Part shown: positions 1 through 64,000 of the stretch, in pieces
Layout of the letters: each line of letters opens with the position of its first letter
How positions within the stretch are numbered: the first letter of the stretch is position 1
Assembly: GCA_050288105.1 (NCBI GenBank)
Contig: JBNKDE010000008.1
Coordinates: 22,683 to 86,682 of the forward strand
DNA length: 64,000 bases
Direction of reading: 5' to 3'
DNA from: Gammaproteobacteria bacterium
Lineage (GTDB): Bacteria; Pseudomonadota; Gammaproteobacteria; GCA-001735895
Translations under genes and position numbers: made by a program
Notes under the pieces: generated by a model
The model's database searches: none
What the model was told of the DNA's origin: nothing
The model's input: the letters and a program-made list of their open reading frames with translations, nothing else

Positions 1-1284
1 ACTTCTAAAACGATTAAGACGCAGCAACTGAGAAAACATCTGGAAATTCCCGAATTTCCCGAAGGTTCACCATTTGGTGAGTTATTTAAAAAATTCTTTG
101 ATCAGGATGGTATGGGTATTCCTGACCGTGAAACCAGTTCTTTAGGTTCAGGTTTTATTATCTCTAAAGATGGATATATTCTTACCAATCACCACGTAGT
201 GGATGGTGCAGATGAAGTCATTGTTAGATTGAATAACCGTCAGGAGTACGAAGCAACCGTGGTTGGTTCTGACAAGGATTCTGATGTTGCTTTAATCAAG
301 ATTGAAGGCGATGACTTTCCGGTATTGAAATTTGGTGATTCAAATGAGCTCAAGGTCGGTGAGTGGGTGCTGGCAATCGGATCTCCCTTTGGTTTCGATC
401 ACACGGTGACCGCAGGTATCGTGAGCGCAAAAAGCCGCAGTTTACCCAGTGATAACTATGTACCCTTTATTCAAACCGATGTAGCAATTAACCCAGGTAA
501 CTCAGGGGGACCACTGTTTAATATGGATGGTGAAGTCGTGGGTATCAACTCACAGATCTATAGCCGTTCAGGTGGGTTTATGGGCCTGTCGTTCGCAATT
601 CCTATAGAAATGGCGGTTGATGTGGCCATGCAAATTAAGGATAGCGGTAAAGTTTCTCGCGGCTGGCTAGGTGTACTGATTCAGGAAGTGACTCGTGATC
701 TCGCGGAGACTTTTGGCATGAAAACGCCTCATGGTGCTTTGGTAGCCAAGGTGCTGGATGATAGCCCAGCGCAACAGGCTGGATTGCAGGTGGGTGACGT
801 GATTGTGGAATTTAATGGCAAAAAAGTCACTCGCTCAAGTAGTTTACCTCCTCTGGTTGGTAGAACCCCGGTAGATAAATATGCGGATGTAACCATCATC
901 CGAAACCAGAGGGAGAAAACAATTAAGGTGAAGATTGCCCAGTTACCTTCCGATATTACCCAGGCCTCGGCACCTGTGGTTGAGCCTCAGAAGATTGAGA
1001 AATCTGCATTGGGTATGAGTGTCTCGCCACTGGATCAGGCGACTCGGGATCAATTGAATGTGTCTTCGGGCGTATTGGTAGAAAGCGTGGATGAACAGGG
1101 GCCAGCCAGCAGCGCTGGTATTCGTAAGGGTGATGTCATTAGTATGATCGATAACCATGGCGTCAACAGTATCGATGAGTTTGACCAGGTAGTTGACGGA
1201 TTGAAAGATCAGAAATCGGTAGCGATATTGATTCAGCGCAACAACGGCCCGGTATTTCTGGCAATCAAACCTGATAAGTCCTGA
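1..1284 (+). CDS. degP: DegP/MucD-family periplasmic serine endoprotease (trypsin domain + 2 PDZ); 5' end lies outside the window
   Basis: Frame 1 is open from nt 1. The translation carries GNSGGPL around the catalytic Ser plus an HHVVDGADE motif, and two PDZ-like C-terminal segments. Its position upstream of lepA matches the rpoE-mucD-lepA arrangement. Confidence 0.9.
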   Translation, partial: TSKTIKTQQLRKHLEIPEFPEGSPFGELFKKFFDQDGMGIPDRETSSLGSGFIISKDGYILTNHHVVDGADEVIVRLNNRQEYEATVVGSDKDSDVALIKIEGDDFPVLKFGDSNELKVGEWVLAIGSPFGFDHTVTAGIVSAKSRSLPSDNYVPFIQTDVAINPGNSGGPLFNMDGEVVGINSQIYSRSGGFMGLSFAIPIEMAVDVAMQIKDSGKVSRGWLGVLIQEVTRDLAETFGMKTPHGALVAKVLDDSPAQQAGLQVGDVIVEFNGKKVTRSSSLPPLVGRTPVDKYADVTIIRNQREKTIKVKIAQLPSDITQASAPVVEPQKIEKSALGMSVSPLDQATRDQLNVSSGVLVESVDEQGPASSAGIRKGDVISMIDNHGVNSIDEFDQVVDGLKDQKSVAILIQRNNGPVFLAIKPDKS

Positions 1285-1287
1285 TCC

Positions 1288-1554
1288 TTGACTGACTCAT
1301 CTACACTTCGCTTTACCCTGTATTATCGCGAAAACTGCCACCTGTGCGAGTCCATGAGACTCGCGCTGGTGAAACTGCAGAAAAAGGTCGATTTCGGCTG
1401 GCAGGAGGTCGATATCGACCGGGATACTGACCTGATCTGGCGTTATGACACGCTGGTACCGGTACTGGAATTTGATGGCAAAGAAGTGTGCCATTATTTT
1501 ATAGACGAAGAGGCTATCCGGGATTTGTTATCAAATTGCTCTGGCAACACATAG
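1288..1554 (+). CDS. glutaredoxin-like thioredoxin-fold protein (DUF836-like, CxxC)
   Basis: 88-aa ORF with a CHLC redox motif in a YYRENCHLC context and the length typical of small glutaredoxin-2-like proteins. The start is a TTG 4 nt after the protease stop. Confidence 0.55.
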   Translation: MTDSSTLRFTLYYRENCHLCESMRLALVKLQKKVDFGWQEVDIDRDTDLIWRYDTLVPVLEFDGKEVCHYFIDEEAIRDLLSNCSGNT

Positions 1555-1638
1555 TTTTTTACTAAATTCACTTTCACGCTGTTGCTTTGCAACGCTTTCC
1601 CGTAAAATTCGCAGGCTTTTCAAACCGGGCTTTTATCT

Positions 1639-3435
1639 ATGCGGATGCAGAATATCCGAAACTTTTCCATTATTGCTCATATCGATCACGGTAAATCTAC
1701 TATCGCAGACCGTTTTATCCAGATTTGCGAAGGCTTAACCGAACGCGAAATGTCTGAACAGGTGCTGGATTCTATGGATCTGGAACGTGAGCGTGGAATT
1801 ACCATCAAGGCCCAGTCAGTATCATTGAAATATACCGCCCGAGATGGCGAGGTATACCAGCTGAATTTTATTGATACACCAGGGCATGTCGATTTCTCCT
1901 ACGAGGTCTCACGATCGCTGGCTGCTTGCGAAGGCGCGTTGCTGGTAGTAGATGCCTCGCAAGGTGTAGAGGCGCAGTCGGTAGCAAACTGTTATACCGC
2001 TATTGATATGGATCTGGAAGTGATTCCTGTACTCAACAAAATTGACCTGCCAGCAGCTGATCCCGAGCGGGTTAAGAAAGAGATTGAGGATATTATCGGC
2101 CTGGATGCCAGTGAAGCCATTCAGGTAAGCGCCAAGACCGGTGTCGGAATTGATGATTTGCTGGAGCAGCTGATTGCCAAAGTGCCGCCTCCGCAAGGTG
2201 ATGAGGAATTACCCTGTAAAGCCCTGATTATAGATTCCTGGTTCGATAGCTATGTAGGCGTGATCACCCTGGTGCGCGTTATGCAGGGCCGTATTAAACC
2301 GCGCCAGAAAATAAAAATGATGTCTACCGGCTATGAATTTCTGGTAGACCAGGTAGGTGTCTTTACACCTAAGCGCAAAGCAACCGAACAGCTCTCCAGT
2401 GGGGAGGTTGGCTACATCATATCTGGCATCAAGGATATCGAGTCGGCAAAAGTAGGGGATACGATTACTTTATCGCAAAACCCCGCCGACAGGGCACTGC
2501 CTGGTTTTAAGGAGGTGCAGCCGCGGGTGTTTGCCGGTTTATTTCCGATCAGCTCAGATGATTATGAAGATTGTCGGGAAGCTTTGAAGAAACTTAAATT
2601 GAATGACGCAGCCCTGCAGTTTGAACCGGAAACCTCGCAGGCATTGGGTTTTGGCTTTCGTTGCGGGTTTCTGGGTATGCTGCATATGGAAATCGTGCAG
2701 GAGCGCCTGGAGCGTGAATACGATCTGGACCTGATCACAACAGCGCCAACGGTTATCTATCAGGTGGAAAGCACTTCGGGTGAAGTGATCGAAATCCATA
2801 ACCCGTCCGAACTGCCTGCGGTTAATAAAATCAATGAGATACGTGAACCGATCATTCGTGCCAATATCCTCACGCCTGAAGCTTATATTGGTGCCATCAT
2901 CACCTTGTGTATAGAAAAGCGAGGGGTACAGAAGCAGATCCAGTATATGGGGAGTCAGGTCTCTATTGTTTATGAATTACCGATGAGCGAAGTCGTGCTG
3001 GATTTCTTTGACCGTTTAAAGAGTGTTAGTCGTGGCTATGCCTCTTTCGACTATGAGTTTGTCAGGTTTGAGGCGGCCAATCTGGTGAAACTGGACGTGT
3101 TGATTAATAGTGAGCGCGTGGATGCTTTATCCATCATTGTTCATCGTGATAATGCTGACTATCGAGGACGCGAACTGGCCAGTAAGATGAAAGACCTGAT
3201 TCCGCGCCAGATGTTTGATGTCGCCATACAGGCTGCGATAGGTGCCCATATCATCGCCAGAACGAATGTGAAGGCGCTACGAAAAAATGTAACGGCAAAA
3301 TGTTATGGTGGTGATGTTTCTCGTAAAAAGAAACTGCTTGAAAAACAGAAGGCCGGTAAAAAACGTATGAAACAGGTTGGACGTGTCGAAATTCCGCAGG
3401 ATGCCTTTCTAGCCGTGCTACAGGTAGATAAGTAA
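1639..3435 (+). CDS. lepA: elongation factor 4 (LepA)
   Basis: N-terminal GTPase motifs [14 protein letters not shown] and DTPGHVDF, with the LepA-specific C-terminal domain. The true start may be the second Met at 1645. Confidence 0.95.
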
Positions 3436-3496
3436 CCCTGTTCTGGCTGGTTTCGGGCTTATCGAAGATTTTAATATTATAAGGGTTGAATTTAAT

Positions 3497-4294
3497 ATGA
3501 TTCATTTTGATTTTGAATTTGTACTGGTCGCTGCAGTTGCTCTGAGTGGCTTTATATGGCTTGTTGATAAGCTTTTCCTGGCTTCAAAAAGGCAGCTCAA
3601 ATCCAGTGGCACCTCATCACCTGATCCAGTACTGGTTGAATATTCCAAGTCCTTTTTCCCTGTCCTGCTTGCGGTGTTGATCCTGCGTTCTTTTATTTAT
3701 GAACCGTTTCGCATTCCATCAGGATCTATGATGCCAACGCTGCTGGTGGGTGATTTCATCCTGGTGAATAAATATACTTACGGTCTACGTCTGCCGGTGC
3801 TACATACGCAGGTGACCGAAGGCGTTAAACCGGCACGAGGTGATGTCGCTGTATTTCGCTTTCCTAACGATGAGTCGGTCGATTTTATTAAGCGGGTTAT
3901 TGGCTTACCAGGGGATCACGTGAGCTATTATGGTCGCCGCCTGATTATCAACGGCAAGGCTCTGGAGGTAGATTTTAAGGAAGATTATCCGGGGCAGGGT
4001 ACTGGCAAGGATAATATGAAAGGTGCCAAAGTTTATGTTGAACAGCAGGGAAATCATTCCTATACCATGATGACGGATCCCGCTGTTGAATTTAGTACTG
4101 AAGGAGAGCTGGTAGTACCGGAAGGTCATTACTTTGTCATGGGTGATAACCGCGATCACAGTAACGATAGCCGTTACTGGGGATTTGTGCCGGAAAATAA
4201 TCTGGTTGGTAAAGCGGTTCGCATCTGGATGCACTGGGATTGGCGAGATGGCGGTAGTGGTCTAGACTTATCAAGGATTGGGCAGAAAATATAA
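3497..4294 (+). CDS. lepB: signal peptidase I
   Basis: SGSMMPTL catalytic Ser box, GDNRDHSNDSRYWGFV box, N-terminal TM. Position after lepA. Confidence 0.95.
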   Translation: MIHFDFEFVLVAAVALSGFIWLVDKLFLASKRQLKSSGTSSPDPVLVEYSKSFFPVLLAVLILRSFIYEPFRIPSGSMMPTLLVGDFILVNKYTYGLRLPVLHTQVTEGVKPARGDVAVFRFPNDESVDFIKRVIGLPGDHVSYYGRRLIINGKALEVDFKEDYPGQGTGKDNMKGAKVYVEQQGNHSYTMMTDPAVEFSTEGELVVPEGHYFVMGDNRDHSNDSRYWGFVPENNLVGKAVRIWMHWDWRDGGSGLDLSRIGQKI

Positions 4295-4305
4295 ATGAGA
4301 TCAAT

Positions 4306-4674
4306 ATGAATAAACATTCTCAAAAAGGTATTACAACAGTTGGCTGGATAATTATTATCGCTATTTTTGGTAGCATTGTGCTTACCGGCCTGAAAATCTT
4401 ACCCATGTATCTGGAATATTTTAACGTTCAATCGGTGGTGGATTCCGTCGTGAACGATCCCAGTATAGACGCAACATCGAAAAAAGACTTATGGACCGCC
4501 ATCAACAAACGTCTGCTGATTAATCAGGTGCGCAGTATCAAGCGCGAGAATGTCAGCTTTTCACGCAAAGATGGCGTGACCACGATTGTTGTTGATTACA
4601 ATGTCGAAAAGCCCTATATCGCTCAGCTTTATCTGGGTGGCAGGTTTAATTACACAGCAGAGATTAAAAGGTGA
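4306..4674 (+). CDS. DUF4845-family small membrane protein
   Basis: N-terminal TM helix (GWIIIIAIFGSIVLTGL). The conserved position between lepB and rnc is typical of DUF4845. Confidence 0.65.
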   Translation: MNKHSQKGITTVGWIIIIAIFGSIVLTGLKILPMYLEYFNVQSVVDSVVNDPSIDATSKKDLWTAINKRLLINQVRSIKRENVSFSRKDGVTTIVVDYNVEKPYIAQLYLGGRFNYTAEIKR

Positions 4675-5345
4675 AACCACTGCAGCAATTGCAGACAGTC
4701 ATCCACTATCAGTTTAAAAAGGATGAACTACTGCAGCAGGCGATGACACATCGCAGCTTTTCTAAAAATCGAAACAACGAAACACTGGAATTTCTCGGTG
4801 ACAGTATCCTGGGGCTGGTGATTTCTGAGCACCTCTACCTGCGTCTGGAGGATGCGACTGAAGGCGAGCTGAGCCGCATTCGTGCCAGCCTGGTTAAGGA
4901 AGATGCGTTGGCCACGGTGGCACGTGACATCAACCTGGGTGATTTTCTTCAACTGGGGAGTGGAGAACTCAAAAGCGGCGGTTTTAGACGCGCATCCATT
5001 CTGTCAGATGCGATGGAAGCCCTGTTTGGCGCGATCTATCTGGATGGAGGGTTCGAACAGTGCCGAAAAACGATACTTTTCCTCTACGATGATTACCTGG
5101 TTACGTTGCCTTCGCCAGGAGATTTGAAAGACCCGAAAACTACCCTGCAGGAATATCTGCAAAGCCATAAGCACGATCTGCCCGAATATGAAGTGATCAA
5201 AACCGAGGGCAAGTCGCATGATCAAACCTTCACTGTGGAATGTCGCATCGATGCGATGAGCATCAGTACCAAAGGCAAGGGAAGCAGTCGTAAGAAAGCA
5301 GAACAGATGGCCGCATCCAGGGCACTGGGCCAGGCCAGAAAATGA
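4671..5345 (+). CDS. rnc: ribonuclease III
   Basis: RNase III signature ERLEFLGDSILG and a C-terminal dsRBD. Overlaps the upstream and downstream genes by 4 nt. Confidence 0.95.
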   Translation: MKPLQQLQTVIHYQFKKDELLQQAMTHRSFSKNRNNETLEFLGDSILGLVISEHLYLRLEDATEGELSRIRASLVKEDALATVARDINLGDFLQLGSGELKSGGFRRASILSDAMEALFGAIYLDGGFEQCRKTILFLYDDYLVTLPSPGDLKDPKTTLQEYLQSHKHDLPEYEVIKTEGKSHDQTFTVECRIDAMSISTKGKGSSRKKAEQMAASRALGQARK

Positions 5346-6235
5346 CCCCTGAAGGTTTTCAATGCGGTTATGTCGCCCTGGTCGGGAAACCAAATACCGG
5401 AAAATCAACCTTGATGAATGCGCTGGTGGGTGAAAAACTCAGTATTACTGCGCACCGACCTCAAACGACGCGCCATCAAATCCTGGGCATACTGACGACA
5501 GACGCTTATCAATGTATTTTTGTCGACACCCCAGGTATCCATCAGGATCAGAAAAAAGCGATCAATCGCTATATGAACCGGGCGGCAACCAGTATGCTGG
5601 GCGACGTCGACCTGATCTGTGTGTTACTGGAGGCGAGAAGCATCAATGGGGACGATGAGCAGATATTGCAGAGGCTTCAGCAGCATAAAAATGTCATCGT
5701 CCTGATCAATAAAATCGATCAGATTAAAAAACAGGATCTGTTGCCTTTAATGCAAAAAATATCTCGCTGGTTGCCTGATGTAGATATCATACCGATCTCT
5801 GCGCTTGAAAAGCAGAATCTGGAGCAATTGATGGTGCAGATTCGTTCTCGTTTGCCAACCGCAATACCGCATTTCCCCGCCGACCAGCTTACCGATAAAC
5901 CGATGCGCTTTATTGTTGCGGAAATCGTGCGCGAAAAATTATTCCGTATGCTCACGCAGGAGCTACCCTACGCATTAACGGTGAATGTCGAGCATTATGT
6001 TCATGAGTCGGATATGGTGCGTATTTCAGCTTCCATCTGGGTCGAAAGAAAATCACAGAAAGGCATAGTGATTGGCAATCAGGGGCGCATGCTTAAGAAA
6101 ATTGGCTCCGAGGCACGTAAAGATATTGAACGCCTGGTGCAAAGTAAGGTTTATCTGCAGCTTTGGGTTAAGGTCCGCGAAGACTGGTCCGACGATGAAC
6201 GTTCGCTGGCGGCATTTGGCTACTCCAATGACTGA
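5342..6235 (+). CDS. era: GTPase Era
   Basis: G1 GKPNTGKST, G3 DTPG, a C-terminal KH domain, and the rnc-era linkage. Confidence 0.95.
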   Translation: MTPEGFQCGYVALVGKPNTGKSTLMNALVGEKLSITAHRPQTTRHQILGILTTDAYQCIFVDTPGIHQDQKKAINRYMNRAATSMLGDVDLICVLLEARSINGDDEQILQRLQQHKNVIVLINKIDQIKKQDLLPLMQKISRWLPDVDIIPISALEKQNLEQLMVQIRSRLPTAIPHFPADQLTDKPMRFIVAEIVREKLFRMLTQELPYALTVNVEHYVHESDMVRISASIWVERKSQKGIVIGNQGRMLKKIGSEARKDIERLVQSKVYLQLWVKVREDWSDDERSLAAFGYSND

Positions 6236-6287
6236 GGCCCAGTCTGTATTATACCGGGATCTAGTTTCTTCCCAGCAGGCCTGATAT

Positions 6288-7004
6288 ATGCAAATGCACG
6301 TGCATGATCAGGCCGCCTTTCTCCTGCATCGTCGTGAATATCAGAATACCAGCCTGATCGTAGAAATATTTACCCGGGATCATGGCCGAATGAGTCTGCT
6401 GGCGCGGGGTGCGCGCGCAAGACGCGATGTGTCACACTTCCAGATTGCAAACCGTCTGCAACTGGGCTGGACAGGCCGTTCAGAACTGAAGGTTTTAACC
6501 TCGATAGAAAGCCGCTCGCTAGAGGTGCCTGAGACCTGCATGATCGCCGTATTTTATCTGAATGAACTATTGATGTATCTGTTACCCAAACAGGATGCCT
6601 ATGCAGATTTATTTGAGCTTTATCAACTTACTCTGCTACAGATGGATACAGATTCCCTGGAACCCTTACTCAGAAAATTTGAGTATGACATGCTGACGGC
6701 GCTGGGATTGATGCCTGACCTGGGTATTGACTGTCTAAGCGGCTTTCCCGTTGAAAGTGACGTCTGCTATCACCTGCATCCTGCTGAAGGCCTGATCAAG
6801 GTTGATGAACCGGGTGGTCAGTTTTACCGTGGGCAGCACTTGCAGGCCATGCTGGCGGGTGACTTTAGTTCCGCTGCCACATTACAAACAGCAAAGCGAG
6901 TAATGCGCTCGATTATCGATTTAAACCTGCAGGGGAGAACGTTACAATCGCGTACATTCTATCAACAGATGATTCAAAGGAATAAGGGCAAAGTATCAAA
7001 ATGA
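6288..7004 (+). CDS. recO: DNA repair protein RecO
   Basis: Conserved era-recO-pdxJ order, about 240 aa, with an N-terminal OB-fold-like region. Confidence 0.8.
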
Positions 7005-7741
7005 ACAGTCAAAATATTCTGCTAGGTGTCAATATCGACCATGTCGCAACCTTACGTCAAGCGCGGGGGACTCGTTATCCAGACCCGGTGACCGCCGCTT
7101 TGATCGCAGAACAGTCGGGTGCTGATTCGATTACCTTTCATTTGCGCGAAGATCAGCGCCATATACAGAAAAGAGATTGCTACCTGCTAAAGCAAATGGT
7201 TCAGAGCAAGCTTAATCTGGAGATGGCGGTGACGGACGAAATGCTGGATTTTGCTGCTGAGTTACAACCTCAGGATTGCTGTCTGGTACCGGAGAAAAGA
7301 GAAGAGCTTACCACCGAAGGTGGGCTGGATGTGGTTCAGGGGTTTTCGCGTGTTAAAACAGCCTGTGAGCGTCTGGCTCAATGTGGCGTCAGGGTTTCAT
7401 TGTTCATTGATGCAGATGAAGCCCAGATCGATGCGGCCATTGCCTGTGGTGCGCCTGTTATTGAACTACATACTGGTCACTACGCCGATGCCAGCGCTGC
7501 TGAGCAGCAACGTCTATTAGATCAGATTAATCATGCTGTTGATTATGCCAGTGATAGAGGCCTGCAGGTGAATGCCGGGCATGGACTACACATACATAAT
7601 GTTCAGGCCATTGCAGCCAATACAAAAATTGTTGAGCTGAATATCGGGCATGCAATCATTGCGGATGCGGTATTCAATGGCCTGGCCAGTTCGGTTAGAG
7701 AAATGAAACGCCTAATGATAGAAGCTCGTTTATTAAAATGA
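7001..7741 (+). CDS. pdxJ: pyridoxine 5'-phosphate synthase
   Basis: [16 protein letters not shown]-terminus characteristic of PdxJ; 246 aa. Confidence 0.95.
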
Positions 7742-8118
7742 TTGCAGGACTGGGTGTCGATATTGTTGAAATCGAACGTACTAAAAAGCTGCTAGATCGC
7801 TTTGGAGAACGGTTTATCAATCGCGTGTTAACGGCTAATGAGATCCAGCAGTTTGAGTATCGCAATTGCTCTGCCACCTTTTTGTCCAGTCGATTTGCCG
7901 CTAAAGAAGCTGCCAGTAAAGCCCTGGGTAAGGGCATTGCTGCCGGGGTGAATTTTCACTCATTCGAGGTCAGCAACGATAAGTATGGAAAACCACAGCT
8001 GCAGTTACATGGTGCGGCACTTGAATTGAGTCAGCAAATGAAAGTTACAAGGACTCTGTTAACCCTATCAGACGAAAAGCACTATGCAGTTGCCATGGTG
8101 GTGATGGAGACAGACTGA
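7738..8118 (+). CDS. acpS: holo-[acyl-carrier-protein] synthase
   Basis: 126 aa, GxGxDIVEI start, conserved position after pdxJ. Confidence 0.9.
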
Positions 8119-8123
8119 CCGGA

Positions 8124-10832
8124 TCATGCTGTGCTTTTGATATTCATTTCAGCAAGTATATGATTAATCTCCTGTAACTCAGTGCGAACGTTCTGTGCAA
8201 TGTCTGGTATATCATGCACGGCAGTGTTTTTTGCGCGTTCGTACTGGTCGAGTAACTGTTTGAGTTTAGGAAGCCCTGCATAACAGGTTACACCATGAAG
8301 CTTATGCATAATCTTTTCAAAATCTGCCATAGAGCTCTGCTCAATCGCAAGCTGGAGATTTTTTCGATAGCTGGGGATTTCCTGTACTAACATGCTGAAT
8401 ATCTGATCTACCAGTTTTTGATTACTGGCAGATAACTTGTAGGTTAAATCAGTATCTACCGATAATTCTATATTCTGAACAAAGGTTTCTGTTGAGGGCT
8501 CATTATCTTCAACTTCGGCTTTGTCTAGCAGGGCTTTCAGTTTATTTTCTTCAATCGGTTTGCTGAAATAGGCGTCAAAACCTAAATCTAATAAACGTTT
8601 CTTTTCAGACTCCAGTATGTTGGCAGTGATTGCTGCTATGGGTGCTTTTAAATCTGGTTTCTCCTCACGCATCATCTGCATGAGTTTTACGCCATCGATT
8701 TCGGGCATCTGGATATCCAGCAGAATAAGGTCAAAGTTCTTGACGCGAAATAGTTGCATAGCCTGGGTGGCATTACTCGCTTCAAACGGGTGGTGCCCCC
8801 ATAATTGAGCAAGCTCAACCGCCAGTGCCAGGTTTATCGGATTATCGTCGACGATCAAAACACTATGTGGAGAAACTTCAGGGTCAGTTTGTGGCCTGAT
8901 CGCGACTTCCAGGCTTTGCTGTGATCTGGTTAAAAGGCGCTGCAGGTTTTTACAGGTATTGATTACGGAAATGAATTCAAAAGCTTCATCAGCTGGAAGT
9001 TTTATCAGGCTTAAATCATAGTGCATGAGAATAATTCGTTTCTGATGACGTAAGGAAGCATCAAACAGTTGTTCTGGTTGAATACTCGTATGTCTCAGAT
9101 CCATCACGATGAAATCGATATATGCCAGATTTTGGGCTATCTGAGATTGAATTTTGGGTATATCAACTTGCGCATCAATCAGCATAAATTCGGTATTAAA
9201 GCCTGCTCGATTATACAGCGATTGAATCTCGTTTAAGGTTCTCTGGTCAAAAGCGACAATCAGGCAGGTATCGGTAGGCGCAGGGCTTACATGCTGCTCC
9301 TGATCCTCCTCACTACAGGTTTTGAAGGGTAGCGTCAGGGTAAATAAGGATCCAAAGTTGGTGACGCTATCCAGTATGATATCTCCCCCTAGTAAATGAG
9401 CCAGGTTTTTCGAGATTACCAGGCCCAGACCTGTTCCAGAAAAACGCCGATTGCTATCGGATTCAATTTGTTTAAAGGCCTGGAATAGCTGCTTTTGATC
9501 TTCTTTGGAAATTCCAATACCTGAATCGCGTATCTTGAACTTGATTACGACCTGGTCATCGCTTTCTTCTTCCAGATGCACGACTATTTCTACATAGCCA
9601 GCGTCGGTGAATTTAATTGCGTTACCGATAAGATTGATCAGAATTTGTTTGAGGCGTAATTTATCTCCAATCAAAAACTGTGGTGTATCGCTATAGATTG
9701 TCAGGAATAGATCTATTTTTTTATCCATAGCGGCAGTAAACAGGCTATCACGCGTGGCTTCTACCAGTTCATATAAATCAAAGCGTCCTTCTATGATTTC
9801 TACTTTATCCGATTCTATTTTGGAAAAATCCAGTACCTCATTCACAATGCTACTCAGATCCGAAGTTGACTGGTTGATGATTTCAGCGTAGCGACGCTGC
9901 TGTGAATTTAGGTTTGTCTGTGTCAGTAAATTCGCAAAGCCCTTGATACCATTGATAGGCGTTCGGATTTCGTGACTGATGTTGGCAAGAAACTGTGATT
10001 TTACTTTATTAGCATTCTGGGCCTCATCTCTGGCCAGGGAGATTTCACGATTTTTATACTCGAGATCGGTAATAGCGTTCATTAAGTCCAGCGTTGCTGT
10101 TTTGATTTTCTGGTCAAGCTGCATACGATTAGCAAGCAGTGATTGCGACATGCTGTTGAAGCCTTTTTGCACATCACCGATTTCATTATTCTCTACGGGT
10201 TTGATCACCTCTCCGAGGTGACCGGTTTCAATTTTCTTCAGATAATCTATCAGGGTAAATACGGGCTGGGTAATACGTCGACTGATGAAAAAAGTGAGCA
10301 CCACTGCGAGTAACATAGTTGTGCAGAAGACAATGAGCGCTTCCTTATAGATTGCTATTTTGCTTTCATGCAGCCGCTGTCGTGAGATATACAAATGCAC
10401 CCAGCCCAGATTTCGAAAGCTATCCAGAGAGGAGTTAATCTGTGTGCTAAAAACATCAGCGCCTTCAAGGTTCTGGGTTTGAATTGGGTAACGGTAATAC
10501 AGGTATTGAGAGCTGTCAGCGGCGGAATATTCTTTAGAACTTACCTGAGCGATTTCATCGCCTTTACTGTCGTACACCGCAGTAAAAACAATATCATTGG
10601 TATTCACAGAGCGATTTAATAGATATTGAATGTGCTCATAGTTACCGGAAAAAAGATCAAATTCCGATGCTCCAGCGATTTGTTTGGCAATGATCTCGCC
10701 TTTGCTCTGTAATATTTTCCCCGCCTGGGTAATACTGTTGTTAACGTGAATATAGGTGAGTATCACGGCAATCATAAATACCGGGATCATCATGATCATC
10801 AGGATCTGTAGTTTGATGCTGTGACGTCTCAC
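8124..10832 (-). CDS. hybrid sensor histidine kinase of BarA/GacS architecture (2 TM + periplasmic domain, HAMP, HisKA, HATPase, receiver, C-terminal Hpt)
   Basis: Carries the H-box SHEIRTPINGI, G-boxes, a receiver domain (LIVDDNPINL...D) and an Hpt motif (HKLHGVTCYAGL). The HAMP-to-H-box linker strongly resembles BarA/GacS. Starts with GTG and overlaps the upstream ORF by 4 nt. Confidence 0.85.
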   Translation of the reverse strand: MRRHSIKLQILMIMMIPVFMIAVILTYIHVNNSITQAGKILQSKGEIIAKQIAGASEFDLFSGNYEHIQYLLNRSVNTNDIVFTAVYDSKGDEIAQVSSKEYSAADSSQYLYYRYPIQTQNLEGADVFSTQINSSLDSFRNLGWVHLYISRQRLHESKIAIYKEALIVFCTTMLLAVVLTFFISRRITQPVFTLIDYLKKIETGHLGEVIKPVENNEIGDVQKGFNSMSQSLLANRMQLDQKIKTATLDLMNAITDLEYKNREISLARDEAQNANKVKSQFLANISHEIRTPINGIKGFANLLTQTNLNSQQRRYAEIINQSTSDLSSIVNEVLDFSKIESDKVEIIEGRFDLYELVEATRDSLFTAAMDKKIDLFLTIYSDTPQFLIGDKLRLKQILINLIGNAIKFTDAGYVEIVVHLEEESDDQVVIKFKIRDSGIGISKEDQKQLFQAFKQIESDSNRRFSGTGLGLVISKNLAHLLGGDIILDSVTNFGSLFTLTLPFKTCSEEDQEQHVSPAPTDTCLIVAFDQRTLNEIQSLYNRAGFNTEFMLIDAQVDIPKIQSQIAQNLAYIDFIVMDLRHTSIQPEQLFDASLRHQKRIILMHYDLSLIKLPADEAFEFISVINTCKNLQRLLTRSQQSLEVAIRPQTDPEVSPHSVLIVDDNPINLALAVELAQLWGHHPFEASNATQAMQLFRVKNFDLILLDIQMPEIDGVKLMQMMREEKPDLKAPIAAITANILESEKKRLLDLGFDAYFSKPIEENKLKALLDKAEVEDNEPSTETFVQNIELSVDTDLTYKLSASNQKLVDQIFSMLVQEIPSYRKNLQLAIEQSSMADFEKIMHKLHGVTCYAGLPKLKQLLDQYERAKNTAVHDIPDIAQNVRTELQEINHILAEMNIKSTA

Positions 10833-11755
10833 TGCGATTCACCTGATTTGAGTTGTTGCATGATCAGTTGATCCGAGGGCAGTGCGATTTGAAGTGAGTA
10901 AGCAACCTGCCGGTTAATTTTGATCTGGAATCCTTCAGCGTAAAATTCCTGATCCTGTTTTCCTAACGAACCTGATAATAGTTGGTTTAATGTGCCAGCT
11001 AACTGTTCACCAATCTGCGCCGGTGAAATATAGATGGCGGCCAGGGCACCTGATTTTACATGTGCAGGAGAATAGCTCACTACAGGCTTGTTTAGTCTAT
11101 AGGAAGATAACAGTATTCCTTTCAGCGTTTGGTGATTGTAAATGGCTGGTTCTGGAAGGCTGAGCAATACATCGTCGATTTGCAGAATATTACGCACTCG
11201 GGTTATGGGGTTGTCTTCGGGATTGAGTATGTATTGATCGACCTTCAGCCCCGTAGTTTTTTCTGCGCGTTGAATAGTCTGCAAACTGAATTTATTATTT
11301 TCGGTTTTAAAAATACCTACCTTATCAACGGGTAGAAGCAACTGAATAAATCTCAGGTATCTTTCAAAAGGTTGATCCAGCAGCACACTATAGTGCCGAC
11401 CTTTACGATCATGATGGTTTAACTGAAATTCAGTAATGTAACTATGTATGAATGGAACATCCTTTTCAATTTCATTGGTTAGCTCTGCTGCTTTGGTACC
11501 TAAAGTGATGATGATGTCAGGATTATAATCTTGATGGTTCTTTTCGTAGGCCCGGGCAGTAACGATATTGAACTTGACCTTGCGTTCAGTTTTGTTAATC
11601 AGCTTTTCTATGCTTTGGTTATAAAATTGATTTTCATGGCTTTTGATAATAAGAATAGATTCATCCGCAGCAGCAACTGAAAATGATAACAGGCAGGTCC
11701 AGATAAGCGAAAGCCAGCTAAATAACTTCCTGAGTTGTTGGGATAGTCCTTGCAT
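10829..11755 (-). CDS. periplasmic substrate-binding-like protein (COG2984 / ABC_sub_bind-like), translationally coupled to the hybrid kinase
   Basis: Signal peptide, then alternating beta/alpha segments resembling PF04392. Its stop overlaps the kinase start. Confidence 0.55.
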   Translation of the reverse strand: MQGLSQQLRKLFSWLSLIWTCLLSFSVAAADESILIIKSHENQFYNQSIEKLINKTERKVKFNIVTARAYEKNHQDYNPDIIITLGTKAAELTNEIEKDVPFIHSYITEFQLNHHDRKGRHYSVLLDQPFERYLRFIQLLLPVDKVGIFKTENNKFSLQTIQRAEKTTGLKVDQYILNPEDNPITRVRNILQIDDVLLSLPEPAIYNHQTLKGILLSSYRLNKPVVSYSPAHVKSGALAAIYISPAQIGEQLAGTLNQLLSGSLGKQDQEFYAEGFQIKINRQVAYSLQIALPSDQLIMQQLKSGESQ

Positions 11756-11764
11756 AAATTTTGT

Positions 11765-13885
11765 TTAAAATCTCCCCGATATCCTTAGCAGGTATGATTC
11801 ACTGTGGGACCTAAACGGGCTGTAGTCTGTATAGGTTTCGTAAAGATCTCGGCCAATTAATTCCAGATTCAGGTCATGTCGCTGATCAATTGTGTACTGG
11901 TACCGTAGATCCAGCTTTCGGTAAGCATCCATGGTTCTGTTTGAATCGGTCCAGGAAAAACTGTCTACAAAATAAAGCACCCCTGATATCTGTTGACGAT
12001 CGGCGAGATTATAGTGTCCGCCAATATAATAGGTGAGCTCGGGATAGGAATCTTTATAATCGTCGAAACTTTCCTTAACCTGTACATAGCTGGAGCCGCC
12101 AAATATTCGATAGTCTTTTTGTTCTGGACTAAAATTTAGCGACAGGTCTATTCCTCGAACAACCGTACTGCCCGCATTTATAAAATCACCAATGATTTGA
12201 TTAGTACCGGTGACTGGATCTGGAGTGAATTCGGTATACTGCTCGTCGATTTGATCAGAGACTTTGTAGTGGAAAAATTTTATGTCCGTTGTCAGTTGCT
12301 GGTTGAGATACTCGCTAAAGATACCTATCTCCGTCGATTTAATCGTCTCCGGGTCAACATTGCCGCTCGCGCGCCAGTCTACTATCGGTAAAGATGCGGA
12401 TAGCGGCGGGATATAGACTTCATATTGGGTGCTCCCAAGCAACTCGTACAGTATTGGATTTCGGTTTGCAGTTGATGTGACCAGTCTTAGCGTATGTTGA
12501 CCTGCCTTTTTCAATGCCGAAATACGGTAGGAGGTTTCAGTATCGGTATAGCTTGAGTCCTCCAGCATGACGCCCAGGTCCAGGATGTAGCCATTGTTCG
12601 ATTTCCATTCGACACTACTGAATAAACGCTGGGTATCCACACGGTGGGTTGAGTCGTCATTGAATAAATGTATCGATACCACTTCATCCTGGCGTAAACT
12701 CATGCCATAGACCCATTGGGTGCTAGGGCTCACTTTACGCGTCTGGTATAGCTCGAAATCAAGGCGATCCGATCTGCGGTCGAAATCAACTGTGAAATAA
12801 AAGGGCGCGCTTGATCGTATGAATGGGGCATAGCTTTCATAACTGGTGCCGATGGTTAGATCGGCGATAAAGTCATTCAGTGGCGCGGTCGGGTATTTAT
12901 CGTTCACAACCTGGCGCGTATGCGTGATGGCCGCCACGGTACTGCTGCTGTCCTGAACCATTTCCCATTTTAAATTCTGATAGCTGTTGCTGGTTTCTTC
13001 ATCTCGAATCGTGTTGGTTACATCTCCGTCGCCTCTCCCTACCGTGCTCTGGTTCAAACCAGCCTGGATGGTCCAGAACTGGTTATACTCAGACAGGAAA
13101 TCAGTGCGGATATTGATTTTTTCCACGCTGCGAGAATCATTGATGTTTTCATAGCCATCATCCTGCTCACGCCCCGCAGTGATACGCCAGTCCAGGTCTC
13201 CATAGTTGTTCCCATAGCGCGCATAAAAATCGTTTACCGAGTTATCCTTTCCAAATCCCTGTGTCATGATGATTTCGCTACCTGCATCCTCGGCGGCATG
13301 GCGAGTTATGATATTGATGGTGGCCAGGAAGGCATTGGCGCCATAAGTGACCGCGTTCGGGCCTCGGGTAATTTCTACCCGTTCAATGTCTTCTAGCAGT
13401 AAAGGCAGGTTGCTCCAGGGTATGCCGCCAAATGAAGGTATAAATACCGAGCGGCCGTCAATGAGCACCTGCATCTGGCGTTGATAAAGCGAACCTAATC
13501 CCTGATAAGAAACCAAAGGTTGATTTCCGGTGTAGTAGCCGACAATAAATCCGGGCACCATACGAAAGATATCAGCGACCTGACGCGCACCTGAGTCGCG
13601 AATCATCTGGCGGTCAATGATACTTACCGAAGCGGGTGATTCATCAAGTGGCTTGTGCATTCTGGATACTGTTAATACCACGGGAGCTTCACCAAAAAAG
13701 TCGCTGCCTGCGTCGTAGTCTATGGTGGTTGAATCGCTCCCGTAAGCGGGCAGGATATATAGCCATGCTAGTCCTAAAAAAGCTGGTATTCTCAACTTAA
13801 ACCCCTTAATCAAAACTGTATAGCGATAGTTTAAGCCGATTGAATCGAGTAAACTACGCATCAAATTATTATTGTTTAAACCCAT
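11765..13885 (-). CDS. TonB-dependent outer-membrane receptor
   Basis: Plug-domain motifs, a C-terminal beta-barrel ending in an aromatic residue (...RISGRF), about 700 aa. The true start is probably an internal codon: a signal-peptide-like stretch (LRIPAFLGLAWLYILPAYG) sits about 25 residues into the ORF. Confidence 0.8.
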   Translation of the reverse strand: MGLNNNNLMRSLLDSIGLNYRYTVLIKGFKLRIPAFLGLAWLYILPAYGSDSTTIDYDAGSDFFGEAPVVLTVSRMHKPLDESPASVSIIDRQMIRDSGARQVADIFRMVPGFIVGYYTGNQPLVSYQGLGSLYQRQMQVLIDGRSVFIPSFGGIPWSNLPLLLEDIERVEITRGPNAVTYGANAFLATINIITRHAAEDAGSEIIMTQGFGKDNSVNDFYARYGNNYGDLDWRITAGREQDDGYENINDSRSVEKINIRTDFLSEYNQFWTIQAGLNQSTVGRGDGDVTNTIRDEETSNSYQNLKWEMVQDSSSTVAAITHTRQVVNDKYPTAPLNDFIADLTIGTSYESYAPFIRSSAPFYFTVDFDRRSDRLDFELYQTRKVSPSTQWVYGMSLRQDEVVSIHLFNDDSTHRVDTQRLFSSVEWKSNNGYILDLGVMLEDSSYTDTETSYRISALKKAGQHTLRLVTSTANRNPILYELLGSTQYEVYIPPLSASLPIVDWRASGNVDPETIKSTEIGIFSEYLNQQLTTDIKFFHYKVSDQIDEQYTEFTPDPVTGTNQIIGDFINAGSTVVRGIDLSLNFSPEQKDYRIFGGSSYVQVKESFDDYKDSYPELTYYIGGHYNLADRQQISGVLYFVDSFSWTDSNRTMDAYRKLDLRYQYTIDQRHDLNLELIGRDLYETYTDYSPFRSHSESYLLRISGRF

Positions 13886-14759
13886 GAAACTCGAAGATTA
13901 TATCGGAAATACCCCATTGGTAACATTGCAGCGTTTAGGTGCTGAAAATTCAACCAACAAAATCATGCTGAAACTTGAAGGCAATAACCCTGCGGGGTCT
14001 GTGAAAGACCGCCCGGCGCTAAGCATGATCAAGCAGGCCGAGCTGCGCGGTGAAATCAAGCCGGGTGACACCTTGATCGAGGCTACCAGTGGTAATACCG
14101 GTATAGCGCTGGCTATGGCGGCTGCGATCAAGGGCTATCGCATGATCATTATCATGCCTTCTAACATGAGCCTGGAGCGCAGGGCGGTGATGAAAGCCTA
14201 TGGTGCTGAATTGATACTGGCGGACGATATGATGGTTGCACGCGATCTCGCACTGGAGATGCAACAGCAGGGTAAGGGCAAGGTGCTGGATCAGTTTGCT
14301 AATCAGGATAATCCTCTCGCGCACTATGAAAATACCGCGCCTGAGATCTGGCAGCAAACCGGGCAGGGTATCACACATTTTGTCAGCTCCATGGGCACTA
14401 CCGGAACCATTGTGGGCTGTGCCAGGTACTTTAAGGAAGTCAATCCAGAAATCCAGGTTATAGGTGTTCATCCGGCAGAGGGTGCTGTCATTGCAGGCAT
14501 CAGACGCTGGCCTGAAGAGTATCTACCGAAGATATATGACCCCAGTAACATAGATCAGATTCTGGACGTCACGCAGCAGGAAGCGGAGCAAACTACGCGG
14601 GACCTGGCTGCCAAGGAAGGTATCTTCTGCGGCATTTCCTCAGGAGGTGCTGCCGCTGTTGCGCTGCGCCTGTCGCAGACATTAGAGAATGCGACTATTG
14701 TCAGTATTGTCTGCGATAGAGGTGACCGCTATCTCTCAACCGATGTTTTTCCTGCCTGA
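13884..14759 (+). CDS. cysM: cysteine synthase B
   Basis: Very high similarity to CysM: LEGNNPAGSVKDRPALSMI and PLP-binding TSGNTGIALAM. Start called at the ATG at 13884; the ORF track begins at a TTG at 13872. Confidence 0.9.
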   Translation: MKLEDYIGNTPLVTLQRLGAENSTNKIMLKLEGNNPAGSVKDRPALSMIKQAELRGEIKPGDTLIEATSGNTGIALAMAAAIKGYRMIIIMPSNMSLERRAVMKAYGAELILADDMMVARDLALEMQQQGKGKVLDQFANQDNPLAHYENTAPEIWQQTGQGITHFVSSMGTTGTIVGCARYFKEVNPEIQVIGVHPAEGAVIAGIRRWPEEYLPKIYDPSNIDQILDVTQQEAEQTTRDLAAKEGIFCGISSGGAAAVALRLSQTLENATIVSIVCDRGDRYLSTDVFPA

Positions 14760-14773
14760 GCAGGTGATAGCAT

Positions 14774-15550
14774 TTGATGAACGTTCTGGTTTTTGCGCTA
14801 CAGACCGTGCCCGATATCGACGGGGCAAGAAGGCTGTATGACCTACATGGACTGTCCGATGATGATGTAGCTCGCGCGGTGCTGCACAAACGTAGACAGG
14901 CTTTTTGCAGCGAGACATTCCCTGTCCATTTACAGAAAATCGTAACGATCTCCGCGGTGTGGTCTAATGCGGAGCGTTTCAAGGTCTGGTCGCTTGGTGA
15001 TGTGCAGACCAGCGAACAGGATTTACTACAGCGCTTTTATGATGGTATCGAACGTTTCACGCCTAGGCTGGTTTCCTGGGGTGGAACTGAATTTGAAAAG
15101 CCTGTGCTGCATTATCGCTCATTGCTGTATAGCGTGAACGCCACGCGTTACTGGGAAATGGGGGATAAGGAACCCCAGTTTAAGGAGAATAACTATCTTC
15201 AGCGCAGCCATCAGCGACATACCGATTTGCGAGAGGTATTAGCTGCTGACAGTGATCCTAAAGAGGCTGGATTGAATGCGATAGCGAAGCTATGCGGTTT
15301 TCCCGGAAGCCTCCATGCTGATACGCACAGTGTTTCGACATCCAGCACTGGGGTCGATATCAAAATGTTGAACCAGCTCGGCGAATGCAGGGTACTTAAT
15401 ATCTATCTGCTATATCTGAACTGGGAACGAAACCGCGGTAATCTCACCCCGCTGCAATACACTGAACGATGTAAAACAATCCGTTCTGCACTGATACAAT
15501 CAGAATCATCTCACCTGATCGAGTTTGAAAAAAACTGGATCGACTATTAA
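14774..15550 (+). CDS. predicted 3'-5' exonuclease related to the PolB exonuclease domain (COG3298-like, RNase H-like fold)
   Basis: 258 aa. The N-terminal LVFALQTVPDIDG matches Exo motif I (D-x-E-like, acidic pair), and acidic/Tyr motifs follow downstream. Confidence 0.5.
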   Translation: MMNVLVFALQTVPDIDGARRLYDLHGLSDDDVARAVLHKRRQAFCSETFPVHLQKIVTISAVWSNAERFKVWSLGDVQTSEQDLLQRFYDGIERFTPRLVSWGGTEFEKPVLHYRSLLYSVNATRYWEMGDKEPQFKENNYLQRSHQRHTDLREVLAADSDPKEAGLNAIAKLCGFPGSLHADTHSVSTSSTGVDIKMLNQLGECRVLNIYLLYLNWERNRGNLTPLQYTERCKTIRSALIQSESSHLIEFEKNWIDY

Positions 15551-15567
15551 TTCAACAACTACTTACC

Positions 15568-16893
15568 ATGTCCAGAAGAAATCGCCAGCGGCAACTGCCT
15601 GAACCGTTTGAAGTTACTATTGAAGGTCTGTCACATGAAGGCCGAGGCATCTGCCATCATAACGGGAAGATTGTATTTGTATTTGCAGCCCTGCCGGGTG
15701 AAGTGGTCAGAATACAGATTAACAAAACCACCAGAAAATACTCTGAGGCCAGCGTCGTGGAGGTGATTTCTGCATCACCTGACCGGATTCAACCACACTG
15801 CCCCAATTTTTCGGTGTGCGGCGGTTGCAGCATGCAACACGTGAGCTCACAAACTCAGCTTAAGCTCAAGCAGCAATCCTTGCGGGAAATGATAGAACAT
15901 GCAGGCATCCAGGTCGGTCAGTGGTTGCCTCCGCTCACTACGGTGCCCTGGGGATATCGTCGTAAGGCCCGCCTCGGGGTCAAGTATGTAATCAAAAAGC
16001 AACGCCTGTTGATTGGCTTTCGTGAACGCAATAAACCTTATCTTGCCGACATGCAGCAATGCCCCATTCTGCTGGAGCAGGTTGGCCAGCAGTTACCCTT
16101 ATTGATGGATTTGATATCCGGTCTACAGGCTCGCGAAACCATTCCGCAGATTGAGGTGGCAGCCGACGACGAGCATTGCATGCTGGTGCTGCGACACCTG
16201 AAACCCTTATCCGATACTGACCTGCAGCAGTTGACCCAGTTTGCAAGGGATAATGATTTCTGGATCCAGCTGCAACCCGGAGCTGCTGATTCAGTGATTC
16301 CGCTTTATCCCGAACAGCAGGTTCTGCGTTTCAAACCATTGCGCGATGCTGACCTATCGATACGCTTCAAACCGGGTGATTTCACACAGGTAAATGCGGA
16401 TATCAATCAGCAAATGGTGCAACAGGCATTGCAGTTTCTCAACCTGCAGCCGGAAGATCGCGTGCTGGACCTGTTCTGTGGCCTGGGTAATTTCACTTTA
16501 CCCATGGCGAGGCTGGCGAGCCAGGTTATCGGTGTAGAAGGGGATGAGGCAATGGTGTTACGAGCGCGCGAAAACGCTCTGGAACATGGCCTTGAGAATA
16601 CGGCGTACTATGTGTCAGATTTGACCAAGATTGATGCATCAGCGCCCTGGATGAAGCAAAAGTTCGATAAAATCCTGCTGGATCCGCCCAGATCTGGTGC
16701 TTTTGAAATGGTTGAACATTTGAGCGCTATGCAGGCTAAAACGATCGTCTATGTATCCTGTCAGCCTTCCAGCCTGGTACGAGACGCACGCATTTTATGT
16801 GATGCGGGTTATGATCTGGATTATCTTGGCGTGATGGATATGTTTCCGCAGACAGCCCATGTAGAATCCATGGCTGTGTTCAACAAAAAATAA
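15568..16893 (+). CDS. rlmD: 23S rRNA (uracil1939-C5)-methyltransferase RlmD (RumA)
   Basis: N-terminal TRAM domain, a 4-Cys Fe-S cluster (CPNFSVCGGCSMQH), a C-terminal SAM methyltransferase with DPPRSG motif. Confidence 0.9.
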   Translation: MSRRNRQRQLPEPFEVTIEGLSHEGRGICHHNGKIVFVFAALPGEVVRIQINKTTRKYSEASVVEVISASPDRIQPHCPNFSVCGGCSMQHVSSQTQLKLKQQSLREMIEHAGIQVGQWLPPLTTVPWGYRRKARLGVKYVIKKQRLLIGFRERNKPYLADMQQCPILLEQVGQQLPLLMDLISGLQARETIPQIEVAADDEHCMLVLRHLKPLSDTDLQQLTQFARDNDFWIQLQPGAADSVIPLYPEQQVLRFKPLRDADLSIRFKPGDFTQVNADINQQMVQQALQFLNLQPEDRVLDLFCGLGNFTLPMARLASQVIGVEGDEAMVLRARENALEHGLENTAYYVSDLTKIDASAPWMKQKFDKILLDPPRSGAFEMVEHLSAMQAKTIVYVSCQPSSLVRDARILCDAGYDLDYLGVMDMFPQTAHVESMAVFNKK

Positions 16894-16918
16894 TTAAATG
16901 CAAGTTTTTGCCTGATAA

Positions 16919-17353
<435 letters not shown>

Positions 17354-17367
17354 GAGAACAGTGGCAG

Positions 17368-18651
17368 ATGAAGTTTTATATCTCATTAATGTTGTTACTG
17401 TTGCTGCCGCAATCCAGTTTTGCGGCCGATAGCACCGATACCGGCAATACAGCCTGGATTCTGACCTCAACCGCTTTAGTACTTTTTATGACGTTACCTG
17501 GGCTGGCGCTTTTTTATGGCGGTCTGGTACGCACCAAAAATGTATTATCGGTACTCATGCAATGTTTTGCGATCACCTGCATCGTAACTATCCTGTGGGT
17601 TGTCGCAGGTTATAGTCTGGCATTCTCGGATGGAGGGTCGCTGAATGCCTGGATCGGTGGGACGGGCAATTTTTTCCTGTCTGAAGTCACCCGGGGTTCC
17701 GTCAATGGCAGTATCCCCGATACCGTCTTCGTTATGTTCCAGATGACCTTTGCGATTATCACCCCAGCACTTATCGTGGGTGGCTTTGCGGAACGCATGC
17801 GATTTTCTGCAATGCTGCTGTTTAGCGTGTTCTGGTTCCTGATCGTTTATTTGCCGGTTTGTCACTGGGTATGGGGCGGTGGCTGGCTCGCACAACTGGG
17901 CTTACTCGATTTTGCCGGAGGCACAGTCGTTCATATTACCGCCGGTGTAGGCGCGCTGGTAGCGGCTATGGTGCTGGGCAATCGTAAGGGGTTTCTGACG
18001 CATCAAATGACGCCGCACAACCTGACCATGACGGCGACTGGTGCTGGCATGCTGTGGGTGGGCTGGTTCGGTTTTAATGCTGGCAGTGCGGTGGCCGCGA
18101 ATGGTGATGCAGGTATGGCGATGCTGGTTACCCATATCTCCGCAGCAATGGGCGCATTCACCTGGATGATGATTGAATGGTTCAAGTTTGGTAAACCTTC
18201 TGCTCTGGGCATAGTAACCGGCATGGTGGCTGGTCTGGGCACCATTACCCCTGCTTCTGGTTATGTTGGGCCTATGGCTGCAATGTTTATCGGGTTAACG
18301 GCAGGTATCGTGTGCTTTACCGCAACCATGTATCTGAAACAGCGTTTACGTATCGATGATTCGCTGGATGTATTCCCAGTGCATGGCGTGGGCGGGATGC
18401 TGGGTACCTTCTTTGCCGGTATTTTCGTTGCAGCACAGTTTGGCGGATCGGGACTTGCTGACGGTATGACTATCGGTTCTCAGGTTATGACACAGCTGAT
18501 CGGTATCGTTGCAGTTGCAGCCTGGACCGCTATCGCAACCTATATTATTCTGAAACTGGTTGGCAGCTTCGTTGCCTTAAGGGTAAGCGAAGAGGAAGAG
18601 ACCGAAGGCTTAGACCTGGTCTCTCATGATGAGGTGGGTTACAGCATCTAG
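17368..18651 (+). CDS. amtB: ammonium transporter
   Basis: Signal peptide, 11 TM segments, Amt signatures (FAGGTVVHI, HGVGG), glnK-amtB operon. Confidence 0.95.
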   Translation: MKFYISLMLLLLLPQSSFAADSTDTGNTAWILTSTALVLFMTLPGLALFYGGLVRTKNVLSVLMQCFAITCIVTILWVVAGYSLAFSDGGSLNAWIGGTGNFFLSEVTRGSVNGSIPDTVFVMFQMTFAIITPALIVGGFAERMRFSAMLLFSVFWFLIVYLPVCHWVWGGGWLAQLGLLDFAGGTVVHITAGVGALVAAMVLGNRKGFLTHQMTPHNLTMTATGAGMLWVGWFGFNAGSAVAANGDAGMAMLVTHISAAMGAFTWMMIEWFKFGKPSALGIVTGMVAGLGTITPASGYVGPMAAMFIGLTAGIVCFTATMYLKQRLRIDDSLDVFPVHGVGGMLGTFFAGIFVAAQFGGSGLADGMTIGSQVMTQLIGIVAVAAWTAIATYIILKLVGSFVALRVSEEEETEGLDLVSHDEVGYSI

Positions 18652-18728
18652 CCTTGATGTTATAAAAAAGCGCCTGCTTTTTGATCAAAAACAGGTGCTA
18701 TTTATAGCGCTTCATCGCATTACAAAAA

Positions 18729-18765
18729 GCCCGCAGACTGTGGCTGCGGGCTTTTGTTGTTTTAG
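18729..18765. terminator. rho-independent terminator after amtB, potentially bidirectional
   Basis: The 8-bp stem GCCCGCAG/CTGCGGGC is followed by TTTTGTTGTTTT on the plus strand and a T-run on the minus strand. Confidence 0.6.
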
Positions 18766-18953
18766 CGAGCCGCTTTAATCAGCTTTTTAACGAAGTTACT
18801 GCTGTTTTCCTTGCTGCAGGTTTTTACCTCAAAACGACCCTGTCTCTGTTCTTCTTCATATTCATCCCTATGCTGCTTAACACAGGGAGGTGTGACGCCA
18901 TCACTGATATTGAATAACCAGGTTGCATCACCCTGATTGCCTTCCAGTGTCAT
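18762..18953 (-). CDS. hypothetical small protein (63 aa)
   Basis: ORF only, with no recognisable motif. It ends inside the bidirectional terminator and is of uncertain reality. Confidence 0.2.
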   Translation of the reverse strand: MTLEGNQGDATWLFNISDGVTPPCVKQHRDEYEEEQRQGRFEVKTCSKENSSNFVKKLIKAAR

Positions 18954-19145
18954 ACTTTCAGGGTGTTGAATATTGATAATAAGATGGGTTGTATTGTTAA
19001 ATCTCCTCCAAGTTTAGTGTTAATAGATGCGGGAGATACATTAGCGGGGAAATATCTCAGGCATGTGACTTTGGGAGTAATATCACATTAAATTTCCAAA
19101 TATGGTCTATTCTTTAAATACCCTCAATATAAAGTTGTATTTTTA

Positions 19146-19174
19146 GCCCGCTAGATTCTGATAGCGGGTTTTTT
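19146..19174 (+). terminator. orphan intrinsic terminator (possible 3' end of a small RNA)
   Basis: CCCGCT/AGCGGG stem with a 10-nt loop followed by TTTTTT. No plus-strand ORF lies upstream within 500 nt. Confidence 0.4.
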
Positions 19175-19350
19175 ATTGTCTGCATTTTAAACCAGGTGGC
19201 TTTGAACTATAGCCGCTTTACACTAACCGGCGACGGGTATCTGCGGCCGGTTAAAAACAATGACCGCTATGATCGCAAAGCTTGCGCTTTGTATCATGAG
19301 TTCTTGTTGATTGAGTTGATCTTTACTCTGTTACTATGTCGCGATGACAA

Positions 19351-20769
19351 TTGAAATCTGGATTGAATATGGGAGCTCTAGAACACAAACTGGCAGAAAT
19401 TCTGGGAGACACCGGCTGGTTAGCGCAGGAACTCACTGATCGCTATTACCGAGACTGGTTAAATCGCTATGGCGTACCAGCTCGTGGTGTGGCGCGTCCA
19501 GCGTCGACTGAGCAGGTTTCAAAGGTTATTCAGGCCTGCCATGAAAACGATGTGCCCGTTGTTGCACAGGGCGGAAATACCAGCTTATGTGGTGGCGCCG
19601 TGAGCGATTCAGAATCAGCCGTGATTCTCTCGTTAGAACGCATGACCAGTATCGGTGATATTGATGTGACTGCGGGTACAGTCGAAGTGGCGGCTGGTGT
19701 AGTGCTTGAGTCCCTGCATGACTCGCTATCGTCAACTGGATTCATGTTTCCAATGCATCTGGGTGCTGAGGGTTCGGCACAGGTCGGCGGCCTGATCAGT
19801 ACCAACGCGGGTGGCAGTCACGCTTTTCGTTATGGAATGATGCAGGATCTGGTGTTGGGTCTGGAGGTGGTGCTTGCGGATGGAAAGATCTGGAACGGTA
19901 TGCGTGCGGTACAGAAAGATAATGCTGGGTATCAATTACGTAAGCTGTTCTGCGGTGCTGAAGGCACTCTGGGTATAGTCACCAGAGCGGTACTACGACT
20001 ATTTCCTGCTGCCAGAAAAAGCGCTACCGCATTATTGGCGGTAAGCGGTTTAAGCGAACTGCTAGAACTGGGGGCACTGGTAAGAGCAGAGGCCAGCGAG
20101 TTTGCTAATGGACTGGAGTTTTTTTCAGACTTTGGCCTGTCACTCGCATTGCAACATGTTAACGGGCTAAGCTTCCCGTTAAGCGAAAGAGCCCCCTGGT
20201 ATTTACTGGTGGAGGTTTCCGCCAGTTCAAGAATGGTGGATCTTGAAGCCATTCTGGATAGCATCCTGACCGACTCGATGCAAAAGGAGATGGTGATAGA
20301 TGGAACCATTGCTATGTCGGAAGCCCAGCGCAGCGAATTGTGGCGTCTACGTGAAGAACAACCTGAAGGACAAAGACTGGAAGGAGAGCAACTGAAACAC
20401 GATATCTCAGTACCTCCCGCCAGTCTTGCTGAGTTTATTGATGAGGCGGAAAAGCTTTGCAGCTCAATTCTACCGGGCGTCCGCGTCAATGCGTTCGGGC
20501 ATCTGGGTGATGGCAATGTGCACTTTAACCTCAGTGCGCCCGAGTCAAAACAGAGCCTGGCTCAATATGCTGAGCAGTTTTCGTTAGAGATTGGGCGACT
20601 GGCAAGTGAAAAAGGCGGTAGTTTTGCAGCCGAGCACGGATTGGGTCGATCCAAAATCTACCTGGCCGATGCGTTACGTAGTGAGGTTGAACGAGATCTT
20701 ATGCTTAAAATCAAGCAATCGCTGGATGCGAGAAATCTGTTTAACCCCAATGTCATTTTCCGGCTCTGA
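19351..20769 (+). CDS. FAD-linked oxidase (GlcD / D-2-hydroxyacid dehydrogenase family, PCMH FAD-binding domain)
   Basis: N-terminal FAD-binding motifs (VVAQGGNTSLCGGAV), a C-terminal FAD-oxidase_C-like region, about 470 aa. The likely true start is the ATG at 19369. Confidence 0.85.
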   Translation: MKSGLNMGALEHKLAEILGDTGWLAQELTDRYYRDWLNRYGVPARGVARPASTEQVSKVIQACHENDVPVVAQGGNTSLCGGAVSDSESAVILSLERMTSIGDIDVTAGTVEVAAGVVLESLHDSLSSTGFMFPMHLGAEGSAQVGGLISTNAGGSHAFRYGMMQDLVLGLEVVLADGKIWNGMRAVQKDNAGYQLRKLFCGAEGTLGIVTRAVLRLFPAARKSATALLAVSGLSELLELGALVRAEASEFANGLEFFSDFGLSLALQHVNGLSFPLSERAPWYLLVEVSASSRMVDLEAILDSILTDSMQKEMVIDGTIAMSEAQRSELWRLREEQPEGQRLEGEQLKHDISVPPASLAEFIDEAEKLCSSILPGVRVNAFGHLGDGNVHFNLSAPESKQSLAQYAEQFSLEIGRLASEKGGSFAAEHGLGRSKIYLADALRSEVERDLMLKIKQSLDARNLFNPNVIFRL

Positions 20770-20868
20770 AAAACAGCGCTCCAGGCGATTTTGTCGAACC
20801 GGAGGTTGTCACCACAGTCTCATAGAAACCATAAACAAAAACAGGGCACGAGGCCCTGCATTTGGTTA

Positions 20869-20945
20869 TGGCGTCCCCGAGAGGGTTCGAACCTCTAACC
20901 TGCTCCTTAGGAGGGAGCCGCGCTATCCTATTGTGCCACGGGGAC
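20869..20945 (-). tRNA. tRNA-Arg (anticodon CCT)
   Basis: Manual cloverleaf fold on the reverse complement: acceptor GTCCCCG/CGGGGAC, anticodon stem GCTCC/GGAGC with loop CTCCTAA, T-arm GGTTCGAAC, 3' GCCA. A CAGGGC/GCCCTG hairpin plus T-run terminator follows on the minus strand (20841-20866). Confidence 0.85.
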
Positions 20946-21000
20946 TTTATCGAGGCGGGATTATACAAAGACTAGTTGCTTAAATCATGCCTTTATCGCG

Positions 21001-21795
21001 TTATTGGCAATATTCCTGGTACTGCTGCTGCAGTTGCTGCTTTTTTTGCGCTACTTCCTGTTTGCTGAGATAGATGCGCTTTCCGTTTTTGTCCAGATCA
21101 TACCAGCGTACTCTCTGTTCATATTGTGTAATCTGGTCTTTTACCCGGATACATTTCTGCTGAAGTTTTTCATCTTTCTGTTGCTGTTTTAGCTGCTCGT
21201 TGTTCACCTGTTGCTGTTGCTGGCGTTGTTTTTCGTATATAGCCAGAGCACGCGCTACGCGGTCTCTGCCGCTTAAGCCTGTTGATATCTGTTTGGGTGC
21301 CTGCATCTCTTCGGCTTGCTGCTGGGCTTCCGCCTGTTGTTGCTGTTGCTGTTTGGCAATCTGTTGTCGTTGAATATCGAGTTGCTGTTGTTTGAGTTCC
21401 ATTTCTGCCAGCAGCTTCTGCTCCTGCTTAAGACGTTGCAGGCGGTTGCTGGCCTGGGGTAACCACTGGCTGTCGGAATACTCTGCAATAAATGCTTCCA
21501 GCGCCTTGACCTGGTTGGTTTCTATCGCCTGATGATAGGCCAGTTTGTCTCTTTCGTAGATCGCTCTTTCTATCCAGTCCGACTGGGGATGGTCTTTAAT
21601 GAAGCGGTTTAATTCTGTAATACTGTTACTTTGCTGAGCTTTCTGCAGTTCCTGTTGTTCCTGCTGAAGTCGTTCTACTGCCTGTTGCAGGGCGATCTGT
21701 TGCTGGTATTGGGAGTACGCATAATAGCCTGGCAGTGCGATAGCAATAAACACCACGGTTAAGCCGAGTTTTTTCACGTTATGTTCCCTTTGCAT
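21001..21795 (-). CDS. glutamine-rich coiled-coil protein with an N-terminal membrane anchor/signal
   Basis: N-terminal hydrophobic helix (LGLTVVFIAIALPGYYAY), then about 230 aa rich in Q/E/K/R with heptad character and poly-Q runs (QQQQQQ). No catalytic motif. Confidence 0.55.
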   Translation of the reverse strand: MQREHNVKKLGLTVVFIAIALPGYYAYSQYQQQIALQQAVERLQQEQQELQKAQQSNSITELNRFIKDHPQSDWIERAIYERDKLAYHQAIETNQVKALEAFIAEYSDSQWLPQASNRLQRLKQEQKLLAEMELKQQQLDIQRQQIAKQQQQQQAEAQQQAEEMQAPKQISTGLSGRDRVARALAIYEKQRQQQQQVNNEQLKQQQKDEKLQQKCIRVKDQITQYEQRVRWYDLDKNGKRIYLSKQEVAQKKQQLQQQYQEYCQ

Positions 21796-21833
21796 GAGTT
21801 GATTAAAATTTAAGCCAAAGCGATGCCTGCCTG

Positions 21834-22541
21834 TTAAATACCAAGATAGGCTTTCTGTACCTCTGGATTTTGTGTCAGCGCTTCTGCTTTGTCACTAAGT
21901 GTAATGATCCCGTTTTCGATGACATAACCTCTGTGCGCGATCTGTAATGCCTGGTTGGCATTCTGTTCGACCAGGAAGATTGTAGTGTTCTGCTCCTGGT
22001 TGATCATCTTGATAATATCGAATATCTGCTTGATGATCAGCGGTGCCAGCCCCATAGAAGGTTCATCCAGCAGTAACATACGAGGTCTTGCCATTAATGC
22101 ACGGGAAATCGCGAGCATTTGCTGCTCTCCGCCGCTCAGGTTTCCGCCTGACTGGTGTCTACGTTGAGATAGAATAGGAAACAGATCGTATACATAGTCC
22201 AGGTCGGATTTTATACCAGCATGGTCATTGCGTAAAAAAGCGCCTAGATCGAGATTTTCCTGTACGCTCAGGTGGGGAAAGATGTGACGACCTTCGGGTA
22301 CCTGGCTGATACCCAGTCTGACAATCTGATCGGGTGCCAGTTTATGAATAGCTTGACCTTCGAAGGTAATGCGACCTTTACCCGCGGGTACGATGCCACA
22401 AATTGACATCAGCGTGGTACTTTTACCCGCACCATTCGCGCCTATCAGGGTGATGATTTCACCCTCGTTAATGTTCAGAGTAATCCCCTTGAGTGCGGAG
22501 ATATTACCGTAGTAACTATGAACCTTGTGCAGTTCAAGCAT
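21834..22541 (-). CDS. livF: branched-chain amino acid ABC transporter ATP-binding protein
   Basis: Walker A GANGAGKST, the ABC signature LSGGEQQ, Walker B; 235 aa. Confidence 0.85.
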   Translation of the reverse strand: MLELHKVHSYYGNISALKGITLNINEGEIITLIGANGAGKSTTLMSICGIVPAGKGRITFEGQAIHKLAPDQIVRLGISQVPEGRHIFPHLSVQENLDLGAFLRNDHAGIKSDLDYVYDLFPILSQRRHQSGGNLSGGEQQMLAISRALMARPRMLLLDEPSMGLAPLIIKQIFDIIKMINQEQNTTIFLVEQNANQALQIAHRGYVIENGIITLSDKAEALTQNPEVQKAYLGI

Positions 22542-23322
22542 CGGCTTCTTCTCCCAGGTAGGCCTTGATTACCGCCGGGTTTTCGCGAATCTCTTCGGGT
22601 GAGCCGGTGGCAATAAGGTTACCGTAATCCAGTACGTATAATCGGTGTGACAGGTTCATAACCAGCTTCATGTCGTGCTCGATCAGCAGAATAGCCTGTC
22701 CCTCCTGCTGCAATTTAACGATTTGTTCCTCAAGCTGCTGGGTCTCCTGTGGATTCATGCCTGCGGCAGGTTCATCCAGTAGCAGCAGTGCGGGTTCAGT
22801 GGCTAACGCACGTGCAATTTCGAGTCGTCTTTGCTCGCCGTAAGACAGGTTGCTGGCGAGTTCGTTGGCATGTTTTTCCAGCCCCAGCTTGCGTAGCATC
22901 TGGTAGCTGAATTCGACAATCTGCTTTTCTTCACGCACGGTAGAAGGTGGTCTGAAGATGGCACCCAGAATAAACGAGGAGGTACGGCAATGGCGCCCGA
23001 TCATGACGTTTTCAAGTACCGTCATATTGTTAAACAGGCGGATATTCTGGAACGTTCTAGCGAGCCCTTTTTCTGCCACCTGATTGGGTTTTAAACCATT
23101 TAACAGGTAGCTTTTACCGTTTGGGGGATTCAATCTTACCTTGCCCTGGGTCGGCTTGTAGATCCCGGTGATGCAGTTAAAGAAGGTGGTCTTGCCTGCA
23201 CCATTGGGGCCGATCAAGGCGATGATTTCACCACTGTGGACCTGCAGGTTGACATCGTTTACTGCACGTATGCCACCAAAGCTCATACCTAGTCCTTCAA
23301 CATCCAGAATAGGCCTGCTCAT
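22534..23322 (-). CDS. livG: branched-chain amino acid ABC transporter ATP-binding protein
   Basis: Walker A GPNGAGKTT, the ABC signature LSYGEQRRLEIA; 262 aa. Confidence 0.85.
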   Translation of the reverse strand: MSRPILDVEGLGMSFGGIRAVNDVNLQVHSGEIIALIGPNGAGKTTFFNCITGIYKPTQGKVRLNPPNGKSYLLNGLKPNQVAEKGLARTFQNIRLFNNMTVLENVMIGRHCRTSSFILGAIFRPPSTVREEKQIVEFSYQMLRKLGLEKHANELASNLSYGEQRRLEIARALATEPALLLLDEPAAGMNPQETQQLEEQIVKLQQEGQAILLIEHDMKLVMNLSHRLYVLDYGNLIATGSPEEIRENPAVIKAYLGEEADA

Positions 23323-24539
23323 TGGCTTTCTCCTTTATGCGGCCGGTATTGGTAATGTCGGCGTACCTGGCTGACCAGGCCCTGTGGGCGGAATACCATC
23401 ATGCTTACCATGATAATACCGAAAGCCAGCATACGGTAATCAGACAGGGCGCGCAGGTATTCGGGTAACAGGATCAGGAATAGGGCACCCAGAATAACCC
23501 CGAGAATCGACCCCATACCCCCCAGAACAACGATGGCGAGAATGATTGCAGACTCCAGAAAGGTAAAGCTGGATGGGTTAATAAAGGTGGTCTTCGCAGC
23601 GAAGATGACGCCAACCATACCAGCCCAGGTTGCGCCCAGAGCAAAGGCTGTCAGCTTGGTTCGGGTTTTATCTATCCCCATGGCCTGACAGGCAATTTCA
23701 TCTTCGCGTAATGCCAGCCAGGCACGACCCAGGCGTGAGTTCTGTAATCGGTTGACGACGAATATGGTGAAGATCACCATGATGAGCATGAGGTAGTAGA
23801 GATAGCTAATCGACTGATCCAGGTCCAGTTCGATACCAAAAAAGCCAGGACGGTCGATATTGGATATGCCGCTAGGGCCCTGAGAAAACTCATTCCAGTT
23901 TTCAAGGATCAGGCGAATGATTTCTCCAAAGCCGAGCGTGACTATCGCAAGGTAGTCGCCACGCAGCCTTAATACAGGGAAGCCCAGCAAAATACCCAGG
24001 AAAGCGCCGAGTATGGCCCCTATGGGTAATACTACCCAGAAGCCAAGGTCAAAATGCAGGTTTAGCAGAGCATAGCTATAAGCGCCGACGGCATAGAATG
24101 CAACATAGCCAAGGTCGAGTAAGCCCGCAACACCGACAACAATATTTAATCCCAGGCCCAGCACAACATACATCAACGCGGTGACCATCACATTGGTCTG
24201 GTAGGTTGAAAATATCTGTGGAAAAAGTAATGCAAAAGCCATGGTGGCCAGTACGATGGGGTAGAGATAACGTTTTTCGCGTTGTATGGTTTGCAGGATG
24301 CTGAGTTGTTCTGCCTTTTCCAGCGTTCGAGAAACCTGGCGTTTGTGTCGGCGCTCAAAATAAATTCGGCTGGCGATAGACAGGATGAAACTTCCAAAGC
24401 CAACCAGCAACATATTCTGCCAGCGTAGTTCGATGGTCTCTTCCAGAGGGTTAACCCTGATCACCATGATCGGGAAGGTAAGAAACATAAACCAGAGTGA
24501 AACGGCCAGTGAACGTTTGGTTTCCTTGAGCGAAATCAT
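23319..24539 (-). CDS. livM: branched-chain amino acid ABC transporter permease
   Basis: 406-aa polytopic membrane protein of the LivM type with an N-terminal extension; operon position. Confidence 0.8.
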   Translation of the reverse strand: MISLKETKRSLAVSLWFMFLTFPIMVIRVNPLEETIELRWQNMLLVGFGSFILSIASRIYFERRHKRQVSRTLEKAEQLSILQTIQREKRYLYPIVLATMAFALLFPQIFSTYQTNVMVTALMYVVLGLGLNIVVGVAGLLDLGYVAFYAVGAYSYALLNLHFDLGFWVVLPIGAILGAFLGILLGFPVLRLRGDYLAIVTLGFGEIIRLILENWNEFSQGPSGISNIDRPGFFGIELDLDQSISYLYYLMLIMVIFTIFVVNRLQNSRLGRAWLALREDEIACQAMGIDKTRTKLTAFALGATWAGMVGVIFAAKTTFINPSSFTFLESAIILAIVVLGGMGSILGVILGALFLILLPEYLRALSDYRMLAFGIIMVSMMVFRPQGLVSQVRRHYQYRPHKGESQ

Positions 24540-25438
24540 ACCTTCTGAATCTCCGCTTTTCCGAGCAAGCCTGAAGGTTTAAAGATCAGTATTAAAACCA
24601 GCAGTGAAAATGCAAACACGTCTTCATAATCACTGGACACATAGCCGGTAGCAAAGCTTTCTGTCAGACCCAGAACCAGCCCGCCCAGTACGGCACCGGG
24701 AATAGAGCCTATTCCACCCAGTACCGCAGCGGTAAAGGCTTTAATGCCCGCAATAAAACCGATAAAGAAATTGATCTGCCCAATATGAGAGGCAATTAAT
24801 ACACCGCCTATTGCGGCCAGTGAAGAACCGATAATAAAGGTGACAGAGATGATTCTATCCACGTTAATACCTACCAGCATGGCCATGGTACGATCCTGAG
24901 AAGTCGCACGCATCGCTTTACCAAGGCGGGAATAACGAATAAAAAGCGTCAGGATGACCATCACAATCGCAGCGGTGACGATAATCATCATGTCGGTGGT
25001 GCCGACGATGTGCGCGAATGGGTCCATGAATTCAAATTCGGGAATAAGTTCTGGAAATGCCAGGAAATCAGAGGTCTGGGCAAGTAGTACATAATTCTGC
25101 AGGAAAATGGACATACCGATTGCGCTGATCAGGGGGGATAGCCGTGGGGCATGTCTTAAAGGTTTGTAAGCCAGTTTCTCTACCGTGTAACCATAGGCGC
25201 TGGCCCAGATGATTGCAGCGAGGGCGGCTAGAACGGTAATGGCGAGTAGTGGAAAACCCAGTATGCCAAGAACAGAAGCAATGATGTAGGCTGTAAATGC
25301 CCCGATCATATAGATTTCGCCGTGTGCGAAGTTAATCAGTCCAATAATGCCATATACCATGGTGTAACCCAGGGCGATGAGTGCGTAGATGGAACCGCGA
25401 GACAATCCGCTAAATACTAATTCAATAAAATATTCCAT
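24536..25438 (-). CDS. livH: branched-chain amino acid ABC transporter permease
   Basis: 300 aa, about 8 TM, LivH-like. Confidence 0.8.
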   Translation of the reverse strand: MEYFIELVFSGLSRGSIYALIALGYTMVYGIIGLINFAHGEIYMIGAFTAYIIASVLGILGFPLLAITVLAALAAIIWASAYGYTVEKLAYKPLRHAPRLSPLISAIGMSIFLQNYVLLAQTSDFLAFPELIPEFEFMDPFAHIVGTTDMMIIVTAAIVMVILTLFIRYSRLGKAMRATSQDRTMAMLVGINVDRIISVTFIIGSSLAAIGGVLIASHIGQINFFIGFIAGIKAFTAAVLGGIGSIPGAVLGGLVLGLTESFATGYVSSDYEDVFAFSLLVLILIFKPSGLLGKAEIQKV

Positions 25439-25518
25439 CAGAACTTCCAGAATTTAGAAAAGCTTTTAGAACAATAAAAAGCCCAGCACGTATCGTGCTG
25501 GGCTTTGGTTTGGAAATA

Positions 25519-26634
25519 TTATTTCACTTCTACGTAATTGCCGTCTTTAACCTGATACATTGCAAATCCGACACCGATGGCATCACCACGATCATCGAAA
25601 TTGATGTTACCTACAGGAGTGGCAGTTTTATGCTTCTGCAGAGCTGTCCTGATCGCTTCATAGTCAGTGGAGCCAGCCTGATCGATGGCGTTTAAAAGTG
25701 CCAGAGCTGCTGCATAGGCGTTTTCATAGAATGCGCCAGGATCTGATTTGTAGGCTGTCTTGTGTGCTTCAATCGCCGCGGTAGACAGCGGGTTTTTGGA
25801 GTTATCCTGGGGGCCAGTAGCGTATACGCCTTCAGCATATTTGCCGGCTACCTTAATGAAGGTATCATCTTTTACACCGTCATCAGAGATGAAGGGGATA
25901 TCGATACGCTTCTTACGCATCTGAGTAATGATTTTTGAAGCTTCAGGATGATATCCACCGAAAATCACGGCATCAGCTTTGGAGCGCTTGATCTTCTGCA
26001 CAACCGCAGAGTAATCAACCGCGCCTGGGGTTACGCCTTCGTAAAGTACCACTTCGCCCTTGGGGGATTTTTCGATGAAGGCTTTGGCAAATTCAGCCAG
26101 GCCTTTGCCGTAATCACCCTTGTCGTGGATAACTGCGATCTTTTTAAGGCCCAGAGTATCCAGCGCAAATTCAACTTCTTTTGCCGCCTGGGCGTCATCC
26201 GCCGCAATAGTGCGATAGAAGTTTGGATAGTCGCCGCTCTGGGTCAGCGCAGGATTGGTAGCAGAAGGGGACATCACAACGATGTTGGCATTTTTATAGA
26301 TAGGCAGGGCTGCTTTGGTGGCACCAGAACAGATATGCCCGAGGACCACATCTACGCCATCGGACACCAGCTTGGTGGCCGTATTGGTGGCGATTTCAGG
26401 TTTACATACATCGTCTTCGATTAACAGTTCAACCTGCATACCATTAATACCGCCTTTGGCATTGATATCCTTTACCACCAGTTCAGCGGCCTTGATCGTG
26501 GGGATGCCATAGGAAGCAAGATCACCACTGTGTGGTCCAGCTACACCCAGTTTAATGGTGTCTGCCTGTGCAAATCCTGTCAGTCCCGCTGAGACAATCA
26601 GCGTTAAAAGTGAATGTTTAATGGTGTTTCTCAT
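25519..26634 (-). CDS. livK: branched-chain amino acid ABC transporter substrate-binding protein (Leu/Ile/Val-binding family)
   Basis: Signal peptide, type-I periplasmic binding fold, DTIKLGVAGPHSGDLASYG N-terminal motif; 371 aa. Confidence 0.85.
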   Translation of the reverse strand: MRNTIKHSLLTLIVSAGLTGFAQADTIKLGVAGPHSGDLASYGIPTIKAAELVVKDINAKGGINGMQVELLIEDDVCKPEIATNTATKLVSDGVDVVLGHICSGATKAALPIYKNANIVVMSPSATNPALTQSGDYPNFYRTIAADDAQAAKEVEFALDTLGLKKIAVIHDKGDYGKGLAEFAKAFIEKSPKGEVVLYEGVTPGAVDYSAVVQKIKRSKADAVIFGGYHPEASKIITQMRKKRIDIPFISDDGVKDDTFIKVAGKYAEGVYATGPQDNSKNPLSTAAIEAHKTAYKSDPGAFYENAYAAALALLNAIDQAGSTDYEAIRTALQKHKTATPVGNINFDDRGDAIGVGFAMYQVKDGNYVEVK

Positions 26635-26811
26635 GAGTCCTCTCCGTTATTGAAATTTAACCGGGCAAGGATAATTAATTGCAGGGTATTAATCCATACT
26701 CCGCAGAATAATTAAGCCTTAGCCAGATCGAAATTAAATTCATCACGCTGTTGAGTTAAGCATCGTACAGAATTCGCCAGTATCAGGGCAAGCCGGTTTC
26801 AGCTGCAAACC

Positions 26812-27810
26812 CTATTGGTTGTTCTCTTCTACCTCATTGTTCTGGTAGTAGTAATCGTATTTCTGCAGCAGGGATTTCATGAAGTTCCAGGCTTCGTTGT
26901 AGGTCAAGCCACTATCCTTGGGGATAATGATTTTAACATACAGCTCCGGGCCTTTTTCCTGCTTGAGTCGGTCCAGCCTGCTTTCAACTTCTGCTAAAGA
27001 AAGGTTCTGATAATTTTTATTGCCAGGCTCTTTAAACCGGTAAACTTCGCCGCCTTGCTGCTTAACATAATAAACTTCGGCAACGTACTTACCCTTGGCA
27101 CTTCGTGCGGGTTTAATCAGCTGGTCATATTTGGATTTGACGACATCATACTCGCCTTTGAGGCTGAGTAGCTGCCGGTTGTATTCGATTTTTTCTTTTT
27201 CCAGCATGTCGATACTGAGACGCTGCTGTTCGGCACTCGCATTCAGCGCCGCTATTTCGGCATTGGCAAATTCCAGCTCCTGTTGTGCGGCTGCAGCCTG
27301 CTGTTTCTGCTGTTCAAGCTGCAGTCTAAGTTCCGCCAGTTGCTGGGCAAACTCTTCAGACTCTGCACTGATTTCATTAATTTTCTGGCGCGCATCTGCC
27401 AGTTCATCGCGCGAACTCTGAATCGTCTGATTCAGTTGTAATTTATCATTTTCCAGTTCATTGATGGCCAGTAAACGCTGTTCGTCACGCTGTTTGGCCT
27501 TGGCCAGCAGTTCTTCCTTTTCCAGTATGCGTAAGCGCAGGATAGAGTTTAGCTGCTCCGCATTGATCAGGCGTTCTTCCAGCGTTGCGTTTTCCTGCGA
27601 GGTGGATTCGATCATTTCCGAAGCGAGTTTTTCGGCTTCTATACTTTGCTGAAGCTCGGCGACCAGTTGCCAGTTGCGCACGATGAGCAGGCTGGTTGCC
27701 AGCAGGAAGATCATTACCACCACCATCATGATGTCGGTAAAAGATGGCCAGAAAGACCCTTCGTTATCGGCTTCTAATGAGTGAGGGCCAATGGTTGGGA
27801 AATTACTCAT
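26812..27810 (-). CDS. ExbD/TolR/MotB-like stator B-subunit N-terminus (TM helix with conserved Asp) fused to an ~200-aa periplasmic coiled coil and a ~100-aa C-terminal domain of unknown fold
   Basis: SFWPSFTDIMMVVVMIFLL resembles the ExbD/TolR/MotB TM with its protonatable Asp. Residues 45-230 are heptad-rich (E/Q/L/A). There is no OmpA or TonB C-terminal motif. Confidence 0.6.
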   Translation of the reverse strand: MSNFPTIGPHSLEADNEGSFWPSFTDIMMVVVMIFLLATSLLIVRNWQLVAELQQSIEAEKLASEMIESTSQENATLEERLINAEQLNSILRLRILEKEELLAKAKQRDEQRLLAINELENDKLQLNQTIQSSRDELADARQKINEISAESEEFAQQLAELRLQLEQQKQQAAAAQQELEFANAEIAALNASAEQQRLSIDMLEKEKIEYNRQLLSLKGEYDVVKSKYDQLIKPARSAKGKYVAEVYYVKQQGGEVYRFKEPGNKNYQNLSLAEVESRLDRLKQEKGPELYVKIIIPKDSGLTYNEAWNFMKSLLQKYDYYYQNNEVEENNQ

Positions 27811-27823
27811 TGTCTAGCTGGGC

Positions 27824-28768
27824 TCAATCCTGACCAGGCGGTGGTGGTGGCAGGCGGAAACCATCACGCAGCAATTTCTTGATACTGACAATATCATCAC
27901 TGAGCTTATTCATCTGCTGTTTATTGCTATTGATTGAAGCCAGCAGGGTGGTAGCGGATGAGTGATAGATTTCCTGCGTTTCATTCATTTTTTCGGTGGC
28001 GCGGATAATGCCTTTGATCAGGCCACTCATCTGGTTGATGATATCTTCCCCGCGTTTAACGAAGCGAGGGATCAGGTAAACGGAAGTCAGGTGTTCAATC
28101 CCGCTCAGTAAATGGGTTTGTACATCCTTAACACGCAGATAGAAATAACCAAATATGACATAGCTGACGATTGCAGTAATCGTGGTGGATAGTGCTGTCG
28201 ACATCCCATGAATAACCAGCCCCATACCATCGAGACCTGTGGAAGCGGTTTCTATCAGGTTGGAAGCACCAATCAACGCGATAGATAAGGATACGATGGT
28301 GCCGAATACCCCGGTCAGGATCAGGATGTTATTGATGAAACGCACGACACCAAGGCGGGTGCCTTCGTCGGCAGTTAACATCGCAGCCAGCGCATTATGG
28401 TTGATTTCGCCATGTGCCGCGTTAATGGTTCTCATAGTGGCATAACGCTTGACAATCAAACTGTGCGCATTCAGGTTTTCTGTGGGATCTTCCCTGATCG
28501 CTTCAACATTTTCTACAAAACCGCTCAGCGCGCTTTCTTCACGTCGATAGCGCAATAACAGCAACAGCAGATTAATAATGCCCAGCGCAAAAATGCCGGC
28601 GATCACGCTATTAATGATAATTCCTGTATTGGTCTGCTGGTTTTCCAGATAAAAATGGTGCAGAAACGAATAGTTGGTAGCAATAGCGATGATCGAAATC
28701 ACCACAACCAGCGCAAACTGGATTAGTATGCGCTGACTGAGCTTGGTAAGCAGGCGGTGCGTGTCCAT
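27824..28768 (-). CDS. MotA/TolQ/ExbB-family proton-channel protein (4 TM, MotA-like topology) with a ~90-aa C-terminal cytoplasmic tail
   Basis: TM3/TM4 motifs ILTGVFGTIVSL and ALSTTITAIVSYVIFGY align with the conserved LGLLGTV and A-L-x-T-x-G segments of the family. A proline-rich C-terminus follows. Confidence 0.65.
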   Translation of the reverse strand: MDTHRLLTKLSQRILIQFALVVVISIIAIATNYSFLHHFYLENQQTNTGIIINSVIAGIFALGIINLLLLLLRYRREESALSGFVENVEAIREDPTENLNAHSLIVKRYATMRTINAAHGEINHNALAAMLTADEGTRLGVVRFINNILILTGVFGTIVSLSIALIGASNLIETASTGLDGMGLVIHGMSTALSTTITAIVSYVIFGYFYLRVKDVQTHLLSGIEHLTSVYLIPRFVKRGEDIINQMSGLIKGIIRATEKMNETQEIYHSSATTLLASINSNKQQMNKLSDDIVSIKKLLRDGFRLPPPPPGQD

Positions 28769-28781
28769 GGAAATCCGTTGA

Positions 28782-29435
28782 TTACTGTTGGAGTAAAGAA
28801 TTGAAACCGCGACTGCGGATCAGGTTGTTGAAATAGGCGCGGTAATAAGCGACAGCACTGTTGCCATTGGTGCCTACATCAAACACCTTCCAGCCACCAG
28901 GTCCCTGCATAAAGCGAAAATCGATACGAATCGGGTAACTGTTGGAAGGAATGACACGTGCAGTCACTATAACTTCGTTATAGCCCATTCTTCTGGGTGG
29001 AAGAAATTCAACCCGGGGTTGTGCGTCGCCGTAGGCAGTGATGATGCGGGCGAATGCTGCAAAAAACATTTTTTTCAGGTTGGACTGAAAGATATATTTC
29101 TGCGCGGAATTCATGCGGTTGTAATGATAACCTGAAGCCCATTCGGCCATTTGCTCAAAATCAAAAAACTGTGACATCTGGCTATCCAGGAAGTTAAGTA
29201 CTTTTTCCGGATTGTCGAATTCGCCACTGTTCAGGTAGTTCTGTAATACCCGTATACCCATTTCCAGTAACTGGGCGGGTGTTTGCTGTGCATAATTTGG
29301 GTAAGGGTTATAGGGCTGGGCGTAACCGTAGCCGGGCACCTGAGCCTGAGTATTCGAATAGGTGAGCATGGTGACGCAGATAATTATTATAGGTGTAAGG
29401 CGTTTCATAAGCTTCTCTTCTAAAGTGAGGTTCAA
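28782..29435 (-). CDS. MlaC/Ttg2D-family periplasmic lipid-binding protein (NTF2-like)
   Basis: Signal peptide. The C-terminal RIDFRFMQGPGGWKVFDVGTNGNSAVAYYRAYFNNLIRSRGFNSLL aligns with E. coli MlaC [47 protein letters not shown]. Confidence 0.65.
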   Translation of the reverse strand: MNLTLEEKLMKRLTPIIIICVTMLTYSNTQAQVPGYGYAQPYNPYPNYAQQTPAQLLEMGIRVLQNYLNSGEFDNPEKVLNFLDSQMSQFFDFEQMAEWASGYHYNRMNSAQKYIFQSNLKKMFFAAFARIITAYGDAQPRVEFLPPRRMGYNEVIVTARVIPSNSYPIRIDFRFMQGPGGWKVFDVGTNGNSAVAYYRAYFNNLIRSRGFNSLLQQ

Positions 29436-29499
29436 TTACTATGAGTGTTTGATACATGACTATTGAAACACAACAGGCGACTGGAAAAAAAGCCTGTTT

Positions 29500-29586
29500 T
29501 GGTACCGGGGGGGGGACTCGAACCCCCAAGATGTTACCACCAGCGGATTTTGAATCCGCCGCGTCTACCAGTTCCGCCACCCCGGC
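29500..29586 (-). tRNA. tRNA-Leu (anticodon CAA), class II with long variable arm
   Basis: Manual fold on the reverse complement: acceptor GCCGGGG/CCCCGGT (G1-U72), anticodon stem GCGGA/TCCGC with loop TTCAAAA, long variable arm, T-arm GGGGGTTCGAGTCCCCC, ACCA 3' end. Confidence 0.85.
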
Positions 29587-29752
29587 AATAAGGCGGGGAT
29601 TTTAATGGATAATGCTCAACAGTGGTAGCACTAACCGCAGAAATTTATACAGATATTGTCAGTTATTCACGGCAAACTCTATTTGGCAGGAGTTTATAAG
29701 CCCAGTATGATTGCGCCCCGTTAATTTTCCACCAGCCAAAACCTGCCGATTC

Positions 29753-30781
29753 ATGAAAGCCTCAGATTTTGATTACGATTTACCCGAACAGCTGATCGCT
29801 CAAAAACCACTGCAGCAAAGAACCGCTTCACGATTGCTGGTGCTTGATGCTCAACAATCAGAAATCAGCGATGATCTGTTTTCCAGCCTGTTAACATTTC
29901 TGCAGCCGCAAGATTTACTCGTCTTTAACGATACCCGTGTTTTTCCCGCGCGCCTGTTCGGTCAAAAGGAAACAGGTGGCAAGGTTGAAGTACTGGTTGA
30001 ACGTATCGTCAATGAGAGCGAAGTGCTGGCGCATGTACGCAGCAGTAAATCACCGCGCGCCGGTACGCTGCTGCAGCTGGAGCAGGCAATAGCCTGTCAG
30101 GTAACAGGTCGCCAGCAGGATCTGTTCCACCTTAAACTCACACAAACAGGTAACTGGCTGGAGTTACTGCAGCAATATGGACATATGCCGCTACCTCCTT
30201 ATATAGAGCGTGCCGATAATGCCAGCGATCGAGATCGGTACCAGACCGTTTACTCTCGCAATATAGGTGCTGTCGCAGCCCCGACCGCTGGACTTCACTT
30301 CGATCAATCAATGCTGGATGCGATACAGCAGCAGGGTATTAATACGGCCTATGTAACGCTGCATGTGGGCGCTGGGACCTTCCAGCCGATGCGTGTGGAC
30401 GAGGTTTCAGAGCATGTCATGCACGCCGAGTCGGTGCAGGTGAGTGAGCAGGTTTGCCAGCAGATTCAGCACACTCGAGAAATAGGTGGCAGAGTGATAG
30501 CGGTAGGGACTACCGTAGTGCGCAGCCTGGAAAGTGCGGCTGCTGAAGGTGAACTCAAACCCTATGCTGGTGATACCCAACTATTTATTACCCCTGGATA
30601 CCGCTTCCGTGTAGTAGATGCAATGATTACCAATTTTCATTTACCGCGCTCCACCTTGTTGATGCTGGTATGTGCTTTTGCCGGTAAGGATTTTATGATG
30701 CAGGCTTATCAGCACGCGGTTGCTTCTGAATATCGTTTTTTTAGCTATGGCGACGCCATGCTGATTAAAAATCGGCTTTAA
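29753..30781 (+). CDS. queA: S-adenosylmethionine:tRNA ribosyltransferase-isomerase
   Basis: MKASDFDYDLPEQLIAQKP N-terminus and TTVVRSLE motif. Start taken at the internal Met of the longer ORF. Confidence 0.95.
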   Translation: MKASDFDYDLPEQLIAQKPLQQRTASRLLVLDAQQSEISDDLFSSLLTFLQPQDLLVFNDTRVFPARLFGQKETGGKVEVLVERIVNESEVLAHVRSSKSPRAGTLLQLEQAIACQVTGRQQDLFHLKLTQTGNWLELLQQYGHMPLPPYIERADNASDRDRYQTVYSRNIGAVAAPTAGLHFDQSMLDAIQQQGINTAYVTLHVGAGTFQPMRVDEVSEHVMHAESVQVSEQVCQQIQHTREIGGRVIAVGTTVVRSLESAAAEGELKPYAGDTQLFITPGYRFRVVDAMITNFHLPRSTLLMLVCAFAGKDFMMQAYQHAVASEYRFFSYGDAMLIKNRL

Positions 30782-30812
30782 TTTATAGTCGAGATGCTTA
30801 ATATACCCCTAA

Positions 30813-31940
<1,128 letters not shown>

Positions 31941-33476
31941 GTGCCCATGGCTCAGTCCGATAAGTTGATCACTGCTGAACAGGCAGCCCTGTTAATCCGC
32001 GATGGTGATACGATTGCCACCGGTGGTTTTGTTGGCACTGGTGTGCCGGAACAGTTGCTCATTGCGCTTCAGGAACGCTTTAAATCTACCGCCCAGCCGA
32101 AAAATTTAACCCTGGTATATGCCGCCGGACAGGGCGATGGAAAGGACAGGGGACTCAATCACCTGGGTGAAAAAGGCATGGTTAAACGCATACTTGGGGG
32201 CCATTGGGGGTTAGTGCCCAAGCTGGGTGCGCTGGCCTATGAGAATGCGCTGGAGGCGTACAATCTGCCACAGGGTGTGATCTCGCATCTATATCGGGAT
32301 ATCGCCGCCGGCAAGCCGGGCACCCTGACGCATGTGGGTTTACACACCTTTGTCGACCCGCGTATTGATGGCGGTAAGTTGAATGCCGCAGCGGTTGAGG
32401 ATGTCGTTGAATTGATGCAGATCGCTGGCGAGGAATATCTTTTCTATCACGCCTTCCCGATTCATATCGCATTGTTGCGCGGCACCACCGCAGATCGTCA
32501 TGGCAATATCACGATGGAACATGAAGCACTGACACTGGAAGCACTCTCCATTGCGCAGGCGGTGCATAACAGTGGGGGCAAGGTGCTGGTTCAGGTGGAG
32601 CGTGTGACCGAACGCCATCGTCTCTCACCGCAGATGGTGAAACTGCCCGGGATTCTGGTCGACGCGGTGGTGATCGCAGAACCACAAAATCATATGCAAA
32701 CCTTTGGCGAGCAATATAACCCGGCCTACAGTGGTGAAGTCACCATCTCGCGTGAATCTGTGCAGTATGAAAAGGATATTCGCCTGATCCTCGGGCGCAT
32801 CGCAGCACAGTATTTGAAGCCTGGCAGTATAGTCAACCTGGGCATAGGTATGCCCGAAGCGGTGGCACAGGCCGCCAGTGAGAAAGGCATTATTGATGAC
32901 TTCACGCTGACTGTGGAACCCGGTGGCATCGGCGGCATACCCTCCAGCGGTTTGAGCTTTGGTGCGACTGCGAATGCCGAAGCCATCATCGATCAACCTG
33001 CGCAGTTTGATTTCTACGATGGTGGCGGTCTGGACCAGGCTTTCCTCGGCATGGCGGAAGTTGATATTCAGGGCAATGTCAATGTCAGTCGCTTTGGCAG
33101 TCGCACCGCGGGTGCGGGTGGTTTTATCAACATCAGCCAGAATGCGCGCGAAGTGTATTTCATGGGTACCTTCACCTCCGGCAGGCAACAGGTGGAGTTG
33201 CTCGACGAGGGTCTGAAAGTGGTCGCAAATGGACCGGTGAAAAAATTTGTCAGCCAGGTGCAGCACCTGACGTTTAATGGACAACGCTCGCTGCAGACCG
33301 GACAGAAGATTTTCTACGTGACGGAACGCGCAGTTTTCAGGCTCACTGCACAGGGTTTACATATCGAAGCGGTTGCACCTGGCATCGATATTCAAAAAGA
33401 TATCCTTGATCAAATGGATTTCGTCCCCATCTCTGATGCACAACCGAAATTGCTTGATGCCTCGTTGTTTGCCTGA
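31941..33476 (+). CDS. ydiF: fused alpha/beta acyl-CoA:acetate/3-ketoacid CoA-transferase (YdiF-like, family I CoA-transferase)
   Basis: Extensive collinear similarity to E. coli YdiF: [65 protein letters not shown]. Starts with GTG immediately after the tgt stop. Confidence 0.85.
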
Positions 33477-33603
33477 TTCAGGCTACAGCGGGAATTAAGC
33501 TTTTATATGAATCCTTCGCTATGCCATAATACGCGCCGTTTTAGGCCCTGAACCGGCATACTGTCGGTTCATCATCCAATCAGCCAATAAATTAGGAAAA
33601 GTT

Positions 33604-33933
33604 ATGAGTTTTTTTATCAGTGATGCAATGGCACAAACAGCCGGGGCAGCTCCGGGCAATCCAATTATGTCCTTCCTACCCTTGATTATCCTGTTCGTTA
33701 TCTTTTATTTCCTGTTGATTCGTCCACAACAAAAGAAAGCCAAGGAACATAAGACCATGGTTGAAAACCTGCAAAAAGGTGACGAGATCGTGACCCAGGG
33801 TGGACTGGTTGGTAAAGTGACCGAAGTTACCGATAGTTTTCTAACCTGCAAACTCGCTGAGAATGTTGAAGTTAAGGTTCAGCGTCACGCGATTACCACG
33901 GTTCTGCCCAAGGGCACGATAAAAAGCATTTAA
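33604..33933 (+). CDS. yajC: preprotein translocase subunit YajC
   Basis: 109 aa, one TM, LIRPQQKK..GDEIVTQGGLVGKV signature. Confidence 0.9.
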   Translation: MSFFISDAMAQTAGAAPGNPIMSFLPLIILFVIFYFLLIRPQQKKAKEHKTMVENLQKGDEIVTQGGLVGKVTEVTDSFLTCKLAENVEVKVQRHAITTVLPKGTIKSI

Positions 33934-33955
33934 TCAACAAGAATAAATCCAAATC

Positions 33956-35821
33956 ATGAATCATTATCCCCTGTGGAAGTACCTACTTCTCATCTTTGTG
34001 GTGGTGCTGGGACTGGTGTATGCAGCCCCCAACCTTTACGGAGAAGATCCGGCTGTTCAGATTTCGCATCGCGTTAATCTGGTTAACCAGGAAGAGCTCA
34101 ATAATATCACCGCATTGCTCAAGAATCTGGGCATCGAGTATCGTTCGATAGAGCTGGCTGACGGCAATATACTGGTGCGATTTAAATCTGAAGAAGCCCA
34201 GTTGAAAGCGGCGTCGGATATCAAGGACGCTCTGCAGGATCAGGATAATCGCTATACCGTGGCTCTAAACCTGGCGCCTGCGACGCCGGACTGGTTAACC
34301 AGTCTGAACGCGCTGCCCATGTACCTGGGTCTGGATCTGCGCGGTGGTGTGCACTTCCTGATGGAGGTGGACATGGAAGAAGCCATCGTCAAAGCGCTGG
34401 ATCGGTCTGGCACCGAACTACGCGGATTCATGCGCGAACAGAAGATTCGCTATCGCACAGTACAGGTCAACAAGGACAATCTAACGATTCGTTTTAGCGA
34501 TACTGCAGAAAGAGAAAAGGCGATAACCCTGCTGGAAGATGAATTCAGGGATTTTGAGTTTAATAAGGCTGATGAAAATAATTCTGCGCTGATCGTTATG
34601 ACCTATAGCCAGCAGGCCCTGGTGGAAGAAAAGAAAGCAGCTTTGACGCAGAATATTTCGACGCTTAAAAATCGTGTTAACGAACTGGGTGTTGCCGAGC
34701 CGTTGATACAGCAGCAGGGTGAAGATCGTGTTGTGGTCCAGCTTCCCGGTGTGCAGGATACCGTGCGCGCAAAAGAAATACTGGGTGCTACCGCTACCCT
34801 CGAGTTCAGGCTGGTACATGGCTCTCTGGCCGACTGGCAAACTGCGGCCAGCAGCGGCAAGGTCCCACTGGGTGCGAAACTGTATAAAGAGACCGATGGC
34901 TCTCCGGTACTGCTTAAGCGCAGCGTTATTGTGACCGGTGATCAGATCGTCGGCGCAGCTTCTGGTATCGACACTCAATCCAGTTCCCCCGATGTCACCA
35001 TCACCCTGAACAGCAAGGGTGCTGATCGCATGAGCAAGGTGACGCGGGATAATGTCGGTAAACCGATGGCTGTTGTGTTCATTGAAGATAAATATGAATT
35101 TATCGATCAGGACGGTACCCAGAAACGTATTAAGACCACTGAATCCCGAGTCATCAATGTGGCAACGATTCGCGATCAGCTCAGCAAGCGTTTCCATATT
35201 ACTGGCCTCGATTCTACGCGTGAAGCGCGTGATCTGGCCCTGTTATTGAGAGCTGGTGCATTACGCGCACCCATGGTGATTGTTGAGGAAAGAACGGTAG
35301 GACCTAGTCTGGGACAGGAGAATATCGACAAGGGACTTAAATCGGTAGTTATCGGATTTTTCGCGGTACTGATCTTCATGACACTTTATTACAAACTGTT
35401 CGGTGTGGTTGCGAATATCGCCTTGACCCTGAATCTGGTATTAATCGTGGCGATTCTATCGATGCTTCCGGCAACGCTTACCTTACCGGGTATTGCAGGT
35501 ATTGTGTTAACCGTTGGTATGGCGGTGGATGCGAATGTGTTGATTTTTGAGCGTATTCGCGAAGAACTCAGGCTGGGTAACTCGCCTCAGGCGTCCATTT
35601 ATGCCGGATACCAGAAGGCGTTTAGTACCATTGCTGATGCGAATATAACGACATTTATTGCAGCAATCGTACTGTTTGGTTTCGGAACCGGTCCAATCCA
35701 GGGCTTTGCGGTTACCCTGTCTATCGGTATCGCGACCTCTATGCTGACGGCCATTATGGGCACGCGCGCAATTGTTAATCTCATTTACGGTCGTAAACAG
35801 ATCAAAAAGCTGGCTATCTAG
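33956..35821 (+). CDS. secD: protein translocase subunit SecD
   Basis: 621 aa, a large periplasmic domain plus 6 TM, LGLDLRGGVHF motif. Confidence 0.95.
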   Translation: MNHYPLWKYLLLIFVVVLGLVYAAPNLYGEDPAVQISHRVNLVNQEELNNITALLKNLGIEYRSIELADGNILVRFKSEEAQLKAASDIKDALQDQDNRYTVALNLAPATPDWLTSLNALPMYLGLDLRGGVHFLMEVDMEEAIVKALDRSGTELRGFMREQKIRYRTVQVNKDNLTIRFSDTAEREKAITLLEDEFRDFEFNKADENNSALIVMTYSQQALVEEKKAALTQNISTLKNRVNELGVAEPLIQQQGEDRVVVQLPGVQDTVRAKEILGATATLEFRLVHGSLADWQTAASSGKVPLGAKLYKETDGSPVLLKRSVIVTGDQIVGAASGIDTQSSSPDVTITLNSKGADRMSKVTRDNVGKPMAVVFIEDKYEFIDQDGTQKRIKTTESRVINVATIRDQLSKRFHITGLDSTREARDLALLLRAGALRAPMVIVEERTVGPSLGQENIDKGLKSVVIGFFAVLIFMTLYYKLFGVVANIALTLNLVLIVAILSMLPATLTLPGIAGIVLTVGMAVDANVLIFERIREELRLGNSPQASIYAGYQKAFSTIADANITTFIAAIVLFGFGTGPIQGFAVTLSIGIATSMLTAIMGTRAIVNLIYGRKQIKKLAI

Positions 35822-35829
35822 GAACTATT

Positions 35830-36756
35830 ATGGCTCTTATACGTGAATATAATTTTATGGGCATTCGCAAGATAGCCCTGACGACTTCTATCATCGTCAT
35901 GCTGATCTCTATAGCCAGCCTGGTCGTTAACAAGCTCAACGTCGGTATCGATTTTACTGGTGGTAGTGTGATTGAAATCGGCTATCAGCATGCAGTAGAA
36001 CTGGAACCTATTCGTCAGGGTCTGGCTGATGCAGGATACGCCGATGCCATTGTGCAGCACTTTGGCAGCGCGAAAGAAGTGTTAATCCGTCTGGTACCCC
36101 GTGAAGGACAGAATAAGGCGGAACTCAGTACCCAGGTGATTAGCTTACTGGAGAAGCTGGATAGCGATACCATCGATGTACGCCGGGTGGATTTTGTTGG
36201 TCCTCAGGTAGGTAAGGAACTGACCGAAGACGGTGGTTTAGCCGTTTTGTATGCGTTGATCGCGATTCTTATCTATGTGTCGTTGCGATTCGAATACCGC
36301 TTCTCGCTGGGTGCGGTCGCGGCGCTGATCCACGACGTGGTGATTACGCTGGGTGTGTTCTCCATTCTGCAGCTGGATTTCGACCTGACTGTACTGGCCG
36401 CAATCCTGGCTGTGATTGGATATTCACTCAACGATACCATTGTTGTGTTTGATCGTATCCGAGAAAACTTCCGCAAGATTCGCAAAAAGTCAGCTCTTGA
36501 GATTACCAATACCTCAATCAATCAGACGATTTCCCGAACCTTGATGACCTCTATTACGACCTTGCTGGTGTTAATCTGTCTGTATGTGTTTGGTGGAGAA
36601 GTGATCGCCTCTTTTGCCCTGGCTCTGATTGTTGGTGTCGTGGTCGGTACCTATTCATCCATTTATGTTGCGAGTTCAACTGCACTGGCTTTAGGCATTT
36701 CCAGGGAGGATTTGTTGATACCGGAAAAGAATGAGGAAGAACTGGATCGCCCTTAG
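35830..36756 (+). CDS. secF: protein translocase subunit SecF
   Basis: 308 aa, GIDFTGG motif, follows secD. Confidence 0.95.
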   Translation: MALIREYNFMGIRKIALTTSIIVMLISIASLVVNKLNVGIDFTGGSVIEIGYQHAVELEPIRQGLADAGYADAIVQHFGSAKEVLIRLVPREGQNKAELSTQVISLLEKLDSDTIDVRRVDFVGPQVGKELTEDGGLAVLYALIAILIYVSLRFEYRFSLGAVAALIHDVVITLGVFSILQLDFDLTVLAAILAVIGYSLNDTIVVFDRIRENFRKIRKKSALEITNTSINQTISRTLMTSITTLLVLICLYVFGGEVIASFALALIVGVVVGTYSSIYVASSTALALGISREDLLIPEKNEEELDRP

Positions 36757-36791
36757 ATCTTTATTCCCCTCAAAATCGATAGTTTAATATT

Positions 36792-36846
36792 AAAAAAAGC
36801 CCGCTAGCTGTTCAGGGTCAACCCTGGAAGTGAGCGGGCTTTTTTG
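36792..36846. terminator. bidirectional rho-independent terminator between secF and the convergent rhodanese gene
   Basis: AAAAAAA-GCCCGCT...AGCGGGC-TTTTTT, flanked by A- and T-runs. A second imperfect hairpin with a T-run follows at about 36851-36890. Confidence 0.7.
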
Positions 36847-36877
36847 TACCTGCTTTCCGCCAAAGGGAAAAGGCAGG

Positions 36878-37672
36878 TTATTTTTTCTTGTTACGGATAT
36901 CTTTAAAGAATTGCTTGGCGCCACCTTTCATGAAGTAGTATTTGGGGATGCTTTTGGCTTCCAGCGTATACTGTAACCAGGCAACCTGTTTGCCAGCTTC
37001 ATCATATACTAGCAGTGTTTTTCCCCTTTCCTTAATCTTGGCCAGGAAGTCCGCCAGTTTGCTTTTCTGTGACATGGCAATGTTTTCCTGGCGGTAAGGA
37101 TACAGCTCGATCAGACCACGCTGCGCGGGTTCCCTGATATCAAGTATGACCGCGTTGTCATTGATTTCTTCAGCAAACTTGGCGGGGGGCAACAGGTGCT
37201 CAGCAAATTTCTCTTTACTGATTAAATGAGCTGGATCAATGGGGGTTTCACCCAAAAGCGTGGATTTTTCCGGATAGGTGTTGGCCCAGTCAAAGATACC
37301 CGCATCAAAGGTAAAGGTCTGGTCGACACCTGCATTGCGAGCCTTTAATACCGCCTTATAGGATTTATAGCAGGTATGACCATTGCAATAAAATACCAGA
37401 TCCTTTTTTTCAGCAGCGAGTTCCTTGATCCTGTCAGAAAAGGTCTTGCTGACCAGCGGGACATTTATTGCCCCATTTATATGTAAGGTTTCATATTCAT
37501 AACTGGATCGCACGTCGACCACGATTACTTTATCCAGCTTCGCGTTTAGTTCATCAATTTCGTAGTAATTAACGTTAGGGTAGGTTTCGCGACCAGGAAA
37601 TTCCTGGGCCTGGGCTGAAGCGTTTAAAGGTAAAAACAGTAACAGGGTAAATAATGCCAGCAGGTTTTTCAT
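36878..37672 (-). CDS. periplasmic tandem rhodanese-domain protein (putative sulfurtransferase)
   Basis: Signal peptide and two rhodanese-like repeats. The first carries a Cys loop (FYCNGHTCY). The second has Asp in place of the catalytic Cys (VYDEAGKQ) and is probably inactive. Confidence 0.7.
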   Translation of the reverse strand: MKNLLALFTLLLFLPLNASAQAQEFPGRETYPNVNYYEIDELNAKLDKVIVVDVRSSYEYETLHINGAINVPLVSKTFSDRIKELAAEKKDLVFYCNGHTCYKSYKAVLKARNAGVDQTFTFDAGIFDWANTYPEKSTLLGETPIDPAHLISKEKFAEHLLPPAKFAEEINDNAVILDIREPAQRGLIELYPYRQENIAMSQKSKLADFLAKIKERGKTLLVYDEAGKQVAWLQYTLEAKSIPKYYFMKGGAKQFFKDIRNKKK

Positions 37673-37813
37673 TTTGATTCCTTTTTAAAACTTTAAATAA
37701 TTATGAAACTCGAATTCTAGGATAGTTTTACGTAACTTCAATGAATTAGATCCAAATCCTGATAAATAACTTTAGGCAGCTTAGTGAGCCAGTGCATTTT
37801 CTGCAAATTATAT

Positions 37814-37831
37814 CTGGCATAGTCCATGCAT
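37814..37831 (+). promoter_or_regulatory. candidate sigma-54 (RpoN) promoter upstream of flgG
   Basis: CTGGCAT-N5-ATGCA with GG and GC separated by exactly 10 nt, about 40 nt upstream of the flgG ATG. Confidence 0.45.
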
Positions 37832-37869
37832 ATTGACCTGTGAATGCCCCAAAACACAGGAGATATTTT

Positions 37870-38655
37870 ATGAACCAGGCTCTCTGGATAGCAAAAACCG
37901 GTCTCGACGCCCAACAGACTCGGTTATCGGTTATTTCTAATAACCTTGCCAATGTGAGTACCACCGGCTTTAAGCAAAGCCGCGCCGTATTCGAGGATTT
38001 ACTGTATCAGAATATACGCCAGGCAGGCGGCCAGACCTCACAGGATACGCGCCTGCCTACAGGCCTGTACCTGGGTGCTGGCTCGCGTATTGTAGCTACT
38101 GAAAAGATACATACGCAGGGATCTATCGAAACTACCGGTAACTCGCTGGATGTCGCGATAGACGGTAAAGGTTATTTCCCCATTTTATTGCCTGACGGTA
38201 GCGAAGCCTATACCCGGGATGGTGGCTTCAAGATGTCCGACCAGGGGCAATTAGTGACCTCAAGCGGCTATACCTTGCAGCCCGGCATTACCATACCCAG
38301 TGATACACGGCAGATTACGATCGGTATCGATGGTGTGGTTTCTGTGACTACTCAGGGTAATAGCACCCCGACTGCTGTCGGCAATATCCAGCTGTCAAAC
38401 TTCATTAATCCCATGGGGCTGGAGCCCATTGGTGAAAACCTGTTTGTAGAGTCAGCTTCCAGCGGTGCCGCACAACCCGGCACCCCCGGCTTAACCGGTC
38501 TTGGGACCCTGCGCCAGGGTTCACTGGAAAGTTCCAATGTGAATATCGTTGAAGAAATGGTAGGCATGATTGAAACCCAACGTGCCTATGAAATGAATTC
38601 GCGTGTGATTTCCACCGCCGATGGAATGATGTCGTATCTGAATAACAATATTTAG
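37870..38655 (+). CDS. flgG: flagellar basal-body rod protein FlgG
   Basis: 262 aa, conserved rod N-terminus ([31 protein letters not shown]) and C-terminus ([21 protein letters not shown]). Start at the ATG with a GGAG RBS. Confidence 0.9.
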
Positions 38656-38663
38656 GTGATGAG

Positions 38664-39347
38664 ATGAAACCATTAAACATAATCGTATGTAGCCTGGCGC
38701 TGTTAATCATGCAGGGCTGTGCGAGTACGCGTATCGAGGTGCAACCGGATCCCATGTTTGCGCCTGTAGATCTGAAGGAAGCGAGATTTCAGCCTCAGAA
38801 TAACGGTTCGATTTACCAGCAGGGTAGAGCAGTGCGCCTGTTTGAAGATAGTAAGGCGTTCCGTATTGGCGATCTGCTGAGTATCACGCTTTCAGAGTCC
38901 ACCAATGCATCGAAATCGGCGGCGACTACTACCGCCAAGGATGACAGCGTGAGCATGGGGGCAGGCACCCTGCTGGGTATTACCCCCACCTTGAAGGGTC
39001 AGTCTATTCTGAATAACAGCCTGGAAGGTCAACGAGAATTCACCGGAACTGGCGATAGCGCTCAGAGCAATAGCCTGAGTGGTGAAATCACTGTGATGGT
39101 GGTTGATATTTACCCGAATGGCAATTTGCTGGTACGGGGTGAAAAGATTCTGGGGCTGAACCAGGGATCAGAGTTTATCCGTATCGCCGGCATTGTCCGA
39201 CCACAGGATGTGAGCGCGAATAACGAAGTGCTGTCCGGCAAGCTGGCCAATTCACGTATCTATTATGGTGGCGGCGGTGTTATTGCCGAAGCCAATACCA
39301 AGGGCTGGCTGAGTCGTTTCTTTGATAGCCCTGCGTTTCCTTTCTAG
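38664..39347 (+). CDS. flgH: flagellar L-ring lipoprotein FlgH
   Basis: Lipobox (LIMQGCAS), 227 aa, position. Confidence 0.9.
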   Translation: MKPLNIIVCSLALLIMQGCASTRIEVQPDPMFAPVDLKEARFQPQNNGSIYQQGRAVRLFEDSKAFRIGDLLSITLSESTNASKSAATTTAKDDSVSMGAGTLLGITPTLKGQSILNNSLEGQREFTGTGDSAQSNSLSGEITVMVVDIYPNGNLLVRGEKILGLNQGSEFIRIAGIVRPQDVSANNEVLSGKLANSRIYYGGGGVIAEANTKGWLSRFFDSPAFPF

Positions 39348-39356
39348 GAGGCTGAG

Positions 39357-40460
39357 ATGAAAAAAATCAATTTAATGTTGTTTATTGGCCTGATGCTGAC
39401 TGCGCTTTGCAGTCATGCGGAACGCATCAAGGATCTTACCGAGATTCAGGGTGTGCGCTCCAATCAGCTGGTCGGTTATGGACTGGTGGTGGGTCTGGAT
39501 GGTACGGGTGATCAAACGGCTCAGACGCCTTTTACGGTGCAGAGCCTGAAAAGTATGCTGTCTCAGTACGGCATTACACTGCCAGCGAATGTAAACCCGC
39601 AGGTAAAGAATATCGCTGCTGTCAGTATCCATGCGGATATTCCTCCCTTCGCCAAGATTGGGCAGAAGATCGATGTTACGGTGTCATCGCTGGGTAATGC
39701 AAAAAGCCTGCGTGGTGGCAGCTTGTTGATGACACCTTTGAAAGGTGCCGATGGCCAGATCTATGCGCTCGCTCAGGGTAACCTGATTGTGGGTGGCCTG
39801 GGGGTTGAAGGCGCCGATGGGTCGCGCGTTTCCGTTAATATTCCCAGCGTAGGGCGTATACCAAACGGGGCCTCTATCGAGAAAGAAGTGAGTAACCCCT
39901 TTGCCCTGGGCGACCATATTACGCTGAACCTGAAACGTCCTGACTTCACTACAGCCCAGCGTCTTGCCGATACCATTAACCATGTACTCGGCCCCAACAA
40001 TGCGTTTGCCAAGGACAGTGTAACGGTTGCTATCAACGCGCCCCGTGATATCTCTCAGCGCGTCGGCTTCATGTCATTTGTGGAAAACCTTGAGTTCCAG
40101 CCAGGCGAGGCGCCTGCGAGGGTGATTGTTAACTCACGTACCGGCACCGTGGTGATCGGCAATCATGTGCGTGTTTATTCTGCAGCGGTATCGCACGGCA
40201 ATATGACAGTGACCATTACCAATACCAATCAGGTCAGTCAGCCGGGAGCACTGTCCGAAGGTGAGACAGTACAGAGTGTACAGAGCGACATAGCCGTGAC
40301 CCAGGATAACAGTCGTATGTTCCTGTTCAATACCGGTGTCACGCTGGATCAGATTGTGCGCGCGGTAAACCAGGTCGGTGCTTCTCCGGGTGACCTGGTG
40401 GCCATTCTGGAATCACTAAAGCAAGTTGGCGCGCTTTCTGCAGAGTTAATTGTAATCTAA
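39357..40460 (+). CDS. flgI: flagellar P-ring protein FlgI
   Basis: Signal peptide, 367 aa, highly conserved FlgI blocks ([13 protein letters not shown]). Confidence 0.95.
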
Positions 40461-40484
40461 CTTTTTACGAGATGCGTTTAAGCC

Positions 40485-41525
40485 ATGTTGCCTCCTTCAT
40501 CGACAGACCTGTATATGAATATGAGTCAGTTTTCGGACATGAAACTGGCTGCCAGAGAGCATGATGCGAGCGCCAGCAAGGCCGTGGCGCAGCAGTTTGA
40601 AGGCTTATTAGTACAGATGATGCTTAAGGATATGCGTGCTGCTGCCAAATTTGATGAAGCTCAGCATAGCTCGTATATGGACTTTTATACCGATATGTAC
40701 GATAAGCAGATTTCATTGATGCTGTCACAGAATGGCGGTATCGGGCTGGCCGCATTGCTGCAAAGGCAGCTCGATCCGGGTTCCAGCGGGCGGCAGCAAT
40801 CTGCCGCCATTGACGGCAATGAGTTGCCCGTGTATCGACTCCCAACGCAACAAAGCAGCAGTTGGCCTATCAGCAAGGAAGCAGAGTATTTTCCGTTAAA
40901 TCCTGCGCTCAGAGTGCACCAGTTGCTCGATGCTGTGGCACAGCAAAAAGCGCTTAATCCCTCTAATGCAACGCCCGCCAATAACGCTTTGCAAATGCAG
41001 GCAATCGAACCCTTTTATGGCTGGCAGGAAAAACACTCCTTCGTGCAGGACCTTTGGCCACATGCGCAGCAGGCAGCTACTAAGCTGGGTGTCTCCACCG
41101 AGATTCTGGTCGCACAGGCTGCTCTGGAAACTGGCTGGGGGCAACATGCAATGAAAAAACCGGATGGCAGTATTGCGTTTAATCTATTCGGTATCAAGGC
41201 TGGTGCTGACTGGTCCGGTCAACAGGTAACACAGTCTACGCTGGAATTCAGGCAGGGCGCCATGCAACGCGAGCAGGCGACGTTCCGCGCCTATGATTCG
41301 ATTTCCGAAGCGATGCAGGACTATGTGAATTTCGTGCAGTCCAGCCCGCGCTATCAGCAGGCGCTGGATCACCAGGGCAATGACAGAAACTATATTCAGG
41401 GTTTGCAGCAGGGTGGCTATGCCACTGATCCTCGCTATGCAGACAAGATTATTAATATCCGTGATGGCAAAACGCTCAGCAGCGCGCTGGGATCGTTCAC
41501 GTCATCCACTACAGTGTTGAGCTAG
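40485..41525 (+). CDS. flgJ: flagellar rod-assembly protein/peptidoglycan hydrolase FlgJ
   Basis: N-terminal rod-binding block (AAQQFEGLLVQMMLKDMR) and C-terminal glucosaminidase domain (TGWGQHAMKKPDGSIAFNLFGIKAG). Confidence 0.85.
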   Translation: MLPPSSTDLYMNMSQFSDMKLAAREHDASASKAVAQQFEGLLVQMMLKDMRAAAKFDEAQHSSYMDFYTDMYDKQISLMLSQNGGIGLAALLQRQLDPGSSGRQQSAAIDGNELPVYRLPTQQSSSWPISKEAEYFPLNPALRVHQLLDAVAQQKALNPSNATPANNALQMQAIEPFYGWQEKHSFVQDLWPHAQQAATKLGVSTEILVAQAALETGWGQHAMKKPDGSIAFNLFGIKAGADWSGQQVTQSTLEFRQGAMQREQATFRAYDSISEAMQDYVNFVQSSPRYQQALDHQGNDRNYIQGLQQGGYATDPRYADKIINIRDGKTLSSALGSFTSSTTVLS

Positions 41526-41534
41526 GAGACGGTT

Positions 41535-43445
41535 ATGGGTGACATGCTAGGTAACGCGGTCAGTGGTTTACTCTCGTTTCAACGTGCGTTAACCACCACC
41601 AGCCATAATATTGCGAACGTCAACACACCCGGCTACAGCCGTCAAAGTGTGGAGCTGGATACGCGCAACCCGGTGAAACTGGGTGCTGATTATATTGGTA
41701 GCGGAGTTGAGATTACCGATGTCAGACGTGCGTATGACCAGTTTATTACCAGTAATTTGAGAGACAGTACTTCAAACTACACCCGGCTGGAGAAGTTTAC
41801 CGAACTGGCTGGGCAGATAGACGATATCCTGGCCGATCCCCAGGGCGGGCTGTCGCCCGTGCTACAGGAGTTTTTCAGTGCAGTGCAGGATGTTAATGAC
41901 GATCCCTCCTCGGGTTCTGCAAGATACCAGTTGATCAGCGCGGCGGAAACCCTGGTGAGCCGCTTTCATTCCTATGATACGCGTCTTCAATCGGTGGCTA
42001 AAAATACCGAAGGCGAAATAAAAATCAGCGTAGAAGAAATCAACCAGATTACTGCCCAGATCGCTCAGCTAAATGCCACGCTGGAGCAAAACAATGCTTC
42101 GGGTAATCTGGATCAGCAAGCTTCAGATTTACTGGACCAGCGTGATGCGCTGCTGCAGGAGTTGTCTACCAAGGTCAGTATCCAGGTTATTAATGAACGC
42201 CAGAATAACATTACCGTGCTTATCGGTAATGGCCAGACTGTGGTTGCTGGTGGCTCATCATTTGACCTTAACGTGCAACCAGATGTTTCTGACCCCAGCC
42301 GGAGTATCATTGTGTATAACGGTTTATCCTCATCTAGCGATATCAGCGCGCAATTAAACGGTGGTGAACTCGGTGGATTGCTGGATTTCAGGAATAACAT
42401 GCTGGAGCCAGCTATAAATTCACTGGGTAGGATGGCTATCGGGCTGGCAGACAGCTTCAACGATCAGCACAATGAAGGAATGGATTTGCTGGGTAATCTG
42501 GGTGTCGATTTTTTCAGTTTTAACCAGCCTCAGACGATTCAACATACTGCGAATACCGGCACAGCTACGGTTACCACGACCATCACCGACATCAGCCAGT
42601 TGACCACAGAAAACTATACGCTGGCATTTAACGCAGGTGTCTGGACCGTAACATCGACTAGCGGATCTTCCAGCGTGATCACTGCGCCTAGCGATACCTT
42701 TGAAGGTCTCACCTTTAATATTGCTGGTGCTGCAGCTAATGGTGACAGGTTTACCATCAAACCCACAGCAGAAGGCACTGGCTCAATTAATGTCGCTATA
42801 TCAGACCCCAACCTGATTGCTGCTGCTGCCGCTATCAGGACCTCAAGTTCGCTGAACAATCTGGGCGACGCCACCATCAGTCAGGGAGAGGTGACTGATG
42901 CAGCTAACGTGAACCTGCTGACTACGGTCGATCTAACTTTTAATAATCCGGCTACAGATTTTACGGCGACTGCCGATGTAGTGGTTAATGGTGTTACCTA
43001 TGCAGCGGGCAGCAATATTCCCTACAGTAAAAACATGCAGATAGAATCCAATGGCTGGCAGGTCAGTCTGGATGGTAATCCCCAGGCTGGTGATACGTTT
43101 TCAATTGAGTCAAATCAGGGTGGCAGGGGAGACAATAGAAACGGATTGGCGCTTTCAAATCTCCAGATACAGGGTATTTTTGATCGCGGTACGAATAGCT
43201 ATCAGGAAGCCTATAGCACGGTTGTAGGACGCATTGGTTCGCTAGCTAGCTCAGCGATGAATGATCGCGATGCACAGGAAGCACTGATGACGCAGGCGGA
43301 AGACCGCAGAAGCCAGCTAGCGGGTGTGAACCTGGATGAAGAGGCCGCGGACCTGATTAAATATCAACAGGCTTATGAAGCAGCAGCGCGGGTGATCACG
43401 GTTGCTCAAACATTGTTTCAATCACTGATTGATTCCACGAGGTAG
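41535..43445 (+). CDS. flgK: flagellar hook-associated protein 1 FlgK
   Basis: Conserved N-terminus (ALTTTSHNIANVNTPGYSRQ) and C-terminus (NLDEEAADLIKYQQAYEAAARV); 636 aa. Confidence 0.9.
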   Translation: MGDMLGNAVSGLLSFQRALTTTSHNIANVNTPGYSRQSVELDTRNPVKLGADYIGSGVEITDVRRAYDQFITSNLRDSTSNYTRLEKFTELAGQIDDILADPQGGLSPVLQEFFSAVQDVNDDPSSGSARYQLISAAETLVSRFHSYDTRLQSVAKNTEGEIKISVEEINQITAQIAQLNATLEQNNASGNLDQQASDLLDQRDALLQELSTKVSIQVINERQNNITVLIGNGQTVVAGGSSFDLNVQPDVSDPSRSIIVYNGLSSSSDISAQLNGGELGGLLDFRNNMLEPAINSLGRMAIGLADSFNDQHNEGMDLLGNLGVDFFSFNQPQTIQHTANTGTATVTTTITDISQLTTENYTLAFNAGVWTVTSTSGSSSVITAPSDTFEGLTFNIAGAAANGDRFTIKPTAEGTGSINVAISDPNLIAAAAAIRTSSSLNNLGDATISQGEVTDAANVNLLTTVDLTFNNPATDFTATADVVVNGVTYAAGSNIPYSKNMQIESNGWQVSLDGNPQAGDTFSIESNQGGRGDNRNGLALSNLQIQGIFDRGTNSYQEAYSTVVGRIGSLASSAMNDRDAQEALMTQAEDRRSQLAGVNLDEEAADLIKYQQAYEAAARVITVAQTLFQSLIDSTR

Positions 43446-43447
43446 TC

Positions 43448-44659
43448 ATGCGAATTTCAACTACACAGATCTATGGTCAGGGACTGAAGGCTTTTGGTGA
43501 GCAGCAGGCCAAACTGGCTAAACTGCAGCAACAGATCTCTACCGGGCAACGCCTGACCAAGCCCTCCGATGATCCGGCGGCCTCTGCAAGAGTGCTGGAG
43601 CTGGAACAGACTGTCGCTATTAACGAACAATATCAGTCCAATATCAGCCAGGCGCAACATCGCCTGCAGTTGGCGGATACCACGCTCGATTCGATTGAGA
43701 ATATAATGCAACGTGTCAGGGAACTGGTGATCCAGGGAAATAATGCCACCATGAGTGCAGAGTCTCGCGATGCGATAGCCAATGAAATCGACGAGCGGTA
43801 TAAGGAATTGATATCGCTGTCCAATACGACCGATGAAAATGGTGATTACCTGTTTGCCGGGTATCAAAATCAGTCCGTGCCATTTACAGAGCTAACCACG
43901 GGCTCAATCCAGCAGGTGCAGTTTAATGGCGACCAGGGACATCGATATTTTCAGATTAGCCAGAGCCGTCAGATTGATGCAAGCATCAATGGGTCAGAAG
44001 TATTTATGCAGGTGTCCAGCAGCAGTGGCTTAAATGAATTTAGCGCTGCGGGCAATACCGGTACTGGAACTATGGCGGCTGCGCATGTCATTGATCAAAC
44101 GCAATATGTTCCTGGTGATTACCAGATCGTATTCTCCGATCCAGCCGCACCACCTCAAACCTATGACGTGATTGATCTTTCCGGGCCAACTACTATCGTT
44201 GCGGGTGCCATTTATACTGATGGAGACATGATTGATTTCCAGGGTATACGCACGAGTATTACCGGCACCCCGGCAAATGGAGACAGCTTTACCATCAGTT
44301 CGGGTCAGTATCAGGATATTTTCAGTGTTTTAAAAAACACCTCTGAAACGTTACGGGCCTCTGGTTCGAGTGATGTGAGGGCAGCAAATCTGGCGCAGGC
44401 GCTATCGGATATCGATTCAGCGATGACGAACCTTATCGAGAGTCGAACCAAGGTCGGTGGCCGGCTAAATGCGGCTGAAAGCCAGGCAGCGGACAATGAA
44501 GCTTTCATTCTGGCAACCAATGAATCACTAGGGGTGCTGCGTGATACTGATCTCGCTGAAGCCATTAGCCAGTTATCTCTGGAGCAAACGATTCTGGATG
44601 CTGCACAGGCTGTATTTTCACGTATCACCCGTTCTTCTTTGTTCAATTATTTGCGTTGA
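43448..44659 (+). CDS. flgL: flagellar hook-associated protein 3 FlgL
   Basis: Flagellin-like N-terminus (MRISTTQIY) and a C-terminal helical segment; 403 aa. Confidence 0.85.
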   Translation: MRISTTQIYGQGLKAFGEQQAKLAKLQQQISTGQRLTKPSDDPAASARVLELEQTVAINEQYQSNISQAQHRLQLADTTLDSIENIMQRVRELVIQGNNATMSAESRDAIANEIDERYKELISLSNTTDENGDYLFAGYQNQSVPFTELTTGSIQQVQFNGDQGHRYFQISQSRQIDASINGSEVFMQVSSSSGLNEFSAAGNTGTGTMAAAHVIDQTQYVPGDYQIVFSDPAAPPQTYDVIDLSGPTTIVAGAIYTDGDMIDFQGIRTSITGTPANGDSFTISSGQYQDIFSVLKNTSETLRASGSSDVRAANLAQALSDIDSAMTNLIESRTKVGGRLNAAESQAADNEAFILATNESLGVLRDTDLAEAISQLSLEQTILDAAQAVFSRITRSSLFNYLR

Positions 44660-44807
44660 AACAGAGAGCCTGCGACTGCATTATTTGCTAAATTTTGCTT
44701 TAAAGGGCTTTGTTGATGTGCAACTTGCTGATTTTATTGGCTTTAGTGATCAGCAAAGGCTTCGTTCAGGTTTCCATATTTCTTCAATCTTCATCCAAAA
44801 AAAATCC

Positions 44808-44834
44808 TAAAGTATTTTCCCTTGTTGCCGTTAA
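44808..44834 (+). promoter_or_regulatory. sigma-28 (FliA) class III flagellar promoter for fliC
   Basis: TAAAG-N14-GCCGTTAA has one mismatch to the TAAAGTTT-N11-GCCGATAA consensus. It lies about 90 nt upstream of the fliC ATG. Confidence 0.6.
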
Positions 44835-44925
44835 CTACACTGAGAGGGAAAACCAGGCAGCATCGGTGACCCGGAATTTTTAACGTTTGGCGCTGAAAAA
44901 AGCGTGGAATTTAGGAGAGATTACA

Positions 44926-46440
44926 ATGCCTCAATTTATTAACACTAATGTGGCCTCGCTCAATACTCAGCGAGCCTTAAATATGTCCCAAACAGCATTG
45001 CAAACATCCCTGCAGCGTTTATCTTCTGGTTTGCGTATCAATAGCGCAAAGGACGATGCTGCGGGTCTTGCGATTTCTGACCGGATGACTTCTCAAATTC
45101 GTGGTATTAACCAGGCTGTGCGTAATGCCAACGACGGTGTGTCTCTGGCACAAACCGCAGAAGGTGCACTGCAGGAAATTACCAATAACTTACAGCGTGT
45201 TCGCGAGCTGGCGGTTCAGTCAGCGAATGCAACCAACAGTACCAGTGACCGTGCTGCACTGGATCAGGAAGTACAGCAGCTACTGGCTGAAATAGATCGT
45301 GTTGCCTCTCAGACTTCCTTTAACGGTCAGAATGTTATCGATGGTAACTTTGGTAACGCCATATTCCAGGTTGGTGATAAGGTAGGTCAAACCATTACCC
45401 TGAATCTGAGTTCCAGTATGCGTACCGACGCTATTGGCCAGATTGCCCAGGGTACGTCTTCAGTTGAAGTGACTACTGCAAACCTGACCGGAACCGGAAC
45501 TATTGCCGTAGGCTTGAATAGTGCCGTAACCATCGGTGCTGCGACAGCCGGTCAGTCTGCTGGTCAATCAGTAGGAAGTGCCTACGCGAAAGCGAATGCG
45601 ATTAACTCTGCCGGTGTTTCTGGCCTGACCACCACTGCCTCTAACAATATTGAGTTACAGGTTGGAGATGCCGTATTAGCTGATGGTGAAACCTTCCAGT
45701 TACGTATCAACGGTGCCACTATTTTTGACTACACCTCATCTGGTGCGAATACCATCACTTCACAGACTATCGTGGATACCATCAATGCAAACCAGAATGA
45801 CACTGGTGTAAGTGCGGTTCTTAATGGTACTAACCTGCTGTTATCTACTACCGATGGTCGCGATATCGCGATTGGTCAAACCGGAACCGGTGTGGCAGGT
45901 ACTGAAGGTGTTTCAGTTGGCACCCAGACAACTACTACTCTGAATGGTGTTACCTACTATCAGGGCACTATCGGTACCTATGCCAATGCTACCGATGGCA
46001 GTACTGATGCCACTGCCGTCAACGGTGGTCGTCTAACTCTGACAGCAAATGAAACAATCACTGTAACTGGTGATGGAGCCATATTGGGTTTTGCTGCAGC
46101 TAATACTACTATCGCAAAAGACTCAACAACCATTTCAACTGTGGATGTTAAGACTGTGGATAACGCTGAAGACACCATGTACCGTGTAGACGCAGCGCTT
46201 TCATCAGTCAGTAGCCTGAGAAGTACATTCGGTGCGATTCAGAATCGTTTTCAGTCTGTTATTGCGAACCTGCAGACTACTGCAGAAAATGTAACAGCTG
46301 CTAGAAGCCGTATTAAGGATGCTGACTTTGCTGCAGAAACAGCAGAATTGACCAGGAACCAGATACTGCAACAGGCTGGTATCGCGATGCTGTCACAGGC
46401 GAATGCGGCACCACAGAACGTACTGGCATTGCTTCAATAA
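44926..46440 (+). CDS. fliC: flagellin
   Basis: Conserved D0/D1 termini (INTNVASLNTQRALN... and ...RNQILQQAGIAMLSQANAAPQNVLALLQ) with a variable Thr/Gly/Ala-rich central region. AGGAGAG RBS. Confidence 0.95.
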   Translation: MPQFINTNVASLNTQRALNMSQTALQTSLQRLSSGLRINSAKDDAAGLAISDRMTSQIRGINQAVRNANDGVSLAQTAEGALQEITNNLQRVRELAVQSANATNSTSDRAALDQEVQQLLAEIDRVASQTSFNGQNVIDGNFGNAIFQVGDKVGQTITLNLSSSMRTDAIGQIAQGTSSVEVTTANLTGTGTIAVGLNSAVTIGAATAGQSAGQSVGSAYAKANAINSAGVSGLTTTASNNIELQVGDAVLADGETFQLRINGATIFDYTSSGANTITSQTIVDTINANQNDTGVSAVLNGTNLLLSTTDGRDIAIGQTGTGVAGTEGVSVGTQTTTTLNGVTYYQGTIGTYANATDGSTDATAVNGGRLTLTANETITVTGDGAILGFAAANTTIAKDSTTISTVDVKTVDNAEDTMYRVDAALSSVSSLRSTFGAIQNRFQSVIANLQTTAENVTAARSRIKDADFAAETAELTRNQILQQAGIAMLSQANAAPQNVLALLQ

Positions 46441-46502
46441 TAGAGGTTAGAGGATCGGCTTGGTAATAAAAGCCGGTCCTCTACTCAAAGCGGAGAAGAA
46501 AC

Positions 46503-46925
46503 ATGGCTAACGAGATTTCAAGTATGGTTCAGGCACAAGTGCCCGCACCTGCACAAAAATCGGGCCAGTTTGTTAAGCTTGAAGCTGCTAACGTGCCTGA
46601 GATGCGCGGCCAGTCCTTGCCTGAAGAAGGTCAGAAATTGCCCCAGCAGGAAAGTAAACAGTCAGTAGATCAGTCTCAGCTTCGTGAAGCTGTCAGCCAG
46701 ATCAATAGTTTTGTGCAGAGTGTACAACGCGATCTTTCCTTTAGTTTGGATGAGGGTAGCGGACGTACCATAATCAAGGTTATTGATTCTGAAAGTGGAA
46801 AACTGGTAAGGCAGATACCATCAGAAGAAGTATTGGCCCTTGCATCGTATCTGCAGGATATGAAGCAGGAAAGCACGACTGGTGGTACAGTTCCTTCAGG
46901 GATATTATTCTCTGATCGTACTTAG
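46503..46925 (+). CDS. flaG: flagellar protein FlaG
   Basis: 140 aa. The C-terminal block RDLSFSLDEGSGRTIIKVIDSESGKLVRQIPSEEVL is typical of FlaG. Confidence 0.8.
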   Translation: MANEISSMVQAQVPAPAQKSGQFVKLEAANVPEMRGQSLPEEGQKLPQQESKQSVDQSQLREAVSQINSFVQSVQRDLSFSLDEGSGRTIIKVIDSESGKLVRQIPSEEVLALASYLQDMKQESTTGGTVPSGILFSDRT

Positions 46926-47106
46926 AGGAACTGGTCTGTTTTTTGCAAACTAACTTAAGTACTGACCAGGAGGGAAATGGAGGCATCCATTTCCCTCTGA
47001 TTTCAGGAAAGTGGCTAATTTCCTGAAAACAACCGCAGATGCTGTACATCTGCTATGCTTTTACAAACGATTCAGATTGATTTGATCTGCAAGGTGAGAT
47101 ACAGCA

Positions 47107-49149
47107 ATGGCTACCATTAGTTCTTTAGGCATAGGTTCTGGACTTGACTTGTCGTCTATAGTGACCGGACTGGTGGACGCTGAGCGGGCTCCGACAGAGC
47201 AACGTCTGAACCTGAAAGAAGAAACCCTTACCGCCAAATTATCAGCATTCGGTGCGTTAAAAAGCTCTTTATCCCTGTTCCAGGGAAGCATGAGTAATCT
47301 GTTATCAGCCTCAACCTACAATATCAAAACGGCTTCTTCCTCGGATGAGTCCGTGTTTTCGACTTCGGTAACCAGTAATGCAGATAACGGAAGTTATGCA
47401 GTAGAAGTTACCGCACTGGCAAAATCTCATTCCCTGGCAACCAGTGCAGATACCGTGTTTGCAGACGTTAACGATACGGTTGGCACTGGCACTTTAACTA
47501 TCAGGTTTGGTACTACGGGTAGCGGGCCATATTCCTTTACTCAGGATACCAGCAAGGCGACACAGACAATTACTGTCAGCGAAGCGAATAACAATACGAC
47601 GCTTACTGGATTAAAGGATTACATCAATAACAGTGATTTTGGAGTCAGCGCTTCCATCGTTAATGATGGTAATGGCTACCGCTTAACGCTGACATCAGAA
47701 AGTACGGGTGCCAGCAACAGTATGGAAATTACGGTAAGCGGCGATATTGATGGTGATAATAACGATAATGCTGGACTCTCACAGCTGGCCTTTAATTCAT
47801 TGGCACAAACCAGTATGTTGCAAACGGTTAGTGCTCAGGATGCCGCTTTAACCATCAATGGTCTGGATATAACTCGTGAAACCAATACCGTTACAGGTGC
47901 CATCGACGGTGTCACGCTGAATCTGATAAAAGCCGATATAGGCAATATCGTGAACGTGACTGTCGGTGAAAATATTAATGACCTGAGTGCGGGCATTCAG
48001 GAATTTGTACAAGGTTACAATGGTTTAGTCGAGACTATCAATACACTGACCAGATACGACCCCGAAACAGAAACGGCAGGCCTGCTGATTGGTGATTCGA
48101 CCGTGCGAGGAATTCGTAATCAACTGCGTTCAGTGATCAGTAACTCAGTCGCTGAATTATCGGGGAATATACAATCGCTGGCAGATATCGGTATCAAGAC
48201 CAATGCGAATGGCACACTGGATCTGGATGCAGCAAAGCTCAGCAGTGCGCTTGCCAGCTATCCGACCGAGGTAACTGCTTTATTCAGCTTGCAGGGCAGG
48301 CCGACTGATTCTAATGTGGGTTATTTATCGGCAACCTCAGATACTCAGGTGGGCAATTATGCGCTCAATATTACCACTATGGGGAGCCAGGCAGTTTACA
48401 ATGGTGCCTTAGTCAATAATTTAACCATTGATGCCAATAATGATGAGTTCACTATCAGGGTAGATGGTGTGACATCAAGTTCTATACTGCTTACGCAGGG
48501 TGTGTATGCTGATGGCGATGCACTGGCCGCTCATATTCAGGCTCAGATCAATAACGATGAAAACCTCAGGAACAATGGCGCAGCGGTAAGTGTTGTTTAT
48601 GATGCTTTAAACAATGAATTTGATATTAATTCAGTACGATATGGTTCCGAGTCCACGCTGGAATTTGTAACGGTGGACACCAATACCAGCAATGATCTGG
48701 GCTTTTCAGCAGGTAGCGGCACCGATGGCGTTGATGTCGCAGGTACGATCAATGGTTCCCTCGCTACCGGGGACGGGCAGGTACTGACCAGTTCAGCAGG
48801 AGCGAGCGAAGGACTGTCGCTGTTAATATCTTCTGGGACGACTGGAAATCGTGGTTCCGTGTCGTTTTCGCGCGGTATCGCCGTCACTCTTGAAGATATT
48901 ATTTCCAGCTTTCTGGACAGTGACACTGGATATATTTCAACTCGGGAAGACGGGTTAAACAGCGATCTGGAAGCGATCAGTGATCAACGGGTAAAACTAA
49001 ATACACGTGTGGCAAGTCTTGAAGCCCGTCTGGTTGCCCAATTCTCGGCGCTGGATAGCCTGATTGCCAACTTTAATGCAACCAGCACTTATCTGGAACA
49101 GCAGTTACAGAATTTACCTAAGCCCAATTCGATTGGTAAAAATAATTAA
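47107..49149 (+). CDS. fliD: flagellar filament cap protein FliD (hook-associated protein 2), unusually long (680 aa)
   Basis: Conserved N-terminus (ISSLGIGSGLDLSSIVTGLVDAERAP) and C-terminal coiled coil, with an expanded central region. Confidence 0.9.
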   Translation: MATISSLGIGSGLDLSSIVTGLVDAERAPTEQRLNLKEETLTAKLSAFGALKSSLSLFQGSMSNLLSASTYNIKTASSSDESVFSTSVTSNADNGSYAVEVTALAKSHSLATSADTVFADVNDTVGTGTLTIRFGTTGSGPYSFTQDTSKATQTITVSEANNNTTLTGLKDYINNSDFGVSASIVNDGNGYRLTLTSESTGASNSMEITVSGDIDGDNNDNAGLSQLAFNSLAQTSMLQTVSAQDAALTINGLDITRETNTVTGAIDGVTLNLIKADIGNIVNVTVGENINDLSAGIQEFVQGYNGLVETINTLTRYDPETETAGLLIGDSTVRGIRNQLRSVISNSVAELSGNIQSLADIGIKTNANGTLDLDAAKLSSALASYPTEVTALFSLQGRPTDSNVGYLSATSDTQVGNYALNITTMGSQAVYNGALVNNLTIDANNDEFTIRVDGVTSSSILLTQGVYADGDALAAHIQAQINNDENLRNNGAAVSVVYDALNNEFDINSVRYGSESTLEFVTVDTNTSNDLGFSAGSGTDGVDVAGTINGSLATGDGQVLTSSAGASEGLSLLISSGTTGNRGSVSFSRGIAVTLEDIISSFLDSDTGYISTREDGLNSDLEAISDQRVKLNTRVASLEARLVAQFSALDSLIANFNATSTYLEQQLQNLPKPNSIGKNN

Positions 49150-49203
49150 TCCAGTTGAATGCTAAGCTTTTGCGCCTGTCGGTCGATATAGAGAATAGGT
49201 ATC

Positions 49204-49611
49204 GTGGAGAAAAATATGAATAACCTGGCTAATAATGCCGTTGCGGAATATAAAAATACCAGCAACAGCTCGATTGCTTATGCTGATCCTCATCAGCTGA
49301 TTCTGCGTTTAATGAATGGGGCGATTGAAAGAATAGCGCAGGCTAAAGGCGCTATGCTGCAAAAGAATTTAAAAAATAAGGGAGAACTCATCAGTAAAGC
49401 GATGGGAATTATTACAGGTTTAAGCTCCTGTCTTGACCATAATCAGGGAAGTGATTTATCAAACAACCTCGAATCTTTATACGAGTACATGAATATGAGC
49501 CTGCTGGAAGCTAATGTGAAAGACGATACCGGTAAGCTGGATGAGGTTTCAAAACTCCTGCAGGAAATCCGCTCAGCGTGGGTACAGATAGCACCACACG
49601 AAAATATTTAG
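49204..49611 (+). CDS. fliS: flagellin-specific chaperone FliS
   Basis: AYADPHQLILRLMNGAIERI motif and four-helix length. The start may be the downstream Met at 49216. Confidence 0.9.
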   Translation: MEKNMNNLANNAVAEYKNTSNSSIAYADPHQLILRLMNGAIERIAQAKGAMLQKNLKNKGELISKAMGIITGLSSCLDHNQGSDLSNNLESLYEYMNMSLLEANVKDDTGKLDEVSKLLQEIRSAWVQIAPHENI

Positions 49612-49626
49612 TCGCTCGTTAAATTC

Positions 49627-49920
49627 ATGCCTCAAATGAACGCACCGGATGATGCAATTGATGTCAGTCAAAAAATACTTCAGGCAATCCAGCATGCTGA
49701 TCTTGAAAAAGTAGCATCACTGGAGCAGGAGTGGAAATCCCTGATAGAGGGTTATTTCTCATCTGGAAACGATCTGGATCTTCAGCAAACCCAGCAGCTC
49801 AAGCAGTTAAATGATGAGATCCTGATACAGTTGACTGATATGCAATCCACACTCAAGGAACAGCGCGCCAAACTCATCAAAGGCAGCCGGGCATCTAACG
49901 CTTACCTCGATAATTTGTAA
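49627..49920 (+). CDS. fliT: putative flagellar chaperone FliT (FliS'-position protein)
   Basis: 97-aa helical protein immediately after fliS, as in Pseudomonas fliDSS'/fliT operons. Sequence similarity alone is weak. Confidence 0.45.
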   Translation: MPQMNAPDDAIDVSQKILQAIQHADLEKVASLEQEWKSLIEGYFSSGNDLDLQQTQQLKQLNDEILIQLTDMQSTLKEQRAKLIKGSRASNAYLDNL

Positions 49921-50086
49921 AAAAACTTTATTTTAAAAACTAACAAAATCAGCTAGTTGCGTTGATTTTTAAATTCCTGTCAATTTTTTGTCGATTTTCT
50001 GCCAATTTACTCTAAAATCTGGTTAATATTTGTTCCGGCGGTGGCATTGTTCGGAGTAAAAACAAAATTATAACTAGCGGCTCACT

Positions 50087-51469
50087 ATGACAATATTGAT
50101 AATCGACTCTGATTTATCTCGTGCACAATCGTTGCAGCATCTTTTCCACTTTATTAAATACCAGACTGAAATCCTCGACCCAGCAGGGCTAGATAATATT
50201 GATGCTGCTGGGCTATCAGATTATCTAGGTATTTTTAGCATTCAACACGAGCACGTTGTTCGAATTTTGCGTGAGCAAAACGCTCAGCACCAGATTCAGC
50301 TACCGGTCGTGCTGCTGGCAGAAAAGCAGGATCTGGATAACCAGAAGGTGGTGGTTCATCCCCCCTTTATCGCAGCATTATGCTTTAGCCCTGATTATCA
50401 TTCGCTCACCCAGGTGCTAGATCAGGTTAAATCGCATAATACCCAGGAACGACGCAAGGATAATCGACAGTGTCAGGCATTTATCGGCTGCAGCCCTTCA
50501 GTGAGTTCCATTAACCAGATGATCGCCCAGGTTGCCGATACCAACGCATCAGTGCTGATTCTTGGCGAATCGGGTACAGGTAAGGAAGTCATCGCCAGGA
50601 ATATTCATGCGCAGTCAAACCGGTCTAATAAGCCTTTTATCCCCATTAACTGTGGTGCGATTCCCGCTGATTTACTGGAAAGTGAGTTATTTGGACATGA
50701 GAAAGGTGCCTTTACCGGAGCCATCACTGCACGCCAGGGACGCTTCGAACTGGCTGAAGGAGGGGTACTGTTTCTTGATGAAATTGGCGACATGCCTTTA
50801 TCCATGCAGGTTAAATTATTACGGGTGTTGCAGGAGCGTAGTTTTGAACGTGTCGGTGGTAACCACACCATTCAAACTGATGTCAGGGTGATTGCCGCAA
50901 CACATAGAAACCTGGAGGAATTGATCGTTGAAGGTAAGTTCCGCGAAGACCTCTATTACCGCCTGAATGTTTTTCCGATTGAAGTGACTCCGTTACGTGA
51001 ACGTCGTGAAGATATCCCACTGCTGGTCACGGAGCTGGTTGATCGTATCGAACAGGATAACAGAGGGTCGGTCCGATTAACTAAAAATGCGACTGCCATG
51101 CTATCGCTATACGACTGGCCCGGTAATGTGCGAGAACTCGCCAATCTGATTGAGCGCCTGGCCATTTTATATCCGCGTGACGTGGTCGATATCAAGCAGT
51201 TGCCTGCCAAATTTGTTACTGAAAATGCCACTATCCCCAGTATAGAAGAGCCTGTCGAGGGACAGGTCGAATCTGCGACTGCGATCAACTTTAATGTTTT
51301 GCCAGACGGGGGGATTGATATGAAACAGTATCTAATGGATATAGAGGTTTCGCTGATCGAACAGGCGCTGGGTGCCACCGACAATGTGGTAGCGCGCGCG
51401 GCCAACTTGCTGCGTATGCGTCGAACAACCCTGGTAGAAAAAATGCGTAAGTACGAGATTGAACGTTAA
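50087..51469 (+). CDS. fleQ: sigma-54-dependent master flagellar regulator (FleQ/FlrA-type: FleQ N-domain, AAA+ sigma-54 interaction domain, Fis-type HTH)
   Basis: Walker A GESGTGKEV, the GAFTGA loop (EKGAFTGA), a C-terminal HTH, and a degenerate N-terminal receiver. Confidence 0.85.
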   Translation: MTILIIDSDLSRAQSLQHLFHFIKYQTEILDPAGLDNIDAAGLSDYLGIFSIQHEHVVRILREQNAQHQIQLPVVLLAEKQDLDNQKVVVHPPFIAALCFSPDYHSLTQVLDQVKSHNTQERRKDNRQCQAFIGCSPSVSSINQMIAQVADTNASVLILGESGTGKEVIARNIHAQSNRSNKPFIPINCGAIPADLLESELFGHEKGAFTGAITARQGRFELAEGGVLFLDEIGDMPLSMQVKLLRVLQERSFERVGGNHTIQTDVRVIAATHRNLEELIVEGKFREDLYYRLNVFPIEVTPLRERREDIPLLVTELVDRIEQDNRGSVRLTKNATAMLSLYDWPGNVRELANLIERLAILYPRDVVDIKQLPAKFVTENATIPSIEEPVEGQVESATAINFNVLPDGGIDMKQYLMDIEVSLIEQALGATDNVVARAANLLRMRRTTLVEKMRKYEIER

Positions 51470-51600
51470 TTGCGTCAATAAAATGCCGCCCGGTTGTGCT
51501 TTAATAGCTTTTAATTATTTAACTCGTTGAAATATAAGAATAAAGTTTAGTCGGATTGGATCCTGCAATAGTTTGACTGATGTGTGTAATGTGATCAGTC

Positions 51601-52764
51601 ATGAACTCAAATCAGCAACGCGTAGAATTACAACAGGCCTTTCATCAGTTTAATCAGGTGTCTAATGCACTGACTGAAAGCTTTATTCAATTAAACAAAA
51701 CGGTAGGCGGACTAGCTCGCGACGATGCTGAACGTCTTCCTTTTACCGATCAGGATAATATGACCCAGCAATTGCGATCCCTCATCGATGCCATCCCGGG
51801 CGCTGTTATTGTCATTAACTCGCAGGGTAAGGTAGATGATTTCAATCTTGCAGCAAGCGAGTTGCTGGGTGAGCCGTTACGCCAACATGACTGGCGTGAT
51901 ATCGTGCACCGGGCTTTTCTGACCGAGCTGGATCAGGGGGAACTGAGGACACCTGATGGGCGCCAGTTCAGCATTTCTACCCGGCCTCTGGGCTACAAAC
52001 CAGGACAGATATTGCTATTAAGTGACGTTACCCAGACTCGGATGCTGCAGCGCGCAGCGCAACAGAACCTGCACCTGATGACGATGGGTAAGATGATGGC
52101 CAGTCTGGCTCACCAGATTCGTACCCCACTGTCATCCAGTATGTTATACCTCTCGCAGATTATCGATGGCAATCTGGATCTGGAAAAAAGCCAGAAATTC
52201 ACCAGCAAGGCTTTAGACAGGATTCGTCATATCGAAAAAACCATTAACGATATGCTGGTTTTTGCCCATGGTGGGCAATTCCATATGAGCGATTTCGCTA
52301 TTACCGAATTATTAGCAGAACTGCAGGACCACCTGGCGCCACAACTGAAACTTCACAGTGCCCAACTGTATATCGAAACCTCTAATCAGAATATCCTGAT
52401 TAACGGCAATAAAGATGCCTTGCTGGGTGCCCTGGCAAACCTGTGCATGAATGCTATAGATGCCAGTGAACAGGCGTTAAAGATCGCTATAAGCGCCCAG
52501 CTAGATCGCAGAGGTGACCTGAATCTGACCGTTGCTGATAACGCAGGCGGTATGGATGAACAGACATTGCAACACCTGTTTGATCCTTTTTATACCACAA
52601 AACAGGATGGCACTGGGCTAGGGCTGGCAGTCGTTAAATCAGTGATAGAGTCGCATCAGGGGCAAATTAAGGTAAGCTCCAGGCTGGGTGAGGGCAGTCA
52701 ATTTGATATCAGCTTGCCCTGTATGACAGGCAGTAAGACTCAATTGAGCAAACAGAAAAAATGA
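51601..52764 (+). CDS. fleS: flagellar two-component sensor histidine kinase (FleS/FlrB-type: PAS, HisKA, HATPase)
   Basis: H-box MASLAHQIRTPLSS, G-boxes (GTGLGLAVVK), a cytoplasmic PAS domain, position between fleQ and fleR. Confidence 0.8.
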   Translation: MNSNQQRVELQQAFHQFNQVSNALTESFIQLNKTVGGLARDDAERLPFTDQDNMTQQLRSLIDAIPGAVIVINSQGKVDDFNLAASELLGEPLRQHDWRDIVHRAFLTELDQGELRTPDGRQFSISTRPLGYKPGQILLLSDVTQTRMLQRAAQQNLHLMTMGKMMASLAHQIRTPLSSSMLYLSQIIDGNLDLEKSQKFTSKALDRIRHIEKTINDMLVFAHGGQFHMSDFAITELLAELQDHLAPQLKLHSAQLYIETSNQNILINGNKDALLGALANLCMNAIDASEQALKIAISAQLDRRGDLNLTVADNAGGMDEQTLQHLFDPFYTTKQDGTGLGLAVVKSVIESHQGQIKVSSRLGEGSQFDISLPCMTGSKTQLSKQKK

Positions 52765-52773
52765 GGCATGTAG

Positions 52774-54102
52774 ATGATTGATGTATTAGTAGTAGAAGAT
52801 GATGCTGATCTGCGTGAAGCAATTTGCGATATGCTCGAAATTAATGATATTAGCTATATTGAAGCCGAAAACGGTCATCAGGCTCAGCAACAGCTGGCAG
52901 AAAACAACGTCGCTCTGGTATTAAGCGATGTGCAGATGAGCCCAGGAAATGGTTATCAGCTGCTTGAATACATTACGCAGAATCATGCCGGCCTACCAGT
53001 CATCCTGATGACCGCCTATGGTTCTATTCCCCAGGCGGTTGATGCGATTCAGGCAGGTGCTGTGGATTACCTGGTCAAGCCCTTTGAGGTTTCAGAGCTG
53101 GTAAAAACGCTGCAACAACAGTTGTTGCCCAGTGCGCGCCAGGCTGGCGAAGGGATGATTGCTGTCGATCCAGCGTCAAAGAAACTGGTAGAGCTGGCTA
53201 AAAAGGTGGCACAGTCCGAAGCGACTGTTTTACTTAATGGCGAAAGTGGGGTCGGCAAAGAAGTATTGTCTAAATTAATTCACCAGAACTCTCCGCGTAG
53301 TCATGGTCCTTTTGTCGCTATTAACTGTGCCGCAATACCTGAAAACATGCTCGAAGCTGCATTATTCGGCTATGAAAAAGGCGCATTTACAGGCGCGATA
53401 AAAAGCTCTATGGGCAAGTTTGAACAGGCCCAGGGTGGTACTTTACTGCTGGACGAAATTAGTGAAATGGATCTTGCTTTACAGGCGAAATTACTGCGCG
53501 TCATACAGGAACGTCAGGTGGAACGCCTGGGCAGCCAGAAGTTAATTGATCTCGACGTCCGATTGATCGCAACAACTAATCGAGACCTGAAAAAGCAGGT
53601 GGCAAACAAGCTGTTCCGGGAAGACCTGTTCTACCGCCTGAATGTTTTCCCTCTGCAGGTACCCGCCTTGCGATATAGAATCCAGGATATCATTCCGATA
53701 GCCGAGAAGTTAATCAATCGATATAGCCGTGCAGCAGGTCAGCCCACAACGCTATCAAGTGCAGCCGGACAGTTACTGATCCAGCATTCATGGCCCGGCA
53801 ATGTGCGCGAACTGGACAACGTGATACAACGCGCAATGATTTTAAAGCAGGGTAGCGAAATCACCGCAGATGACATCATGCTGGAGACAGATAATTTAAC
53901 GCTGAATGAATCCAACGAAGCAGAAGACAGTGGAAAATTACACAGCGATTTACGAGATCGTGAAGCGGAAGTCATTCTGGAAACCTTAAAGTGCCACAAT
54001 GGAAGTCGAAAGAAAACTGCCGAGCAACTGGGTATCAGTCCAAGAACATTGCGCTATAAACTGGCACGTATGCGTGATGCGGGTGCTGCAGTGCCGGATT
54101 AA
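52774..54102 (+). CDS. fleR: sigma-54-dependent response regulator (FleR/FlrC-type: receiver, AAA+, HTH)
   Basis: Receiver with phosphoacceptor (LVLSDVQM), Walker A GESGVGKEV, the GAFTGA loop (EKGAFTGA), and a Fis-like HTH. Confidence 0.85.
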   Translation: MIDVLVVEDDADLREAICDMLEINDISYIEAENGHQAQQQLAENNVALVLSDVQMSPGNGYQLLEYITQNHAGLPVILMTAYGSIPQAVDAIQAGAVDYLVKPFEVSELVKTLQQQLLPSARQAGEGMIAVDPASKKLVELAKKVAQSEATVLLNGESGVGKEVLSKLIHQNSPRSHGPFVAINCAAIPENMLEAALFGYEKGAFTGAIKSSMGKFEQAQGGTLLLDEISEMDLALQAKLLRVIQERQVERLGSQKLIDLDVRLIATTNRDLKKQVANKLFREDLFYRLNVFPLQVPALRYRIQDIIPIAEKLINRYSRAAGQPTTLSSAAGQLLIQHSWPGNVRELDNVIQRAMILKQGSEITADDIMLETDNLTLNESNEAEDSGKLHSDLRDREAEVILETLKCHNGSRKKTAEQLGISPRTLRYKLARMRDAGAAVPD

Positions 54103-54107
54103 GGATG

Positions 54108-54400
54108 TTTAACCACGGAGGACACAGAGAACACAGAGGAGGATGAGGGGAATCATATTCTGAAATCACATCTTAGGATGAGTTCTTTCTGGTTTATTCG
54201 GACCAAAAAAATTTAACCACGAAGCACACGAAGGACACGAAGATACAATAAAAATTTCTCTGTGCTCTCCGTGTCCTCTGTGGTTTAAACAAAAACCTTA
54301 CAGCCCGCACAACCAAACCGCAGCGCTAGCAAGCCACCATAGGAAACATCAAGAATAACCCAAAAAACTTCGTGACCTTCGTGTGCTTCGTGGTTCAACC
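54108..54400. repeat. two interleaved pairs of ~30-nt inverted repeats (A1 54111-54139 / A1' 54257-54285; B1 54215-54242 / B1' 54368-54398) built from an NACAC-GNAG unit and capped by TTTAACC
   Basis: A1 is AACCACGGAGGACACAGAGAACACAGAGG. The reverse complement of A1' is AAACCACAGAGGACACGGAGAGCACAGAGA. B1 is AACCACGAAGCACACGAAGGACACGAAG, and the reverse complement of B1' differs from it by 1-2 nt. The arrangement along the sequence is A B A' B'. Confidence 0.6.
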
Positions 54401-54426
54401 TAAAATCAGTAAATTTAGAACAGTCC

Positions 54427-55605
54427 TCAGACCTTGACCAGGGTAGTTTCATAACCCTGTTCGGGATTCCGCGGTACCATCTGAGACAATAGTAGCGAGG
54501 CCACAGCGAAGCCAGTCCCGCACAGAAACACCAGTGCAGGAGAAACAATCCATAAAAACCCCAGCACAAATGGCAGGATGACGGCGGCTATGTGGTTGAT
54601 AGAAAAGGCAACCCCGGCGGTTGATGCAAAATCTCTGGGATCCCCGATTTTCTTAAAATAGCTCTTCAATGCTATCGCCATCGCAAAAAATACATGATCC
54701 AGCACATACAGCACTGATGCTAGCATGGCATTTTCAACAAAAGCATAGCTGGTGAAGATGATAATCAACCCCAGATATTCCAGTGTTAGCGTTTTTCTCT
54801 CTCCCCAGAATGTCACCATCTTGCCTACTTTAGGGGCTATGTATATGGTTAAAACACCATTCACCAGAAACAGAAGTGCAATATCTGAAGCTGAAAGATT
54901 AAACTTCTCCACCATTAAAAACCCGGCGAACACGACAAATATCTGGCGTCTGGCGCCGGATAAAAATGTGAGTACGTAATACAACCAGTAACATTTTCGC
55001 AGTACCATCTTTTTGTGTTGTTCGGCCTCGCCCTTAAAGTGAGGAAAGCCCCTATAGATGATGATGGCGAGAATCACTGTGGTCATGCCACCCAGCAGGT
55101 ACACCCACTGGTAATCGATGTGCAGAAAATCCAGCATCAGGTAAATCAAACCGAAAACAAATAACCCGGTAAATGATCCGACGGCCATCTGTCGACCCAT
55201 CACGACAGGCAGTTGATCCTTACTGATCAATTGCAATGACAGTGATTGCTGCATGGTTTCGGCATAGTGGAAACCCACAGACATCAGCACAGTGGTGAAG
55301 TAAAGGCCCATCACGCTGGGCAGGTAACCGGTTAACGCGGTACCCAATCCAAGTAATACCAGCGATACAAAGGCCAGCGTTTGCTCGCGCATAAGCAGTA
55401 GCAGGAACACTGCAGTAAAAGCCAGAAATCCAGGGACTTCGCGCAAGCTTTGCAGGATCCCCATTTCGATTCCACTAAATGATGCCTGCTCGATGGCAAA
55501 GTTATTCAACAGTGTGCGCCAGGTGGAAAAGGCCAGGGGTACTGCAGCAGCCATCAGGTAAAGCAGAAATTCGGGGCGCTTCTGCCAGTCAGCCCATTTA
55601 TTCAT
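54427..55605 (-). CDS. MFS-family transporter, translationally coupled to ppc
   Basis: About 12 TM helices. The start ATG overlaps the ppc TGA stop as ATGA. The longer ORF in the six-frame track would overlap ppc by 72 nt. Confidence 0.75.
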   Translation of the reverse strand: MNKWADWQKRPEFLLYLMAAAVPLAFSTWRTLLNNFAIEQASFSGIEMGILQSLREVPGFLAFTAVFLLLLMREQTLAFVSLVLLGLGTALTGYLPSVMGLYFTTVLMSVGFHYAETMQQSLSLQLISKDQLPVVMGRQMAVGSFTGLFVFGLIYLMLDFLHIDYQWVYLLGGMTTVILAIIIYRGFPHFKGEAEQHKKMVLRKCYWLYYVLTFLSGARRQIFVVFAGFLMVEKFNLSASDIALLFLVNGVLTIYIAPKVGKMVTFWGERKTLTLEYLGLIIIFTSYAFVENAMLASVLYVLDHVFFAMAIALKSYFKKIGDPRDFASTAGVAFSINHIAAVILPFVLGFLWIVSPALVFLCGTGFAVASLLLSQMVPRNPEQGYETTLVKV

Positions 55606-58430
55606 CCGGTGTTTCTCATGCCAGCAGCGATCGCATTTATAGAACTGAGCAGGGCATCCTTCCAGTCTTCGCAATGGTCAGGATCTTTTGCGTCAGCCCT
55701 GAATTTGCGTAACAGGTTGATCTGGATATAGCACAGCGGGTCGAGATAGGGTTCGCGCCGGGTGAGCGACAATTCCAGTGTGGGTTCACTCGACAGCAGT
55801 CGTTCCGTTTGGGGAATAATCAGCGCATAACGCATGATTTTTTCATGTTCGGTAAAGATCATGCTGTATATCTTGTCTGATAGCTGTTTATTCTGGCACA
55901 GGTCCGCGTAATAACGCGCTGTTTGCATATCTGATTTAAACAATGCCATCTGCGTATTGGATATCATTGCATTAAAAAATGGCCAGTCCTTATACATTTT
56001 CTGTAATTTTTTCAGCCCTTGCTCAGGATGCAATTGCAACCAGGCATCGATGGCTGCGCCCATGCCATACCAGGCGGGCAGGGTATGGCGCGATTGTGCC
56101 CAGCCAAATACCCAGGGTATCGCGCGTACCGAAGATTTAGACATATCCCCCTTGCGTCGGTGACTGGGTCTCGAGCCGATATTCATCAGGCCGATTTCAC
56201 TGACTGGTGTAGCCTGGTAAAAGTATTCAAAGAATCCTTCTGTGTTATCGGTCAGCTCCCGATAGCTTTGCTCAGCGAGCTGAGCCAGTTGCTGCATATC
56301 GGCATAATACAGCTCATGGTTATAGGCATGTTCGCGGATAATATTGAGGCTGGATTTCATCAAACCTGTAATACCCATAGACAGTTCATACAATGCGGTT
56401 TCTTCATTACTGTATTTACTGGAAAGCACCTCACCCTGCTCAGTAAATTTGATCTGTCCATGAACGGTGTCATGCGGTTGCGACAGTATCGCGTCGTGGG
56501 TAGGGCCACCCCCGCGTCCAATGGTGCCGCCACGTCCATGAAACATGCGACATTTGACTTCATGTTTACGCGTAATTGAGATCACCTTTTTCTGCGCCTG
56601 GTAGAGCCCCCAGGCAGCTGAAACGATACCACCATCTTTACAGGAGTCTGAGTAGCCTAGCATCACTTCCTGGATATTATTAGCTGCTGCGAGCAGTGTC
56701 TTATAGAGATCATTACTTAACAGCTGATTGAGCACATCGTCGATATGGGACAGGTCGTCGATGGTCTCAAACAGGGGGCTGATCTCAATGTGACAGAAAT
56801 AAACGCCGTTAACCTTACCAACCAGACCCGCCAGATAGGCCAGATACATTACCTCCATGATGTGGCTGGCATGGTGTGTCATGGATATGACGTAATTGCC
56901 GAAGGCTTCGTTACTGATCTCTTCGCGCATCTGGCGCATGGTTTTAAATAACTGTAGTGTTTCCAGCGTATCGGCGCTGAGCGATGATTCGATGGTATCG
57001 GGTTTCAGGCCACTGCTAATCTGGTTCGCCAGATATTGCAGACGTTCGCTTTCGGGTAAAGCCTGGTAATCGATAATCCCGGCCTGCTGGAGTATTTCAT
57101 GCACTGCCATGGTATGTCGGGTTGACTCCTGGCGCACGTCCAGCTTGAGCATGAAGAAACCAAAGGTTTCAACCAGTCGGATCAGGTCTTTTAACTTACC
57201 GTTGGCCGATGTGGCGTCGTTGTGGCTCACCAGTGAGTTGTAAATCAGGTACAGGTCATCGAGGAATTCCTGACTGCTCTGGTAACAATGTATGCTGGGT
57301 TCGGTGACTTTACCTTTGAGCCTGGCCTTCACGGTACGCTGGTTTGAAGTCAGGCGATAATGCATGTAATACAGCTTGCGACGGTAGATCTCCTCTTCAA
57401 ATCGGTCGCGGGTTTCATCAAACGCCTTGATACCCTTGGATTCATCCGCAATCAAGCTCTCCATAAAAGCATCATTCGCGTTACACCAACGTGAGGAGTG
57501 AGTCAGGGTTTGAGTGAGTTCCAGCACTCTGGCACTGTATTCACGCAGGATCTCTTCGGCATGCATACGTAAGGCATTGCTGGTAGTTTCTGCAGTGACA
57601 TAAGGATTGCCATCGCGGTCACCGCCAATCCATGATCCGAATTTGATAAAGCTGGGTGGGGTGACAACCGGATTACCCTGATCATCCACGCCGTATACTC
57701 GAGAAACCGCGTTTTCGATATGGCGGTATTCCATGGCGACAGCCTGGTAGATACCGCGCTGAAAATAAGACAGACCGAGTTTGATTTCGTCGGCGACCTC
57801 AGGTCGTTTCTCGCGTACTTCGTTGGTTTGCCAGAGTACTTCAATCTGTTCCTGCAGGTGATCGATCAACGCATTTTTTTCATATCCGGTGATACGCACA
57901 TCGGTCAGATCATCGATAATCTCGAAAATCTCTCGCTGCAACTGCATCACCGTTCGGCGTTTGGATTCGGTTGGGTGTGCGGTAAAAACAGGCCGATAGG
58001 AGAGCGCATTGAATAGCAGTGCCAGATCCTGCTGGTCGATACCCTGCTGTTTAAACTCTGAGATGGTCTTAAAAAAGGAACCCTTCCAGTCAGGGTACCC
58101 AAGCACTCGCACCGACCGCCGACGTTGACGATGGTGGAAGTCTTCTTCAGCGATATTAACCAGGCTGAAATAGATCGAAAAGGCCCGGATTACCTGCTCT
58201 ATGATTTTAGGCGGTAGCTGCTCTATCAAATTGATCAACTGCAAACGCCTGGCAGCATCGTCCTGTTTGCGTAACTGAATGAAGCCCTTACGCAATTTTT
58301 CAACCGCTTTATACACCTGCGGGTCTTCATGTTTTTTTAGAACATTACCCAGCAGTTTTCCCAGTAACTTGACTCGAGATCTTAATTCCTTGTCTGAACT
58401 TGAATAGTTGGTTTCGGCTATTTCATTCAT
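55602..58430 (-). CDS. ppc: phosphoenolpyruvate carboxylase
   Basis: 942 aa, conserved catalytic blocks (VFTAHPTE, GYSDSCKDGG), and a C-terminal ...NTG. Confidence 0.95.
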   Translation of the reverse strand: MNEIAETNYSSSDKELRSRVKLLGKLLGNVLKKHEDPQVYKAVEKLRKGFIQLRKQDDAARRLQLINLIEQLPPKIIEQVIRAFSIYFSLVNIAEEDFHHRQRRRSVRVLGYPDWKGSFFKTISEFKQQGIDQQDLALLFNALSYRPVFTAHPTESKRRTVMQLQREIFEIIDDLTDVRITGYEKNALIDHLQEQIEVLWQTNEVREKRPEVADEIKLGLSYFQRGIYQAVAMEYRHIENAVSRVYGVDDQGNPVVTPPSFIKFGSWIGGDRDGNPYVTAETTSNALRMHAEEILREYSARVLELTQTLTHSSRWCNANDAFMESLIADESKGIKAFDETRDRFEEEIYRRKLYYMHYRLTSNQRTVKARLKGKVTEPSIHCYQSSQEFLDDLYLIYNSLVSHNDATSANGKLKDLIRLVETFGFFMLKLDVRQESTRHTMAVHEILQQAGIIDYQALPESERLQYLANQISSGLKPDTIESSLSADTLETLQLFKTMRQMREEISNEAFGNYVISMTHHASHIMEVMYLAYLAGLVGKVNGVYFCHIEISPLFETIDDLSHIDDVLNQLLSNDLYKTLLAAANNIQEVMLGYSDSCKDGGIVSAAWGLYQAQKKVISITRKHEVKCRMFHGRGGTIGRGGGPTHDAILSQPHDTVHGQIKFTEQGEVLSSKYSNEETALYELSMGITGLMKSSLNIIREHAYNHELYYADMQQLAQLAEQSYRELTDNTEGFFEYFYQATPVSEIGLMNIGSRPSHRRKGDMSKSSVRAIPWVFGWAQSRHTLPAWYGMGAAIDAWLQLHPEQGLKKLQKMYKDWPFFNAMISNTQMALFKSDMQTARYYADLCQNKQLSDKIYSMIFTEHEKIMRYALIIPQTERLLSSEPTLELSLTRREPYLDPLCYIQINLLRKFRADAKDPDHCEDWKDALLSSINAIAAGMRNTG

Positions 58431-58547
58431 GGGTATCGTGCCAAAGCAAAAAAGTAGGAACTGAGTGTATCAAACAATTAGGAAAGGGTTATGCATATAG
58501 AGATAGAGGATATTGTTCTACCTCTATATGCCTCGGATTGGTGCAAA

Positions 58548-59141
58548 TCAGGTTTCTTCCTTTTTTGCTGCTGGAGTTTCTGTGGTTTGTTGTTCGCGAA
58601 ACTGTTGCAGCATTTGCTGTTCGTGTTGATCCAGACGCTCGAGCATTTTTTCACGTCTTTTTTCGGCGTCAGACATGATTTCTGCCAGACGGTCAGCCTG
58701 GAATTTTTGCATGCGAGCAAAGTCACGCGCATATTTTTCAGCCGCTTTACGATCACGCTCCAGGTTGGCCTGTAAATCCGCGCGCTGTTTGGCAAAGCGC
58801 TGTTTTATTTTTTCCTCAGTCATAGGCTCAGGAGGTGCCATGCGTGACAGTTCCTCGGGCGTTGGGAATTCAGGTGTAAACTGAGGCTGCATGGGTGGGC
58901 GTTGAAAGTCCGGGTGATGCATTGGGTAGGGCATATCGGCGGGTGGCATTGCACGGTTGTGCATCATCGGGCTATCCATCATAGGTCCACCTATCATAGG
59001 ACGATTCATCATCTGTTCATGCATCATGGGGTTATGCAGCGGTGCCACCGGGGCTGAGGGTGCTGGTTCCTGAGCGTGTACGGGTGCGTTAAAACTAACG
59101 AGTGCCAGAGCGCTGCTAGAAATAAGGGTCAATATTTTCAT
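58548..59141 (-). CDS. periplasmic Met/Pro/His-rich protein with a C-terminal Spy/CpxP/ZraP-like helical domain (putative metal-binding envelope-stress protein)
   Basis: Signal peptide (ALALVSFNAPVHA), then about 80 aa rich in M/P/H (MMHEQMMNRPMIGGPMMDSPMMHNRAMPP), then a charged helical region with an LTxxQ-like PMTEEKIKQ. Confidence 0.5.
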   Translation of the reverse strand: MKILTLISSSALALVSFNAPVHAQEPAPSAPVAPLHNPMMHEQMMNRPMIGGPMMDSPMMHNRAMPPADMPYPMHHPDFQRPPMQPQFTPEFPTPEELSRMAPPEPMTEEKIKQRFAKQRADLQANLERDRKAAEKYARDFARMQKFQADRLAEIMSDAEKRREKMLERLDQHEQQMLQQFREQQTTETPAAKKEET

Positions 59142-59432
59142 TATTAGGTCTCCTGCTTATGTCGAGTGAGATTTGCTAACATCCTGATCCGCCAGCCAGG
59201 CTAGATCGTAATGTTTTTTAAAATGGTTTAGAACGTGTTAGCAGGCGCTAACAATAACATGACATGCTGTTTCAGCCAACGAAACCAGAGTGAGTCAGAT
59301 TGCCTCCCGGGTGACCTGAAAAACGCGCGATAGCGAGAAATTGAGCACTAAATCCCAGCAGGGTTTGTATCTCATCGAGATATCTGTGACTATACTCGCG
59401 GAGTTAAATTCAATCATCACTGAGGAGTTAAC

Positions 59433-59693
59433 ATGAGCATTCAGAGAAAGGCTGAAAAAGCTGTCAGCCAGCTGGAAGAACTTTTAGCTGAATCCTGGAC
59501 TAAACAACAGGAGCAAGAAGCCCGAAAAATCATCGAAGATGCAATGGGAAAAGCGATAAAAGAAGCCTGTGCAGTCAGTAAAAAGGTGATTTCTGAATGC
59601 TGTAGCGCTGACCAGGATATGGCGCATAAACTGAATGAAGAAATCAAACTGGCCAGAAAAGCATTAATCGCCAACCTGAATAGCCTGCGCTAA
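59433..59693 (+). CDS. hypothetical small helical protein (86 aa)
   Basis: Strong RBS (GAGGAG 7 nt upstream of the ATG), all-helical charged sequence, no recognisable motif. Confidence 0.35.
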   Translation: MSIQRKAEKAVSQLEELLAESWTKQQEQEARKIIEDAMGKAIKEACAVSKKVISECCSADQDMAHKLNEEIKLARKALIANLNSLR

Positions 59694-59766
59694 CCCTATT
59701 CCTCTACTCGCACAGCGGAATCGGCGTTATAATCCATGACGATTCAGGTTAACCAGTAAGACAGAT

Positions 59767-60252
59767 ATGACGAATGCCCGCATTGGTCACGGGTTTGATG
59801 TTCATGCTTTTGCCGATGGCAAAGCGATTATACTCGGCGGCGTAGAAATACCTTTTAATAAATCCTTTATTGCGCATTCTGATGGCGATGTGCTGATTCA
59901 TGCACTGTGCGATGCTATGTTGGGTGCTGTTGGAGAAGGCGATATCGGGCAGCATTTCCCGGACAGCGATCCCCAGTATAAGGGGCAGGATAGCCGGATT
60001 TTTCTGCAGCAGGTTTACCAGATTGTTAGACAGAACGGCTTTCAACTGGTGAATGCAGACATTACTATCATCGCACAGGCACCCAAAATGACGCCACATC
60101 TATACGATATGAAGCTGAATCTATGTGACGACCTCGATTGTGACCTTTCCTGTATGAATATCAAGGCAACCACCACCGAACATCTGGGGTACATTGGCAG
60201 AGGTGAAGGCATTGCGGTGCATGCTGTCGTACTGCTGGAGAAACTGATATGA
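59767..60252 (+). CDS. ispF: 2-C-methyl-D-erythritol 2,4-cyclodiphosphate synthase
   Basis: [11 protein letters not shown] and SDGDV motifs; 161 aa. Confidence 0.95.
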
Positions 60253-61310
60253 GTCTCGGCCCGGTGATGCTGGATGTGGAGGGTTTAACACTCACCCAGC
60301 AGGATAAAGATCGACTCCTGCACCCACAGACGGGTGGCGTTATTCTATTCTCGCGCAATTACCAATCCCCTCAGCAACTGCAGCAACTGGTCAAACAGAT
60401 TCATCAGTTGCGCTCACCTCGATTGATTGTCGCGGTTGATCAGGAGGGCGGCAGGGTGCAGCGATTTCGTGAAGGTTTTCAGCGCCTTCCGGCGATGGGG
60501 CTGCTCGGCGATCTCTACGATGAAGACAGGCAACAGGCCATGAGTATGGCCGAGAACATCGGCTGGATTATGGCTGCTGAACTGCTTTACTACGGTATAG
60601 ACCTGAGCTTTGCACCGGTACTCGATCTGGGGCATAAGATCAGTAGCGTGATCGGGGATCGAGCGTTTCATACCCACCCCGAGGCGATTGTCAGGCTGGC
60701 AAATGCATTGATTCGCGGCATGAATAGTGCGGGTATGGAAGCGGTGGGTAAACACTTTCCCGGGCACGGCTCGGTGGAAGGGGATTCTCACCATATGATG
60801 CCTTTTGACCGGCGCAGCGAAGCGACGATTATGTCGCATGACCTGATTCCTTTTCAGCGCGTGATTGATAATCACCTCACTGGCATCATGATGGCACATG
60901 TCATCTACGAACAGGTTGATCCAGTCGCGGCAGGTTTTTCCAGCCACTGGATTCAACAGGTATTACGTAAGCAACTGGATTTCCAGGGCGTGGTGTTTAG
61001 TGATGACCTGAATATGGCCGGTGCGGAAATCGCTGGTAGCTTCAGCCAGCGCGCGGCAGCTTCGTTGCAGGCGGGTTGCGATATGTTGCTGGTCTGTAAC
61101 AACCCGCAGGGCGCGGACGAGGTACTGGAATCGCTCAGGGATTACAATAACCCGGTTTCACAGCTGCGCCTGGTGCGATTGCATGGTCGTGCGGTAGAAG
61201 GTCGAAACCTGTTTCATTCGACAAAGTGGTATAGCGCCATCCATCGGCTGGCTGAGTTTATGCAGGCAAGAGAGCTGGCGCAAAGCGATGATCTGTTTGA
61301 GCAGGGTTGA
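60249..61310 (+). CDS. nagZ: beta-N-acetylhexosaminidase (GH3, peptidoglycan recycling)
   Basis: GPVMLDVEG...[11 protein letters not shown]-terminus and KHFPGHG catalytic region; 353 aa. Confidence 0.9.
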
Positions 61311-61473
61311 CACTTTACCGCGCATCAGACCGCTTAAATGGCGTATATTTTACAGGCCAGAGGAATTCTGAATGAATACGTTTACCGCAAGGCATAACTG
61401 GGTTAAATTCAATTAAACTCGAAGCAACACATTCGAAAAAACCGTTCACTTTTAAACCAATGGTCAAAATGGC

Positions 61474-62034
61474 ATGCAGATAAATCAGGCACTGGAAGTC
61501 CATCAGGATGCACAGCAACTATTCAATACTGAGGAAGTTGATCAGGCAATCGCCAGCCTGGCAAAATTAATAGCACAAGATTACGAACAGACATTCCCCC
61601 TGGTTTTGTGTGTGATGAATGGTGGACTGTATCTTACTGGCCAGCTTATGCGTTACTGGGATTTCCCGTTGACAGTGGATTATGTGCATGCCACGCGCTA
61701 CCGGCTATCTACGCTGGGGCGAGACGTGCTATGGAAAGCCTATCCCCAGAACAGCATTAAGGATCGATACGTGATTATCGTGGACGACATCTTTGATCAG
61801 GGATACACCCTGCAGGAAGTCAAAGCTTACTGCGAAAAGCAGGGTGCAAAAAAATGTATTTCCGCCTTCCTGATCCGTAAATCCCATGACCGTAAAAAAG
61901 CAGATATAGAAGCTGATTATGTTGCACTGGAGTGTGATGACTATTATGTCTATGGTTCAGGAATGGATTTTCATTCTCATTTTCGAAATATCTCCGGCAT
62001 TTACGCTATACCGCACGAAAAGTCGGGCAGGTGA
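61474..62034 (+). CDS. hpt: hypoxanthine-guanine phosphoribosyltransferase
   Basis: PRPP-binding motif VIIVDDIFDQGYTL; 186 aa. Confidence 0.85.
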   Translation: MQINQALEVHQDAQQLFNTEEVDQAIASLAKLIAQDYEQTFPLVLCVMNGGLYLTGQLMRYWDFPLTVDYVHATRYRLSTLGRDVLWKAYPQNSIKDRYVIIVDDIFDQGYTLQEVKAYCEKQGAKKCISAFLIRKSHDRKKADIEADYVALECDDYYVYGSGMDFHSHFRNISGIYAIPHEKSGR

Positions 62035-62801
62035 TCTCTATGAGTGACGAAAACAACAATTTGATTGCAGTTGTGGGTGGTACTGGACTGTACTCCATGA
62101 TGGACGATTTTGAGCTGATCCGGCAGGAGATTGTGAATACGCCCTATGGTGAACCGTCGGGTCCTCTGGTACATGGCCTGTTGCATGGTAAACACGTGGT
62201 GTTTCTGGCCCGACACGGTTTTACTCATCGACTGCCCCCGCACAGGATTAATTACCGAGCCAATATCTGGATGTTCAAAAAAGTCGGTGTCGATAGAATT
62301 ATTGCGGTAAACGCGGTGGGTGGCATCAATCCCAATAGTCCTCCAGAAGCGCTGGTTATTCCTGACCAGATTATTGACTATACCTGGGGGCGTGAACATA
62401 CATTTTATGCAGAGGACCTGACCCGGGTCGTGCACATAGATTTTACCAGCCCCTATAGCGAGTCATTGCGAAAAACACTGATAACTGCAGGGAAAAACTG
62501 TGCACTGAATCTGGTAGAAAGTGGGGTTTATGGCTGTACTCAGGGGCCTCGCCTGGAAACCAGCGCAGAGATAAAACGTTTACAACAGGATGGTTGTGAT
62601 CTGGTCGGTATGACGGGTATGCCGGAAGCTTCACTGGCTAGAGAGCTTTCCATGCAATATGCCACTATTGCGGTGGTGGCCAACTGGGGTGCTGGCCTGG
62701 GTGATGCCGAGATTAGCATGGATCAGATAGAAGCATCTCTACAGCGAGGTATGGAATCGGTAAAAACGCTGGTCTCTGAAGCAGTCAAACTTTGCAATTA
62801 G
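62031..62801 (+). CDS. mtnP: S-methyl-5'-thioadenosine phosphorylase (PNP family)
   Basis: AVVGGTG, LARHGFTHRLPPHRINYRANIWMFKKVGVDRIIAVNAVGG and GMTGMPEA blocks typical of MTAP. Confidence 0.85.
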   Translation: MISMSDENNNLIAVVGGTGLYSMMDDFELIRQEIVNTPYGEPSGPLVHGLLHGKHVVFLARHGFTHRLPPHRINYRANIWMFKKVGVDRIIAVNAVGGINPNSPPEALVIPDQIIDYTWGREHTFYAEDLTRVVHIDFTSPYSESLRKTLITAGKNCALNLVESGVYGCTQGPRLETSAEIKRLQQDGCDLVGMTGMPEASLARELSMQYATIAVVANWGAGLGDAEISMDQIEASLQRGMESVKTLVSEAVKLCN

Positions 62802-63563
62802 GTGATTGTGAGCATGACGAAACAGGCTTTTATTTTTGATGTAGATGGTACCCTGGCAGATACCGAACGCGATGGGCACAGGGTCGCTTTCAACCAGGCG
62901 TTTGAAGAATCAGGCCTGAGCTGGTACTGGGATGAAGGAACCTATGGTGAATTGCTCAGTGTTACCGGAGGCAAGGAGCGCATCAGGTACTATGTTGAAT
63001 TGCGCAATAAACCCGAGCGCACTAGAGAAGACCTGGATGATTTGATCAAGCGTCTGCATGCACTAAAAACCGAAAAATACGTTAGCCTGCTGGAACACAA
63101 TGCTATTCCATTAAGACCTGGCGTTAAACGTTTGCTGGACGAGGCCAGAGCCGAAGGCATACGTCTTGCCATCGCGACGACGACCACACCGCAAAATGTC
63201 ACCGCGCTGCTGGAAAATGCCCTGGGCAGTGATAGTGTCAACTGGTTTGAGGTAATCGGGGCGGGTGACATCGTACCGCATAAAAAACCAGCGCCGGATA
63301 TCTACCAGTATGTACTGGAAAAAATGCAGCTGAGTCCCGATCAATGCATTGCTTTTGAAGACTCATTCAATGGCATTAAATCCTCGCAGGCTGCTCAGCT
63401 GGATACCATTGTTACCTATAATGGCTACACCCGTGATGATGACTTTAATGGTGCAAAACTGATCCTCGACCAATTTGGTGACATTGATAATCCGTCGCAG
63501 GTATTACAGCAAAATGGGCAGCACAGTTACCTGACCGTGGATATGATCAGGCAAGCAGTCTGA
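62802..63563 (+). CDS. HAD-superfamily hydrolase (CbbY/phosphatase-like)
   Basis: FDVDGTL motif I, downstream K and DD motifs; 253 aa. Confidence 0.75.
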
Positions 63564-64000
63564 TGAACTACTGCAGTAGCTGCGGGCAATCTGTCAGCCA
63601 GATTATACCCGAAGGTGATAACCGCTTACGTTATGTCTGCAATGACTGTGGCACTATTCATTACAGTAACCCCAATAACGTCTGTGGTGCCATTCTTACC
63701 AGGGAAAATAAAATTCTGCTGTGTAAACGAGCAATAGAACCACGTTACGGTTTATGGACATTACCAGCGGGTTTTATGGAAAATGGCGAAACCATTACCG
63801 AAGCTGCAGCGCGTGAAACTCGCGAAGAAGCCAACGCCGCATCGCATAACTTGAGGCTGTTTGGTGTGTTCAGCCTGCCGCATATTTCACAGGTATACAT
63901 GATGTTCAAAGGGGAGCTATCTGATGGGCAACATTCACCTGGCAGTGAAAGCCTGGAGACTGAATTATTTGCTATTAAAGACATCCCATGGTCGCAGCTT
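63563..64000 (+). CDS. NUDIX hydrolase with N-terminal Cys4 zinc ribbon; 3' end lies outside the window
   Basis: The frame is open from the ATG at 63563, which overlaps the HAD stop as TGATG, to the window end. A CSSCG...CNDCG zinc ribbon is followed by the Nudix box [23 protein letters not shown]. The ORF is absent from the supplied track because no stop falls inside the window. Confidence 0.7.

Follow-up and report, generated by a model that had tools for sequence, protein, structure and literature searches.

Organisation of the locus

The window analysed here, a 64-kb stretch of gammaproteobacterial DNA, carries on its minus strand three consecutive genes, encoding a TonB-dependent receptor (TBDR), a 308-aa binding protein (SBP) of family PF04392 and a 902-aa hybrid kinase of the BarA/GacS type, in that order. 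The kinase gene (positions 8124 to 10832) opens with a GTG and the SBP gene (10829 to 11755) ends with a TGA, the two codons sharing 4 nt in the sequence GTGA (10829 to 10832, minus strand), a putative translational coupling of the two genes. The gap from the TBDR stop to the SBP ATG is 9 nt. Gene order and overlap are therefore those described in an earlier, sequence-only reading of this DNA.

Two of the gene starts required attention. As its longest open reading frame, the TBDR gene would span 11765 to 13885 (706 aa), a start that was rejected because it would run into the ATG of cysM at 13884. The true start is more likely either ATG 13861 (giving a gene from 11765 to 13861, minus strand), which is the gene caller's choice in L001, or TTG 13795, which is preceded by an AAGGGG ribosome-binding site and opens a predicted signal peptide, MRIPAFLGLAWLYILPAYG. 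For the kinase, the downstream ATG chosen by the gene caller is disfavoured relative to the GTG, because residues I6, K7, Q9 and L11 are invariant in homologues and align with the N-terminus of BarA.

Divergently from these genes, as had been claimed, the plus strand carries cysM from 13884 to 14759 (CysM equivalog, 505 bits for a cut-off of 413), followed by rlmD at 15568 to 16893 (RlmD equivalog, 571.9 bits). The intergenic region between the three genes and cysM (13796 to 13883) is the presumed promoter region; a consensus scan found neither a significant sigma-70 site nor an internal terminator within the operon. The earlier reading saw no response regulator next to the kinase, and a tblastn search extended this to the whole 64-kb window. 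Likewise, there was no second histidine kinase among the large open reading frames of the window, and no gacA, csrA/rsmA or rsm/csr RNA within it, so that the downstream pathway discussed below is assumed.

A BarA/GacS-type kinase in the gacS position

The architecture first proposed for the kinase was confirmed: TM1, a periplasmic sCache_4 domain, TM2, HAMP, HisKA, HATPase, REC and Hpt, with the Pfam domains sCache_4, HAMP, HisKA, HATPase_c, Response_reg and Hpt all found in order. The periplasmic sensor domain (about residues 30 to 160; 10353 to 10745, minus strand) adopts a single PDC/Cache fold in the predicted model, and its match to sCache_4 is weak and partial (25.8 bits, gathering score 22.1). 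It is followed by the HAMP domain, residues 182 to 233 (10134 to 10289, minus strand; PF00672, 34 bits). Alignment to E. coli BarA showed conservation of all three phosphorelay residues, whose codons lie on the minus strand: the autophosphorylated histidine H1 is H287 (9972 to 9974; BarA H302), the receiver aspartate D1 is D706 (8715 to 8717; BarA D718) and the Hpt histidine H2 is H843 (8304 to 8306; BarA H861).

The resemblance to BarA/GacS was also borne out. BarA (NF008318) is the best NCBIfam model for the kinase, with 544.6 bits over its full length (kinase residues 1-872 against positions 1-890 of 920), a score below the equivalog cut-off of 890 and, on that measure, the mark of a distant family member. 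The runners-up were TorS (386 bits, partial) and LetS (379 bits, full length). By BLASTP the kinase is 29% identical to E. coli BarA (E 1e-112) and colinear with it over 918 columns. Its top sequence match among solved structures is 7z8n (250 bits), a cytoplasmic fragment of GacS from P. aeruginosa. Neither sequence nor fold comparison of the sensor domain retrieved the solved periplasmic domain of GacS; in structure, LapD-type and WalK extracytoplasmic domains came closest.

The kinase adjoins cysM-rlmD on the divergent side. In Pseudomonas, Cellvibrio and Hahella, gacS belongs to a conserved gacS-cysM-ygcA(rlmD)-relA segment (PMC12800425). In E. coli, barA is flanked by rlmD and gudD and divergent from rlmD-relA, and has neither an SBP nor a TBDR gene beside it. 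The position beside cysM that had been likened to that of gacS in pseudomonads is thus indeed a slot, cysM-rlmD, common to Pseudomonas and E. coli, and by this position the kinase is the putative orthologue of gacS/barA in this clade of uncultured Gammaproteobacteria.

An orphan binding protein and its receptor neighbour

That the 308-aa protein is a periplasmic binding protein proved correct. Its N-terminal sequence, MQGLSQQLRKLFSWLSLIWTCLLSFSVAAA, has the look of a signal peptide, in agreement with the earlier reading, and the protein scored 36.6 bits against PF04392 (gathering score 25.9), with family profile matches to 3LKV (1.6e-10) and 3LFT (1e-7). Its AlphaFold2 model (pLDDT 91.3) has the two-lobe fold of type-I binding proteins, and the top Foldseek matches of this model were again PF04392 proteins: 3LKV, 3LFT and CD0873 (6HNI/6HNJ). 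The SBP is a divergent member of PF04392 (ABC_sub_bind), within a subfamily for which clustering at 50% identity gives 2,357 clusters or more. It is far from the TrpX equivalog (37 bits, cut-off 390). The strongest-conserved positions fall in the motifs LDQP, SYSP and GALAA, each placed after a beta-strand; in type-I binding proteins, cleft residues follow beta-strands. PF04392 is annotated as a family of ABC-transporter binding proteins, and those of its members with solved structures take Trp, Tyr or Phe as ligands (PMC10443332). In every locus whose neighbours were identified, the genes linked to that of the SBP included none for an ABC permease or ATPase: this is an orphan binding protein, without linked transporter genes.

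The TBDR consists of a plug (PF07715, 75.4 bits) and a barrel, and ends in ...ISGRF. The plug starts about 50 residues past the signal peptide, and an N-terminal signalling domain is lacking; the adjacent genes are cysM and that of the SBP, and none in the neighbourhood encodes an ECF sigma or anti-sigma factor. Its best NCBIfam family is TOL_0244 (NF053590), with 162 bits for a cut-off of 645. Five TBDRs from other loci of this kind, described below, also had TOL_0244 as best family, at 187 to 252 bits; since all scores lie below 645, these proteins form a related subfamily and are not TOL_0244 members. TBDRs accompanying the SBP in separate lineages are mutually homologous. The combination of an sCache_4 sensor with a PF04392 SBP is often found together with such a TOL_0244-like receptor.

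Conservation of the gene pair and of the cassette

We recovered 45 related loci from GTDB species genomes, and the synteny check in relatives gave a clear answer, the SBP-kinase pair being kept at the locus in all 45. Wherever the contig was long enough, the order was the same: exo-cysM, the divergent [TBDR]-SBP-HK genes, then convergent acpS-pdxJ-recO-era. The TBDR is more variable. In the 40 related loci that include cysM, it was intact in 29, decayed in 1 (the pseudogene of locus L034) and absent from 10. An ATGA, GTGA or TTGA overlap joins SBP and kinase in about 40 of 52 related loci. Among the closest relatives, identity amounts to 91-94% for cysM, 85-88% for the sensor domain of the kinase and 59-61% for the SBP. 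Such fast divergence of the SBP compared to the sensor domain would run contrary to a simple co-evolution of a large interface.

The same association was then found in unrelated genomic contexts. Each of the nine distant SBP homologues looked up (25 to 35% identity) lies directly upstream of a gene for a BarA-type sensor module, TM-sCache_4-TM-HAMP. Among the partners of such homologues are BarA-like hybrid kinases (L049, L054 and L055) and GGDEF-EAL proteins (L047, L048, L052, L053 and L057 to L060); at its N-terminus, the GGDEF-EAL partner can be aligned with the BarA model (model positions 1-264). In L049, a gene for a REC-GerE regulator, of the GacA class, stands directly upstream of the SBP-HK pair. 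The GGDEF-EAL cassette of L057 sits on a 2.75-Mb contig (assembly GCA_000799155.1), a size suggestive of a cultured strain, which, if so, would open this version to experiment. The L047 cassette, from Methylophilaceae, has homologues of all three parts found in the window, namely a TBDR with 34% identity (E 3.5e-88), an SBP with 28% and a sensor N-terminus with 27%, and a different output domain.

A metagenome sample gave a similar picture. The sensor module was encoded directly downstream of the SBP in all 71 informative loci, with 41 GGDEF-EAL outputs, 17 kinases and 1 unassigned. A TBDR gene preceded that of the SBP in 49 of 64 loci and was absent from the other 15, and an ATGA or GTGA overlap was present in 48 of 72. 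An orphan SBP gene, adjacent to the sensor gene and in the same orientation, is therefore a constant across lineages (45/45, 9/9 and 71/71), with a 4-nt overlap of the two genes in most cases, and well over a hundred further loci in bacteria carry the sensory trio. Given this pairing everywhere, the variable output and the lack of a linked ABC permease, we concluded that the genes form a portable three-part sensory cassette, whose front end (TBDR, SBP and TM-sCache_4-TM-HAMP) is mounted elsewhere on GGDEF-EAL c-di-GMP enzymes. The absence of the TBDR from about a quarter of the loci, together with the L034 pseudogene, indicates that import through it is not essential to the SBP-sensor pair.

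A model for the cassette, and its alternatives

The analysis shows how the genes are ordered and overlap, how their products fold and to which families they belong, and that the cassette is both conserved and modular. From this we infer that TBDR, SBP and kinase probably act as one sensory device, with ligand import, periplasmic capture and docking on the kinase. A scarce or bulky ligand would be imported across the outer membrane by the TBDR and captured in the periplasm by the orphan PF04392-type SBP, devoid of a transporter of its own, the translation of which would be coupled to that of the kinase. The SBP would then dock on the BarA/GacS-type kinase, with the single-Cache (sCache_4) periplasmic domain as the proposed docking surface. 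Docking, if dependent on the ligand, would shift the TM2/HAMP signal and so tip the H287-D706-H843 phosphorelay towards kinase or phosphatase activity. Signalling would run inwards, and its output would go to an unlinked regulator, presumably of the GacA/UvrY type. Uptake followed by ligand presentation, in the manner of LuxP-LuxQ or TorT-TorS, had already been suggested from the window, and the SBP gene placed directly upstream of the sensor gene in every series of loci supports it, being by analogy the pattern expected for a co-receptor of the LuxP-LuxQ, TorT-TorS, AioX-AioS or NspS-MbaA type.

One objection bears on the orthology part of this explanation only. The kinase could be a paralogue resembling BarA that serves a specialised, local function, and not the global GacS/BarA orthologue of the organism, as its score under the BarA equivalog cut-off and the SBP-linked BarA-like kinases of the non-syntenic contexts L049, L054 and L055 might suggest. 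We consider this unlikely: throughout the 45 related genomes the gene sits next to cysM-rlmD, in the conserved slot of gacS/barA, BarA is its best full-length model and the GacS fragment 7z8n its top sequence match among solved structures, and the architecture and phosphorelay residues are complete.

A second alternative, to which we give somewhat less credit still, retains the partnership and dispenses with the ligand. The SBP would be an accessory subunit, acting as inhibitor, scaffold or stabiliser whatever the ligand, and the TBDR a neighbour useful on its own account. LapD-type and WalK extracytoplasmic domains, the closest in structure to the periplasmic domain of the kinase, work through protein partners, LapG acting on LapD and YycH/YycI on WalK as accessory proteins. 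The dispensability of the TBDR in many loci and the fast evolution of the SBP relative to the sensor domain fit this scheme as well. However, the SBP has kept a complete two-lobe Venus-flytrap fold, and its most conserved motifs, LDQP, SYSP and GALAA, sit where cleft residues are expected. Moreover, about three quarters of loci, from very different lineages, have kept the TBDR alongside, and these receptors are mutually homologous, which argues for a small-molecule cargo.

It is very improbable, in our view, that TBDR and SBP are a nutrient-uptake pair, with ABC components encoded elsewhere, and that the kinase is linked to them by co-regulation or hitch-hiking. Such a pair would agree with the annotation of PF04392 and with the Trp, Tyr or Phe ligands of its solved members, and the consensus scan brought no promoter or terminator proof of co-transcription. 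Against it, identified neighbours never include a permease or ATPase gene, and the SBP remains far below the TrpX cut-off. A BarA-type sensor module also directly follows the SBP in all informative loci of the three series, amid unrelated neighbourhoods, with differing output domains and usually with a 4-nt overlap, a pattern that hitch-hiking would not predict. Least credible of all is a LapD-like, inside-out device, in which the cytoplasmic state of the sensor captures or releases the SBP and thereby controls uptake through the TBDR route: most metagenome partners do have the TM-periplasmic-TM-HAMP-GGDEF-EAL architecture of LapD, but the established direction for BarA/GacS-type phosphorelay kinases is outside-in, no inner-membrane transporter is present from which the SBP could be withheld, and the same front end serves kinases and GGDEF-EAL proteins.

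Significance for the GacS/BarA signal

GacS/BarA kinases head the Gac/Rsm (Csr) cascade, by which many Gammaproteobacteria control virulence, biofilm formation, secondary metabolism and carbon flow, and the signal received by their periplasmic domain is still debated. With a positional orthologue of gacS that has two dedicated upstream components, the question of the signal becomes biochemically tractable through a soluble 30-kDa SBP. The recurring trio may hint at how this kinase family is fed; GacS/BarA of model organisms have no adjacent SBP, so the hint may not transfer to them.

A bolder reading, which we regard as doubtful, is that coupling to a dedicated SBP is a general, possibly ancestral, mode of input for the BarA/GacS sCache_4 sensor module. 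If it were true, the Gac/Bar signal would here be a TBDR-imported molecule presented by a PF04392-type protein, and the GacS/BarA kinases of model organisms would have lost their SBP partner or would use an overlooked, unlinked periplasmic protein. The GGDEF-EAL versions would then represent an extensive class of TonB-fed periplasmic sensors that has gone unrecognised, given the at least 2,357 clusters of the subfamily.

Comparison with known systems

We found no published description of the cassette, which appears to be undescribed so far. The 2021 catalogue of binding-protein-stimulated receptors (PMC8050422) includes neither PF04392, sCache_4 nor BarA/GacS, and the pairing of PF04392 with sCache_4 is new with respect to it. 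A PF04392 subfamily annotated "ABC transporter substrate-binding protein" appears to consist of co-receptors for sCache_4 phosphorelay and c-di-GMP sensors.

The kinase shares its domain order and three phosphorelay residues with BarA/UvrY, GacS/GacA, VarS/VarA and LetS/LetA, and sCache_4 (formerly DUF2222) is the sensory module of BarA/GacS/VarA-type kinases (PMC4822843). The cysM/rlmD slot and an unlinked response regulator are further traits in common with BarA/GacS systems. In model organisms, however, barA and gacS stand alone, whereas the kinase of the window is translationally coupled to a dedicated SBP and, in the cassette, usually preceded by a TBDR.

In LuxP-LuxQ and TorT-TorS, it is the binding protein that serves as the actual receptor of the ligand, docking on the periplasmic domain of the kinase (Table 1 of PMC8050422). 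As in the window, an orphan SBP gene adjoins that of a hybrid kinase, with no transporter. These SBPs, however, belong to Peripla_BP_4 and Peripla_BP_1 and not to PF04392, the sensors have dCache-like and HBM-like folds instead of a single sCache_4, and no TBDR is involved; there the SBP-kinase interaction is proven, whereas here we infer it. The arsenite-sensing system AioX-AioS-AioR likewise has an orphan SBP gene beside that of a kinase with an sCache-like domain (PMC8050422), but AioX is of the Phosphonate-bd family, AioS is not a BarA-type hybrid kinase and there is no TBDR. For the GGDEF-EAL cassettes, the counterparts are NspS-MbaA and ScrB-ScrC, in which an orphan SBP controls an adjacent membrane GGDEF-EAL protein (PMC8050422). 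Unlike the cassette, they use SBP_bac_8 and SBP_bac_3 proteins and dCache-like sensors, and lack a TBDR.

As to the outer membrane step, FecA-type transducers have an N-terminal signalling domain and ECF sigma/anti-sigma genes, whereas the TBDR of the window has no such domain and no such genes beside it, the relay proposed here passing through a soluble binding protein. In polysaccharide-utilisation loci of Bacteroides that have hybrid two-component sensors such as BT1754, TonB-dependent import is combined with a binding-protein-fold module that is linked to a hybrid kinase and senses the ligand, all parts being in one locus as in the window; there, by contrast, a single sensor polypeptide incorporates the binding-protein fold, a SusC/SusD-type system does the import, and the output is a fused AraC-type regulator.

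Results

Three minus-strand ORFs, as called from the sequence, together fill positions 8124-13885 of the window and encode a hybrid kinase of 902 aa, a binding protein of 308 aa (SBP) and a TonB-dependent receptor (TBDR). This arrangement had been described in the sequence-only reading, and proved correct in every detail that could be checked (ORFs, domains, spacing and flanks). Pfam domains found in the 902-aa product are sCache_4 (weak), HAMP, HisKA, HATPase_c, Response_reg and Hpt. Its top curated family is BarA (NF008318), with 544.6 bits over a full-length alignment, which does not reach the 890 bits set for equivalogs; the runners-up are TorS (386 bits, partial) and LetS (379 bits, full length). 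By BLASTP, the kinase is 29% identical to E. coli K-12 BarA (NC_000913; E 1e-112) and colinear with it across 918 columns, the N-terminal sensor region included, and BarA phosphorelay residues H302, D718 and H861 align with H287, D706 and H843. The closest solved structure by sequence is 7z8n (250 bits, database label “Histidine kinase”), which we take to be the cytoplasmic part (HAMP-DHp-CA) of P. aeruginosa GacS. The sensor region, residues 1-241, was modelled with AlphaFold2 from an alignment of 13 fragmentary homologues obtained by a search with this N-terminal region. In this model (pLDDT 77.6), TM1 continues into a long periplasmic helix, followed by a 4-5-strand sheet, TM2 and HAMP, so that the periplasmic region is predicted to be a single PDC/Cache domain.

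The 308-aa protein had been called ABC_sub_bind-like, and indeed scores 36.6 bits against PF04392, above the gathering score of 25.9. Its family profile matches the PF04392 structures 3LKV (1.6e-10) and 3LFT (1e-7), and its AlphaFold2 model (pLDDT 91.3) is a two-lobed, type-I binding protein, to which the nearest structures are 3LKV, 3LFT (L-Trp bound) and CD0873. A signal peptide is present and a lipobox is absent. With 37 bits on the TrpX model, for a cut-off of 390, the SBP is placed by its sequence in a distant PF04392 subfamily. Solved PF04392 proteins have aromatic amino acids as ligands (PMC10443332), a precedent which this distance weakens for the window SBP; any need for a TBDR would also point to a larger or scarcer ligand. 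Uptake of an amino acid by an ABC transporter was rejected, as no ABC permease or ATPase gene accompanied the SBP gene at any locus with identified neighbours.

The product of the 706-aa ORF, a TonB-dependent receptor, has a Plug domain and ends in ...ISGRF. The start of its longest form, at 13885, overlaps the opposite-strand cysM ATG at 13884, and is unlikely because of this collision; translation probably begins at ATG 13861 or TTG 13795. The longest cysM ORF (TTG 13872) is likewise too long. With real starts, the divergent TBDR-cysM intergenic region is 22-88 bp. Among curated families, the window TBDR comes closest to TOL_0244 (162 bits, short of the 645-bit cut-off). In the literature found, TOL_0244 occurs in one proteomics paper only, where long-chain alkane induces this receptor (PMC6304351); the relation is too distant for a ligand to be transferred to the window TBDR. 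FecA-like surface signalling was rejected: no N-terminal signalling domain was found in the window TBDR, and a sigma/anti-sigma pair is absent.

The TBDR and SBP genes are 9 nt apart, and a GTGA overlap joins the SBP stop to the kinase start. A promoter and terminator scan gave nothing above shuffled expectation, with no internal terminator standing out, so that the case for co-transcription is made by spacing only.

On the kinase side, era-recO-pdxJ-acpS converge on the kinase gene; on the TBDR side, cysM, a PF10108 exonuclease gene, rlmD, glnK and amtB diverge from the TBDR gene (Pfam/NCBIfam). The PF10108 gene (14774-15550, between cysM and rlmD) has no NCBIfam match. Its product is predicted to be a 3'-5' exonuclease akin to the exonuclease domain of PolB, and most related loci that extend this far carry the gene. 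E. coli barA and rlmD-relA are divergently oriented, and cysM adjoins ygcA (rlmD), relA and gacS in P. aeruginosa, Cellvibrio japonicus and Hahella chejuensis (PMC12800425). The window kinase operon, divergent from cysM-exo-rlmD, thus occupies the gacS/barA slot of E. coli and of Pseudomonas and its relatives, as the sequence-only reading had recognised from cysM. Given its best matches (BarA and 7z8n, the presumed GacS fragment), its complete architecture and its conserved phospho-sites, the kinase is very probably the positional orthologue of gacS/barA. This stops short of proof, since the NCBI equivalog cut-off is missed and the search covered only the 64-kb window.

Within these 64 kb no response regulator was found, which extends the earlier remark that none adjoins the kinase. 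The other large window ORFs (ppc, secDF, flagellar genes and similar) included no second kinase by Pfam. Rfam at gathering thresholds, applied to the whole window, gave two tRNAs only and no Csr/Rsm RNA, and tblastn with a GacA-class regulator (from locus L049, see below) or E. coli CsrA gave no match in the window or the loci. Among the other window genes are secDF (33956-36756) and ppc (55602-58430). The organism is probably motile, from the presence of flgK, fliC (flagellin) and fliD within 41535-49149.

Conservation of the arrangement was followed by a scan with the SBP profile over one genome per GTDB species, which returned 45 loci, all from uncultured Gammaproteobacteria; one of these is the Gamma 3 symbiont of Olavius algarvensis, and another is represented by a complete MAG chromosome of 3.7 Mb. 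Wherever the contig was long enough, tblastn found the same neighbourhood: exo-cysM, divergent [TBDR]-SBP-kinase, and convergent acpS-pdxJ-recO-era. The SBP-kinase pair was kept in 45 of 45 loci and separated in none, with its 4-nt overlap retained in most. Among the 40 loci containing both cysM and SBP, the TBDR gene was intact in 29, fragmented in one and absent from ten. The fragmented copy (L034:8072-9149) is a pseudogene, split over two reading frames and missing its C-terminal half. Together with the ten syntenic loci devoid of TBDR, it indicates that some lineages are losing the receptor but retain SBP and kinase. The TBDR is therefore optional, and the ligand may enter otherwise, or a receptor gene may sit elsewhere in the genome. 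One locus (L029:6856-17729) carries a tandem duplication, cysM-TBDR-SBP, a partial cysM', then TBDR-SBP-kinase; either the front end is truly duplicated there or the repeat arose in assembly. The contig is probably mis-binned, as it bears a Polaribacter MAG label yet gammaproteobacterial genes.

Distant SBP homologues (25-35% identity) were analysed on their own contigs. The next gene encoded a TM-sCache_4-HAMP protein in 9 of 9 cases, usually overlapping, and a TBDR gene lay directly upstream in 6 of 9. Output was of two kinds. GGDEF-EAL domains were found in L047, L048, L052, L053 and L057-L060, where the only organism labels (two records) are both Methylophilaceae; BarA-like hybrid kinases, scoring 513-714 bits on the BarA model, were found in L049, L054 and L055. 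The N-terminus of the GGDEF-EAL protein aligns to positions 1-264 of the BarA model. Compared with the window, L047 has a homologous front end and a different output (TBDR 34% identity, E 3.5e-88; SBP 28%; sensor N-terminus 27%). In L049, a gene for a REC-GerE (GacA/NarL-class) response regulator (7100-7756) directly precedes the genes for the SBP and a BarA-like kinase; judged by gene content this is a complete linked system, its regulator being assigned by class only. TOL_0244 was the best family for all 5 other cassette TBDRs scanned.

A metagenome scan with a Methylophilaceae-type SBP profile added 80 loci. All 71 with enough downstream sequence had a BarA-type sensor module directly after the SBP. 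The outputs were GGDEF-EAL (41), kinase (17) and unassigned (1). A homologous TBDR lay upstream in 49 of 64, and an in-frame ATGA or GTGA overlap was present in 48 of 72. Counted in clusters at 50% identity, an exhaustive HMM search yielded 2,357 at E <= 1e-30 and 5,849 at E <= 1e-10. From these gene arrangements we concluded that the cassette is modular and widespread, its kinase version coming so far from uncultured lineages only.

Discussion

The comparative genomics supports the scheme of uptake, presentation and kinase put forward in the sequence-only reading. In the simplest form of such a relay, with three steps, the ligand would be imported in a TonB-dependent manner and captured by the orphan SBP, which would then dock on the sCache_4 domain and modulate HAMP and the downstream output. 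It is argued for by an SBP-sensor pairing that is invariant, translationally coupled and independent of genomic context and output type, by an SBP devoid of any transporter, and by accompanying TBDRs that are mutually homologous. A functional SBP-sensor pair is highly probable; the full relay is somewhat favoured. LapD and WalK bind protein partners, and a fold search finds the kinase periplasmic domain structurally akin to their sensor domains, a kinship that fits a docking role and proves nothing alone.

One observation does not fit neatly. Between the window and its closest relatives (L002-L005), identity is 91-94% for cysM, 79-81% for the kinase and 85-88% for its sensor region, and falls to 59-61% for the SBP and 64-68% for the TBDR. 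The fast divergence of SBP and TBDR could mean that the functional tie is looser than proposed, or that ligand specificity has diversified while a small docking patch stayed conserved.

If the relay holds, the input sensed by a GacS-type kinase could be approached concretely through a protein that can be purified, and a large subfamily of “ABC transporter substrate-binding proteins” would be re-annotated as sensor co-receptors. We found no published description of the cassette in the literature on PF04392/COG2984, sCache_4/DUF2222, or GacS/BarA with SBP or TonB. A survey of Cache domains assigns DUF2222 (sCache_4) to BarA/GacS/VarA-type kinases as their sensory module; of the 713 sequences recorded with it, 705 were kinases and one was a GGDEF protein (PMC4822843), so that the many sCache_4-GGDEF-EAL proteins of the present loci were not apparent at that time.

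Sensors that respond to binding proteins are well established. A 2021 review of them catalogues 13 families of binding proteins and the folds of their receptors, and mentions neither PF04392, sCache_4 and BarA/GacS nor any TonB-dependent receptor (PMC8050422). Known cases are LuxP-LuxQ, TorT-TorS, AioX-AioS, HptA-HptS and ChvE-VirA for kinases, and NspS-MbaA and ScrB-ScrC for GGDEF-EAL proteins. The binding protein as co-receptor is thus already known as a principle. What appears new is the identity of the partner families, a first step that is often TonB-dependent, a front end portable between phosphorelay and c-di-GMP outputs, and the involvement of the gacS/barA locus.

What the first reader, a model, noticed from the sequence alone, without database searches (positions are those of the whole stretch)
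26812..29435. Uncharacterised stator-like module: MlaC-family lipid-binding protein + MotA/ExbB-like channel + ExbD/MotB-like subunit fused to a long periplasmic coiled coil
Three tightly linked minus-strand genes, with 13- to 14-nt gaps, sit immediately downstream of tRNA-Leu.
- The first is a signal-peptide-bearing MlaC/Ttg2D-like phospholipid-binding protein.
- The second is a 4-TM MotA/TolQ/ExbB-family proton channel.
- The third has an ExbD/TolR/MotB-type N-terminal TM helix with the conserved protonatable Asp (FTDIMMVVVMIFLL). Instead of an OmpA-like or TonB/TolA-type periplasmic domain it carries about 200 aa of heptad-rich coiled coil and a roughly 100-aa C-terminal domain with no recognisable motif.

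A coiled coil of that length would be enough to span the periplasm. I know of no described system that pairs such a proton-channel pair with an MlaC homologue. One hypothesis is a proton-motive-force-driven, envelope-spanning machine that acts on lipids or another outer-membrane cargo, analogous to Tol-Pal or ExbBD-TonB with a different output. An anti-phage Zorya-like role is less likely because no nuclease-type effector is adjacent.
Basis: partly seen in the sequence, partly recalled or inferred. Interest (0 to 1): 0.8.

Follow-up and report, generated by a model that had tools for sequence, protein, structure and literature searches.

The report
Stator-like motor with periplasm-spanning rod
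Two always-paired genes encode an uncharacterised relative of the proton-driven flagellar-stator, Ton/Tol and Zorya motors whose central subunit carries a rigid rod of about 28 nm across the periplasm; in two bacterial lineages it has become linked to a lipid-carrier (MlaC-type) gene, which hints at a proton-powered route for moving lipids between the two membranes.

Summary

- **A (MlaC family):** a secure assignment (Pfam E=6e-26).
- **C (axle-type subunit):** it has a ZorB/MotB-type N-terminal TM helix with an invariant Asp26. A 191-residue coiled coil in one uninterrupted heptad register follows (about 28 nm). It ends in a nearly invariant domain of about 90 aa that is possibly TolR/ExbD-like, which is unproven.

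The universal unit is B+C, adjacent in 84 of 84 loci across marine Gammaproteobacteria and sulfur-oxidising symbionts. It is chromosomal and absent from phage, plasmid and viral collections. No Zorya effectors are nearby.

MlaC is not universal. A dedicated MlaC subfamily is nevertheless linked to B-C in two separate clades, in two different conserved gene orders (A-B-C, and B-C-X-MlaC).

Best reading: a new family of 5:2-type ion-driven motors whose rod carries force to the outer-membrane side of the periplasm, with lipid trafficking as the most likely output. I found no description of it in the literature. I rate it a new variant of a known kind, interest 0.7.

The parts
28782..29408 (-). 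Gene A: a periplasmic MlaC-family lipid-binding protein of 208 aa from the ATG. The mechanical ORF start is the TTG at 29435. It is a lineage-specific partner of the B-C core.
   Evidence: Pfam MlaC E=6.1e-26. PDB MlaC-family matches. RBS and ATG seen directly. The NCBI gene call is 208 aa. A is adjacent to B-C only in one clade.
29268..29339 (-). Tyr/Pro/Gly-rich low-complexity linker at the mature N-terminus of A (VPGYGYAQPYNPYPNYAQQ...). It is the hallmark of this MlaC subfamily.
   Evidence: Comparable aromatic/Gly/Pro-rich segments occur in the A-like proteins of L007, L085, L072, L088 and L056.
28785..29222 (-). MlaC domain of A.
   Evidence: The Pfam PF05494 match covers residues 72-217 of the 217-aa ORF.
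27824..28768 (-). Gene B: the 4-TM MotA/ExbB/TolQ/ZorA-fold channel subunit, 314 aa. It is the presumed pentameric ring of the motor.
28112..28369 (-). B TM3-TM4 core (residues 134-219), with invariant LTGVFGT and STALSTT motifs. It is the presumed ion pathway lining the axle Asp.
   Evidence: This region matches Pfam MotA_ExbB positions 41-120. Invariant columns are listed.
27827..28111 (-). B cytoplasmic helical tail (residues 220-314), ending in the invariant K..LLR(D/E)GFRL motif. It is modular: one unit of about 43 aa is duplicated in 357-aa relatives, and the tail is much longer in a 669-aa relative.
   Evidence: AF2 predicts helices 180-236 and 240-303. Alignment. Autocorrelation peaks at lag 43 in P0075 and lag 53 in P0359. 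P0359 sequence.
26812..27810 (-). Gene C: the axle-type subunit, 332 aa. It consists of a TM helix with Asp26, a long coiled coil and a conserved terminal domain.
   Evidence: Profile match to ZorB chain 8vvn_B, E=6.4e-5, with the Asp aligned. PADLOC ZorB hits reach E=1.3e-6 in relatives. AF2 model. C is adjacent to B in 84 of 84 loci.
27679..27753 (-). C transmembrane helix (residues 20-44) with the invariant FWPxFTD motif. The Asp26 codon is 27733..27735.
   Evidence: F20, W21, P22, F24, T25 and D26 are invariant in 28 of 28 sequences. The motif occurs in all 84 loci. The codon was read directly.
27103..27675 (-). C periplasmic coiled-coil rod (residues 46-236, about 28 nm). It keeps a single heptad register. 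The membrane-proximal third is conserved and the middle is variable.
   Evidence: Period 3.50, power 84 against 10.8+-10.5 in shuffles. LIVMF counts by position mod 7 are 15,5,5,13,4,4,3. AF2 predicts one helix from 25 to 236, with pLDDT above 90 over residues 81-210. Length varies in steps of 7 residues: 60 of 76 sequences fall in one class mod 7, as do 11 of 21 distinct lengths (P about 3e-4).
26836..27102 (-). C terminal domain (residues 237-325), with the nearly invariant motifs KPARSAxGKY, LYVKIIIPxDSGLTYNEAW and YDYYYQ. It is possibly TolR/ExbD-like.

Best explanation
**What it is.** The core is a two-gene, vertically inherited, stator-type ion-driven membrane motor of the MotAB/ExbBD/TolQR/ZorAB kind, presumably B5C2.
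- B is the 4-TM channel subunit. It has a compact cytoplasmic domain and a short, modular helical tail.
- C is the axle subunit. Its TM helix carries the invariant protonatable Asp26.
- C continues as one uninterrupted parallel coiled coil of about 191 residues (about 28 nm, roughly three times the inner-membrane-to-peptidoglycan distance reported for E. coli).
- C ends in a small, almost invariant domain (probably TolR/ExbD-like) that would sit at the outer-membrane side of the periplasm.

**Inferred mechanism.** Proton flow through B past Asp26 drives relative rotation of B5 and C2. The stiff, register-preserving rod carries that torque or force across the periplasm to a partner at the peptidoglycan or outer membrane.

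**Role of the MlaC protein.** A is not a universal component. However, a dedicated MlaC subfamily, marked by a Tyr/Gly/Pro-rich N-terminal linker, has been fixed next to the pair twice: as A-B-C in the window's clade and as B-C-X-MlaC in a distant clade. The most likely output is therefore proton-powered loading or unloading of a soluble lipid carrier, that is, lipid exchange between the two membranes or outer-membrane lipid homeostasis.

**Shown versus inferred.**
- Shown: the folds and motifs, the rod geometry, and the gene linkage.
- Inferred: the 5:2 stoichiometry, rotation, location of the distal domain, and lipid as the cargo.
For: **B and C as motor subunits**
- B has the MotA/ExbB/TolQ/ZorA fold.
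- MotA_ExbB is the top Pfam hit over the same region in 9 of 10 divergent relatives.
- The N-terminus of C aligns to ZorB of the solved Shewanella ZorAB complex with the Asp in register.
- The Asp motif is invariant.
- B and C are adjacent in 84 of 84 loci, separated here by a 13-nt gap.

**The rod**
- The heptad periodicity is sharp and the register is single.
- Length changes are quantised in heptads.
- The rod is about 28 nm long, against an inner-membrane-to-peptidoglycan distance of about 9 nm in E. coli (PMC11946911).

**The terminal domain**
- It is the most conserved part of C outside the TM helix.
- Its best natural structural match is the TolR periplasmic domain.

**Housekeeping character**
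- GC content is native and there are no internal terminators.
- The family is absent from viral contigs, plasmids and phages.
- Flanking genes are housekeeping genes.

**The MlaC link**
- A-B-C is retained throughout one monophyletic clade even where the flanks differ.
- B-C-X-MlaC is retained in a second clade down to 60-65% identity of the MlaC-like protein.
- The MlaC-like proteins involved belong to one subfamily: 95-126 bits to A, against 31 bits for E. coli MlaC.

**Precedent**
- The Tol-Pal motor is reported to be important for outer-membrane lipid homeostasis (abstract of bioRxiv 10.1101/2024.11.27.625625).
Against: - No multimer model or experiment exists, so 5:2 stoichiometry and ion conduction are inferred by homology only.
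- All sequence matches of B and C to known families fall below curated thresholds.
- The B profile finds nothing in PDB by sequence.
- The fold of the terminal domain is unproven: hhalign E=0.24 to 0.6, Foldseek found nothing, and the model confidence is low.
- 66 of the 80 reference-genome loci have no MlaC-like gene within the fetched flanks.
- In Sedimenticola and the Solemya symbiont the A-like gene lies elsewhere.
- Rod length ranges from about 23 to 44 nm across lineages, which fits poorly with a fixed periplasmic span.
- The conserved tip and modular length of the B tail suggest that an output on the cytoplasmic side is equally possible.
- Nothing tested here shows lipid binding or any A-C contact.
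Confidence: 0.5

Rival explanations
1. Zorya-like envelope sensor with a cytoplasmic output. The distal domain of C anchors the axle to the wall or outer membrane, so that B5 and its helical tail rotate. The conserved tail tip then signals to an unlinked cytoplasmic partner for a housekeeping purpose (envelope-stress or periplasm-width sensing), not for moving anything in the periplasm.
For: - By sequence the pair is closest to ZorA/ZorB.
- The B tail is helical and modular, with lengths of 314, 357 and 669 aa, and has an invariant tip. In ZorA the tail is essential for signalling (PMC11946911).
- C has an invariant Phe4 and Gly8 at its N-terminus. In ZorB the N-terminal Met1 and Phe2 plug the tail entrance.
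Against: - No conserved cytoplasmic partner gene is linked.
- The tail here is only about 95 residues, against about 500 in EcZorA.
- A rod three times longer than needed to reach the peptidoglycan, together with the recurrent MlaC linkage, points to a periplasmic output.
Confidence: 0.2
2. B-C is a motor or tether whose function is unrelated to lipids (for example outer-membrane tethering, constriction, or control of envelope spacing, in the manner of Tol-Pal). The MlaC genes are neighbours without functional coupling.
For: - MlaC is missing next to B-C in most lineages.
- The A-like gene is an orphan elsewhere in Sedimenticola and the Solemya symbiont.
- Other neighbours vary with lineage: CBS, CMAS, DUF455, a MOFRL-family gene and Slp.
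Against: - Two independent gene orders, each conserved, involve the same MlaC subfamily.
- The 13-nt gaps in the window indicate co-transcription.
- The few distant hits found for A are from lineages in which B-C is found.
Confidence: 0.22
3. A minimal anti-phage defence system: ZorAB-only, or ZorAB with an unrecognised effector.
For: The only database models that B and C hit at E<1e-3, apart from generic coiled-coil matches for C (for example SMC), are ZorA and ZorB.
Against: - No ZorC, D, E, F or G, and no nuclease, is adjacent in any of 84 loci.
- The genomic context is housekeeping and syntenic.
- There is no GC anomaly.
- The family is absent from phage, plasmid and viral-contig collections.
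- It is compact and well conserved, and is also present in obligate symbionts.
- C lacks the defining peptidoglycan-binding domain of ZorB.
Confidence: 0.04
4. Not an active motor. B-C would be a degenerate stator homologue serving as a static inner-membrane-anchored scaffold or spacer, a molecular ruler comparable to Lpp.
For: - Sequence similarity to active motors is weak.
- The heptad-quantised rod length resembles that of ruler proteins.
Against: - The Asp and the surrounding FWPxFTD motif are invariant, as are the B TM3/TM4 Gly/Thr/Ser motifs, over more than 55% sequence divergence. This argues for a retained ion pathway.
Confidence: 0.08

Closest known systems
ZorAB, the core of the Zorya anti-phage systems (PDB 8qyd, 8vvn)
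   Same: - It is the closest relative by sequence for both subunits.
- The Asp-bearing axle helix is shared.
- Both have a C-terminal cytoplasmic helical tail of variable length on the A subunit.
- In both, the periplasmic part of the axle continues from the TM helix with no flexible plug or linker.
   Different: - C has no peptidoglycan-binding (OmpA-like) domain. It has a 28-nm coiled coil and a small unrelated terminal domain instead.
- The B tail is about 95 aa, against about 500 aa in EcZorA.
- B has four TM helices, whereas EcZorA is described with three.
- There are no ZorC-G effectors, and the locus is neither in a defence island nor mobile.
ExbB-ExbD-TonB and TolQ-TolR-TolA (Ton and Tol-Pal motors)
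   Same: - The terminal domain of C best matches the TolR periplasmic domain.
- The functional logic is shared: the proton-motive force at the inner membrane is transmitted across the periplasm by an elongated element.
- Tol-Pal is implicated in outer-membrane lipid homeostasis.
   Different: - In Ton and Tol the periplasm-spanning element is a third protein, TonB or TolA. Here the rod is part of the Asp-bearing axle subunit itself, and no TonB- or TolA-like gene is linked.
- The rod is a canonical heptad coiled coil.
- There are no TolB, Pal or TonB-dependent receptor neighbours.
GldLM/PorLM, the gliding and type IX secretion motor
   Same: The architecture is analogous: a stator-type ring around a dimeric subunit that itself extends across the periplasm to act at the outer membrane. 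This comparison rests on general knowledge and on the review PMC9389320, listed but not read.
   Different: - No sequence or fold relationship to GldM was detected. GldM is built of globular domains, not a coiled coil.
- The taxa differ (Bacteroidota against Gammaproteobacteria).
- No T9SS genes are nearby.
Mla pathway (MlaC with MlaFEDB and MlaA)
   Same: A is a true MlaC-family periplasmic lipid-binding protein.
   Different: - No mlaD, mlaE, mlaF, mlaB or mlaA gene is adjacent.
- A belongs to a divergent subfamily with a Tyr/Gly/Pro-rich N-terminal linker.
- Its operon partner is a proton-channel pair instead of an ABC transporter.
TolQ-like motors whose axle subunit carries a von Willebrand A (vWA) domain, described in PMC12204202
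   Same: They are a precedent for TolQ-like pentamers whose Asp-bearing axle helix is fused to a non-canonical periplasmic output domain.
   Different: The output domain there is a vWA fold. Here it is a long coiled coil with a small alpha/beta domain. That paper does not use the word 'coiled' anywhere in its main text.

Membership tests
MotA/TolQ/ExbB proton-channel family (Pfam PF01618) | The sequence scores above the curated Pfam gathering threshold. | tested here: not met
   The window's B scores 12.9 bits against a cutoff of 22.9 (E=0.092). Ten divergent relatives score at most 21.7 bits. MotA_ExbB is a leading hit over the same region in 9 of the 10.
MotA/TolQ/ExbB proton-channel family (Pfam PF01618) | Characteristic helical fold of the A subunit. 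| tested here: met
   [not shown]
MotA/TolQ/ExbB proton-channel family (Pfam PF01618) | The gene is adjacent to a gene for a single-TM partner carrying a conserved Asp. | tested here: met
   B and C are adjacent in 84 of 84 loci. Asp26 is invariant.
MotA/TolQ/ExbB proton-channel family (Pfam PF01618) | 5:2 assembly, with polar residues of the last two TM helices contacting the axle Asp. | not testable with these tools
   Only monomer prediction was available. The invariant LTGVFGT (TM3) and STALSTT (TM4) motifs are compatible with this feature, but their positions were not verified structurally.
MotB/ExbD/TolR/ZorB axle subunits | N-terminal single TM helix with an invariant acidic residue near its cytoplasmic end. 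| tested here: met
   The profile alignment to ZorB 8vvn_B (E=6.4e-5) places FWPSFTD on YWMSFSD. PADLOC ZorB1, ZorB2 and ZorB3 hits reach E=1.3e-6 in relatives.
MotB/ExbD/TolR/ZorB axle subunits | Periplasmic OmpA-like peptidoglycan-binding domain (MotB, ZorB). | tested here: not met
   No OmpA or MotB_plug hit in Pfam, NCBIfam, PADLOC or PDB for the C-terminal 120 residues.
MotB/ExbD/TolR/ZorB axle subunits | Periplasmic ExbD/TolR-type alpha/beta domain. | tested here: inconclusive
   [not shown]
Zorya defence system | Linked effector genes (ZorC/D, ZorE or ZorF/G). | tested here: not met
   No gene other than B and C is conserved across loci. Protein A has no PADLOC hits, and neither B nor C hits any ZorC-ZorG model.
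Zorya defence system | Long ZorA tail and a peptidoglycan-binding ZorB. | tested here: not met
   The tail is about 95 aa, against residues 223-729 in EcZorA. There is no peptidoglycan-binding domain.
Zorya defence system | Patchy, island-associated or mobile distribution. | tested here: not met
   The flanks are syntenic housekeeping genes. GC content is native. There are no relatives in viral contigs, plasmids or phages.
MlaC/Ttg2D family (Pfam PF05494) | The sequence scores above the curated threshold and has homology to solved MlaC structures. | tested here: met
   91.6 bits against a cutoff of 26. PDB matches: 8dte, 2qgu, 5uwa.
Mla phospholipid transport system | Operon or functional partnership with the MlaFEDB ABC transporter. 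| tested here: not met
   No MCE, permease or ATPase mla genes lie next to A here or in related loci. Presence elsewhere in the genome could not be tested.
Mla phospholipid transport system | Binding of phospholipid by the MlaC-like protein. | not testable with these tools
   This needs biochemistry or a confident structural model with a ligand pocket.

The most novel reading that the evidence does not exclude
B-C is a previously undescribed class of proton-driven rotary motor in which the Asp-bearing axle is itself a rigid, periplasm-spanning coiled-coil shaft. Together with a dedicated MlaC-type carrier, it would form a proton-motive-force-powered intermembrane lipid transport or outer-membrane lipid-homeostasis machine. 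That would be a way of energising lipid transport distinct from the ATP-driven Mla system.
Probability: 0.22. Interest if true: 0.88.

Novelty: new variant of a known kind. Interest (0 to 1): 0.7.

Why it matters
How Gram-negative bacteria power processes at the outer membrane, which has no energy source of its own, is a central question in envelope biology. Phospholipid traffic between the membranes is a notable case.

All well-understood solutions use a stator-type motor plus a separate spanning protein (TonB, TolA or GldM), an ATP-driven bridge, or a shuttle. This family would add a design in which the motor's own axle is a heptad-exact coiled-coil shaft.

Its repeated genetic coupling to a specialised MlaC-type lipid carrier gives a concrete, testable hypothesis for proton-powered lipid exchange. 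The family is widespread in marine Gammaproteobacteria and in chemosynthetic animal symbionts, so it may be part of the basic envelope physiology of ecologically important but poorly studied bacteria.

The quantised variation in rod length also offers a natural experiment on how shaft length relates to periplasm width.

Tried and rejected
1. **Sequence assignment of B to a solved structure.** The B profile against PDB gave no relevant hit, even at E<=10.
2. **Assignment of the terminal domain of C.**
   - PDB profile search: best hit is the TesA thioesterase at E=0.12, which is not credible.
   - Pfam on 38 members found nothing consistent.
   - hhalign against E. coli ExbD and TolR, and against a 3-sequence profile, gave E=0.24 to 0.61. 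Both matched the one ExbD-like ORF found in the loci, which gives them some support.
   - Foldseek against PDB gave nothing below E=0.33.
3. **P0359 (669 aa) as a B-C fusion.** Rejected. It is a B protein with a long repeat tail.
4. **Other universally conserved neighbours.** None found. CBS, CMAS, an MR_MLE-family gene, DUF455, a MOFRL-family gene, Slp and an FAD_binding_4-family gene are all lineage-specific.
5. **Genomic island at tRNA-Leu.** Rejected. GC content is native, and the queA-tgt-yajC-secDF flank is syntenic across the clade.
6. **Defence or mobile element.** Rejected.
7. **Precomputed Pfam labels on some C homologues.** Re-scanning four of them against Pfam gave only generic coiled-coil matches, such as ATG16 and CENP-F_leu_zip.
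8. **AFDB50 fold search.** Unavailable.
9. **Literature.** Five searches found no paper that links MlaC to stator proteins or describes a coiled-coil MotB/ExbD-like axle.
10. **NCBIfam PRK09039.** This "peptidoglycan-binding protein" model matched C residues 19-191 weakly (E=0.005). I kept it only as a lead to other MotB-like proteins with coiled coils and did not follow it up.

Full report
**1. The observation**

The window carries three co-directional minus-strand ORFs:
- A at 28782..29435;
- B at 27824..28768;
- C at 26812..27810.

tRNA-Leu(CAA) lies just upstream at 29500..29586. Both intergenic gaps are exactly 13 nt. A good RBS precedes the ATG at 29408, so A is most likely 208 aa (MKRL...), as in the NCBI gene call of the identical locus. 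Base composition matches the flanks, and there are no promoter-like or convincing terminator-like sites between the genes.

**2. What the three proteins are**

*Protein A* is a secure MlaC-family protein.
- Pfam PF05494 gives E=6e-26.
- It matches solved MlaC-like structures, including E. coli MlaC.

*Protein B* has no above-threshold sequence match.
- Pfam MotA_ExbB scores 12.9 bits against a cutoff of 22.9. PADLOC ZorA2 gives E=7e-4. The B profile finds nothing in PDB.
- Nine of ten divergent family members have MotA_ExbB as a leading Pfam hit over the same TM3-TM4 region, at E=2e-4 to 0.02.
- By the positive-inside rule, B has four TM helices with both termini in the cytoplasm.
- TM3 (LTGVFGT) and TM4 (STALSTT) are invariant.

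*Protein C* is an axle-type subunit.
- A profile of C matches ZorB of the solved Shewanella type I ZorAB complex (8vvn_B, E=6e-5). FWPSFTD aligns on YWMSFSD, so Asp26 is in register with the essential Asp.
- Divergent C proteins hit ZorB models down to E=1e-6.
- The motif is invariant in every homologue examined.

**3. Anatomy of C**

AF2 predicts one helix from residue 25 to 236, followed by a small alpha/beta domain.

Evidence that residues 46-236 form a canonical coiled coil:
- The hydrophobicity spectrum peaks at exactly 3.50 residues. Its power is 84, against 10.8+-10.5 for shuffles, and 0 of 300 shuffles reach it.
- Hydrophobic residues concentrate at two positions of a single heptad frame across all 191 residues.

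Evidence from length variation across 76 homologues:
- The distance from the TM motif to the C-terminal YDYY motif ranges from 270 to 414 residues.
- 60 of 76 sequences, and 11 of 21 distinct lengths, fall in one class modulo 7 (P about 3e-4).
- Single-heptad steps argue for a parallel rod that preserves its register, not a hairpin.

At 0.1485 nm per residue the rod in the window is about 28 nm long, and across the family it ranges from about 23 to 44 nm. This compares with an inner-membrane-to-peptidoglycan distance of about 9 nm in E. coli (PMC11946911).

The terminal domain:
- It is nearly invariant, with the motifs KPARSAxGKY, LYVKIIIPxDSGLTYNEAW and YDYYYQ.
- I guessed from its pattern that it is ExbD/TolR-like.
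- Sequence tests did not confirm this. The Pfam ExbD model is hit by 1 of 38 members, and hhalign is colinear but gives E=0.24 to 0.6.
- Foldseek found nothing.
- The model is of low confidence there, so this remains a concordant lead and not a result.

**4. Anatomy of the B tail**

After TM4, B has about 95 cytoplasmic residues, mostly one long helix, ending in an invariant LLR(D/E)GFRL tip.

The tail is modular:
- The 357-aa relatives carry a clean 43-aa tandem duplication.
- One 669-aa relative carries about 370 extra residues of 53-aa repeats.

This mirrors the variable ZorA tail, which is essential for Zorya signalling.

**5. Distribution and neighbourhood**

*Size and host range of the family*
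- B has 3102 homologues and C has 1727 in the 5.8-billion-protein collection, all unnamed or "hypothetical".
- An exhaustive profile search of 1.84 billion representatives finds only 511 proteins at E<=1e-3, almost all 300-350 aa. The family is compact.
- A scan of one genome per species returned at least 180 carriers.
- Nearly all carriers are marine Gammaproteobacteria. They include Cellvibrionaceae, Thiotrichaceae, Chromatiaceae, Sedimenticola and Thiodiazotropha, and symbionts of Solemya, Olavius and Escarpia.

*The conserved unit*
- In all 84 loci examined, B is immediately followed by C.
- No other gene is universally linked. CBS, a CMAS-family methyltransferase, DUF455, a MOFRL-family gene and Slp each mark particular lineages.
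- The family is absent from 2.9 million viral contigs, 72,556 plasmids and 50,697 phage genomes.
- The unit is therefore a chromosomal, vertically inherited two-gene module and not a defence island.

**6. The MlaC question**

*Adjacency statistics*
- Only 11 of the 80 reference-genome loci have A directly upstream of B.
- On a B phylogeny, those loci, the window's own locus and two extra loci found through A form one monophyletic clade.
- That clade keeps A-B-C throughout, even where the flanking genes differ completely.

*A second linkage*
- Three loci of a distant subclade have an MlaC-like gene 0.8-3.7 kb downstream of C.
- A metagenome scan with the L056 copy showed the order B-C-X-MlaC in every contig long enough to show it. 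These are L092-L094, L100 and L101, with partial evidence in five more.
- In those contigs the MlaC-like protein has diverged to 60-65% identity.
- X is a 180-aa secreted protein with no Pfam match.

*One subfamily*
- The MlaC-like proteins involved score 95-126 bits against A, compared with 31 bits for E. coli MlaC.
- They share a Tyr/Gly/Pro-rich low-complexity linker at the mature N-terminus.

*Counter-evidence*
- In Sedimenticola and the Solemya symbiont the subfamily member sits elsewhere, next to a retropepsin-like protease gene.

*Conclusion*
- MlaC is not part of the universal core.
- Even so, two independent and individually conserved gene orders make a functional connection likely.

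**7. Mechanism**

*Shown:* homology of B and C to the two subunits of stator-type motors; the invariant Asp; a stiff register-preserving rod; a conserved distal domain; strict B-C pairing; and recurrent MlaC linkage.

*Inferred:*
- B5C2 stoichiometry and proton-driven relative rotation.
- The rod places the distal domain at the outer-membrane side of the periplasm and transmits torque or force there.
- In the linked lineages, and perhaps all of them, the output is loading or unloading of the MlaC-type carrier.

The Tol-Pal motor's reported role in outer-membrane lipid homeostasis is a precedent (bioRxiv 10.1101/2024.11.27.625625, abstract).

The main rival is a Zorya-like arrangement in which the anchored axle lets B5 and its tail rotate to signal into the cytoplasm. 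The conserved tail tip keeps this open.

**8. Comparison with known systems and novelty**

- By sequence the pair is nearest to ZorAB. It fails three defining Zorya features: a peptidoglycan-binding ZorB, a long tail, and linked effectors.
- By fold and logic it resembles ExbBD-TonB and TolQRA. The difference is that the spanning element is fused into the axle subunit.
- By architecture it is analogous to GldLM.
- A recent survey describes other TolQ-like motors with unconventional Asp-bearing axle proteins (fused to a vWA domain), but nothing with a coiled coil (PMC12204202).
- Five literature searches found no description of this family, nor of any MlaC-stator pairing.

I classify it as a new variant of a known kind.

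**9. Limits**

- There is no multimer prediction and no experimental data.
- Complete genomes were not available to test co-occurrence.
- The signal peptide and membrane topology are judged by inspection only.
- The organism is an uncultured gammaproteobacterial MAG lineage.

Noticed in passing
window 37840-49149 (+): A flagellar gene cluster lies about 8 kb from the A-B-C operon. By Pfam it contains rod protein FlgG-like, FlgH (L-ring), FlgI (P-ring), FlgJ, FlgK, an FlgL-like protein, flagellin and FliD. The organism is therefore probably motile. No flagellar genes flank B-C in other lineages, so I treat this as coincidental.
   Followed up: partly
L056 7987-8529; also L092-L094, L097, L100-L102 and L104-L106: A conserved 180-aa secreted, Cys-containing protein ('X') with no Pfam match always sits between C and the MlaC-like gene in one lineage. 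It is a candidate extra component of the system.
   Followed up: partly
window 29268-29339 (A) and 26836-26853 (the C-terminus of C): The mature N-terminus of this MlaC subfamily is a Tyr/Gly/Pro-rich low-complexity segment (GYGYAQPYNPYPNY). C ends in an invariant Tyr-rich YDYYYQ. Whether these aromatic-rich ends interact is pure speculation.
   Followed up: no
P0359 (669 aa): This B-family member has a cytoplasmic tail extended by about 370 residues of 53-aa coiled-coil repeats. The 357-aa relatives have one extra 43-aa module. Tail length is evolutionarily tunable, as it is in ZorA.
   Followed up: partly
L088/L089 (Sedimenticola) 8001-9313; L090/L091 (Solemya velum symbiont) 8001-9377: Where the A-like MlaC gene is not next to B-C, it is an orphan followed by a retropepsin-like aspartic protease gene (Pfam Asp_protease_2), with an HU-family gene beyond that. 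It is not part of an mlaFEDCB operon.
   Followed up: no
17 loci, e.g. L038 3152-4435 (-), L001 6230-7450 (-): A CMAS-family (cyclopropane-fatty-acyl-phospholipid synthase-like) methyltransferase gene lies divergently just upstream of B in 14 loci of the lineages that lack MlaC, and downstream of C in 4 (Pfam E=7e-95). It is another lipid-related neighbour, but it may simply reflect inherited synteny.
   Followed up: partly
window 21834-26634 (-): A complete branched-chain-amino-acid-type ABC transporter operon lies directly downstream of C after a 177-nt gap with no recognisable terminator. It comprises a periplasmic binding protein, two permeases and two ATPases. Read-through transcription from A-B-C is possible.
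   Followed up: no
window 21001-21795 (-): A 264-aa ORF following the ABC transporter genes has no Pfam match at E<=1e-5. The corresponding gene in the identical NCBI locus (258 aa) also has no Pfam hit.
   Followed up: no
L016, L022, L032, L057: Contigs carrying typical gammaproteobacterial B-C pairs (58-59% identical to the window's B) sit in MAGs labelled Acidimicrobiia, Urechidicola, Polaribacter and Haliangium. They are most likely mis-binned contigs and not evidence of a wider host range.
   Followed up: no
window 27799-27801 and 27787-27789 (C residues Phe4 and Gly8): The short cytoplasmic N-terminus of C has an invariant Phe4 and Gly8. In ZorB the N-terminal Met1 and Phe2 plug the entrance of the ZorA tail, so this may be an analogous contact with the B tail.
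   Followed up: no

Follow-up and report, generated by a model that had tools for sequence, protein, structure and literature searches.

Probable colonisation of a fleR-MFS gene junction by hairpin-forming repeats of REPIN/MITE type, whose arms recur across bacterial phyla and phages

Extragenic palindromic repeats are normally lineage-specific. REPINs are doublets of REP sequences that form hairpins and are mobilised by RAYT transposases (Bertels & Rainey 2011, PMC3116915). Several REPIN flavours can coexist within a genome and decayed singlets occur, while REP clusters arise by insertion beside or into existing copies, and tandem arrays are also found (PMC3116915). The repeats described here occupy the intergenic region between fleR and a convergent MFS permease gene. 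They are probably hairpin repeat DNA of the REPIN/MITE type that invaded the junction and recombined there, with a presumed effect on the 3′ ends of the adjacent transcripts. Locally, this is common repeat DNA of a selfish or recombinogenic nature. The family to which its arms belong is unexpectedly universal: the 7-mer core, the number of units and the foot of the arms are the same in Proteobacteria, Bacteroidota, Planctomycetota, Acidobacteriota, Chloroflexota, Verrucomicrobiota, Cyanobacteria, Gemmatimonadota and phages.

The window (the whole 64-kb stretch of DNA that was analyzed) has the gene context given in the initial annotation, i.e. a FleQ-like gene and fleR facing the convergent MFS and ppc genes:

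50087-51469, plus strand, FleQ-like gene
51601-52764, plus strand, histidine kinase gene
52774-54102, plus strand, fleR, sigma-54 response regulator gene
54427-55605, minus strand, MFS permease gene (392 aa, as called on related contigs)
55602-58430, minus strand, ppc

For the MFS gene, the 392-aa reading frame (54427-55605) is more likely than a 415-aa ORF with a TTG start at position 55674; exact-protein look-ups with the 415-aa ORF and with P0001 gave no match. The start of the MFS gene (approx. position 55605) overlaps the end of ppc by 4 nt. This points to an operon of ppc and MFS, with the B′:B stem described below as its putative terminator. The sole Rfam/ARAGORN matches in the window were tRNA-Arg(CCT) (20869-20945, minus strand) and tRNA-Leu(CAA) (29500-29586, minus strand).

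Four arms of approx. 31 nt, arranged in the order A B A′ B′, were identified within the 324-bp fleR-MFS intergenic region:

54108-54138, plus strand, arm A: TTTAAC followed by CACGGAGGA CACAGAGAA CACAGAG; begins 5 nt past the fleR stop codon
54139-54211, no strand assigned, A-B spacer: 73 nt, with internal direct repeat D2, ending in an A7 run (54205-54211)
54212-54242, plus strand, arm B: TTTAAC followed by CACGAAGCA CACGAAGGA CACGAAG; serves as the left-hand terminal inverted repeat of B...B′ (187 bp)
54243-54367, no strand assigned, interior of B...B′: 15-nt loop, arm A′ and 79-nt spacer; opposite orientation in related strains
54258-54288, minus strand, arm A′: on the minus strand TTAAAC followed by CACAGAGGA CACGGAGAG CACAGAG; internal arm, 15 nt from B
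54368-54398, minus strand, arm B′: on the minus strand TTGAAC followed by CACGAAGCA CACGAAGGT CACGAAG; right terminal inverted repeat
54399-54441, minus strand, flank from B′ to the MFS gene with the last MFS codons and stop codon; non-homologous to relatives with an empty site

Each arm is built from TTnAAC (n being T, A or G in the window) followed by three head-to-tail 9-mers CAC-RRAG-NN. The interleaved inverted pairs noted earlier were borne out by the sequence and by a repeat finder, which reported A/A′ (pair I2; 31 nt, 87% complementary, 119 nt apart) and B/B′ (pair I1; 31 nt, 94% complementary, 125 nt apart). The inverted partners and irregular spacing also uphold the view that this is not a CRISPR array, for which regularly spaced direct repeats with unique spacers would be expected. 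The reciprocal G/A substitutions pointed out between A and A′ are real (RR series GGAG-AGAG-AGAG and AGAG-GGAG-AGAG, respectively), and the two arms differ further in one spacer (AA vs AG) and in 1 nt of the flank. The interleaving has a simpler explanation: positions 54212-54398 form a single palindromic element, B...B′, of 187 bp with 31-bp terminal inverted repeats and A′ inside, alongside which A was added. One palindromic element plus an extra arm explains the order without a pseudoknot or paired regulator sites.

When the window was searched with the pattern TTTAACCACGRAGNACACRRAGNACACRRAG, allowing up to 3 mismatches, just the four arm sites matched, and none of 100 dinucleotide-preserving shuffles of the window contained any match to this pattern. 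The two-unit core gave 8 matches in the 64-kb window, every one in the intergenic region, compared with 0.03 expected.

Related contigs were fetched using the FleR and MFS proteins. The junction is empty in five relatives: L245 and L492 (MFS identity of 81% and 87%, respectively), and L494, L495 and L496, which fall in the same 90% FleR cluster. At these empty sites the stop codons of fleR and MFS overlap at TTAA, within GATTAA. The MFS protein ends in ...ETTLVKV* in the window and in ...ETTLIPRVAD* at the empty sites; thus, the inserted DNA supplies the last MFS codons and the stop codon. The filled junctions have the following layouts:

window (= L242): A, 73 nt, B, 15 nt, A′, 79 nt, B′; 324 nt
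L241 and L243: B, inverted 79-nt spacer, A′ on the plus strand, 16-nt loop, B′; 211 nt, A absent
L497: A cut to two units and, following it, B and the spacer, oriented as in L241
L244: A, B, A′ (two units), 79 nt, B′, followed by a second copy (decayed arm, A′′, 79 nt, B′′); 509 nt

In L241 and L243, B abuts fleR, the TAA of which lies inside the TTAAC of the arm. The A-B spacer is 44 nt long in L244 and L497, compared with 73 nt in the window. Relatives with a filled junction contain 3 or about 7 arms. On the simplest reading of these layouts, B...B′ may duplicate in tandem and flip by recombination between its ends, and A would be an extra, partly decayed unit.

A 94-aa ORF of the window (54285-54569, minus strand) and a 44-aa gene called on the public contig L241 (4304-4438) run across the arms; both look like artefacts of stop-poor repeat sequence. 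Contig L243 ends 63 nt and contig L497 138 nt past fleR, i.e. the assemblies break inside the repeat cluster, and in the genome scan described below, several matches are likewise no more than about 100 nt away from the end of their locus. Arm repeats probably fragment metagenome assemblies. Two metagenome scans with the 79-nt spacer gave 0 matches, but they also missed a JGI contig known to carry the second pattern (L497) and are therefore uninformative.

Under the preferred explanation, the junction would originally have had no intergenic DNA and would have been colonised by copies of a small, hairpin-forming extragenic repeat. Two convergent arms would pair in single-stranded DNA or RNA to give a stem; B...B′ would be one such element, with A′ as a third arm inside, and A with its 73-nt tail would be an added partial unit. 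The elements would behave in a REPIN/MITE-like, non-autonomous manner, being present or absent among close relatives and shifting in copy number, and their inverted and direct arms would drive inversion, duplication and deletion. A local effect may be expected at the 3′ ends of the convergent transcripts, through termination on the minus strand and protection by the stems. Several points weigh against this explanation, each within the scope searched: target-site duplications were not seen, no transposase lies between distant convergent arms and no gene recurs beside the bacterial copies, the window has a single locus in 64 kb and B. finegoldii a single hairpin in 50 kb, about 80% of the viral arms listed are single and lie in either orientation relative to genes, which a pure hairpin function leaves unexplained, fleR termination is unaccounted for, and convergent intergenic regions are not clearly enriched in arms.

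The occurrence of the arms elsewhere was examined by scanning one genome per species with the pattern CACRRAGNNCACRRAGNNCACRRAG (at least 120 loci) and by scanning a viral collection (at least 120 loci). Two shuffled-unit control patterns also gave at least 120 loci, derived from coding 9-nt repeats (apparently collagen-like). As the controls reach this number too, raw counts prove nothing, and features outside the query were compared instead. Among the matches listed, the flank 5′ of the first CAC, which lies outside the search pattern, is conserved as TT(A/C)AC (0.5, 0.5, 0.3, 0.8 and 1.3 bits), with TTCAC in 40% of arms; the controls are without this flank. Exactly three units make up 92-98% of the listed arrays, the unit number of the controls being variable. 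An inverted partner lies within 250 nt of 57% of bacterial and 18% of viral arms listed, compared with 2-9% in the controls; across analyses, about 57-70% of the listed bacterial arms have an inverted partner on their 3′ side. Partners are found on this side only (49 convergent vs 4 divergent pairs among the matches listed), and the loops of the listed hairpins are either 4-40 nt or about 75-210 nt long. About 80% of the viral arms listed are single, in either orientation relative to genes.

Among the matches listed, the arm TTnAC-(CACRRAGNN)x3, usually as an inverted doublet, extends over more than 12 phyla of bacteria and also to viral contigs. The matches listed from the genome scan include Gamma-, Beta-, Alpha- and Deltaproteobacteria, Planctomycetota, Acidobacteriota, Chloroflexota, Bacteroidota, Verrucomicrobiota, Lentisphaerota, Kiritimatiellota, Gemmatimonadota, Cloacimonadota, Thermotogota and others. 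Copies in the plasmid collection belong to Gemmatirosa, Bacteroides, Nostoc/Anabaena and Pseudoalteromonas, while 0 arms were found in 5,426 genomes of E. coli. The proposal of a species-specific REP/BIME-like family therefore holds as to kind, the arms being REP-like, but not as to species specificity.

The density of copies is one locus per 64 kb in the window, one hairpin per 50 kb in Bacteroides finegoldii, 17-18 BLAST places per Gemmatirosa replicon of approx. 1 Mb, and 4 elements in 8 kb of L005. The arms of the L086 cluster (3751-3964) are arranged + + - - like those of the window, and approx. 2 kb from this cluster there is a match to a group II intron domain (L086:5914-6062). Three whole arms stand in tandem with a 34-nt period at a contig end (L009:12-104), and long runs of 7-9 units occur at L019:5621-5699, L099:7193-7271 and L094:4749-4809; these tandem arms and runs may be 9-mer expansions or unrelated coding repeats. 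In the Pseudoalteromonas shioyasakiensis megaplasmid CP076682.1 (L486:2400-2760), a hairpin lies within a higher-order tandem repeat of approx. 240 bp, with flanks including GTTCAAATATCTTTTTGCA...CTAACCACAGAGG repeated directly past the hairpin element.

No Rfam family for the arms was found in a gathering-threshold scan of the window, in a permissive scan of positions 54000-54500 or in 18 related loci; these scans yielded just tRNAs, one group II intron and chance miRNA-like hairpin matches. Literature string searches (16-mers; CACAGAG with keywords) found no description of the arm, the lone match being a Bacteroides fragilis PCR primer that contains an arm by chance. As judged from Rfam and limited text searches, the arm family is apparently undescribed, and it is filed here under extragenic palindromic repeats.

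The structure of the hairpin was analyzed using 54 doublets taken from a range of organisms. Pairs at the second R position are G-C (30-32 cases), A-U (17-20) or G-U (0-1); G-U is tolerated at the first R position. The variable base of TTnAC also covaries (C-G 25, A-U 7, U-A 3). The observed pairing and covariation were reached by 0 of 500 shuffles, and the signal collapses when the partner is slid by 1-3 columns. The NN spacers match from arm to arm no better than chance. Covariation at the R positions and the foot, together with chance-level spacers, gives a consensus stem in which a foot of 5 bp leads into three helices of 7 bp each, with 2x2 internal loops between them. The arms are purine-rich, with almost no T and without internal complementarity. 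One RR flavour (AG 52%, GA 21%, GG 21%, AA 6%) is kept across all three units in 69% of arms, compared with 16% expected. In L005, spacers, loops and outer flanks are common to the copies within the genome, the pattern expected of copy-and-paste families. Mismatches on the sense strand (the strand of the upstream gene) comprise 23 G-U and 34 A-C; there being no G-U preference, these counts give no reason to name RNA, as opposed to DNA, as the form under selection.

The conservation of the 7-mer across phyla, set against the free spacers, would suggest that the hairpin is recognised by a conserved protein. The strongest alternative, which we regard as possible though clearly less probable than the preferred explanation, is that the arms are iterons to which a conserved protein binds, in the form of DNA or of a hairpin; this protein might be a recombinase, an HUH/Y1-type transposase or a nucleoid protein. 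The iteron alternative overlaps with the explanation by invading hairpin repeats, the primary constraint being the protein and not the hairpin. The conserved CAC-RRAG 7-mer with spacers that vary and pair at chance level, the exact number of three units per arm, the homogeneous RR flavour and the symmetry of the mismatches between strands are all consistent with it, as is the persistence of single arms in phages. The covariation at the R positions and the foot, however, is what base pairing predicts, and none of the 240 loci listed contains an arm-linked gene for a candidate protein. To our knowledge, the 9-bp spacing and the arm motif fit no described binding site, which also counts against iterons.

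Comparisons of empty and filled sites were also possible in phages. In L165 (1020-1070), a single arm with short flanks (49 nt) lies exactly at the stop codon of a terminase-like gene (terL). This insert is missing from L229, L236, L122, L231, L128 and L147, in which the flanks are contiguous (GTCAA followed by TAGCAGCC), suggesting that single arms, and not doublets alone, may be gained. In L202 (9389-9496) and L156, a whole doublet of approx. 120-140 nt is placed between the TAA and ATG of GCTAATATGAC, which is intact in L150. These two independent empty/filled phage pairs both have the insert exactly at a gene junction. The doublet of L202/L156 parts an upstream Shine-Dalgarno-like GGAGG from the next ATG; the folded hairpin, if formed, could rejoin them. 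In B. finegoldii, a hairpin lies 6 nt past the nadC stop codon, and another (NZ_OY725925.1, L498:36611-36703) has its first arm inside an annotated GH28 gene, which ends at 36647 and takes its last 12 or so codons from the arm, a parallel to the MFS C-terminus of the window. Target-site duplications were not seen at the three empty/filled comparisons (fleR/MFS, L165 and L202). The insertion junctions are TCAA|TAG, CTAA|TAT and TTAA|TCT; they give a hint of targeting beside stop codons, three cases being too few for a conclusion.

Gene-position statistics were restricted to loci with a GC content of up to 52%, where simple ORF maps are reliable. In these loci, the distribution of arms over tandem, convergent and divergent intergenic regions broadly follows how numerous such regions are, without clear enrichment of convergent ones (20% of arm-bearing regions vs 16% of all gene pairs). 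Within tandem regions, the median distance of the arms is 95 nt from the stop codon upstream, which is less than the 140 nt to the start codon that follows (p=0.005). A strict coupling to same-strand stop codons (peak at 1-17 nt) was rejected as partly an artefact of spurious ORFs in high-GC DNA; it is weakened because the low-GC maps show both orientations, and in phages the same contig bears arms both sense and antisense to real genes.

Bacterial arms outside the window adjoin unrelated housekeeping genes. All-against-all clustering of 4157 neighboring ORFs identified no recurrent gene beside the bacterial copies among the matches listed; the recurrent clusters comprised ordinary phage genes of related viral contigs and large families, e.g. 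two-component systems. No transposase lies between distant convergent arms in the 240 loci listed, the ORFs there being housekeeping or phage genes. A more far-reaching proposal, which we put forward as a speculation, is that the arms are uncatalogued pan-bacterial and phage micro-elements, the imperfect hairpin of which would be recognised by a conserved trans-acting enzyme and which would insert preferentially at or beside stop codons, as singles of approx. 49 nt and as doublets; we consider this somewhat less probable than the iteron alternative.

The orientation of the interior of B...B′ varies between strains: the window (L242) and L244 share one orientation, while L241, L243 and L497 have the other. 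The reverse complement of 54243-54367 matches L241 with 95.2% identity over 126 nt, and its forward strand gives no match. A programmed inverton flanked by B and B′, the orientation of which would control termination or expression at the fleR/MFS-ppc boundary, was considered in this connection and is improbable. It could account for the finding of both orientations among close relatives, irrespective of arm A (which L497 has and L241/L243 lack), and in two samples from a single study, for the two contigs (L243 and L497) that end inside the repeats, and for the U7 that follows the stem in one arrangement only. The orientations, however, lie on diverged haplotypes with synonymous differences, so that the comparison is between strains; the region has 0 promoter-like sites, most loops of the family among the matches listed are 4-40 nt and too short for inversion, and ordinary recombination suffices to invert DNA between 31-bp inverted repeats.

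RNA folding on both strands, a check proposed in the initial annotation, gave structures far more stable than shuffles (z of -6.3 and -5.0 for the two strands) with the B:B′ helix formed on both; on the minus strand the B′:B helix was present in the minimum-free-energy and centroid folds. Such stability follows trivially from the inverted repeats. The following unit resembles a terminator:

54205-54398, minus strand, long B′:B stem followed by U7 (complement of the A7 at 54205-54211)

The 3′ foot of this stem, GUGGUUAAA, runs straight into U7. The terminator pattern scanner considers loops of 3-8 nt only and was hence unable to report the unit. As read from the sequence, the B′:B stem with U7 probably terminates MFS-ppc transcripts, and the stems of the window may protect the 3′ ends of the fleR and MFS-ppc mRNAs. 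A U-tract past the stem is lacking on the plus strand, and the termination of fleR is thus unaccounted for.

It had also been suggested that the region encodes a structured RNA with mutually exclusive helices. The stable folding of both strands and the covariation at the paired R positions across the family are in line with a non-coding riboregulator switching between A:A′ and B:B′, yet this is very improbable. The folding stability is trivial, there is no Rfam match and no sigma-70 promoter-like site in the intergenic region, the entire region is missing from close relatives, loops and spacers are unconserved across the family, and the transcribed strand has no bias of G-U over A-C. That the arms are upstream activator sites for the sigma-54 enhancer-binding proteins FleQ/FleR, another early suggestion favored by proximity to fleQ/fleS/fleR only, is hardly credible, given that they lie downstream of convergent genes, are missing from the five orthologous junctions with the same flagellar regulators, vary in relatives, and occur beside unrelated genes in many phyla and in phages.

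For the window, these results remove a tempting but wrong regulatory reading of the arms. Invading repeat DNA is also the origin of the final MFS codons with their stop codon, and probably of the terminator of this gene. The conservation of the arms across phyla implies either that a recognition factor is shared very widely or that horizontal spread is frequent. If the micro-element proposal were true, the family would be a phylum-spanning analogue of the REPIN-RAYT system with another recognition logic. Arm repeats also break metagenome assemblies and yield spurious small ORF calls.

Among known systems, REP/REPINs are the closest kind and MITEs the next closest, membership failing in both cases on defining features. 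Intrinsic terminators and pairs of uptake sequences resemble the arms in that a stem-loop follows shortly after stop codons; the minus-strand B′:B stem is followed by U7, and the A-rich 5′ flank of the arms is a T-rich tail on the opposite strand. Terminators, however, lack sequence conservation across phyla, and many arm copies are without a U-tract, while uptake sequences are lineage-specific. Integron attC sites have R′′ (RYYYAAC) and R′ (GTTRRRY) core sites and stand in same-direction arrays next to intI; arms A and B fit RYYYAAC, but TTCAC is found in 40% of arms, and convergent doublets lie beside housekeeping genes, for which reason attC was rejected. DnaA boxes, parS, sigma-54 and T7-like promoters, CsrA sites, attC and the 16S anti-Shine-Dalgarno sequence, as commonly described, each fitted the sequence logo in part and were likewise set aside.

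Heterocystous cyanobacteria have STRR (short tandemly repeated repetitive) heptamers and small dispersed repeats (SDR), which are very short tandem units in intergenic DNA. STRR and SDR share with the arms the very small, apparently mobile insert (the 49-nt single arm), and Nostoc/Anabaena plasmids bear arms; as generally described, STRR and SDR differ in being restricted to cyanobacteria and in having other sequences. SDR are mentioned in PMC3116915.

With MITEs (Correia/NEMIS and ERIC-type), the element has in common terminal inverted repeats (B/B′, 31 bp, 94%), a size of 70-250 bp, presence/absence polymorphism and an intergenic location, sometimes with the supply of the last codons of a gene. 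It differs from them in that target-site duplications are lacking, the boundaries outside the arms are not sharp, no insertion sequence with the same ends was found among the 240 loci listed, and single arms insert alone. REP sequences are imperfect palindromes specific to a species or genus, whereas the arms are tandem 9-mers without self-complementarity, with a 7-mer common to phyla and phages; clustering of the 4157 ORFs of the listed loci revealed neither a RAYT gene nor another gene beside the arm copies, and the arms are absent from E. coli, a REP-bearing species. Like REPs and REPINs, however, the arms are short and extragenic, occur mostly as inverted, hairpin-forming doublets but also as singlets, and are found in several flavours, in clusters and in tandem arrays.
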